Origin: Jimgerdemannia flammicorona
Lineage: Eukaryota
Assembly: GCA_003990765.1 (NCBI GenBank)
Contig: RBNJ01000179.1
Location: forward strand, 1 to 37,777
Length of the DNA: 37,777 bases
Direction of reading: 5' to 3'
The notes under the pieces: generated by a model
Databases searched by the model: none
Told to the model about the DNA's origin: nothing
What the model saw: the letters and a program-made list of their open reading frames with translations, nothing else
In this document: in pieces, positions 1-37,777 of the stretch
How the letters are laid out: the number at the start of each line of letters is the position of its first letter
How positions within the stretch are numbered: position 1 is the stretch's first letter
Position numbers and translations under genes: made by a program

Positions 1-1782
1 GGCTTCTTGAATCTTCTGCCAGGCTTCATTGTAAATATCCCTAGGCATGGTCTTCAGGGTGTACTTCTTCTTAGGCTTTGGAGCAGCAGGTTCCCGTTCT
101 TCTTGTTCCATTTCTTCATCTTCTGGTAGCAACTCATTTATCTCAGGCACAAAAGGTGAGGGAGTTCGAGGAGGTGTTTCAACTTGTTCCTCCTCATGTT
201 CCTCATCTTCTTCTTGAATGATTCTTCTGCTGATGTTCCTGGATGGTCTTCCCACAGGTCTCTTTCTTTTTTCTGCTGGGTAGACTGTCTTTCGAGTAGT
301 AACCTTGGTAGGATACAAGTCTAGGTCACTGTAGTCTTCACTGTTGCTCGCTTCCTCGAAATCTTCAACAGGATGGGCTTCAGTCTTCTTGTACTGGGTG
401 TCATTCCTTTGGTTTGGTGGTTCTGAGTCCCTTTGGTCACTTCTTTTGTTATCACATTCAGTGGCATAGTGTCCGAATTGTCCACAGTAGAAGCATTGGA
501 CTTGGGCTCTGTCTCAGGCAGGGTACCTTCTTTCTTCTTGCTGGTAATTCCTATTATCCCTTGGTGGATAACCTTGGCTCCTCTGTGATGGGTATCCTCT
601 GTTGTTTTGGTAGTCCCGATTTTCATGTGTGGTGAGTTTTTCAATCTGTCCAACCAATCGGTCTAACTTGGAGCTGAGGTCTTGAATTTCGCTTCTGTCC
701 TTCTTTCCTTCCTTGGCTGGCCTACTTTCTTCAGACCTTTCTTGTCCTTGAAGGAGTCCTTGCAGGGCTTTGACCAGAATATCTTCTTTATCTTCCTTCT
801 TATCATGGTCACTCCAGGTAGTTCCTTGCCTGACATCAAAGAATTCTTGGGCTGCATCTACTTGCTCTTCAGACCTTCTGATGCCTAGGGTACAGACATG
901 CTGGGCAATATTCGGAGGAATCCCATTCATGAAGGTCATTGGACCTATGATGTCTTGTTTGGTGGCATTGAACCCGACAGAGTGCATTCTGTTCTGGATT
1001 CTTATGAAGAAGGCTCTGGGTGATTCTCCAAGATTCATCTTCATTCCCATAATGGATTCCTGAGCCTTGTGGCAGGTTTCATTTCCTGCATACTTTTCTA
1101 TGAGCCAGTAGACCATGGTCTGATATTCTAGCTCATAGGAGACTGCTGCTTGTATCTGTCTTACTAGTTCAGAATCTGGGTTGTTTGCTGTTTGATGGAA
1201 GATCCCTCTGGCTGGTTCTCTGAGCTGAGCTTTGTAGATAGCGATTTTCCTTTTGTCTGAGAGATTCCTCAAGGCTGTGATTCCTTCGATTCCATCAAGG
1301 AATTCTCTGGGGTCTTCCTCCAGGTATCCTGCAAAGATTGGCAATGAGGTGGCCATTTCTTCGTCACTTTCTTCTGATTCTGGTTCAAATTCGGATTCTG
1401 ATTCTGATTCACTTTCTGAACTGTCACTAGAGACCAGAGTGCTTGGGTATCTTGAAGATGGTGTTCTGGTTCTTGGATGAGGTGGAGTAGGCCTAGGTAT
1501 CCTTGTAGGAGCTACTTCTGGTTCTGCAAGAGGTTGTGGTAGGGGTTCTATTGGTGAAATTGGTGGGACTGGTGTGGGGTATCTGGCTATAAGGTGTTGG
1601 GTCCAGGTAATAAAGTCTTCTAGTTCTTGTGCAAGTTCTTCAAAATCTCCAGCAGGGCTGCCTGTATTGTCTGGTTGATCTGGTTGATCTGGTTGATCTG
1701 GCTGAGGATTTCGGGCTGTACTGCCTCCTGCTTCTGGTTGAGATCCTTCTGATGCTGAGTAGTTGGTAAGTCTTGAGGTAAT
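1..1782 (-). pseudogene. gag: Gag of A1 (capsid-like region, zinc knuckle CFYCGQFGHYATEC at ~455-496), one premature stop at 514-516
   Basis: ORF 514..1356 (F-x-G-x-x-E-E-D-P-R-E-F-L capsid-type start); frame stays open upstream to 1782 and resumes past the TGA into the knuckle. Confidence 0.88.
1669..1701 (-). repeat. 9-bp tandem repeat (tctggttga) encoding DQP repeats in the Gag N-terminal extension
   Basis: About 3.5 copies in A1; not expanded in A3 (~36185). Confidence 0.8.
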
Positions 1783-1912
1783 TACTTCTCTTCCTGTCCA
1801 GATGCTAGTGATGACTGGTTCTCCTGTGGTAGCAGAGGTTGGTGTTGTATCAAATATATCCAGTTTGACTGTGGGTTCTTGTGAGCTGAAAAGTCACGTT
1901 GATTTTGAAATC

Positions 1913-1930
1913 TTCCCAGTTGAGCCCCCA
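1913..1930 (-). promoter_or_regulatory. Primer-binding site, tRNA-Pro-like
   Basis: Minus strand TGGGGGCTCAACTGGGAA 2 nt after the LTR end; resembles the tRNA-Pro PBS TGGGGGCTCGTCCGGGAT. Confidence 0.75.
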
Positions 1931-1932
1931 AA

Positions 1933-3369
1933 TATAATGTGCCGGCTCAATGGAGGCAAATTACAAGGTTGGGGGTTGATGCAGTTTGGCTTGAGCCCCC
2001 AGTTGCTTTGTTAAAAGCAACAAAATGTTCTTAGTGTTTAGTGGTATAATAGTCAAGATCTGGATACTGTGCGAGCGGTTTCCTTTTTGGGACAGGTTCT
2101 TGGGTATAGCGGCGATTTGTGTGTGTGAACGGGTTTCCTTCTTGGGTCAACTGGGAATGGTGGAATTTGTGTAGTGCGACAATCTTATGCATGATGGTCT
2201 GGCAATCTAGTGGTTCTCCTTATGCGATTTCTGCATGACGATCTTGTGTAGTGCGATGGGTTTCCAAAAGTATGCGATTTCTGGCGGGACGATTTTGGTG
2301 GACTTCTCAATTTGGTGCGGGTTTTCCAAAAGCAGCAGTTTGGGAATAGAAGATAGCACAGATTCTTCTTACTAGGAATTGTACTGGTGGTGGGTAATTC
2401 AATAACTCAGGCTTCCTGGGAATATATGGCACGGTTTCTTCCTAGGCTCACTGGGAATGACGAACAACTCGGACAACTCCTCTGGGAATGCGGATAACTC
2501 GAAAGTGGTGGATGATGTGGATTTGGCGGGCTTCTGGAAAGCAGTGGCTTAACTGGGAATTAACTCGGATGGATGGCGCAGATTTGGCTTCAACTGGGAA
2601 TATGGTGGACAACTCGAAAACGGCGGGCTTTAACTGGGAAACGGGATGGCGGCTTGGAAAGGGTCTCTTGGCAAAGTTGTGTCAAAGACTGGCTTCATTT
2701 GCGTGAACAGATCACTGCGAAGTTGCATCAGAAACTGGCTTGGGCAAGGCAGAATGTGGCGAAGTTCTTCCTTGAACTTGGCAGGAAACTGGGATTCTTC
2801 AGGCTTATCTGACAAGCGAACCAAAAACGAACTCGTTCTTTGTATCGGAAAGTGGACCGGAGTGGAAAGGGGGAAATAAGCTCACAATCTCCTAACAGTG
2901 GCTGTAGAGTTCCTCTTGAAGTGTGGTAGGCAGACTTGTCTTTTGCTTCAATTTCGGACTTTTCGGACTGAGGTCTCGCCTCTGGGGTAATTTATACAAG
3001 TTGGTTGCTATCTGGTTGCTATGTGGCTAACTATAGATTTGCTATCTTCGGTAATGTTTGGGTGTGTCCTCTGGGTACAGGTGTGTCCACAGGACATGAG
3101 TGTGTCTGCAGGACATAAGTGTGTCTGCAGGACATGAGTGTGTCTGCCGGACATGAGTGTGTCCGCAGGACATGAGTGTGTCTGCCAGACATGAGTGTGT
3201 CCTCAGGACACAGGTAAACAATCCTGATCTGGTGTCCTTGCTAATTATAAGTGTGGCAGGCATGAGTAACTATGATACACTGGAAGTCACATCATGCTGA
3301 GTAAGTATGCTAATTGTTCGCGTCATCTGGCTAAGTTATAATTCAGGTGGTACGTTTTGGTCTGTTACA
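1933..3369 (-). repeat. 5' LTR of A1 (1437 bp)
   Basis: Ends t(a/g)taa...ttaca; homologous to 22043-22310 + 27803-28906 and 36422-36438. Confidence 0.9.
3062..3215. repeat. 19-bp minisatellite (caggacatgagtgtgtctg), ~8 copies, in U3 of the A1 LTR
   Basis: Directly visible tandem units; ~3 copies at 28730-28795 in the A3 LTR. Confidence 0.9.
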
Positions 3370-3856
3370 CTATTATTGAGAAAACTCTGAACATTTTGTA
3401 ACTTTTTGACAGAGTAACTAAAGACTCAAGCCAAACTATATAGTAATCTCAATCTTGCAATTTGTCTCTATTGAGCCAGGTATATTATATTTGAGAGCTT
3501 AACTAAAAATATTTTCAAAATCTATATAACTTTCTAGCTTACAAAAACCCAATAGTCAAACTAGATATATTTGATATAGTACTAATCTCTACTACTTCAG
3601 AAGAATGAATCATCATCAGTATTTGAATAAGAAGAGAAATAATTACCTCAAGACTTACTAACTACTTACTATTAAAAGAATCCAAATAAAAAGCTAGTGC
3701 AGTATAAAATCCCTCACTAGTACTAGCTCAGTTACTAAGACTACAGCTTGTAAATATATCAAAAGTATCAGCATACTTACTACTAAGAGACCTTACCTAT
3801 CAGATAATATAGATAACTTTATCTAAAACTTCAATAAACTTATAGTAGTAACTTAG
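3370..3856 (+). mobile_element. Family A fragment A4 in opposite orientation: LTR end (to 3489), PBS (~3492-3509), gag leader
   Basis: 3389-3856 is a transition-degraded reverse complement of ~1620-2030 (e.g. ctcaagccaaact, attgagcc, agtcaaactagatatatttgata). Confidence 0.85.
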
Positions 3857-4604
3857 TTGACAGATAACTTGGTTTGGCAGAAAACTTAGTATAGTGAATA
3901 ATATAGTTTGGTGAATAACTTAGATAATCAAATGATATAGATTCTTTATAAATTAGTAGATGATTCAGTGGATGTAAATTCTTTCTGAACTAGTAGACTT
4001 CTCTTCTTGACTGACAAAGTTATATCCAAGACTGCTTCATTTGTATAAGATTATATTAAAAGACTGGCTTCACTTTGAAGATGTATCTTATTCTAAACTA
4101 GCTTTATAAGATAATTTTCTAAAAATATCAGCTCTTTCTTAGTAGCAGATTCATTAAATGGTGGTGAAGTTCTTCACTTAAATATAGTAGTAAATCTTGA
4201 ATTTAGACTCATTCTTTATATTGAAAAGTAAATTGGGGTGGGAAATGGCTCACAAATTTTTAGCAATAGCTCATTAGCAGATTTCTCCTTTTAAGTATAT
4301 CAGACAATTGGCTTTTGCTTTAATTTTCAGACTGAGGTTTATTCACTCTTATCTCTAAAATATTTTATATAAGTTTGATACTATCTCAGTTAATATGTAT
4401 GACTAATTATAATGTGTGACTTTCTCTATTCTCTCAGGGTTCAGTACTTTTAGGGTATTGTATATAGTTTTAGAGTTTAGTTGTTCTTAATCTAGTTTTT
4501 TATACTATTTATATAATTTTGCAGAAACTGGATAACTATGTGAATAGCTATGATGCATTAAGTATTTATATTATCTGATTATATTATATTATTTACATAT
4601 TACA
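3857..4604 (-). repeat. Truncated 3' LTR of A2
   Basis: Matches A3 LTR ~28000-28906; ends ttaca followed by PPT-side tcagctcctact (A3: tcagcccccact). Confidence 0.75.
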
Positions 4605-4761
4605 TCAGCTCCTACTAAAGGATGGTCTATACTTAGACTATCCTTTATTTTTTATTTCAGTAGATATAGACAGATATAAGAATAGGTAGAGATTGCAGAA
4701 AACTGAGAATAAGAGTCTGGAGAAACTAGTCAATTCTTTGATTTATAGTTTGGAGGATTTT

Positions 4762-4810
4762 ATAACTTGAGACTATAAAAAAAAAAAAAAAAAAAAAAAT
4801 AACTTGAGAC
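4762..4810 (+). mobile_element. Solo poly(A) insertion with target-site duplication
   Basis: ataacttgagac at 4762-4773 and 4799-4810 flanks tat + A-run; only one copy of this motif at the homologous A3 site (~29478-29490). Confidence 0.75.
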
Positions 4811-6640
4811 AATTAATATATATTAGTATTCTCAGAGTTTATCTTCTATACTTCTTATATAGATACTAATTTCTCTGATATTGTATACAAGATAAGATCC
4901 TTCTTATTTAAACTCTCATTTGGTAGCAAAGTTTGTTTCAATTATATTTTTTCAGACTAGTACTTGATTTTCAATCTCAATCTTTTGATTCTTTTACTTC
5001 TGATTATAGAACTTCTTTTATCTTTTCTGAGTCTTGATTATCTGAGCTCTGACTTGATTATATAATTATTCTGCTCTTTTGAGAAGATCTCTGAGATTCT
5101 GATGATCAGAGGATCTGGTTTTCTTAACAAATATTTTCTCAAATAGTCTTTATTTAATAGAGGTAATAGGGGTGATCTTAATTTTCTATTAGATCTCAAG
5201 TAAGCAGAGATCTCAGGTAATAGAATTAACTTGAGAAAGTCCTTTCTTGATAGTCTGGTTCATTTATTCTATCATATGTATCATTGATTTGGGAATAGTA
5301 TAATATGATTTATTTGAAGTAGATTTTATAAATTCAAGTATAACTTATAACTATATTATTGATAAATTCTGTATCTTGATCAGAAATAAGTTCTTCAGAG
5401 GCTCTATATCTGAGTATAAGGTAATAGAGGAGACCAACAATAATTAAGACATCAGCAATTTCTACTGAGAAAGTTTTGGGCTATATATATAAAGTCAGAT
5501 ATTCTATAAATACTAAAATATATTTATTTCTCCTTAGTATAACTGATAGAAGTCTGATAACATCTACTTCCCATCTCTGAAGAATATTGAATAGTGATCT
5601 AATTAGTTATAGTAGTGCTTAATAGTTCTTCTTTTCTTAATATACTAGATATTATATTTTTTAAGTATATCTCTGACTTATATTCTGAGGTTGAGTCAAT
5701 GTTAATTTGTTATTCACAGCTTTTCTTCTATATTTGCCTATTCTTGATGGGCTTTTTAGTGCTCTTTTCAGATAAGGTCTTCTTGCATTTTGATGGTTAT
5801 AAGAGCTTTCTTTAGAGTATAGTTTCTTAGTATATTCTTCTTCTAATTTATTAGAAGTGGTAAATAAGTATATCTCCATTATTGTGAGCTTTCTCTAATT
5901 TGTGAATAATAGTGATTTTGTAATCTTATAAAATAAGGATCTAGTAGGTAAAAATTCCAGTAAGTTTCTTATAGTTAAATAGTTATTTAAGAGTAGTATA
6001 GTCAGTGTTCAGAGTGAACTTTTTTCAATAAAATAGTGCTTGAACAGAGTGACTGTCCATATAACTGCAAGATATTCTAGTTTGGTGCTACTATAGTTAA
6101 TTTACTACTGATTTATAGTTTAGCTTGAATGAGTTATCATATAATACTACTGATTAATTCTTCTTGAGCTTAAATTACTCTAAGGCTATCATTGAAAGTA
6201 TCTGTGTATAAGCTAAATGGCTTCTGCAGATTGGATTGTACAAGGATTGATACTATAGTTATATAGTACTTAAGTTCTCTAAAGTAGTTCCATCTATTAG
6301 TATAGTACTTCTTTTAAGAGAAGAGTTCAAATTAGAGTAGTGATTTGGGCAAATTCTTTGATAAATCTTCTATAGTTGGATACTAGTATCAGAATTAATA
6401 GTATTTTCTTTGAAGTCTTAGATACTGGCCAGTTGTTGATCTTCTCAGTTTCTTTAGATCTGTATGAGATTTTTTTTTTTAGAAACTATAAATCAAAGAA
6501 ATTCAAGTTTCTGTTTTTCAAAGTAGTATTTCTTAACATTGAGTCTCAGAGAGTTCTTATAGATGAGCTGAAAGAATTCTTCTAGATAGTGTCGGTATTC
6601 TTTGAAATTTACTAAATAGATATTAGAGTTATCTATATAT
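4800..6640 (-). pseudogene. pol: A2 pol remnant: RT C-terminus, RNase H, integrase
   Basis: Aligns to A3 29480-31278; many stops. Confidence 0.8.
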
Positions 6641-7096
6641 TGTTATATAGTGGTCGCTGAGTTCTTCAAATATGCCAGATTCTCTACAAGATATATCTCT
6701 TAGACTAACTCAAGTTTGTTATAAGCAAGTTCTTATTGGAGTGCCTTTCCAAGGTCTTATAGTTCTCAAACTTCTTATCTTTAAACTGTCTTGTAATATT
6801 TTTAGATTGCTTGCAAGGAAGTATATGTATTGCACTAAGTAGACTGACTTTATTTCAGTGAAAATAAGAGGGGTATTTATACAAAATATAAATTCAATGG
6901 TTGCTAAGATATAAAGCTAAATATAAATTCCAATAACTAAGAGCCCATTCAGTTCAAAATAACATTATTTTGGGTTATATGGCATGAGAATTATTTCTGG
7001 ATCAAAATAATTCTAATGCTTAAAAGATCATGCTATTACTGAAAACTAATAATAAAATTATGGTGTTATTTTGAGTCAGCCACAACCTTGCTGCCA

Positions 7097-8424
7097 TGTC
7101 TTCTCCAAATGCACCACTGCCTCTTCTGCAGCAATTCACTGCTGTCCTCTGTGACATCCAGCCTGGTCTCCATAAACTCATTCACTTACTACATTTCCTC
7201 ATGCTTCTTGCCCACATTGCTGCTGAGTATGCACTGCCACTATATGGAAAGCAGCCATATAATATGTCTCCTCTATCAGATACTCTTTATTTTTCAAGTT
7301 GCTATTTTTAATAAGAAAACTTATCAATTAACACACCATCATCAGGTGCTTGCTACATAGAGGAGTTACTGACAGGAAATATACAATATATTGATAGTGT
7401 TTTGCAGATGCCCCTTGTCACATTTCAGCACCTATGTTATCTTTTAGAGGTATTGCTGAACAGATTGCAATCTTCCTTTGGGTTGTTGGACACAACACGT
7501 CTAACAGACAGACAATGGAGTGCTTCCAGCACAGTGGGGACATGATCAGCACAATCTTCCACTTGGTTCTCAAGGCATTGGTGTGCCTTACTTCTGACTT
7601 TGTATATCTGCCACATTCAAACAGCTGGCCTCCTAAAGTGAGGTAAACTCAAAGTTTTTTCCTTACTTCAAGGACTGCATTAGTACACTCAATAGTTCTC
7701 ACATTCTTGCTTTGATGTCTACCAACTTAGTTACAGCATACAGGAACAGAAAGGAGTTCACTTCACAGAATATACTAGTAGTCTGTAATTTCAACATGAC
7801 ATTTTCTTATATTCTGAGTGGCTGGGAGAGTTCTGCACATGATGAGTGAGTCCTTAAAGATGTACTCAGCAAAGACCTTTTTATTCTGGAAGGCAGGTTC
7901 TATCTGGAAGATGCTGGCTATGGACTATTGTATCAAGTCCTTACTCCCTACCAATACATTCAATACCACCTTCATGAATAGAGAAGTACTTGCATCAAGA
8001 GAGGGCAGAGGACAGACTGTCAGAAGTTTAATTTTATTTATTTTTTTTATTTTTTACTAGACAACTGCCAATTTGTGGCTGCAAATGAAGGAAGAGCTCT
8101 TCAACCTCAGACATACAAGCCTGAGAAATGTGGTGGAGTGGACCTTTGGAGTGCTAAAATACTGCTTTCTGATCTTGAACACACAGATCATATATTCACT
8201 AGAAATACAAGCAGACCACCCACATGTATTGGCTTGCCTGCATAACTTTATCATACAACAAAACAGCCAGGATGATATGTTCTTCCAGGAAGAATTTGCA
8301 TGAGACTTAGAGGAGTATGAAAATAGGGAAGAACATTGGGTTGAAGAGGATGATGGTATAAGTGAATGGCAAGATGAAATTGCCTGTCAAATGTGGGAAA
8401 ATTATTGGCAACACCAACAATAAT
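7097..8424 (+). pseudogene. Harbinger DDE transposase (HARBI1/DDE_Tnp_4-like), degenerate, probably intron-containing
   Basis: Motifs EQIAIFLWVVGHN..FQHSG, FKDCI, YRNRKG, GWESSAHD, YLEDAGY, ELFNLRHTSLRNVVEWTFGVLK. Confidence 0.88.
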
Positions 8425-8469
8425 AGGTATATCACATTGATTGTACTTTTTTATTAAATCACATGTATT

Positions 8470-9662
8470 ACTATTATAATTGTTCTGAAGTATCTTTATT
8501 TATATTGTTAATCTCCTCTTTCAATCAAATATTGTACACCTCTCCAGCAGGCATTGTACAGAATATTGTTGCATTTACTTCAGACTTCATAATACTATAA
8601 GCTTTGGCCATATCCATACTGTTTAATATATTACTGTACTCTTTATGGAGAGCAAGAATGGCATCTCAATAGATACTGGGGCTTGTCAGTGGCAGTGCCT
8701 TTGCAATATCAGCCAGCTGATTGATGGTAGAGGCAATTGCCAAGCCAGGGTTGGTTCACTCATGTTTTTTGAGAGTGGTGTTGCAGGAGGGAGTAGTGTT
8801 GTGGGAGGAAGTGGTGGTAGAGGAAGTGGTGGTAGAGGAAGGTTTGTTGGTGTTGGAGATATTATGAGAGGTATCTTGAAGCTCATCTTCATCTTCAGAG
8901 AGTATCTTATTTCAAATTTGATGCTTATTGATGTTGGAAGAGGTTTGAAAGGGGATTGATGATTAGTGCTTGTCTTCATCTTCAGAGGGTATCTTGGTCT
9001 GTGTGTGATGCTATATAACCTGGCCTTGTGTAGTGGTGTAATGGCCAGTTGCCCCTATTGTCCCAAATAGCTCATTAAAATCATTGTACTGAGAAAAGAC
9101 TCTATTGTGGAACATTTTTGCCTGGGGGTACTCCTATAAATATAGAAAAAATTAGAAAAGGTGATATCCAGCTTGCAGAAAGCCTGAATAATGAGTATTT
9201 GCACCTTTAAGTAATCATCCCACACTTTTGAAGGAGCTTCAACTGTTTGCACCTCCTCATTCCAATCAAACCCACTCCTGTTCTTCAGGTGGTTGAATGT
9301 ATCATAGTCTGACTTAAATGACTGATGAAACTTCAACTTGATCTGGCTGATGTTGATCAGCTGGTCAAAGTGTTCTGAGCATTATTTAGCTATTGAGACC
9401 CATGAAACCATTTTCAGTTCTTTTTCCATATCAAACTGTATCAAGCAGCTGGGAGATCAGGTAGTTTTCCATTGTCAAGTCCTATTAGAGGCATGGTGCC
9501 TTCTTATTTCCTTTGGAGTTATTTTTGGCAGAGGTAGTGGGGTTCATGGAGATAATGGGTTCATGGGGACAAAGATGAATACAACAGGAGGTAGTGGAGG
9601 TAGTAAAAATAACAGTCAAAATACAGGTCCAGACCTGTATTTCAAAATAAGGAGTTATATGT
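8470..9662 (-). pseudogene. Harbinger-associated Myb/SANT-like DNA-binding protein, degenerate
   Basis: LKNRSGFDWNEEVQTVEAPSKVWDDYLK matches the SGFGW...W..Y motif; GT..AG intron ~9134-9204; boundaries approximate. Confidence 0.78.
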
Positions 9663-9997
9663 GATTTTGCCTGATATTGTGTTCTAATGATGATGTTGTA
9701 CCAAACATGTTATAATTTTGATATGATATTCAAAAATAATGTTATTTTGAAATGAAGGCATTATTTGCTAAACTAATACAACTGAACAGGCCCTAAAATA
9801 AAATGCCAGAACAGAAAAAACTGCTAAGTTCCAGAGTCAGCACTGACAGTTTTACAGGTTCAGGATGCTGGTATAATTTCAGTAGTATAGGTTCAGGATG
9901 CTGGTATAATTTCAGTAGTACAGGAAAATGGTACTGGAATAATTCAGTATAATATCAGAATGCTGGTGGTGGAATAATTCAGTATCACTAAAGGACT

Positions 9998-10753
9998 TTA
10001 GAGCAGAATGTTCAAGACTATAAAGGCTTCATCCTTATCAGAGATCAGAATGTCTTCAAAGGAGATGAGGTCTACAAATTAATCATTGTCATATAGGTCA
10101 CATGTTTTGTATATATCATATGTCTCACATATGTTACATAGGATGATGTCATTGCCAATGACATTATCACATTTAGTGGTGGCAGGAACAAGAAGGTCTC
10201 AGGCTCTCCAGTCTATGAGGTTCTCTTCCACAAAATAGGGGACAAATGTGAGATCTTGGAGAGGTCTAACCTGGAAGCTTGGGCCTTGGAATATTGAGAT
10301 CAATCCTTACAGAAATGGGTCTGGGTTGTTCTGAAGGATGGGATGCCAGAAGTCTTCTACTTCATCACTGTCAAGGGTGATAGTGGACTGGACTTCTGTA
10401 GCCACCCTGACTTCTAGTGTATTGATATAGCAGGCTGACAGGTCACTGAAATCTGAGACTCTAACATACTCTAAGTTGGGGATCAACCATGGTATATGCC
10501 TGAAGATCTGATGGATCTTCTTGGCTATTTTTGTTTCATATATATCCATGAGAGTGGCATCTTGTAGCTCTTGAGTGCTGGCCTGTGGGAACTCCTGGCA
10601 GAGGAGGTTTACTATTTCATACTCCTGCTACATTTGGAGGTATTTGATAGCAATGGTGATCCTTGTTTCCATTTCATAGTAATAGAGAATATAATGATAA
10701 GAGTCACCAGTACTCAGGTTGATACTAGGAGTCCTTCTTAAGTGGGTCCTCAT
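9998..10753 (-). pseudogene. LTR-encoded accessory ORF of element B (3' LTR copy), 251 aa, unknown function
   Basis: Same length and frame as 17178-17933; internal stops are sense codons in the other copy. Confidence 0.72.
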
Positions 10754-11082
10754 GGCTTTTCTGATGTCTTAGAATATCCTTTCTTCAACTGAGATGCCTT
10801 GGTGGTTCCTTGATCTTGAGATTTGATGAGCAGCAGATATTTCATTTGTGGTAAGTCTTTGAGCTATTTTGGGATTAGTGGGTTTTGTTGGTTATTGCTA
10901 CTGCAGTTCTTTGATCCTTCTTTTATATTTCTCAAGATACCTATACTATGGTCACAATGACTTACAGTTGGTCATTATTGCTCATCTTATATACTGTATG
11001 ATCTTCTTATACTCTGATCTGGTGGCTTGTAAGAAACGGCTGTCTCCTGTACTGATGTCATCATTCTGGGGTCACTGTTACA

Positions 11083-11095
11083 TCTTCCTCCTAAA
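11083..11095 (-). promoter_or_regulatory. Polypurine tract of element B
   Basis: Minus strand TTTAGGAGGAAGA directly before the TGT of the 3' LTR. Confidence 0.8.
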
Positions 11096-11449
11096 TAAGG
11101 ATCTTCTTAAATGTTCTTATTCATTAGTCTAGTCCTGAAAAATTTGCTAATCCCATAACCTCTGACAAAGGATCAAAAAGTGGTGTTTATGGGCTGGCAT
11201 CTTCTCTTTATATTTTGGCATGATGGTGAAGGGTCACTCCCTTCATATAGAGCAAGGATCTAATTCTGATCTTGACCAATTAGTTGATAGTTTGAACTCC
11301 TCTGACTTAGAAAGTCTCATGGATGAGTAGTTGTTGGTGCTGTATCTCTTAGAGAATGGTCCAGACAGATAGCCTACTGATCATGAGACATACTGTTATG
11401 ATTCACAGACTAGAACCTCATGGGCAGTCACCATGTTTTGCTTCTCTTG

Positions 11450-12520
11450 TATAGATTCATGGTACTTCTTGAGTCTATTCCTATATACCATGATAAGCAG
11501 TATGGTCTCTGAGATTTTTCTAAGTCAGAAGGTAGTTCTCTTGATATCTTGCATGTAGAAGGGTCCTTTCCATTTGGGCTCCAGTTTTCACAATCATGAG
11601 ACTTCTACCATATTTGATACAGTAGGACCTTTTCTCCAATTTGGATGGGTTCTAGGGTCTTGTGATTCTTTTCTGCATTTTTCCTTATCAGTACTTGTAA
11701 CTTGATGATGTAATCTTCAGCCTTCTTCCTGATTTGGTATAGTCTCTGGATTTCTGCATCAATCTGTCTTCAAGTTAGGTCTAGATTTGTAGCTGAGGTT
11801 CCATCAGAATCTTCTACTCTGAAGAGCAGTTCTCTTGGGGTAAAGTGTGTGCTCTGTAACTGTATGTCTCATAGGACAGAGAGGGCAGTTGGGAGGTAGT
11901 TATCCCAATTCTCATATGTCTCTGAGATCTTTGCCAGGATGTTCTTGAGGGTCTTATTGGTTCTCTCTGTCTGTCCATTTCATTGAGGGTGGTACACAAT
12001 AGTCTTGATGTGCTGAATCTTGTATTTCTGATACATATATTATCTCATAAAATCCATTGACAAATTCTGTACTGCAGTCTGTTGTGATTTGCTTTGGTGT
12101 CTTGTAGCAGCAGATGATTTCTTGGTGCAGGAAGTCGGCTATAGAGAGGGTATTGGCTTCTTGTAGTGCTCCTGCTTCTATCTATTTCATAAAGAGGTCT
12201 ATAATAATAATAATATAGCAGTTTCCTGATAGTGTTACTGGTAGTGGCTCAATGATATCCATTGTGATGTGGTGGAAGAAGATAGACTCAATTCTTGATG
12301 ACCTGAGTACCTGGTCTTGCTGATCTTATTTCTGTTTTTGGCACTTGTCATACTCTTTGACTAATTGGTGCAGGTCTTCTTTCATTTTGGGCCACTATAT
12401 AGTTCTTCTTGCCTTATTATATGTATTGATTCCTTCTAGGTATCCTTGCTTGTGTACTTCCTTCATTACTTGATACTTCTTGTATTAGGGTATTACTAGC
12501 TTTCCTCCTTTTCTGAGTAT
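11450..12520 (-). pseudogene. int: Element B integrase (HHCC remnant, DDE core, GPY/F-like tail)
   Basis: WPKMKED, MDIIEPLP, ITTDCSTEF, TLNEMDR.R (YHPQ.NG..ER) region, EPKWKGPF. Confidence 0.82.
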
Positions 12521-12671
12521 AGTGTTGTCTAGTTCAAACTGTTCCCAAGTCTGGTTGATGATGGTAATTGTCCAGGGTTTGAGGTGGTTGGGCATCTTCT
12601 GCTGCCCAAGGTAGCTGATTAATCCATAGTATAACTTCTTATTCATGTTGAATAGTCTTGATGGGGGTGTT

Positions 12672-13920
12672 TCAGGGTTTCCTTAAGAGTGCATCAGCAT
12701 TGGTATTGGTTCTTCCTAAGTGGTACTTAATAGTACAATCATACTCTTGCCACCTGTAGATCCATCTGGTATATATTCCTTTGGGGTTCAGAGTGTGGAA
12801 TAGCCAAGCAAGAGTGGAATGGTCTGTTTGAATAGTGAAGTATAGTAGTAGAACTTGTCTACTGTCCAAACTACTGCTAAGCATTTAAGCTTATATGACT
12901 TATAGTTTTGTTCTGCTCTATGAGTACCTTGGCTTGCATAGGAGATGACATATTCATATCCATCTTTCTTCTGAGCTAGGACTGCTCTAAGTTCTATAGT
13001 ACTTGCATCTGTCTGCAGGATGAATTCTAGGTTCCAATCTGGTCTTCTAAGAATAGGTGCTTGGGTCAATCTGGTCTTGAGTTCATTGAAGGTTTCTTGA
13101 TATTTCTTGATATATTCAAATTTGGTTTCCTTCTTCAGTAGCTCATAGATAGGTGCTGCAATATTGGAGTATCCTTTGATGAATCTTCTGTAGTAGCTGG
13201 TCAGTCTAAGGAAGACATGGACTTCTGTAGTTGTTCTGGGTCTCAGGTAGACTGCAACAGCCTCAATCTTATAGAGTCTGTATGGATTCTGGGCTGGTTG
13301 ATGAGGTATCCTAGGTAGGCAATTTCTTGAGCTGTAAACTTGTATTTCTTGGGCTTGATGTAGAGGCCATACTCCTTGAGCTTTATGAGGGCTAGCTGTA
13401 TGTGGTTGATATATTCCTGTGTAGTGTTGCTGAAGGTGATTATATCATCAATATAGATAAAGAGCTATTTTCCAATCTTGTTGCTGAAGACTCTGTTCAT
13501 TATTTGCTGAAAACTTGCTTGGGCATTACACATTCCAAATAGCATTTGCAGGTAAATATAGGTGGTATCAGGTGTGATAAAGACTGATTTCTCACTGGCA
13601 TCTTGAGTAAGACCAATCTGATGGAAGCTTGAGAATAGATCCAAGATGGTGTAGTATTTGGCTTTACTTCCAAGAGTGGTAAGGATTTCTTGAATATTAG
13701 GCAAGAGCTGCCTATCCTTCTTGGTGATGGCATTGAGCTTCCTGTAGTTAATGCAGAGACTTGGTGCAAACTCTTTAGGCTTGCTTCCTTTCTTTGGGGT
13801 GAGGATAATGGGTGAAGCCCAGGGACTGATAGTTTGCTTGATGATTCCAGCTTCTTCTATTTCCTTGAGTTCTGCTCACAGCCATTCTCTGTAGGCAGGT
13901 GGTATAGGTCTGGCTTTCTG
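12672..13920 (-). pseudogene. pol: Element B reverse transcriptase and RNase H
   Basis: SPWASP, LCINYRKLN, LDLFSSFHQI, MLFGMCNAQASFQ, YIDD (~13445-13456), FILQTDAS, TDHSTL, NADALLR. Confidence 0.92.
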
Positions 13921-14141
13921 GTTGATAGGCTTTATATCACTAGTATCAACTTCATGATAGTACTTGGGTTCTTGATTGTGGATATCCCTGAAGTCTATAG
14001 CAAGTACTTCATTCTGGTACAGGATCTTGAGAAGTTGTTCTTCCAGGAGAACATTTTCTCCAATGGTATATGTGTGCTTATTCTGGTCCCTATCTTTCTT
14101 GTACTCAAGTTCAGTAATCTTGGTGGTGGCATAGACTCCTC

Positions 14142-14522
14142 TTCCAGTAGATCCAAAGTCTTGTTCTCCTCTCTTAGTCTTGATGAGTTCAATGGCTTCA
14201 GTGATCTTGGGCTTCTTGATTTTGTAGATCAGCATCTGGCCAATCCTGTTATGCTTCTTGACTTCAAATGGAATAGTGGGATTGTGATTCCTGACTATAA
14301 GGAAGATCTTACCAGTGTAATCAGGGTCAATTAGTCCTCCTTCAACTGAGATTTCACTTTTGGCCAGACTGCTCCTAGTCTTGATAATTCTGACATGGTT
14401 CTCTGGCAGCTTGACTCCAATTCCAGTGCCAAGTAGGGTGGTGGTCTGTAGTTCAAGGGTAGCATCTTAAATGCTGACAAGGTCCATTCCTATGGCTCCT
14501 CCAGTCTTGTATTCTGGGATCT
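14142..14522 (-). pseudogene. dut: dUTPase domain in element B pol
   Basis: AIGMDL, TRSSLA, GLIDPDYTG, RIGQM, RGEQDFGSTG: all five trimeric dUTPase motifs. Confidence 0.92.
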
Positions 14523-14879
14523 TGGCTTCAGGATGAAACTTCTTAACCTTGAGGTGATGTCTGATTCTTGTTCCTCCTCATTATCACTGTTAGCTTGAAG
14601 TTGTCAGCTTCTTCAGCTTTCCTTTTTGCTTCAGTGACTTCTTGCTCATGTTTCTGTTGGCAGATTTTCCTGACTTCGCTGATACAGGACCAGCAGTTAT
14701 TCAGGTGTTCAGAGCAGTATATCCTAGTACCATATGGGTATCTTCCTTGAGGAGCATTGCTATTAATGATCTTGTTGTACCACTGCTCATCTGTGAGCTT
14801 GGGTGTCTTGTTCTTATTCTTGTTCACTGAGTGCATGAAGACTTCTGTGTCCTCTTCATCTCCTTCCTCCATGTCTAGT

Positions 14880-15260
14880 AGAACTCCTTTGTAAATATTG
14901 ATAGAGACTCATACCTTTCTTCCTCTATAGTTGATCTATATTTTCTGAGCATTGAGATCAATGATGGCCTTGGCCTTGTAAAGCCATTAGTTGTCAATGA
15001 GGATATCATAGTTGGTGGTACTTGTAACAATTACATCTACTGGAATGGTAGCTCCTCCTATCTTGATGGAGACTTCTCAGATTTTGTCAAGGGGGGTAGC
15101 TTGTATACCATCTGCTGTAACATAGACCATCTTGGTGGACTCTTCAATGTCCCAGCCTAGATGATCAATTGTCTTCTTGCTCATGAGGTATCCTCTAGCA
15201 CTAGTATCAATGATGGCATCAAAGATACAATCTTTGATCTGACATGGGGTATAGGCTGAT
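14880..15260 (-). pseudogene. Element B aspartic protease
   Basis: AIIDTSA (DTG-like) and DILIDN (ILG-like). Confidence 0.78.
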
Positions 15261-15376
15261 GTCTTGTACTGGTCTTTGGATTCTTTACCTGAGTCTTCTG
15301 ATTCTTCCTGTATATTGTAAGCTTCTACAATCTTGTACTCTTGATTCTTGGCAGTAGTTGCAAGTCCTACTCTCAA

Positions 15377-16620
15377 CTACTGTCTTAAGGCAGAGACTTT
15401 GGTTAGCTGTCCAAAAGTAGCATTGACCTTCTTTACCTTAAGGTCATTGTAGATATCATAGTGATAGATCTTGGTCTTATGCAGCTTCTGTTCCTTCTTG
15501 CTTTTGCTTTCTCCTGAGACTGGAGTAGTGCCTTCGATGATTTGGTGGGCAGCTTTATCTAACTCCATGTCTTGATCAATCTCCTTGGTTTGGGTCTTGC
15601 TTTTGATAGTGACATCTGGGGTATTCTTTGGTCTTCTAACTGGCTTGCTGTTGCTCTTCTTGTCATAGGGCTTGGACTGGGTTCTGGTTTCTTTAGTAGC
15701 AGGGTAGAATTCAAGCTCCTTATAGTATTCATCATCATCAGTATCACCAATCTCCTCAATGACTACTGCATTGGTTTGTTCTCTGGTTCTGCTAGCATTA
15801 CTTGGTTGGGCTTTGTATCTTGTTTCAGTTATGTAGTTATTTGCAAAGTGGCCTTCTTCTCCACATCTGAAGTATGTGATATTGCATTCTTCTATAGCAG
15901 TGCACTGGTCTCCTGTTGGCACTTTGGACTTCTCTAACAATATCACTAAGGTGTTCAGTCATCTCAGCAAACTGCTTGGCAAGTTTCTCCACTGGGTCAG
16001 CTTAGGCTACTTTAGGGGTAGGTGGGGTTGGTTGTCTGTTTACAACTGTAGTGGGTATGATACTAGTTGGCTTTGATAGTTCCATCTTGATACCAGTTAT
16101 TTTCTCTATTGAGTGTTCAGCAGGGTGTCTGGTAGTCTAATATCTCTGTACAAAGACCACTTTCTGATCAAGGGTCAGTGTAGCTGAGGTAGACTGGATT
16201 GCTAGGGCAATTTCAGGGTGAACTCCTTTGAGGAAGGTTGAATCTGCTATTTGTTCCTTGAGGGTATCATTATAGTCAGCCAAGATAATCTGGTGGTAGA
16301 TTCAGGTATAGAATGAGTTGGGATCTTCACTGAGTCCCTGGCAGATAGTATTGAGTTGATCCTTGAGAGCTTCCTTGATCTCTTCAGTATAGTATGTTGT
16401 TCTGAGGAAGGTCTTCATGTTGGCAAGTTTGGCTACACCATTATCAGCAATAGTGACTACATTGAACTTGTCCCTGATAGGTCCTCTGAGGCTGACTGAT
16501 AGAAGGGCCAATTGTGTATCCACACCAAGAGCTCATATGGCAGTGAATTGTTCAAAGTCTTCAATAAAGGTCAGGATTGACTCTTCAGTAGTATATCTAT
16601 AGAATGTAGAGGGAGGCATT
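15377..16620 (-). pseudogene. gag: Element B Gag with CCHC knuckle
   Basis: (C>Y)FRCGEEGHFANN(C>Y); QGLSEDPNSFY capsid homology; in frame with PR through one TAG. Confidence 0.82.
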
Positions 16621-16721
16621 TCTATCTTATCTTGAATTCTTATAGGAGTGACTCTTGTAGTCAGAGTAGTTGTGGTGATTGTTTGTTTTTTAGCTTGAAA
16701 GTGAGGGATTCATCTTGAATC

Positions 16722-16739
16722 ACCAGCCAATGGACACCA
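16722..16739 (-). promoter_or_regulatory. Primer-binding site of element B (tRNA not identified)
   Basis: TGGTGTCCATTGGCTGGT begins 3 nt after the LTR end. Confidence 0.65.
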
Positions 16740-16742
16740 AGT

Positions 16743-18262
16743 TGTCACATAGTGGTCGCTGAGTCCTTCAAATATGCCAGATTCTCTTCAAGGTGTATCT
16801 CTTAGACTAACTTGAGTTTGTTATAAGTAAGTTCTTATTGGAGTACCTTCCCAAGGTCTTATAGTTCTCAAACTTCATATCTTTAAACTGTCTTGTTATC
16901 TTTTTAGATTGCTTGCAAGGAAGTGTGTATATTATACTGAGTAGACTGACTTTATTTCAGAGGAAATAAGAGGGGTATTTATACAAAATATAAATTCAAT
17001 GATTGCTAAGATATAAAGCTAAATATAAATTTCAACAACTAAAATAAAATACCAGGACAGGAAAAACTGCTAAGTTCCAGGGTTGGCACTGATGGTTTTA
17101 TACAGATTCAGGATGCTGGTATAATTTTGGTGATACAGGAAAATGGTGCTGGAATAATTCCATATCACCATAGGACTTTAGAGCAGAATGTTCAAGACTA
17201 TAGTGGCTTCATCCTTATCAGAAGTCAGGATGTCTTTGAAGGAGATGAGGTCCACAAATTTGTCATTATCACATAGGTTGCATGTTTCATATATATTGCA
17301 TATCTTGTGTATGTCACACAGGATGACATAATTGCTGATGATGTCATCACATTCAGTAGTGGTGGAAACAAGGAGGTCTGGGGCTCTCCAGTCTATGAGG
17401 TTCTCTTCCACAAAATAGGGGACAAATGTGGGATCTTGGGGAGGTCTAACCTGGATGCCTAGGCCTTGGAATACTGAGATCAATCCTTGTAAGAATTGGT
17501 CTGGGTTGTCCTGAAGGATGTAATATCAGAAGTCTTCTACTTTATCACTGTTGAGGGTGATAGTGGACTGGGCTTCTGTAGCCATCCTGGCTTCTATTAC
17601 ATTGATATGGTAGGCTGACAGGTCTCTGAAATCTGAGACTCTAACATACTCCAAGTTGGGGATCAACCATGATACATGCCTGAAGATCTGATAGATCTTC
17701 TTTGCTGTCCTTGTTTCGCATATATCCACAGGAGTGGCATTTTGTAGCTCTTGCGTACTGGTCTGTGGAAACTCCCAGTAGAGGAAGTTTTTTATTTCAT
17801 ACTCCTGCCATATTTAGAGGTATTCAGTAGTAATAGTAATCCTTTTTTCCATTTCATAGTATTAGAGGATATAATGAAAAGGGTCACCAGTACCCAGATT
17901 GACACTAGGAGTCCTTCTTGAGTGAGTTCTCATGGCTCTTCTGATGTCTTAGAACATCCTTTCTTCAACTGAGGTGCCTTAGTGATTCCTTAACCTTGAG
18001 ATTTGGCAAGCAGCAGGTATTTTATTTGTGGTAAGTCTTTGAGCTATTTTGGAATTGGTGGGTCTTATTGGTTACTGCTACTGTAGTTCCTTGATCCTTC
18101 TTTTATATTTCTCAAGATATCCATACTATGGTCACAATGACTCACAGTTAGTCATCATTGCTCATCTTGTATACCATATGATCTTCTTGTACTCTGATCT
18201 GGTGACTTGCAAGGAAAGGCTATCTCCTATGCTGATGTCATCATTCTGGGGTCACCATTACA
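16743..18262 (-). repeat. 5' LTR of element B (1520 bp)
   Basis: tgtcaca...ttaca; direct repeat of the left LTR. Confidence 0.94.
17178..17933 (-). pseudogene. LTR-encoded accessory ORF of element B (5' LTR copy)
   Basis: Track ORFs 17178..17483 and 17526..17729 share a frame that extends to ATG 17933 (possibly 18158). Confidence 0.72.
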
Positions 18263-21200
18263 ATATACTATCTAGTAGTAGTAGATTAGTGAGCCATAGA
18301 CTGAGTTTATCATTCTCTGGAAGGTTGGGAGTATATTGTAGATTCAAAACAATATCCAGAGATATTCAAATATTTTTTCTAGGAAAAAAAAAACCGTTTT
18401 CTGAATGTTCTTAAGATCTTGTAAAATCCGGTAAAGAGATCTATACTGCAGAAGTATCTGATATCTTATAATTGATCTAGGAGATCATTGATTCTAGGCA
18501 AGGAGTAGGTATCATTTCCTGTAACTGAATTGAGCTTTCTGTAATCTACACAGAGTCTCTATCTTTCTTTCTTAGATATAATGAGTATAGAGCTGGTCAG
18601 AGGCTAGTAGAGAGTCAAATAACTCTATTATCTGAGAGTTTTGGATTGTATTCTTTTTTAAATATCTTTAGATAATAGGGTATTCTATAAGGCTTTGTCA
18701 GATGGGTGTAGTGTTTTCTGTATTTATACTATAATAGTATAATAGATTATATAGTAGGTTGTTATAGTCTATAGTAAAGATATCCTGGTATTTTTGAAGG
18801 AGTTTTACTAGTTATTATTACTACTGAGATATCAGTTCTTCTCTAATATTAGTAGAAGGCTTTAATTTCCCCTGGATTACAGAAAGGCCTTTCTTTTCTT
18901 CTGAGATCTTCTGCTATTTCTCAATATATTTAGTTTATAAACTTCCCTATCTATTCAATTAAGATAGAGCATCAGATAGTTTATAATAGTTTCTTTCAAT
19001 TGAATGAGGCTTTCCCAGCTTTAGTTAATTGCTCAAGAGTATATAGAGTTTATCTTATTAGAAGATATATATTCTTCTATATCAAGATTCTTGATATACT
19101 TATTAAGTTTAAAGTAGAAATTTCAGAAATCAAGTTGTGTAAAGATTTCAAAGATGGTCTGCTCTCCTAGTTTTAAAATGAGATTCTTGTATAGCTTAAC
19201 TAGTTGGCAGTATATTTATAAGCATTCTTTTTGAAGTAGTAACCTAGAGGAGATGTATTTCTTTTTTATCTATGCTTCTAAATTCTATAGTTTATCTTAT
19301 ATCTTAAGTCAGTTTAAGGATCTCTTATAGTTGAGGAGTCTTAACCATTATGAAGATTACTTATATAATTTTTTGTCTTTTATAGATTTAATTCTACTCT
19401 ATTCTACTATTGTTAAAGATAACCTTGATTTTGTCTATATATCCAGAGTCTATTATTTCTCCTTTTTAGTTATTCCTTATCTAGTAAGTCCAGATCTTGA
19501 GGTCAATTAGATATAAGTTCTCTTGGATTGCTATATAGCTTATTCTATACTAAGCACTATTATTCTTCCAAGCTTATATAAGACTATAAAGATTATATCT
19601 CATATCTTTCTAATGAGCTTTTGTTAGATGTTTAGTTTTGAAATTTAACAAGATATACTGGACAATATCCTTACTGAGTTTAGATTATTCTTAGACTGAG
19701 ATTTCAGTATATATGTATGAGCTCTCAGGCTCTAAAATTGAGGTGTAGCTATCTGGCTCCAGAGAGAGATCTCAGAGATAATTGATTTCTCTTTTTTCCA
19801 TAGGATCTAGGGCTTCTATAAAGTTGATGATATCTTTTACCCATCTTTAATAGATTATATATCTGATAAGAGCCAGAATGTCATCTTCTAGATTATAGAT
19901 CTTGAAAGCCTCCTTTGTTAGTTTCTTGGCATAGCTTCTTCAGATAAGCTCTGTTATCTCCTTTCTTTAGTATATATAGTAATATCTTAACTAAGGTAAA
20001 TCTTCTAATGTAGATAGTTTCCAGAGTTTGAGTGTTTTTCATAATTACAATATTCTATTATTGAAAAATACAGTTCTTAGTTTTTAACTTCTTACTGTCT
20101 TTAAAATTAGTATTCATTCTTATTATAAGTTGAAGAAAGGGTAGCTAGGGGCCATACTTCTTTTTGAGTGAAGTGGTCCTATCTATTGACTTGTCTTTTC
20201 AACATAATAGTAATTTCTTAGTAGATAGTTATCTGTACAATTGTGATTAGAGATCCTGGTCTGCAGTATCTCTATCTTTCTTATTAGTTCAATAAGTATC
20301 ATTAATAGCAGTAGTCTTGGGGAGAGTGGAAGACCATTTGATGCTAATATCTTTCTAGCCAAAAGGGCCTTTTTTGATATATTTCTTATCTTTAATCAAT
20401 GGCAACTATTCTTAGTCCTTCTTCAGTATTCCATAGGTTATTATCTTTCAGCAGTATCTAGTGAAAGTTATCTCAGAAGATGGGTTTAGAAGTTCCTTCT
20501 GTTTAAGAACTTCTAGTTCAAGGATTTCTTTATCAGATAATTCTTAATCTCAGATTGCTTATACTTTTATAACTTCAGTTGTAGATATCTTCAGAGAGTA
20601 GTTATATTTCTTCTTTTCTTTTCTATACTATGAGCAGACTATATTAGTTAAATTTTTTATTCCAATAATCTTAGAGGAATGTTCAGGACACTTGTATCTT
20701 TTGAGACAGATAGAGTATGTTTTAGCTTATCCTGCAATGGCTCTGATAATAATAGAGATAGTATCTTTGACCCATATATTATCTTCTGGCCTATCACATA
20801 CTAGATTGATTTATAAATTGAGTCTGGGGTCATTTTCATATTCAGATTCTTCTTTTTTTCTATAGTAGATTCTTTACTACTGATATACTCTTTCTAGATA
20901 GTGACCTTCTTCTTCTTTGATTGCTTATAGCTAATTATCTTAATTCTGTACTTCTTTTCTCTATTATCAAATTTGAGTACCTATTGGTTGATATCAATAA
21001 CTGTATTCATTTTCTTCATCTAGTTGGTACTAAGAATTATATCATAAATAACAGCTTCAATGACAATAGCTTTTATAATAGAGAACTTAATATGTTTAAA
21101 AGAGATAGTGATGTTTTATACTTCTCCATGAGGTTGAGTTTATGCTCTATCTGCTACTATGATACTGAGGTTAGATAGTCTATCAATATATCTCTAAAGA

Positions 21201-22042
21201 GTATCTAGGAATTTTTTGGCAATAATATGGATAGCTGCTTCTATATTAATGAGGATTTTTGCCTTCTGTCTCCTAATATCTCTATACAGATATGTAATTA
21301 CATATCTCTCTATAGCTTAGATGTTAGTTAGTATTAGTTCTTATTATGGGATTAGAACTCAGCCAGTGCTAGATCTGATAGTTCTCAATAGTTTGTTTCA
21401 AACTCTGACAGATATCAGTAGTAGGAATTGCAGAAGAGAGACTTCTATCTCAACTTCTTAAATATTTTACCAGACTTTATTGTAGATATCTCTGAGTATA
21501 GTTTTTGGAATATACTTTTTCTTAAGCTTTGAAACTATAGGCTCTTATTCTTCTTACTCTATTTATTTATCTTCTGATAGTAGTTTATTTGTTTCAGAGA
21601 TAAAAGGTGAGAGAGATTAGAGAGGTATTGCAACTTGCTCTTTTTTGTCTTCTTTATCTTCTTCTTAGATAATTCTTCTACTAGTCTTTCTGGATGGTCT
21701 TCCAATTAATATCTTTCTTTTTTCAACTAGGTAGACTGTTTTTCTAGTAATGACCTTGATTTGATACATATAAGTCTAAGATACTGTAGTCTTTACCATT
21801 ACTTTTTTCAAAGTCTTCAATAGGATGAGCTTTAGTCTTCTTATACTGGATTGCCTTTTGATTTAGTAGTTCTGAGTTTCTTCAATTACTTCTTCTGTAA
21901 TTATATTTGGTAAGTTAGTATCCAAACTATCTACAGTAGAAGCATTGGACTTAAGCTCTATCTCAGACTAAGTATCTTCCTTTTTCTTATACTGATAGCT
22001 CTTATTATCTCTGAATAGATAGTCCTAGTTTTATCATAGTAT
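18263..22042 (-). pseudogene. pol: A2 gag-pol remnant: knuckle, PR, insert, dUTPase, RT N-terminus
   Basis: Aligns to A3 31278-35080; knuckle remnant CFYCR.FGY at ~21915-21946; dUTPase remnant ~19265-19660. Confidence 0.8.
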
Positions 22043-23162
22043 TGTAATGTGCCTGCTCAATGAAGACAAATTACAAGGATGGGGGTTGGTGTAGTTCGGC
22101 TTGAGCCCATAGTTATTTTATCAAAAAGCAACAAAATGTTCTAAGATTCCTGAGGTCCTTGGTGTTTAGTAGTATAATAGTCAAAGCTGGATATCTATGA
22201 GTAATTTGTATGTCAATTTTCTAATTGGGATGGTTCTCTAAGTATAGCAGCAGTTTGTGTGTGAATGGGTTTCCCTCTTAGGTCAACTGGGAATTGGTAG
22301 AATTTCATATTTAAATTCCTATCTTACTACTCCAAACCCAATCCTCCCATCCCTTCATGAATAATAAATTGGATGAATATATGTTTATATATTGGGCAAA
22401 TGCATGCATGAGGAAAGTTCTGTCTCAAATGCATTATATCAGTCAGTTCGAAGAACCCAATATAAAAAGGTATACAAGAGAGAGGTGGGAGTGAAAACCA
22501 TATGGTAGTGATTAAGTGAGATGGAAAGTGGTCAGGATGTTAGCAAACAATAATTACATAATTGCTAATTATAAATGCATATTGCCTAATCAAGTAATAA
22601 ACATCTTTAATATACTATCCCTTCAGGATCCTTTCATTAAATCTCCATCTTACTACTCTGAACCTAATCCTCCTATCCCTTTATGAATAATAAATTGGAT
22701 GAATATATATTTGTATATTGGGCAAATACATATATGAGGAAAGTTCTGTCTTGAATGTGTTGCATCAGTCAGTTCAAAGAACCCGGCTCAAAGAAATTAG
22801 ATGAGCTTACATCATGGTCATAGGGTCTACATAGAGCATAGTTATTAGGATCTGTATTATATTAATGCAATTTGTCCATGGTCTAAGGCCCTGCCCAAGT
22901 AAGGAGAGATAGCCTGCCCATGGTCTTCAAATACTATACTACCTGCAATCTTGAGACTCAGCATTAGAGCATATGTCCTATCTGGGTCTTTGTGATCTTA
23001 GGATTCTGCATCATAGGACATACCAAACCATGGTCATGGAAACTTCACTGCCTCACAATCTTGAGCCTCAGCACAAAAGTAGGTCCTATGTGGGTGCTCA
23101 TAGTGAAGAGTTCTACATAGATGGCTGATAAAGATTGGATATAATAGTGGTGATTTGTATGA

Positions 23163-24050
23163 TCATGTAGCATGTCTGACCATATTATGAGAGGTCAGAA
23201 TTATCATCAAGGAGAAGATGCAAGAGATGGGCATCTGAATGTATAGTTGATAGGCATTACTATACCACCACCCAGGAATTTGAATCTCATAGTCCAAGAA
23301 CTCAGCCTTGGTGGTATCAGAAGTGACCCCAATGTAAAAGCTGTGTCTGGCAAAGGCAGATGCTTCCAACCCCCCAGCTATAAAAAGGGGCCATAGGCCC
23401 AAAAGGAGCCATGCTCAAGATAATAGAGCATTGTTGGCCTGATAGAAAAGTGGCAAGTCAGGAGGGGCCAGAAAGGAGTAGAAGAGTGCTTGGAGAAGGA
23501 GGATAGCACATGGGGTACTGACTAGTGTGTGAGTGATATAGAGAGTAGTGCCCTTGCAGAAAGAGTCTGTCTTAGAGGAGGTAATGGTCAGTATAATATA
23601 GGCAGGGTTATATACCAAAGGTGTAAACTGTATGGTGGAATGGAAGAGATTGATGGTAGAGTCAAATGCCATTGGTCCTTATGTGAATTCACCAGAATAA
23701 AGGAATCTGAAATATGCAAGCATAATGGCCGCTGTGATTGTGGTGGTTTTCAGTAGAAAGGTCCAAGAGGAGAAGAATTCGTAATAAGATAGAGATAGAG
23801 ATGGAGAGGCATAGTTATGAGATTGACTCCCCAATCTAATGCTTGATGCTCCAAAGGATCCATAGAAGCTGAAGCAAGTCTTCTAAAGAGTCTAGAAGGC
23901 CGGCATCAATGTAGAGTGAGTGAATAGTGAATAGGTATGATTTGATGATGGCCAGGCATAGGTATCATAGGGTCAGAGCACATACTCACTAAATCAGATA
24001 TTATTTGAAAGCTGGTAGAATGGAACTATCCTGGTTGCAGAGGTTGTTGA
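23163..24050 (-). pseudogene. Tyrosine recombinase of the Ngaro element
   Basis: SKTDSFCKG, HSFYIG (HSFRIG), GWWYSNAYQLYI (GRWxSxAYxxYI). Confidence 0.85.
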
Positions 24051-24229
24051 TGGTGCAGAATTCAAGGAAACCACATTGACTGGTCAAAGATAATTGGTGT
24101 ATAGAGCCTGCTAGACCAAACCATAGGAAGAATACGGTGAGGAGCAGAAGACCATGGGGTAGGAAGAGAGCTCAGCATTGTTGGGGTCTGGTCAGCATCA
24201 GGGGTGAGGGAGTAAAACCATAGAAGGTT

Positions 24230-25700
24230 GAGAAAGGACAATGCATCAGCAATAGCATTAAGATGAGAGGGAATAAATGATACTCATAATTGGAAAGAGT
24301 ATGAGGCCCCCAGAAAGAGAAGTTGGTGAAGGAGTTCAAGGAGTTTTAGGTTATTAGAGATGCAGGAATTGATGCAGAACATTGTGGTCTGATTGTCAAT
24401 CAGGACATAGATGCAGTGGAACTGCCAATGGGGGCCCCACATAGCTATAATGATGACAATGGTATATAATTCCTTAAATTAGATATATTTGAGAAGGAGA
24501 TCCACAGGCCAGAGGATAGAGAACTATGCTCTATCAAAAAATACTACAAAGTCATGGGTGCCACTGATATCAGTCCAGAATCAATTATCAGTGACCTCTT
24601 CCCATGGGGTAATAATCATGACTCTATTCCACAGTGTGAGGAATTGTAACCACTAATGTAAGTCTGCAAAAAAATTGGCAGTCAAGTTGATATGGTGATC
24701 AGAGTAGGAAACAGAGGTCGAAATATCAATAAAACAGCAAAGGAAGAGTTGGCCCTCTGGAATGACCTGACAAGCAAAAGAAAGGGACCCAATGAGTGAA
24801 AGGATATCCCATTTGGTGGCAGTTGCCCAAATAGAGGTTGACCAGGTGATGAGGTTGGTTATTGTTATGAGAGTAGATTGGATCTTGCCCTCAGAAAGAT
24901 GTGCCTCCATGGTAGTTGTATCAATCTCAAAGCCCATAAACAGAAGACAGGTAGAGGGGCCATCTACTTTTTTGTCCTGCACAGAAAATCCAATAGCATG
25001 GCAGATAGAAAGGAGAAGATAGAGTGGTGTTGTAGCTTGAGATAGGTGGCAGGCCCCAAAAGTATCATTGATATACCAAATGATATCATTCAGGCCATAG
25101 TATTTGAAAAGCCATTTGAGTATTTTACCAAAGACATTAAAGAGGAATGGAGATGAATGTAGTCTGAAGGGAAGGAATCAGTCAAAATAGAAAAGACTCT
25201 GCCAGTGGAAGCCTAGCAGTTCCCAATCCTCTGGATGCACCAGAATATATCAGAAGGCATTTGCCAAGTTGACTTTGAACAGTAGGGTATCTCTGCTGAG
25301 ACATTGTACAATATCCAATACTTGATCAAAGGTAGCATACTTGAGAGTAAAATCATCAGGCAATATCCTGGCATTTACCAATGTACTATGAGACCAAGAG
25401 AGATGATAAATGTGGTGCTGATTGGTGGATCCTTTCTTTGCCACTATACTCAATAGAGATGCCCAGAAATTCAGAAATGGAGGGTAGAAGAAGGGGCCCA
25501 CAATATGCCTGACTGCAACTTTTGTTATAATGTCATCAGAGATCACTTGAGGAAAAGCATGGGCCAAAGGTAGATTATACCATGACTGAGGGTGGTATGG
25601 GCCTACAAAGTCTATATAGACACTATAGAATAGAGCAAGTAAGATAGTAGATAAGAGATGGTAGTTGGGGAAGTCTTGAAATATAACTGCCCAAACATTG
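24230..25700 (-). pseudogene. DIRS-type RT and RNase H
   Basis: KVNLANAF, WYINDTF (YxDD remnant ~25063-25078), KKVDGPST...FMGFEIDT, IGSLSF, WTDISG, NAIADALS. Confidence 0.88.
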
Positions 25701-25949
25701 GCTCACAAGGGAACTATAGAAAGAGGGAGAATATCTAAAATATGTTTGGCAGAGGTCAGGGAAGTAGAGAGAGGAAAGGTAAAGATGGTGTTTGGAGGTT
25801 GAGGGGGTGTCATTGTAGAAGGGATGGAAGGGAGGACTATTATCAGAGCTTTCGATATACCCATAGAATCCTATAATGTACATTGGAATATAGCATATAC
25901 CTTTCTACAACAAGAATACTAATGATTGTAGAGACAACCCATGTGAGTG

Positions 25950-27255
25950 CAGCCTTAAATAAGGGGATCAATGGTACCAGCTTGGTTAATGTGGTTATAG
26001 GTATAGCATATATCAGAAAGAGGATATAGTTGTAAAGTCAAAGCCTGGTTGTGCCATGCAGGTTTTCTCACAGAATGAGAAGTCAACAGGGTGGACCCAG
26101 GGGTTTGGTGGTGGAAGTATGGGCATAGTAGTAGATATAAAGATATTAGTTCACTATCCTGAGTAGCCCAGGTCATACACAATGTACAAGAGAGAGGGGT
26201 GGCAATTCATTGAGCATGGAATTCAATGTGGTAGTCAAGAAGCACCTCTCATTGATTATCAGTGTTCAAATGGATAAGATTAGTTATATAGCAGAAGAAT
26301 GCAGTGGGATCCATGAGGCCAGAGATTGCATTATAGAGAATACTGAAATATAGTAGTAAAGGACCAAGTAGAGAAAGGAGATTGGGAAAGTTATGGACCA
26401 TGGTAACCTCCTGAGAAGGATTGATCTCCTCAATAAAGTGGGGCTCATTTGGTGTGAGCACCAAGAGAGTCTAGGTAATGAGTTTTCCGAGATCATGTGG
26501 ATGGAAGGTGTTGTAGATGATAGCAGAGACCATTGTAGGATTCATGTTGGAGTATTTGGCAAGGTTGAGACTATCATAGACAGATGAAAAAAGCATACAC
26601 CTGCAGACATCACACTGGGAGGCAGTGTACCTAGAGGCATCGCATCTGGAGGCATTGCTCCTGGAGGCATCATACCTGGAAGCATAACACCTGGAGGCAT
26701 TACACCTGGAGGCATTGCCCCTGGGAGCATTACCCCTGGAGGCATTACTCCTGGGGGCATTACTCCTGGAGGTATTGCCCCTGAAGGCACCATATCTGAC
26801 TGCATTGAGGTGGGTATTGGGAATGACCAGTTAGAGCCTGCTGTATAAGGAAAATAACCCGATGCTGAAAATGGAGGTGGTATGTAGGAATAGCCCATAA
26901 AAGGGGTATCAATAAGTGAGGGTTGGATGTCAGAAAGGCCCAGAGAAGCTGCTGAAAGTGGGAAGGCAGCTGGTGGTAGCGAAGGCCAAAAAATAGCTGT
27001 TATAGGTAAAGAGCACTGGGGGCATAACTCTGGTGTCTGAGGTACAAAAATATCTGAGATGGGGATATCTGAAACTAGAACTGGTGTTGTAAGGGTGCTG
27101 AGAACAGAAACTGATGCAGAATGGGAAATTGGCACTGAGGCAGCTGATGTGGTACTAGAGGGAGTGGGGTCAGTGAGAAAATCTGGGTCAGAGACCAGGT
27201 CAAGGGTATAATCCAAGATAGATGGGACCCAGGCTTTTTTAAGATAGTGATGCAA
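25950..27255 (-). pseudogene. Gag-like ORF1 of the Ngaro element, Pro-rich
   Basis: Position upstream of RT; ORF 26542..27255 plus downstream fragments. Confidence 0.55.
26617..26792 (-). repeat. 15-bp tandem repeat encoding ~11 (M/I)PPG(V/A) units
   Basis: cctggaggcat(t/a)nnn repeats. Confidence 0.9.
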
Positions 27256-28906
27256 GGAGGTGATTATCTGGTCTTACTTGGCAATATGGGCATCTTGATC
27301 AGATGTGATGAATGGAGGTATGGAATCTATGTTGGAAGTGCCAGTAGCCAATATGCCTGCAATGGGTTCAGGCATGGGGCAGTAGTCATGAAGTTGGTGA
27401 AGCACTAGCAGAGCAGTGTTATGTATCACCAGTAGTTGAGGTATAGGAAGTGATAGCTGCCAGTATAGCATTGGCATCTTGGGAAAGAGGACATATATGG
27501 GAGCCAGTAGTGTGGTGTCCAGGGAATTGGTCTCCCAATGGCAGATCAGACAGGAGTTATGAGGGAAAGTCATTGGATTGTATATATATATGAAGGTGAA
27601 GTTCATATTGTTGTTGGTTTTATTTTTACTGTGATGATATAAATATAAACAATATAGTGAAAACCATATAGTAGTGATTAAGCAGGATGGGAAGTGGTCA
27701 GAATGTTGGCAAACAATAATTGCATAATTGCTAATTATAAATGTATATTTCCTAATCAAGTAATATATATCTTTAATGTACTATCCCTTCAGGATCCCTT
27801 CAGTAGTGTGATGATCTCTGTGTGTGACAGTCTGGCAATTTAGTGGTTCTCCTTCTTGAGTGATGAGCAATCTCTATGTAGCACAATGATCTCCAAAAGT
27901 GATAAATAGCTTGATTTGGGTATGGGTTCACTGGAAATAGATGGTGGTATGGATTCTTCTGAATTAGGTTTTACTGGGAATTATGCTGGCAGTGGATTCT
28001 TCTATACTGGGCTCACTGGGAACAAATGAATAACTCAGATGGTATAGATAACTCGGGTAACTTAGATAACTCAGATGTTGCAGATTCTTCTTAACCAGCA
28101 GCTCTTCTGGGAATAATACTCAGATTCATGGCAAGTTATATTAAAGACTGGCTTTATTTATATGGGGTTATGTCATAGACTGGCTCCACTGCAAAGTTGT
28201 GTCAAGAGACTGACTTATGGCAAGAATAGGTGGACTCTCTGAGAATACAGATAACTTGGAAACAGTGGTGAAGTTCTTCCTTGAACTTTGGTGGCAAACT
28301 CGGATTCTTCAGGCTTATCTGGAAAGTGAACCAAAATATAGTGGCTTATTTCTTAAGTGGCAGATTTCTCAAAAGGTGGTGAAGTTCTTCCTTGAACTTA
28401 GTGGCAAACTTCAGGCTTATCTGACAAGCAAACCAAGGCTTTGTATCAGAAAGTGGACTAGAGTGGGAAAGGAGCAAAGCTCACAATCTCCTAGTAGTGG
28501 CTGTAGAGTAGGCATTTCTCCTAAGTATTGCAATCCTTCCTGGATTAGGTGGCTTTTGGCAGGCATATCTCTTGAAGTATAGTAGGCAGACTTGTCTTTT
28601 GCTTTGTGTTTTGGAACTGAGGTTTATTCACTCTTATCTCTGGGGTATTTTATACATTGTGGTTACTTTCTGGTTACTATCTGGATAATTATTGATTTAC
28701 TATTTCTGGTAATGTTTGGGTATATCCTTAAGACATGAGTGTGTCCACAGGACATAGGTGTATCTGCCAGACACAGGTGTGTCCTCTGGACACAGATAAA
28801 TAACCCTGATTCAGTATCCTAGCTAATTATAAGTGTGATATATATGAGTAACTATGCTATGCTGGGTTCACATTATCTGGCTATATTATGCTATTTGCTC
28901 ATCACA

Positions 28907-28950
28907 TCAGCCCCCACTGAAAGATAGTCTGTCCCAGACTGTTCTTCAGT
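28907..28950 (-). promoter_or_regulatory. PPT-like tract (AGTGGGGGCTGA) and adjacent inverted repeat of A3
   Basis: Abuts the 3' LTR; homologue at 4605-4647. Confidence 0.65.
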
Positions 28951-28957
28951 TATCATT

Positions 28958-29461
28958 CTAATAAGCATAAGCAGCTTCTGCATCTATATCTGTTCCATCA
29001 TCTTTATTGTCTGTATAAAGGTCACTCCATTCTAAAGGCTCCTCTTCTTCTTTAGAAAATAGGATCTCAACTTGGTGGATAATACTAAGGTAGGTGGGTA
29101 GGGTCATCTTTTAGAGATCATTCAGAGAGAACTAGGCCTGGATTAAAGCTGAAGGGTTTCATTTGTAGATTGTATATAATCTTTCTTCAGCAGTAGTATT
29201 CCTTCTGTTCAGGTCAGTAGTATTGCAGACATAAGCCAGGTCTGGGAGGGGGAGATTCTGCAATTGTTCTCCAATTGCATAGTATGTTTACAGCTGGTGG
29301 ATCTGGAGTAATCTCTCAGCCAGAGTGAGGTTTTCTTGATGAACCTGGATTCTCTGAAGGTATGTTCTATTGAGTTCTTGGAACTGTGGCAGGGGAACTG
29401 ATAGGGCTTGAAGAGAACTGAGGACAAGGGTCTGGAGATGGTTGTCAAATCTCTGGTTCAT
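28958..29461 (-). pseudogene. Accessory ORF between integrase and PPT in family A, 167 aa, unknown function
   Basis: ATG 29461 to TAG 28958 without frameshift, 4 internal stops; 5' end MNQR.D..LQTL.LS.LQ.L conserved in A2 (~4685-4746). Confidence 0.65.
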
Positions 29462-29479
29462 GGTGTGGAGAAAGATATA

Positions 29480-30450
29480 TCTTGAGACAATTGATATATA
29501 CTGGTGTCCTCAGGGTTCATCTATCCATACTTCATAAATAGATGCTGGTTCCTCTGATATTGTACACAAGATAATGTCCTTCTCATTTGGGCTCCAATTT
29601 GGTGGCAAAGTTTGTTTCAATCATACTTCTCCAAACTATTACTTGATCTCCAATCTTGATCTTCTGGTCCTTCTGTTTCTGGTCATAGTGCTTCTTTTGT
29701 CTTTAGTAATCTGAACTTGGGCCTGATTATATAACTGTTCTGTCTTCTTGAGGAGATCTCTGAGGTTCTCATGGTCAGCAGTTCTGGTCCTCTTGGTAAA
29801 CATTATTTCAAATGGCGGAGGCAGCAGGAGTATTCCAAATTTCCCATAGGATCTCAGGTAAGCAAAGATCCCAGTTGATAGGATTGACTCAGGTAAGTTC
29901 CCTCTTAATGGTCTGGTTCATTCTTTCCATCATGCCATTGGTCTGAGGATAGTATAATGTGGTCTGTTTGAGGTAGATCTTGTGAATTTAGACATAACTT
30001 GTAATTGTATTGTTGATGAATTCTATGCCTTAGTTAGCAATAAGTTCGTCTGAGGGTCCATATCTGTAAGTCTATAGAGAAGGCCTACAATGGTTAAGGC
30101 ATCTGCAATTTCTATTGGGAAAGCCTTGGACCACTTTGTTAGATGTTCTACAAATACAAGGATATATTTGTTTCTTCTTGATATAACTGGTAGGGGTCCA
30201 TTACATCTACTCCCCATCTCTGAAAGATATTGTCTGGTGGTGTAATGGTGCTTGATAATTCTTCCTTCCTTGATATTTCTGACAGGTGTCATATTTCTTG
30301 AGTATATCTCAGACTTGTATTCTAAGATTAGGCCAATGCTGGTATATTGTTTACAACTTTTCTTCTATATTTGCTTGTCTTTGGTGGGCTTTCTGATATG
30401 AAGTCTTCTTGTATCTTGATGGTTGGAGGAGCTTACTTTAGAGTATAGTT
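29480..30450 (-). pseudogene. int: A3 integrase
   Basis: GPLPVISRRNKYILVFVEHLTKWSKAFPI, YYPQTNGMMERMNQTI, KLEPK.EGHY. Confidence 0.88.
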
Positions 30451-30539
30451 CCTCAGGACACCCATCTTCTAGTTTATTGAGGCTGATGGAAAAGTACATC
30501 AATATTGTTGTGAGCTTTCCCTACTTTATAGATGATGGT

Positions 30540-31760
30540 GATTTAGTAATCCTGAAGGATAAGGATCCAGAAGACTAGGATTCTAGTGGATTCCTTATAG
30601 TTAAATAGTCATTTGGGAGCTGTATGGTCTGTAATCAGGGTGAATCTTTTTCTGATAAGATAATGCTTAAATAGGGTGACCACCCATATGACTGCAAGGT
30701 ATTCCAGTTTGGTGCTACCATAGTTCATCTACTGCTGATTGGTAGCTTAGCTTGTATAAGCAATCATATAGTACTGCTGGTCAGATTCTTCTTGGGCTAA
30801 AACTGCTCCTAGGTCATCTTTGGAATCATCTGTGTATAAGATGGATGACTTCTATAGATTGGGGCACACAAGGATTAGTACTGTGGTCATGCGGTTCTTG
30901 AGTTCTTTGAAGGCTTTTTCTTATGATTCTGTCCATTTATAAGGTACTTCTTTCTTGAGAAGGACTTGGATTGGAGTAGCAATTTGGGCGAAGTCCTTGA
31001 TAAACCTTCTATAGTAGAATACTAGTATCAGAAATGATAGTGTTTCCTTTAGTATCTTGGGTACTGGCCAGTTGTTGATCTTCTCAGTTTTCTTTGGATC
31101 TGTATAAATTTCTTCTTTCAAAACTATGAATTCAAGGAATTCAAGTTTCTGTTTCTTGAAATAGCACTTTTTGGCATTAAGTCTCAGGTGGTTCTTGCAG
31201 GTGAGCTTGAAGAATTCCTCTAGGTAGTATAGGTGTTCTTTGAAATTTGCTGAATAGATGTTGAAATCATTTATGTATACATCAGACAGTAGTAAATCAA
31301 GGGGGTATAGACTGAATTCATCATCCTCTGAAAGGTGGGGGGTGTATTGCAAAGTCCAAAGGGCATTTAGAGATATTCAAACAGTTTTCCTAAAGCAAGG
31401 ATGGCTGTCTTTTGAATGTCTTTGGGGTCTATGGGGATCTCATGGAATCCTGTAATAAGGTCCATACTGCTGAAGTATCTGGTATCTTTTAACTGATCCA
31501 AAAGGTCATCAATTCTGGGCAAAGGATAGGCATCCTTTTCAGTGACTGAATTGAGTTTTCTGTAATCTACACAGAGTCTCCATCCTCCTTTCTTTAGTAT
31601 AATAAGTATGGGGCTGGCCCAGGGGCTGGTAGAGGGTCGGATAACTCCATTGTCTAAGAGTTCTTAAATGTGATCTTTTTTAAATGTTTTCAAGTGATGG
31701 GGTATTCTATAGGGTTTCTGTCAGATGGGTGTTGCATTTCCTGTATTTATGCTGTAGTGA
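30540..31760 (-). pseudogene. pol: A3 reverse transcriptase and RNase H
   Basis: [67 protein letters not shown]. Confidence 0.92.
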
Positions 31761-32295
31761 TATGATGGATTGTATGGCAGGTTGCCATAGTCTGTAGTGA
31801 AGATATCCTGATATTTGTTGAGGAGTTCTACTAGTTGTTGTCATTGCTGGGGTGTCAATTCTTCTCCAATGTTGGTGGAAGGCTTTACTGTCTCCTGGGT
31901 CGCAAAGGGGCCTTTCCTTTTTTCTGGGACCTTTTGCCATTTCCCATTAAGTTTAGTTCATAAACTTCTCTATAAGTTTGATTGAGAAAAGGCACCAGAT
32001 GTCCTATGATTGTTCCTTTTGACAAGATGATGGTTTCCCAACTTTGGTTGGTTGCTTGGGAATGCACTGGATTTATCTTGTCAGGGAAGGTGTGTCCTTC
32101 TATGTCCAGGTGTAGAATATCTTCATTGGGTTCAAAGAAGAGATTTCTGGAGTCGGGTGGTACAAAGATTTTGAAGATAGTTTGCTCTCCAGGTTCCAGG
32201 ATGAGATTCTTGTACAGTTTGACTAGTTGGCAGTATACTTGCTGGAGGATATTCCTCTTGAGGTGATTGACTTGAAGGAGATATACTTCCTTCTT

Positions 32296-32700
32296 ATCTG
32301 AACTTCCAAATCCTTTAGCTTGTCTTGTTCCTTCAGTTAGTTCGGAGACTTCTTGTAATTATGGGGTCTTGACCTTCATGAAGACTGCTTGGGCAATCTT
32401 CTGTCCTCTAATGATTCAGTGCCATTTTGTACTACAGTTGTGTAGAATGGCCTTGATTTCACCTATATATCCAGGGTCAATGGTTCCTCCTTCCATAGTT
32501 ATTCCCTGTCTGGTAAGTCCAGACCTTGAGATCAGTTAGATGTAAGCTCCTTGGGGTGGCTGCATGGCTAGTTCAGTTTTGATTATGAATGTTTTCCCAG
32601 ACTTGATAGATTCATCCTCCAGACTGTGAAGATCATATCCTACATCTTCTGGGTGATCTTTGGTCGGGAGTTTGGCATTGGGATGTAGCAGGATATACTG
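32296..32700 (-). pseudogene. dut: dUTPase domain in A3 pol
   Basis: DVGYDL, SRSGL, GTIDPGYIGEI, KIAQAV, RQAKGFGSS. Confidence 0.92.
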
Positions 32701-32719
32701 GGCAATATCCTTGCTGAGT

Positions 32720-33999
32720 TCAGACTTTTCTTGGGCTAAAGCTCCACTAGCAGAGAACCTCTAGACTCTGAGGTTGAGGTGTGGCCATCTGGCTCCAGTA
32801 GAGGGGTCTCAGAGATAGTTGATTCCTCTTCTTTCTGTTGGGTCTAGGGCTTCCATGAAGTTGGTGGCATCTTCTATCCATCTTTAGTGGGTTGTATATC
32901 TGATAAGAGCTAGGATGTCTTCTCTTAAATCATAGATCTTGAGGGTCCTTCTTTCTGGCTTCTTGGTCTGACTTCTTCAGATCTGACCTCTGTTATCTTC
33001 TCTCTTCAAAGTGTGGATTGCAACATCATGACTGAGATGAATTTTCTGATGTCTGCAGTCTTGGCAGTCTGGGTGTCTATTATGATTACAATATCCCATT
33101 GCTCAGAAATGATATTCCTGGTTAATTTCTTGTTGTCTTGGGAATCAGTATCCATCTTGATCATAAGTTGGAGGAAGAGTAGACAAGGAATATACTTCTG
33201 TTTGGGTGAAGAGACCTTATCCTCTGAATCAACTTTGCAACTTGGTAGTAACTTCTTGGAAGATAGTTGACTGTGCAACTGTATTCAGGAGTTCTGGTCT
33301 CTGGGGTCTCTGTCTCTTCTATTGGTCTAGTAAATAGCACTGATAGCTGTAGTCTCAGGGGGAGTGGAAGACCATTTGGTGTGGACATCTTCCTAGCCAA
33401 AATACCTTCTCTTGGTGAGTTTCTTTCTTGAGAATAATGGGGATTATACTAGGTCCTTCTTCTATATTCCAAGGGTCATCATCCTCAGATAGTGTCCAGT
33501 GAGGGTCATCCCAGAGAATGAGTTTGGGGACCTCTTCTTCTTCAGGTGCTTCTTGTTCAGGAACTTCTTGATCAGAAACTTCTTCTTCCTCAGATGATTC
33601 TTGGCCCCAAATTGCTTGTACTTCTGCAGCTTCAGCTGCAGATATTTCTGGAACATGTCTGCATTTCATCTTCTTCCTTCTGTAATCATGGCAGGCTGTG
33701 CCAGGTGAATTCCTTATTCCAATAATCTTGGAGAAGTGCTTGGGGCACTTGTGTCTCTTGAGGCAGGTGAGGCATCCTTTGATTTCTCCTACAATGGCTC
33801 TGATGGTAATAGGGACAGTGTTCTTGGCCCATATATTGTCTTCTGGTCTGTCATCCACTAGGTCGATCCTTGGATTGAGTCTGGGATCATTTCCATCTTC
33901 TAATTCTTCTTCTTCCTCTGTAGTAGACTCTTTACTGCTGGCATATTCTTCCTGGATGGTGATCTTCTTCTTCTTCTTCAATTGCTCATAGCTGGTCAC
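32720..33999 (-). pseudogene. ~400-codon insert between protease and dUTPase with acidic tracts and Cys/His clusters
   Basis: ORF 33355..33999 plus downstream fragments; also present in A2 (~19690-20920). Confidence 0.6.
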
Positions 34000-34345
34000 C
34001 TTAACTCTATACTTCTTACCTCAGTAGTAAAACTTGAGTACTTGTTGACTGATATCAACAACTGCATTCATTTCCTTCATTCAATTGATACCAAGGATTA
34101 TATCATAGATGACAGCTTTGGTGACAACAGCTTTCAGGATGGAGAACTGAATATGTCCAAGAAAAATGGTGATATTCCATACTTCTCCAAGGGGTTGAGT
34201 TCAGGCTCCATCTGCTACTATATATGATGCTGAGGTTAGATGGTCCATCAATGGGCCATTGGAGGGTATCCAGGAACTGTTTGGCAATAATACAGATAGC
34301 TGCTCCTGTATCTATGAGGATTTTCGCCTTTTGTCCTCCAATGTC
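34000..34345 (-). pseudogene. A3 aspartic protease
   Basis: AKILIDTGAAICII; YDIILGIN. Confidence 0.88.
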
Positions 34346-34379
34346 TCCATGTAAGTAGGTGCTAACATATCTCTCTGCA

Positions 34380-36280
34380 GCTTGGATAGGTGTGGGGACT
34401 GGCTCTTGCTGTGGGATGGGAACTCAGTCAGTGCTAGACCTGGTGGTCCTCAGCAATTTGTTTTGAACTCCAGCTGGTATCAGTTGCAGGAACTGCAGAA
34501 GGGGGACCTCTATCTTGACTTCTTGAATCTTCTGCCAGGCTTCATTGTAGATGTCTCTAGTTATGATCTTCAGGGTATACTTCTTCTTAGGCTTTGGGGC
34601 TGCAGGTTCTTGCTCTTCTTGTTCCATTTCTTCATCTTCTGATAGAAGCTCATTTGTCTTGGAGACAAATGGTGTGGAAGTTTGGGGAGGTGTTTCTACC
34701 TGCTCCTCCTCATGTTCTTCATCTTCTTCTTGGATGATTCTTCTGCTGATATTCCTGGATGGCCTTCCTATAGATCTCTTTCTTTTTTCTACTGGGTAGA
34801 CAGTTTTCTGAGTTGTAATCATAATAGAGTATAAGTCCAGATCACTGTAGTCTTCACTGTTGCTTGCTTCCATGAAATCTTCAACAGGATGGGCTTCAGT
34901 CTTCTTGTACTGAGTGTCACTCCTTCAGTTTGATAGTTCTGTGTCTCTTTGGTCACTTCTTTTGTTGTCGTATTCAGTGGCATAGTGTCCAAATTGTCCA
35001 CTATGAAAGCATTAGACTTGGGCTCTGTCTCAGACAGAATATCTTCTTTTCTCTCACTGGTAGCTCCTGTTATCTCTTGGTGGATAACCTTGGCTCCTCT
35101 GGGGTGGATATCCTCTGTTATCTTGATAGCTCCAATTTCATATGTGGTGAGTTTTTCAATCTATCTGACCAATTAGTCCAACTTAGAGCTGAGGTCTTGG
35201 ATTTCACTCCTGTTTTTCTTTTCTTCTTTAGCTGGTCTTCTTTCTTTGGATCTCTCTTGTTCTTGAAGGAGTCCTTATAGGGCTTTGACCAGGATATCTT
35301 CTTTATCTTATTTCTTATCATGATCATTCCAGGTAGTTTCTTGTCTGATATTGAAGAATTCTTGGGCTGCATTTACTTACTCTTCAGACCTTCTGATGTC
35401 TAGGATATAGATATGCTGGGCAATATTTGGGGGAATCCCATTTATGAAGGTCATTGGACCTATTATGTCTTGGTTGGTGGCATTGAATCTGGCAGCATAC
35501 ATTCTCTTCTGGATTCTTGTGAAGAAGGCTCTGAGTGATTTTCTAAGATTCATCTTCATCTCTATGATGGATTCTTGAGCCTTGTGGTAGGTTTCATTTT
35601 CTACATATTTTTCAATGAGCCAGTAGACCATGGCTACATATTCTAGCTTATAAGATGCTGCTGCTTATATCTGTCTCACCAGTTCTGAATGTGGGTCATT
35701 TGCTGTTTAGTGGAAAATTCCTCTGGCTGGTTCTCTGAGCTGGGTCTTGTAGATGGCAATTTTTCTTTCATCTGAAAGATTCCTCAGGGCTGTGATTCCT
35801 TCAATTCCATCAAGGAATTCTCTGGGGTCTTCCTCCAGATATCCTGCAAAAGTTGGCAGTGAGGTGGCCATTTCATCATCACTTTCTTCTGATTCTGGTT
35901 CTGGTTCAGATTCTGATTCGGATTCACTTTCTGAACTGTCACTGGAGATGGGAGTGCCTGAGTATCTTGAGGATGGTGTTCTGGACCTTAGATGAAGTGG
36001 AATGAGCCTAGGTATTCTTATAGGAGCTACTTCCAATTCTGCAAGTGCTGGTGGTAAAGGTTCAATGGGTGAGATTGGTGAGACTGATATGGAGTACCTG
36101 GCTGTAAGATCCTGGGCTTGTATAATGAGATTTTCTAGTTCTTGTACAAGTTCTTCAAGTTGTCCAGCAGGGTCACCTGTGTTGTCTGGTTGATCTGCTT
36201 GGGGTTCTCTGACTGTATTTGCTTCTGGTTGGGATCCTACTGATACTGGGTATTTGGTAAGTCTTGAGGTAATACTTCTC
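34380..36280 (-). pseudogene. gag: A3 Gag
   Basis: Fragments 35707..36036, 35377..35631, 34424..34873 match A1 Gag; knuckle remnant CFHSGQFGHYATEY. Confidence 0.88.
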
Positions 36281-36434
36281 TTCCTGTCCAGATACTGGTG
36301 ATGACTTGTTCTCCTATGGTGGTAGAGATTGGTGTTATATCAAATATATCCAGTTTGACTGTGGGTTCTTTTAAGCTGAAAAGTCATGTCAATTTAAAAT
36401 CTTCCCAGTTGAGTCCCCAAATGTAATGTACCTA

Positions 36435-36438
<4 letters not shown>

Positions 36439-36502
<64 letters not shown>

Positions 36503-37388
36503 TCACTTGGACTCTTCCTTTATTACATCCATCTATCCCATATAAGTACAGTGAACCCACCCCCTATCCAATCCCCCTAGGGGGGCCCCTCTCTCCTACT
36601 CCTTCTCGACGAAACACCACTCTATCAAATATAATTCCCACTCTCCCACCACTCTATTCACATATCCTTGTCACCAAACCTTGCCATCACCCCCCTGAAG
36701 GACCCCAACCTATCCACCATCCAGTCATCAGATCATCCAACAGCTCCTCCCACCTTAAAACCTTCTCCTGCGGGCTCACCTGCTGTTCCTCCTCAAACAC
36801 AAATAGCCAATGTCTCACCAATCCCATCCAAACTGCTAACACCCACCCAATAGTGAGCCAACTATCACCCACCCCCTCCACTAGCCAAGACCTCAAGTCC
36901 TCCCAGTGATCCCCCTCACCTGCCAGCCTGCACCACACCCAGTCTATCCCCTATCTCAACCCAAAAGTCCCACAAAACCTCACACTCTCTCAGCCAATAT
37001 TCTGGTGTCTGCACTAAACCCCCAGCTTGCCCTACATTGTAACACTCCTCACAATTGAAACAGCCACCATCCACCAGATACCTGGTGCAGAAATTCAGCA
37101 TGACATTCCTCCATAACATTCACCACCACACAACCCAGAACTTGGGGGGAAGCCACTGCCATACCTCAGCACTCCAAGACGAGATACCTGCCCAGTCCCA
37201 CTCCTCACTGATCTTGACTGCCTGCCACTGCTTGGCCAAAGATCCTGGCCAAGACCCTACTGACACTCCACTCTATCTCCAATATCAAAAGCAGCAAGTG
37301 GATCACCCCCCAGTAGCAGTCTATCCCATCTCCACATACTAGGTCCCCACAATACCTCCCCCTCATTGCCTTGCCAGTACAGACCAAT
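36439..37388 (-). mobile_element. 3' part of an L1/Tx1-like LINE with ~62-nt poly(A) tail
   Basis: Poly(T) 36439-36500 interrupts the A3 LTR at gctc|aatgg; minus-strand LWRNV...GCFNC...TPEYWLREC..LWDFW resembles the ORF2 C-terminal Cys-rich domain. Confidence 0.8.
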
Positions 37389-37777
37389 TCTGTGCGGGGT
37401 TGGCTGGAAGGTTGGAGCCTTTGCAGACGACATGGTGGTTGGTTTGGGAGTGATTGCGGATGTCGAGGAGCTCCAGAAGACAGTGGAGTGGTATGAGGAG
37501 AACTCCGGGGCGAAGCTGAATTGGCACAAGTGCGAAACAATGGTGCTGGGCAATGGCTTGGTGGGCGGAGAAGTTATTGGAACAATTGTCCCCGCCGGAG
37601 AGGCCGTGCGGTACTTGGGCATCTATCTGTCAGTCTATGGGTCGGTTTTGCCCAGGCTGTGGTGGGAGCAGAGGATTGGAAGTTGGGAGGAGGTCCTGCG
37701 GGGTTGGGGGGGTCGACACTTCTCTCTGGCAGGAAGGATCTCGATTTTGAACGTTTACTGGCTGCCGAAGCTGTGGT
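37387..37777 (+). pseudogene. L1/Tx1-like ORF2 RT fragment (runs off the right edge)
   Basis: WKVGAFADD, YEENSGAKLNWHKC, VRYLGIYL, SLAGRISILNVYWLPKLW; one frameshift in a G-run at ~37686. Confidence 0.9.

Follow-up and report, generated by a model that had tools for sequence, protein, structure and literature searches.

A probable orphan gene, decayed in two copies, inside the long terminal repeats of a dUTPase-bearing Ty3/Gypsy retrotransposon

The window analyzed here is a 37,777-nt stretch of Jimgerdemannia flammicorona DNA (contig RBNJ01000179.1). It contains a retrotransposon, element B, with a 756-nt reading frame inside each of its two long terminal repeats (LTRs); the features are listed in Table 1. 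Between the LTRs, Pfam identifies the order gag-protease-dUTPase-RT-RNase H-integrase on the minus strand, with the integrase after the RT, and every domain of this gag-pol contains stops and frameshifts. The paired LTRs (82-92% identity), TG..CA ends, a target-site duplication, a site resembling a primer-binding site, a polypurine tract and this domain order place the element in Ty3/Gypsy (Metaviridae). The ATAT duplication taken alone is weak evidence because the site is AT-rich. A later insertion split the 3' LTR; at the site where this LTR took the 2853 bp, the 5' LTR is uninterrupted and contains TAA once. Matches of the RT-RNase H piece, at only 36-50% identity, come from plants, an arachnid, Mucorales and from metagenomes. 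Element B is an old, dead Ty3/Gypsy insertion with a dUTPase in its pol. No solo LTR, tRNA or Rfam match was found within the window.

Table 1. Coordinates of element B, its LTR gene copies and associated signals in the window
Feature	Position	Strand	Evidence or remark
5' LTR of element B	16743..18262	-	1520 nt, TG...CA ends; self-BLAST and MAFFT alignment to the other LTR
3' LTR of element B, upstream part, carries gene copy 2	9794..11082	-	81.9% identity to 5' LTR over 1290 nt
3' LTR of element B, downstream part, separated by later insertion	6641..6940	-	91.7% identity over 301 nt to 16742-17042
Inserted 2853-bp element with terminal inverted repeats, within 3' LTR	6941..9793	.	TAA duplicated at 6938-6940 and 9794-9796
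Target-site duplication ATAT of element B	6637..6640 and 18263-18266	.	Border reading
Candidate primer-binding site of element B	16727..16739	-	Begins TGG, 3 nt past 5' LTR
Polypurine tract of element B, AGGAGGAAGA	11083..11092	-	Adjoins 3' LTR; same junction in soil contigs extending past 18262
Internal region of element B, broken gag-pol	11093..16726	-	ORF pieces and Pfam
gag CCHC piece	15380-15958	-	ORF piece
Protease piece	15080-15376	-	ORF piece
dUTPase piece	13879-14466	-	Pfam PF00692, E 7.9e-18; between protease and RT pieces
RT piece	13468-13875	-	Pfam RVT_1, E 2.9e-10
RNase H piece	12791-13444	-	Pfam RT_RNaseH_2, E 1.1e-26
Integrase piece	about 12050-12490	-	Pfam Integrase_H2C2, E 1.9e-09
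LTR gene copy 1, pseudogene, 251 codons and stop	17178..17933	-	tblastn with P0003: 69% identity, E 1e-110
LTR gene copy 2, pseudogene	9998..10753	-	tblastn with P0003: 69% identity, E 2e-108
Remnant of family N-terminal extension	17934..18020 (copy 1); 10754-10840 (copy 2)	-	tblastn with P0004
TATA-like block 1, AATATAAAAG	18100..18109; copy 2 10920-10929	-	About 80 nt 5' of family start codon
TATA-like block 2, TGTATAAATACCCC	16972..16985; copy 2 6870-6883	-	3' of gene; 16-nt exact block in common with L001
AATAAA, poly(A)-signal-like hexamer	16951..16956; copy 2 6849-6854	-	16 nt past block 2; putative role

The LTR is also found in soil metagenomes. Six soil-metagenome DNA runs are listed as sharing sequence, each with 0.04-0.12 of the sampled words, and no RNA run is among those listed. 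Contigs from four runs of four studies (1361, 347, 46 and 101 contigs) end at 18262, and the cover falls to about zero past this edge of the 5' LTR. In some contigs the sequence continues past the edge into the internal region, on its polypurine-tract side. The first-pass annotation had treated the repeats as LTRs of a Gypsy element, which is confirmed by these contig ends together with the terminal nucleotides, target-site duplication, primer-binding-like site and polypurine tract. The majority letter in the soil contigs changes TGA to TGG at 17526 and TAA to CAA at 17816, and sense is thereby regained at two of the three stops of copy 1. Among the soil-contig indels listed, 11 of 12 are of 1 nt and fall in 16817-16992, outside of the gene; the sole one within the gene is of 3 nt, at 17214. 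Contig joints that skip 40-100 nt occur in one contig each at a depth of 2-5 and were excluded from the analysis. The soil-contig cover is thin at 17078-17347, which is taken as no more than consistent with the variable tail.

The 756-nt frames of the two copies align codon for codon with no indel, in agreement with the first-pass annotation. Copy 1 has three internal stops, in codons 24 (TAA, 17864-17862), 40 (TAA, 17816-17814) and 136 (TGA, 17528-17526). Copy 2 has four, in codons 42 (TAG, 10630-10628), 149 (TAA, 10309-10307), 185 (TGA, 10201-10199) and 225 (TAA, 10081-10079). None of these seven stops is common to both copies. The earlier reading had located the stops of codons 136 and 149 correctly, each matched by a sense codon in the other copy, but the total is three plus four rather than two. 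An alternative genetic code was rejected as an account of the in-frame stops, since they are not common to the copies and relatives have sense codons at these positions. The remaining five frames of the same stretch contain 9-25 stops each; therefore, a stop-free ancestral frame is far more than chance would give. From the end of the frame to that of the LTR there are 435 nt, and the 3' LTR contains the frame a second time. In the alignment of the two LTRs, indels of 35 and 31 nt start immediately past the stop codon. The 329 nt of LTR on the 5' side of the ATG are likewise free of indels, so that their absence is not specific to the frame.

Further copies of the gene were not found in the window, where all tblastn matches of eight family members below E 0.01 fell in the two LTRs. 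The dN/dS between copy 1 and copy 2 is 0.47, which is within the neutral range of 0.36-0.86, and the window copies by themselves carry no signal of selection. Since their divergence is neutral, the two copies are pseudogenes. Both were open when element B inserted and decayed neutrally afterwards to three and four stops.

In intact relatives the frame begins 29 codons farther 5', at a conserved MP..R..QT start. Residues 1-271 of the family member P0004 are matched by tblastn at 18020-17181 and 10840-10001. The family start codon is ATA in both window copies, and one TAA in the extension is common to both; therefore, the frame of the parent element began at the ATG chosen in the first-pass annotation. 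Since the parent element already carried the N-terminal extension in closed form, either the extension is dispensable or the parent gene was impaired by then. The proposed 251-aa protein stands as a description of the window frame, which has 251 codons; however, the intact protein of the family has 271-342 aa and the window copies are dead.

Homologues were obtained by a database search (7 matches among 125 candidates), an exhaustive search of 1.84 billion representatives (5 matches of 138-342 aa) and a profile search (11 matches). All of them were called as genes on short contigs from metagenomes, i.e. as open frames; P0021 sits on a contig of 4848 nt and P0010 on one of 2375 nt. The family consists of about four subfamilies with identity down to 27-36%, and five of its members are full-length (271-342 aa). 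The MP..R..QT start recurs in the subfamilies along with conserved motifs of the core, and indels in the acidic C-terminal tail preserve the reading frame among members. A scan of metagenome contigs gave one locus (L001) out of 80 pattern matches, and none of the 65 pattern matches in viral contigs is a relative. L001 is collinear with the LTR, with TATA-like block 1, the gene, TATA-like block 2 and AATAAA in the same order. Outside of the window, the association of gene and LTR is seen at L001 and in short soil contigs only; the more distant subfamilies (P0020-P0022, P0143) are represented by protein sequences.

The DNA for the selection test comes from one outside locus, L001. Over 190 ungapped codons the two window copies differ from it by 65/48/102 and 61/45/96 at the first, second and third codon positions. 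With synonymous sites saturated in this comparison, pN/pS is 0.36 and 0.35 in the gene frame and 1.03-1.37 in shifted frames; for the frame as a whole, the values are pN 0.31 and pS 0.73. Together with homologues in diverged relatives, the in-frame pN/pS of 0.36 upholds the proposal that the LTR frame is a protein-coding gene. In related elements the gene is intact and, by these comparisons, under purifying selection. Since the repeats are true LTRs and the coding frame lies inside them, the gene is carried twice per insertion.

The frame is therefore probably what remains, after decay, of a genuine orphan gene restricted to one lineage, a gene located wholly inside the LTR of a dUTPase-bearing Ty3/Gypsy family and kept intact (271-342 aa) by purifying selection in related elements. 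The several stops in each window copy, and an indel-free stretch that reaches into 329 non-coding nt upstream, would also be expected from a chance open frame or from conserved non-coding LTR sequence that is merely stop-free. Such an origin is extremely improbable, however, in light of the third-position excess, a pN/pS of 0.36 in the gene frame only, the 9-25 stops of the other frames, the diverged relatives with intact frames of 271-342 aa and frame-preserving tail indels, and the single listed soil indel inside the gene, which is of 3 nt. LTR elements capture host sequence, and the gene could be a piece of a host gene that is carried as a passive passenger with no benefit to the element. 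A passenger would not stay open for so long, though, as to keep the same start, core and tail in about four subfamilies at 27-36% identity with in-frame selection. No longer or differently built relative occurs among the 1.84 billion representatives, whose five matches have 138-342 aa, and host capture is very unlikely.

The protein has a polar arrangement of charge. In the five proteins profiled, the first 60 residues have a net charge of +1 to +8 and the last 90-110 residues one of about -15 to -27. The first AlphaFold model was poor (mean pLDDT 49), and the models, based on an alignment of 17 rows, are overall of low to middling confidence. The N-terminus is basic and rich in arginine. The models predict a helical core at residues 14-164 (block pLDDT 58-95, and at least 67 in all blocks but one) and disorder in the long acidic tail, which contains short hydrophobic motifs. 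No transmembrane-like stretch, i.e. no run of at least 18 hydrophobic or small residues, occurs in the five family members examined. Pfam gave sub-threshold matches only for the two window copies (E 0.066 and 0.21) and two single-member matches only for 14 family members (E 0.026 and 0.088). A sequence profile search of the PDB had no match at E <= 1. At E <= 0.001, Foldseek found no match in the PDB (best 0.22), and the fold search of the viral library BFVD was also negative (best 0.023). VIA-align against 48,161 chains had a best Z of 5.0, which is in the non-specific range for helical models, and the ESM Atlas had no interpretable neighbor. The matches listed by the fold searches are all weak and of a generic helical kind. 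The product does not seem to fit an envelope protein or an enzyme. Its charge pattern would suit a soluble nuclear protein that works in trans for the element as an adaptor or regulator; a transactivator, an RNA-handling factor and a counter-silencing factor are examples. This role is suggested tentatively, as is the accessory or regulatory one proposed in the first-pass annotation.

The LTR also contains conserved signals on both sides of the gene. TATA-like block 1 is identical at 10 of 10 bases in both LTRs and L001, despite the saturated synonymous sites, and palindromic TGA(C/G)TCA-like motifs are present on its 5' side. These motifs would presumably suit an enhancer-promoter at the 5' end of the LTR. 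The whole frame lies inside the LTR; its placement in U3, and the U3-R border, would follow from the positions of block 2 and the AATAAA. From the sequence, there is nearly an even chance that the conserved TATA-like blocks and the AATAAA around the gene form a transcription unit contained within the LTR. Block 1, about 60-80 nt 5' of the start codon, would then drive an mRNA of roughly 1.1 kb that ends at the LTR's own AATAAA, just past block 2, and block 2 would be used for the genomic RNA. The protein could be made from either LTR and, in principle, from a solo LTR as well. In a broader and more speculative form of this proposal, each LTR may be a full gene cassette with its own promoter, the orphan protein and the LTR poly(A) site. 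Every LTR, including solo LTRs, could then express a trans-acting factor serving the family, perhaps an LTR transactivator or a suppressor of host silencing, with stop or read-through at the LTR poly(A) site as the switch between mRNA and genomic RNA.

Two other arrangements of the transcripts are to be weighed against a gene cassette within the LTR. The conservation of block 1 equals that of block 2, and the TGA(C/G)TCA-like motifs lie 5' of block 1, as might be expected if block 1 were the genomic promoter and the gene lay in a very long R instead of U3. The gene would then be a first cistron, similar to an ORF0, repeated at the 3' end of the RNA; transcripts stopped at the poly(A) site would be mRNA and those that read through would be the genome, and block 2 with the AATAAA may be readable as a bipartite poly(A) signal. 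However, R would be about 1.1 kb, which to our knowledge is far longer than any known R region, and synthesis of the genomic RNA would have to bypass the 5' copy of the AATAAA. A TATA block, 16 nt and then AATAAA also resembles the classical arrangement of a U3 end, and on balance this possibility is rather unlikely. Retroviruses express 3' genes from spliced subgenomic mRNA, and the gene in the 3' LTR is located 3' of pol on the same strand. It may accordingly be the 3'-terminal cistron of the genomic RNA, expressed like retroviral env- or nef-type genes, with block 1 irrelevant; but the strict conservation of block 1 at a fixed short distance from the start codon, in subfamilies whose synonymous sites are saturated, would be left unexplained, and this route is less likely still.

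Retrotransposon LTRs are usually seen as non-coding control regions, and solo LTRs as inert scars or stray promoters. A selected gene that lies wholly inside an LTR, which is an unusual gene location for a retrotransposon, would alter this picture for the lineage. Such a gene would double at each insertion and remain after recombination has removed the other parts of the element, and it could be expressed with no dependence on gag-pol. LTR-borne accessory genes, known from a few vertebrate retroviruses, would extend to a Ty3/Gypsy element that has no env. The gene would also represent a new family of orphan proteins, built of a basic head, a helical core and an acidic tail, and its part in retroelement biology is directly testable. 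The literature covered contains no report of a Ty3/Gypsy LTR with a gene of this kind; most subscription journals are outside of this coverage and an earlier description is possible.

The closest parallel in position is the sag gene of MMTV, a vertebrate retrovirus, which encodes a superantigen in the U3 of the LTR. As in element B, the frame is complete within the LTR, is present twice per provirus and is on the gag-pol strand. The sag product is a type II membrane glycoprotein, whereas the gene of element B encodes no membrane segment, has a product that resembles nothing in the sequence and fold searches, and is carried by a Ty3/Gypsy element with no env. HIV nef and the foamy-virus bel/bet genes are 3' accessory genes that start in the internal region and overlap U3. 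They resemble the gene of element B in that they encode small non-enzymatic accessory proteins at the 3' end with overlap of the LTR, but the gene described here is confined to the LTR from start to stop codon, and a conserved TATA-like block of its own precedes it. The env-like ORF3 of errantivirus-type Gypsy elements, which lies 3' of pol and encodes a membrane fusion glycoprotein with a signal peptide and a TM segment, is also different, since the protein of element B has no transmembrane stretch and is predicted to have a soluble helical core and a disordered acidic tail.

Among plant Ty3/Gypsy elements, the ORF0 of Retrosat2, RIRE3 and RIRE8 is located between the 5' LTR and gag, outside of the LTR, according to the available text of PMC3485330. 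The likeness, from the same portions of that source, is that of an orphan extra protein that changes faster than pol and belongs to one retrotransposon lineage (PMC3485330). The difference from the plant ORF0/ORF1 leader proteins (Retrosat2, RIRE3/8 and the Ogre type) is that the gene of element B is inside the LTR. The available parts of two further sources describe dUTPase-bearing Gypsy elements in basidiomycetes, Tuber and bdelloid rotifers, with the dUTPase between protease and RT in PosPlaTy3-5 and in the rotifer elements Juno, Vesta and TelKA (PMC2864245, PMC5408684). The dUTPase of element B has the same placement. With an identity of only 36-50% between its RT-RNase H piece and any named protein, element B is not assigned to those families here. 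The rotifer dUTPase elements bear varied extra ORFs, with ORF3s on the 3' side of pol that are env-like or encode an esterase or an exonuclease; in these accounts, as far as their available text extends, the extra ORFs lie 3' of pol, whereas the extra gene of element B lies in the LTR (PMC2864245, PMC5408684).

In element B, a Ty3/Gypsy retrotransposon, the long terminal repeat (LTR) carries a real protein gene that has been under selection, as the first-pass annotation had proposed for a 251-aa product. This is supported by diverged homologues with open reading frames and by the substitution pattern against one of them. Among 5.8 billion proteins searched by a word index, 7 of 125 candidates matched; phmmer, run exhaustively against 1.84 billion representatives, found 5 matches (138-342 aa), and a profile search found 11. 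Every homologue is a gene call on a short metagenome contig, which is evidence of open frames and not of expression. The homologues form about four subfamilies, with identity down to 27-36%, that have in common an MP..R..QT start and conserved core motifs. They also have a variable acidic tail, with indels that preserve the reading frame, and an LN(F/I)-type motif close to the C-terminus is conserved in most of them. The full-length members (n=5) are P0004 (271 aa), P0011 and P0013 (323 aa each), P0021 (342 aa) and P0143 (325 aa). In place of a family consensus or a repaired frame, the analysis relied on natural intact homologues and on X-read-through translations.

DNA was obtained for a single relative, the 1345-nt contig L001 (1 among 80 pattern matches), so the selection test rests on one outside locus. 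Over 190 ungapped codons, the two window copies differ from L001 by 65/48/102 and 61/45/96 at the three codon positions. The codon-position bias that the first-pass annotation had named as its own test is thus present, as a third-position excess. In the proposed frame, pN/pS is 0.36 and 0.35; shifting the reading of this alignment by one or two bases raises it to 1.03-1.06 and 1.31-1.37. Taken over the whole frame, pN is 0.31 and pS 0.73, the latter being saturated.

The 756-nt frame is present in both LTRs at the expected positions, and its copies align without any indel. This is not specific to the frame, since the 329 nt upstream also lack indels; indels of 35 and 31 nt start directly past the stop codon. 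The two examples given earlier of a stop in one copy that is sense in the other are correct, but the stops had been under-counted. Copy 1 has three (codons 24, 40 and 136) and copy 2 has four (codons 42, 149, 185 and 225), while the remaining five frames of the same stretch have 9-25 each. None of the seven is common to both copies. Stops in the parent would mostly persist in both; therefore, the frame was open at the time of insertion. In intact relatives the family start codon is 29 codons upstream of the ATG chosen in the first pass. That position reads ATA in both window copies, and the N-terminal extension contains one TAA stop common to both and one more stop in copy 1. For the parent element, this leaves either use of the internal ATG at 17933 or an N-terminus that was already impaired.

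The window copies themselves are dead. Of their 756 sites, 114 differ between them (99 transitions, 15 transversions; 47/28/39 by codon position), with a dN/dS of 0.47 (Nei-Gojobori). Neutral simulations (n=1000) run with the same transition bias gave a mean dN/dS of 0.57 (95% range 0.36-0.86), and 23% of runs were at or below 0.47. Since the observed value is within the neutral range, the divergence of the pair since insertion has been neutral, as is expected of LTRs. Under neutral decay, 114 changes should create about 3.0 +/- 1.6 new stops; the seven observed are somewhat high, yet fit the excess of CA/TG-to-TA changes. Across the LTRs, 135 of 151 differences are transitions, mostly CA/TG versus TA, and CpG is nearly absent (2 and 1 sites where 45 and 43 are expected, at 16743-18262 and 9998-11082). 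The decay looks like methylation-driven or RIP-like C-to-T change. The window alone cannot tell whether the frame is a gene; the evidence for that lies outside it.

Short contigs from four soil metagenome runs, belonging to four studies, also cover the LTR (1361, 347, 46 and 101 contigs per run at a likeness of at least 80%). Cover falls to about zero past 18262, the LTR edge. Contigs crossing this edge go on into sequence that matches the window's internal region on its polypurine-tract side; therefore, the gene-bearing repeat is also an LTR in other copies. At most positions of difference from the soil majority, the window has A or T in place of G or C. Among the 40 of 252 differences listed, the majority restores sense at two of the three copy 1 stops (TGA to TGG at 17526, TAA to CAA at 17816). 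Of 12 indels listed (there are 16 further ones), 11 are single-base changes at 16817-16992, outside the gene, and the only one within it, at 17214, spans 3 nt. Few contigs cover 17078-17347, the part coding for the variable tail.

Features of the window, by position
Feature	Position	Strand	Remarks
Element A, gag CCHC	1-513
Element A	3-6640 and 18277-22012		contains element B
Element B 3' LTR	9794-11082 and 6641-6940	minus	split by later insertion
Later insertion	6941-9793		2853 bp; terminal inverted repeats, duplicated TAA
ORFs in later insertion	8627-9661		no Pfam match
LTR gene, copy 2	10753-9998	minus	in 3' LTR
dUTPase domain	13879-14466	minus	PF00692, E 7.9e-18; between protease and RT
Element B 5' LTR	16743-18262	minus
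LTR gene, copy 1	17933-17178	minus	in 5' LTR
TGAGTCA, TGACTAA and TGACATCA	18138-18154, 18233-18240	minus	upstream of first TATA-like block
150-nt direct repeats	22490-22639, 27656-27805		90% identical, 5.2 kb apart
Long ORFs flanked by 150-nt repeats	24656-27780	minus	up to 243 aa; no Pfam match
Element A, second copy	28370-36432		diverged, 71-86% identical
T-run	36436-36500	plus
RT fragment	37264-37776	plus	RVT_1, E 1.1e-05, below cut-off; runs off window's end

The window is a pile of nested retroelements, and searches of it yielded no host gene, tRNA or Rfam RNA. The backbone of element B is a Ty3/Gypsy element with a dUTPase. Its LTRs end in TG..CA and are flanked by a 4-bp ATAT duplication; a TGG-starting site lies 3 nt past the 5' LTR and a purine run, AGGAGGAAGA, adjoins the 3' LTR. 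Between the LTRs are, in order, broken pieces of gag (CCHC), protease, dUTPase, RT, RNase H and integrase. Even the nearest named relatives of its pol share only 36-50% identity. The insertion in the 3' LTR has the plus-strand ends GAGCCCATTCAGTT... and ...AACTGAACAGGCCC; such ends with a 3-bp TAA/TTA duplication are typical of PIF/Harbinger-type transposons. At least three old insertions are nested in the window, with the second copy of element A further right. The 150-nt repeats and the long ORFs that they flank may be a third, unclassified element, and the T-run and RT fragment at the right end may belong to a further retroelement.

Two TATA-like, non-coding blocks show strict conservation when the window LTRs are compared with L001, although synonymous sites are saturated. 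The first, AATATAAAAG, precedes the family start codon by 80 nt in the window and by 58 nt in L001. The second, TGTATAAATACCCC(TC), is about 190 nt downstream of the stop codon and is followed after 16 nt by AATAAA in the window. Judged from these motifs, the second block and AATAAA would form a classical end of U3, with this TATA box serving the genomic RNA and the LTR gene lying in U3. Since AATAAA would be just upstream of the genomic RNA start, only its 3' copy would be used. The first block could instead be the genomic promoter, giving an R of about 1.1 kb with the gene as a leader cistron, but this is unlikely. Expression from a spliced subgenomic RNA is also quite doubtful, and slightly more so. 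In the favored arrangement, with genomic RNA starting at the second block, the gene would have a promoter of its own in the first block, and an mRNA of about 1.1 kb would start and end within one LTR. Solo LTRs might also retain the gene, as the first-pass annotation proposed. Of the motifs upstream of the first block, TGAGTCA and TGACTAA are in inverted arrangement and are mutated in the 3' LTR, while TGACATCA is kept in both LTRs; all three resemble AP-1/Gcn4 and CRE-type bZIP sites.

Five proteins from across the subfamilies were profiled. The first 60 residues have a net charge of +1 to +8 and, in most subfamilies, are rich in arginine; the net charge of the last 90-110 is about -15 to -27, and this part contains short hydrophobic motifs. 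No membrane-like stretch was found in the five. An AlphaFold model from 17 sequences has a helical core at residues 14-164 (block pLDDT 58-95, all but one at least 67) and a disordered tail, with an overall mean pLDDT of 56.9 and pTM of 0.49; an earlier model was worse. No match was found among Pfam families, in a PDB sequence search, or with Foldseek against the PDB and a viral structure library at E <= 0.001. With VIA-align the best Z was 5.0, a value that counts as non-specific for helical models, and an Atlas search gave no useful neighbour. An envelope protein and a recognisable enzyme were both rejected. Composition alone suggests a soluble, probably nuclear product, most likely an adaptor or regulator.

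Vertebrate retroviruses have genes that lie inside LTRs or overlap them: MMTV sag is located in U3, and U3 is overlapped by nef and by the bel genes of foamy viruses. In the literature searched, which covered few subscription journals, no report of a gene inside a retrotransposon LTR was found. dUTPases in Gypsy elements are described as rare and have been reported for basidiomycetes, Tuber and bdelloid rotifers (PMC2864245, PMC5408684). ORF0 of Retrosat2, RIRE3 and RIRE8 is upstream of gag (PMC3485330) and the varied ORF3s of bdelloid rotifer elements are downstream of pol (PMC5408684), both in the internal region, whereas the gene of element B is wholly inside the LTR. The LTR gene would be an accessory ORF of an LTR retroelement, and what appears to be new is its position wholly inside the LTR and its protein family.

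Follow-up and report, generated by a model that had tools for sequence, protein, structure and literature searches.

Evidence for a third gene after integrase in a lineage of dUTPase-carrying Ty3/Gypsy retrotransposons, and a possible stop-start route to its translation

The LTR elements of bdelloid rotifers carry varied ORF3s; several of their lineages also possess a dUTPase, and ORF3 types are common to unrelated elements (PMC5408684, in excerpt). In Botrytis, the element BcGypsy1 carries an additional ORF, brtn (10.1101/2021.04.13.439636, in excerpt), and the C. elegans Ty3/Gypsy element Cer1 encodes a small accessory protein, CERV (PMC10309623, in excerpt). The third ORF of the family A element analyzed here (ORF3) resembles the bdelloid ORF3s and brtn in being an extra sense-strand gene located after pol in an element of the Ty3/Gypsy type, and it resembles CERV as a small accessory protein of such an element. 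However, it has no sequence, Pfam or fold match to the described ORF3s, it is neither an enzyme nor env-like, and its start overlaps the stop of integrase. Set beside CERV, the ORF3 protein is acidic and contains no evident arginine-rich RNA-binding stretch; an export function for ORF3 would be pure speculation.

Termination-reinitiation is recognized by an overlapping AUGA or UAAUG combined with a structure upstream, and caliciviruses, influenza B and the retrotransposon SART1 are documented cases (PMC10275272, in excerpt). The hypovirus CHV1, with UAAUG, is a further case (PMC2699510, in excerpt). Family A shares with caliciviruses, influenza B and SART1 the AUGA stop-start overlap after a long ORF, and a stable hairpin is predicted just upstream of its RNase H/integrase junction. 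Unlike the known systems, it is an LTR retrotransposon, in which the proposed coupling would act at two successive junctions, one of them for integrase.

A second element of the same locus, family B, carries a gene that lies entirely within the LTR, 305 nt in from the LTR start. Retroviruses are known to have genes inside U3, namely sag of MMTV and, where it overlaps the 3′ LTR, part of HIV nef. The family B gene is like sag and nef in its location, but it has no sequence similarity to them and its host is probably a fungus.

The retroelements of the window

The window, i.e. the whole stretch of 37,777 nucleotides that was analyzed, is a nest of decayed retroelements, almost all of them on the minus strand. 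Family A belongs to the Ty3/Gypsy elements and encodes protease, a dUTPase-like segment, reverse transcriptase (RT), RNase H and integrase. It is represented on the minus strand by copy 3 (36438→28909), copy 2, which is split by the insertion of family B (22012→18277 and 6640→4570) and is AT-rich (GC about 0.26–0.30), and copy 1 (1943→1). Family B, a second dUTPase-bearing Ty3/Gypsy element, occupies positions 6640–18277; its 1.5-kb LTRs lie on the minus strand at 18262→16742 and at 11082→9793 plus 6940→6640. The pol proteins of the two families are moderately related, with 29–50% identity in RT-RNase H and 26–41% in integrase. The beginning of the family A LTR, which starts with TGATGTG, covers 28265–28909 on the minus strand and is common to the next copy in the tandem array, as judged from a self-comparison and a reading of the boundary. 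For the Pfam scan of the window, 70 of the 107 stop-to-stop frames of at least 75 aa were used; most of the 37 omitted lay on the plus strand and overlapped genes of the minus strand.

The three family A copies apparently form a tandem array with common LTRs, in the order copy 3 internal region, LTR, copy 2 internal region, LTR, copy 1 internal region. This arrangement is based on the matches of 2750–3319 with 28265–28900 and of 1935–2168 with 22045–22305, the middle of the LTR being unaligned. One family A LTR is interrupted by a 5.3-kb stretch (22490–27805) flanked by direct repeats of 150 bp with 90% identity (22490–22639 and 27656–27805). GC and AT skew are strongly positive in this stretch, and its long minus-strand frames have no Pfam match. 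The LTR adjoining copy 2 contains a 1.25-kb insertion, within which we found an inverted fragment (3381–3703) made of the family A LTR end, the primer-binding site and the leader (matching 36438–36212 and 2038–1742). Furthermore, the 3′ LTR of family B harbors a fragment of a PIF/Harbinger-type DNA transposon (6940–9793), with the domains DDE_Tnp_4 at 8061–8300 (plus strand) and Myb_DNA-bind_3 at 9058–9381 (minus strand). A run of ~65 T, i.e. poly-A on the minus strand, cuts the 5′ LTR of copy 3 short about 20 nt ahead of the primer-binding site; beyond this run (36436–37776) the DNA is GC-richer and includes a fragment of a non-LTR reverse transcriptase (37264–37776, plus strand).

The protease and dUTPase frame of the lineage ends at a conserved stop preceded by ...KGKAPLRPRR[KQ] (positions 1310–1382 of the metagenome locus L003 and 31885–31946 of the window). 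RT follows in the −1 frame with an overlap of 72 nt and without a Met, and this overlap may be a classical −1 frameshift site. Transitions account for about 82% of the differences between family A copies. Over 3723 aligned bases of copies 2 and 3, changes from C to T or G to A in copy 2 numbered 631 vs 207 in the reverse direction (~threefold), and this base excess looks like RIP-like or methyl-cytosine hypermutation.

ORF3 of family A and its predicted product

In copy 3, ORF3 runs on the minus strand from 29461 to 28946 (171 codons), between the end of integrase (~29458) and a polypurine-tract-like sequence CAGTGGGGGC at 28919–28910, which is located 26 nt past the ORF3 stop and is followed by the LTR from 28909. 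The equivalent tract of copy 2 lies at about 4610–4600. Directly upstream of ORF3, in another frame, is the GPY/F end of integrase (...CLKIY). The window copy is decayed, with in-frame stops at codons 58 (TAA), 101 (TGA), 110 (TAG), 117 (TAA) and 168, counted from the Met. The peptide given in the first-pass annotation, interrupted by four stops and ending in an acidic tail, matches exactly the minus-strand translation of 28958–29461. The fifth stop, TAG at 28960–28958, had been taken there as the terminal one. Intact relatives read W-[DN]-D-[DN] across this TAG and continue past it, so that the true end of ORF3 is the TGA at 28948–28946.

Copy 2 retains a remnant of ORF3 at 4570–4746 (minus strand). 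Of the gene, the start ATAAATCAAAGA and roughly the first 24 codons are kept; ~415 bp have been deleted internally, and the polypurine tract and the LTR start come next. Sensitive blastn aligned 4687–4776 with 29402–29491 and 4570–4656 with 28872–28957, and the gap between the matched blocks is 31 bp in copy 2 vs 445 bp in copy 3. The ORF3 copy at 28946–29461 was inactivated by C:G→T:A transitions, and its sister copy lost most of the gene through deletion. Over 29212–29457 the window copy also has an alternative frame with 82 open codons, and openness in the window alone would thus not select the ORF3 frame. Because the ORF3 frame is not unique in the window and the ORF3 of copy 2 is mostly deleted, evidence from outside was required.

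A HMMER search of 1.84 billion representative proteins with the read-through translation yielded five matches (E 1e-38 to 1e-12), and a profile word search gave 12 relatives that are 47–66% identical to the window copy. Four of the 12 are full-length (P0009, 171 aa; P0010, 169 aa; P0011, 172 aa; P0013, 183 aa) and share the C-terminus ...DAE[DE]AY[AP][YH]W[DN]DD. The relatives have sense codons at all five stop positions of the window copy: Gln, Arg/Gln/Trp, Gln and Gln at the first four and Trp at the fifth. All relatives are gene calls on short ENA/JGI metagenome contigs (545–11765 bp), and since gene callers report open frames only, their openness is partly selected for. The earlier impression that the motif belongs to abundant hypothetical proteins of Glomeromycotina/Mucoromycota was not confirmed: all 12 are ENA/JGI metagenome proteins, and the family is rare in databases. 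Integrase alone has named Glomeromycotina relatives, the nearest being from Rhizophagus and Entrophospora (36–37% identity). A host among the Glomeromycotina or another early-diverging fungal group would be plausible.

Nei-Gojobori estimates for ORF3 gave pN values of 0.20–0.29 vs pS values of 0.58–0.79 (ratio 0.14–0.20 where computable), and for integrase a pN of 0.06 and a pS of 0.40; these values are rough because synonymous sites are near saturation. Scans for metagenome loci yielded three loci with alignment A6 and none with A5. In all three fetched loci (L001, L002 and L003) the gene lies directly after integrase. A conserved third gene of family A had been proposed between integrase and the polypurine tract, with homologues expected downstream of Gypsy integrases, and the 12 relatives, the purifying selection and the location in the three loci bear this out. 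By these comparisons, ORF3 is a genuine third gene of a lineage of dUTPase-carrying Ty3/Gypsy LTR retrotransposons. Pfam gave no family beyond noise for the window copies or for seven intact members (E 0.06–0.36, below cut-offs). Full-text searches of the literature outside subscription journals listed no description of the ORF3 family or of an ATGA-coupled integrase in LTR retrotransposons.

L001 and L002 are 92–100% identical through the end of integrase (integrase pS 0.03) and 52–78% identical inside ORF3 (pS 0.58). The identity falls from about 40 nt into ORF3, and the ORF3 of L002 belongs to another subfamily. This drop indicates a recombination breakpoint where ORF3 begins.

The ORF3 protein has a pI of 4.5–4.7, and its last 35 residues include 15–17 acidic and no basic residues. 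Among the four full-length members, the 19-residue Kyte-Doolittle mean peaked at 0.94–1.36, which gives no membrane segment. With this hydropathy maximum and no match to a Pfam env family, an env-like ORF3 of the errantivirus or Athila type is ruled out, in agreement with the first-pass annotation. A chromodomain extension of integrase was also rejected, ORF3 being a separate, all-helical frame without a Pfam chromodomain. Four family A members gave nothing but noise in Pfam at E≤5, and the window copy gave nothing at E≤1.

AlphaFold, run with a 12-row alignment, produced a best model with a pLDDT of 70.3, the other four of the five models reaching 44–50. The best model contains helices at residues 2–18, 34–69, 72–82, 86–100, 103–107, 113–118 and 121–134, followed by a disordered tail. 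The product of ORF3 would be an acidic all-helical protein of ~170 aa with a disordered acidic-aromatic tail (...GIDAEDAYAYW[DN]DD). A homodimer prediction for residues 1–140, made without an alignment, scored 0.57 vs 0.00 for the best of three controls; the runs agreed in at least 94% of contacts, and the partner pLDDT was at least 79. The mark used for homodimers is reached by 21 of 30 solved one-chain pairs and by none of 23 solved single chains (17 of 29 and 0 of 30, respectively, in eukaryotes), and passing it supports binding but does not demonstrate it. The predicted interface comprises residues 30–84 and pairs the long helices in antiparallel orientation; the long helix is also the most conserved part of the family. 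According to these models, the ORF3 product probably forms an antiparallel dimer via this long conserved helix (residues ~34–70).

Searches with the predicted structure gave a best E of 0.9 with Foldseek against the PDB and a best Z of 5.1 with VIA-align against 48,161 chains, below the level commonly reached by helical models. VIA-align also matched a lentiviral Vpx chain, which was discarded, since Z 4.0 is noise at that level. The ESM Atlas returned no usable feature match, and structural matches there had a TM of at most 0.36. Our best guess at a role, although the odds are against it, is that of a dimeric adaptor without enzymatic activity that would work alongside integrase in the late steps, e.g. 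nuclear entry, tethering or target choice.

The gene inside the family B LTR and its relation to ORF3

The gene that the first reading had placed inside the family B LTR has three intact relatives of 215–271 aa (P0017–P0019), which are 63–69% identical and share the C-terminus ...DEAP..LNFLL. Two decayed copies are present on the minus strand of the window, one in the 5′ LTR (17178–17957, 260 codons) and one in the 3′ LTR (9998–10777, set 305 nt into the LTR beginning at 11082). The stops common to both LTR copies bracket about 256 codons. The strings YYEMEKRI and TAKKIYQIFRH...LIPNLEYVRVSDFRDLS, read earlier by hand, were located at 17861–17600 (minus strand), and the other family B LTR holds a second copy. 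The gene is contained wholly within the 1.5-kb LTR, about 685 nt past the end of integrase, which itself ends about 380 nt before the LTR. Its intact relatives indicate that this LTR frame is a real gene. At the end of the family B integrase (...NRLKKY), the sequence CCATGAATC includes an ATGA at 11457–11460 (minus strand) that opens a frame of 10 codons, MNLYKRSKTW. This ATGA may be a relic of an integrase-stop/ORF3-start junction of the family A type.

ORF3 of family A and the LTR gene of family B could represent one accessory family, located before the polypurine tract in A and in U3 in B, and moved or exchanged between the lineages. This reading is compatible with our main explanation of ORF3 and was scored separately; we judge the chances for and against it to be even. 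The pattern on which it had been founded, TA..[RK][LI]Y.I[YF], holds for A as it stands, but B matches only after a shift of one residue. Profile-profile comparison with hhalign aligned residues 31–103 of A with 23–96 of B over 70 columns, with scores of 25.7–27.2 and P values of 0.0078–0.0022. The best of these (27.2, P 0.0022) covers the dimer helix of A and the TA[KA][KR]I motif. However, the HH probability is just 5–13%, the profiles are thin (Neff about 1.7), and BLASTP of A vs B is non-significant (E 1.1–2.0). A second hhalign match paired A 6–22, DQRLQTLILSSFQSLPI, with B 153–168, DQFLQGLISVFQGPSI (score 18.1), but it is out of order with the first.

When the columns of B were shuffled, a score of 27.2 was reached once in 543 trials and never in a further 471, none of which reached the sum of both matches either; the real score is flattered by these shuffles because column shuffling destroys helix periodicity and Q/L-rich runs. 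Reversed profiles scored 17.2 and 16.9. One hundred real frames of the window peaked at 16.6 with the A profile and at 19.5 with the B profile, although these decoys were single sequences and not profiles. Both proteins are acidic, helical and acidic-tailed, both elements carry a dUTPase and related pol genes, and exchange of ORF3 by recombination within family A adds to the case. Against a common origin are the different positions in the elements, before the polypurine tract in A vs 305 nt inside the LTR in B, and the fact that the hypothesis was drawn from these very motifs. The AlphaFold models (pLDDT 70.3 for A vs 34.2 for B) agree in helix order over the aligned part, but the B model is untrustworthy; at a pLDDT of 34 it is unusable, and the two structures could therefore not be superposed. 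A distant relationship between ORF3 and the family B LTR gene is suggestive but unproven, with an evenly balanced probability.

Stop-start junctions and the expression of ORF3

The start ATG of ORF3 overlaps a TGA stop in an ATGA at 29458–29461 (minus strand), where a 12-nt motif, ATGAMYCARAGR, is present in exact form. In the window copy, a deletion of 1 nt just upstream of the ATGA puts the integrase frame out of register with this TGA. The decayed integrase cistron of copy 3 (29462–30477, minus strand) itself begins at a mutated ATGA (ATAA, 30477–30474) that overlaps the RT-RNase H stop, and tblastn of the L003 integrase against the window gave 51% identity over 30407–29454. The integrase/ORF3 junction reads ATGA in L001, L002 and the window, and ATAA in L003, where ORF3 has no start ATG (ATA instead). 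The RT-RNase H/integrase junction reads ATGA in L003 and L001, and ATAA, a G→A variant, in L002 and the window. Both restart sites follow the pattern ATGA-MY-CAR-AGR, which encodes Met-Asn/Thr-Gln-Arg. In L001 the 12-mer restart motif occurs at the two junctions only, and the remnant of copy 2 also matches it.

The feature expected for termination-reinitiation, a stop/start overlap after a long ORF, is present at both junctions. A 16-bp hairpin ends 9 nt before the ATGA of the RNase H/integrase junction, with one compensatory pair in three sequences. At the integrase/ORF3 junction merely a 7-bp stem was predicted, with no covariation in four sequences. P0020 is a stand-alone integrase of 354 aa that starts at the junction Met and is 99% identical to the integrase of L003. 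In the lineage, integrase is a separate cistron in the −1 frame (L001 726–737, L003 2791–2802, window 30474–30477), and stand-alone integrase ORFs of 350–430 aa number in the hundreds in the protein collection, annotated Glomeromycotina proteins among them. A sequence TCACAMCAAT was noticed by eye about 33–35 nt before both ATGAs.

The identical overlap and the 12-nt restart motif at both junctions point to termination-reinitiation on the genomic RNA. Since integrase is indispensable and uses the same device, ORF3 is expected to be translated from the genomic RNA by coupling. RT-RNase H, integrase and ORF3 would be translated successively from the full-length RNA via termination-reinitiation, and the ORF3 protein would be made along with integrase, at lower amounts. 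We regard as likely the combined reading that the window holds a dead copy of a genuine ORF3, translated by coupling into an acidic helical dimeric product.

Retroviral accessory genes are translated from spliced subgenomic RNA, and ORF3 might be expressed in the same way, the ATGA overlap reflecting a compact arrangement only. Besides this general knowledge of retroviruses, the accessory protein CERV of Cer1 provides a precedent for a small gene located after pol in a Ty3/Gypsy element (PMC10309623, in excerpt). However, the essential integrase has the same ATGA in the same 12-nt context, which argues for a translational device shared by the two genes, and we consider splicing an unlikely source of ORF3.

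Instead of reinitiation, −1 ribosomal frameshifting near the integrase end could conceivably fuse integrase with ORF3. In favor of such a fusion, the ORF3 frame stays open upstream, across the end of integrase, in L003 (52 codons) and in P0004 (about 40–41 residues), and in all three loci (L001, L002 and L003) it is the −1 frame relative to integrase. On the other hand, the upstream frame of L001 opens merely 20 codons before the Met, and both the Met and the ATGA overlap are conserved, which makes the fusion quite improbable. That ORF3 is a chance open frame in the spacer before the polypurine tract, picked up by gene callers, is hardly credible: the window copy has another frame with 82 open codons over the same stretch, most of ORF3 is missing from copy 2 and the relatives are all automatic calls, but full-length open frames persist at 50–66% identity with conserved start and end, pN is far below pS, and the Met context is conserved.

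Coupled translation after integrase remains our preferred reading, and it can be extended, tentatively and with the odds against it, to a clade of Ty3/Gypsy elements with a dUTPase, whose hosts would probably be early-diverging soil fungi. In these elements RT-RNase H, integrase and a third protein would be expressed as successive cistrons by AUGA termination-reinitiation with a reused 12-nt context. The third protein would be a dimeric acidic factor without known relatives, passed between lineages by recombination and relocated into U3 in family B.

Outside plants and animals, the additional genes that LTR retrotransposons carry have been catalogued poorly, and a role is known for few of them. 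Two protein families are defined here, ORF3 of family A and the LTR gene of family B, each with intact relatives and neither with a Pfam or structural match. ORF3 represents a new family of accessory genes whose kind, the extra ORF of an LTR retrotransposon, is already known, and it has an unusual expression signal. The proposed AUGA coupling offers a concrete and testable route for this expression. If integrase and the accessory gene are indeed both AUGA-started, this LTR retrotransposon would follow a polycistronic strategy that is unusual for its kind. If the genes of families A and B are related, an accessory gene would have moved between the internal region and the LTR, and this relation would bear on how retroelements acquire and shuffle their genes.
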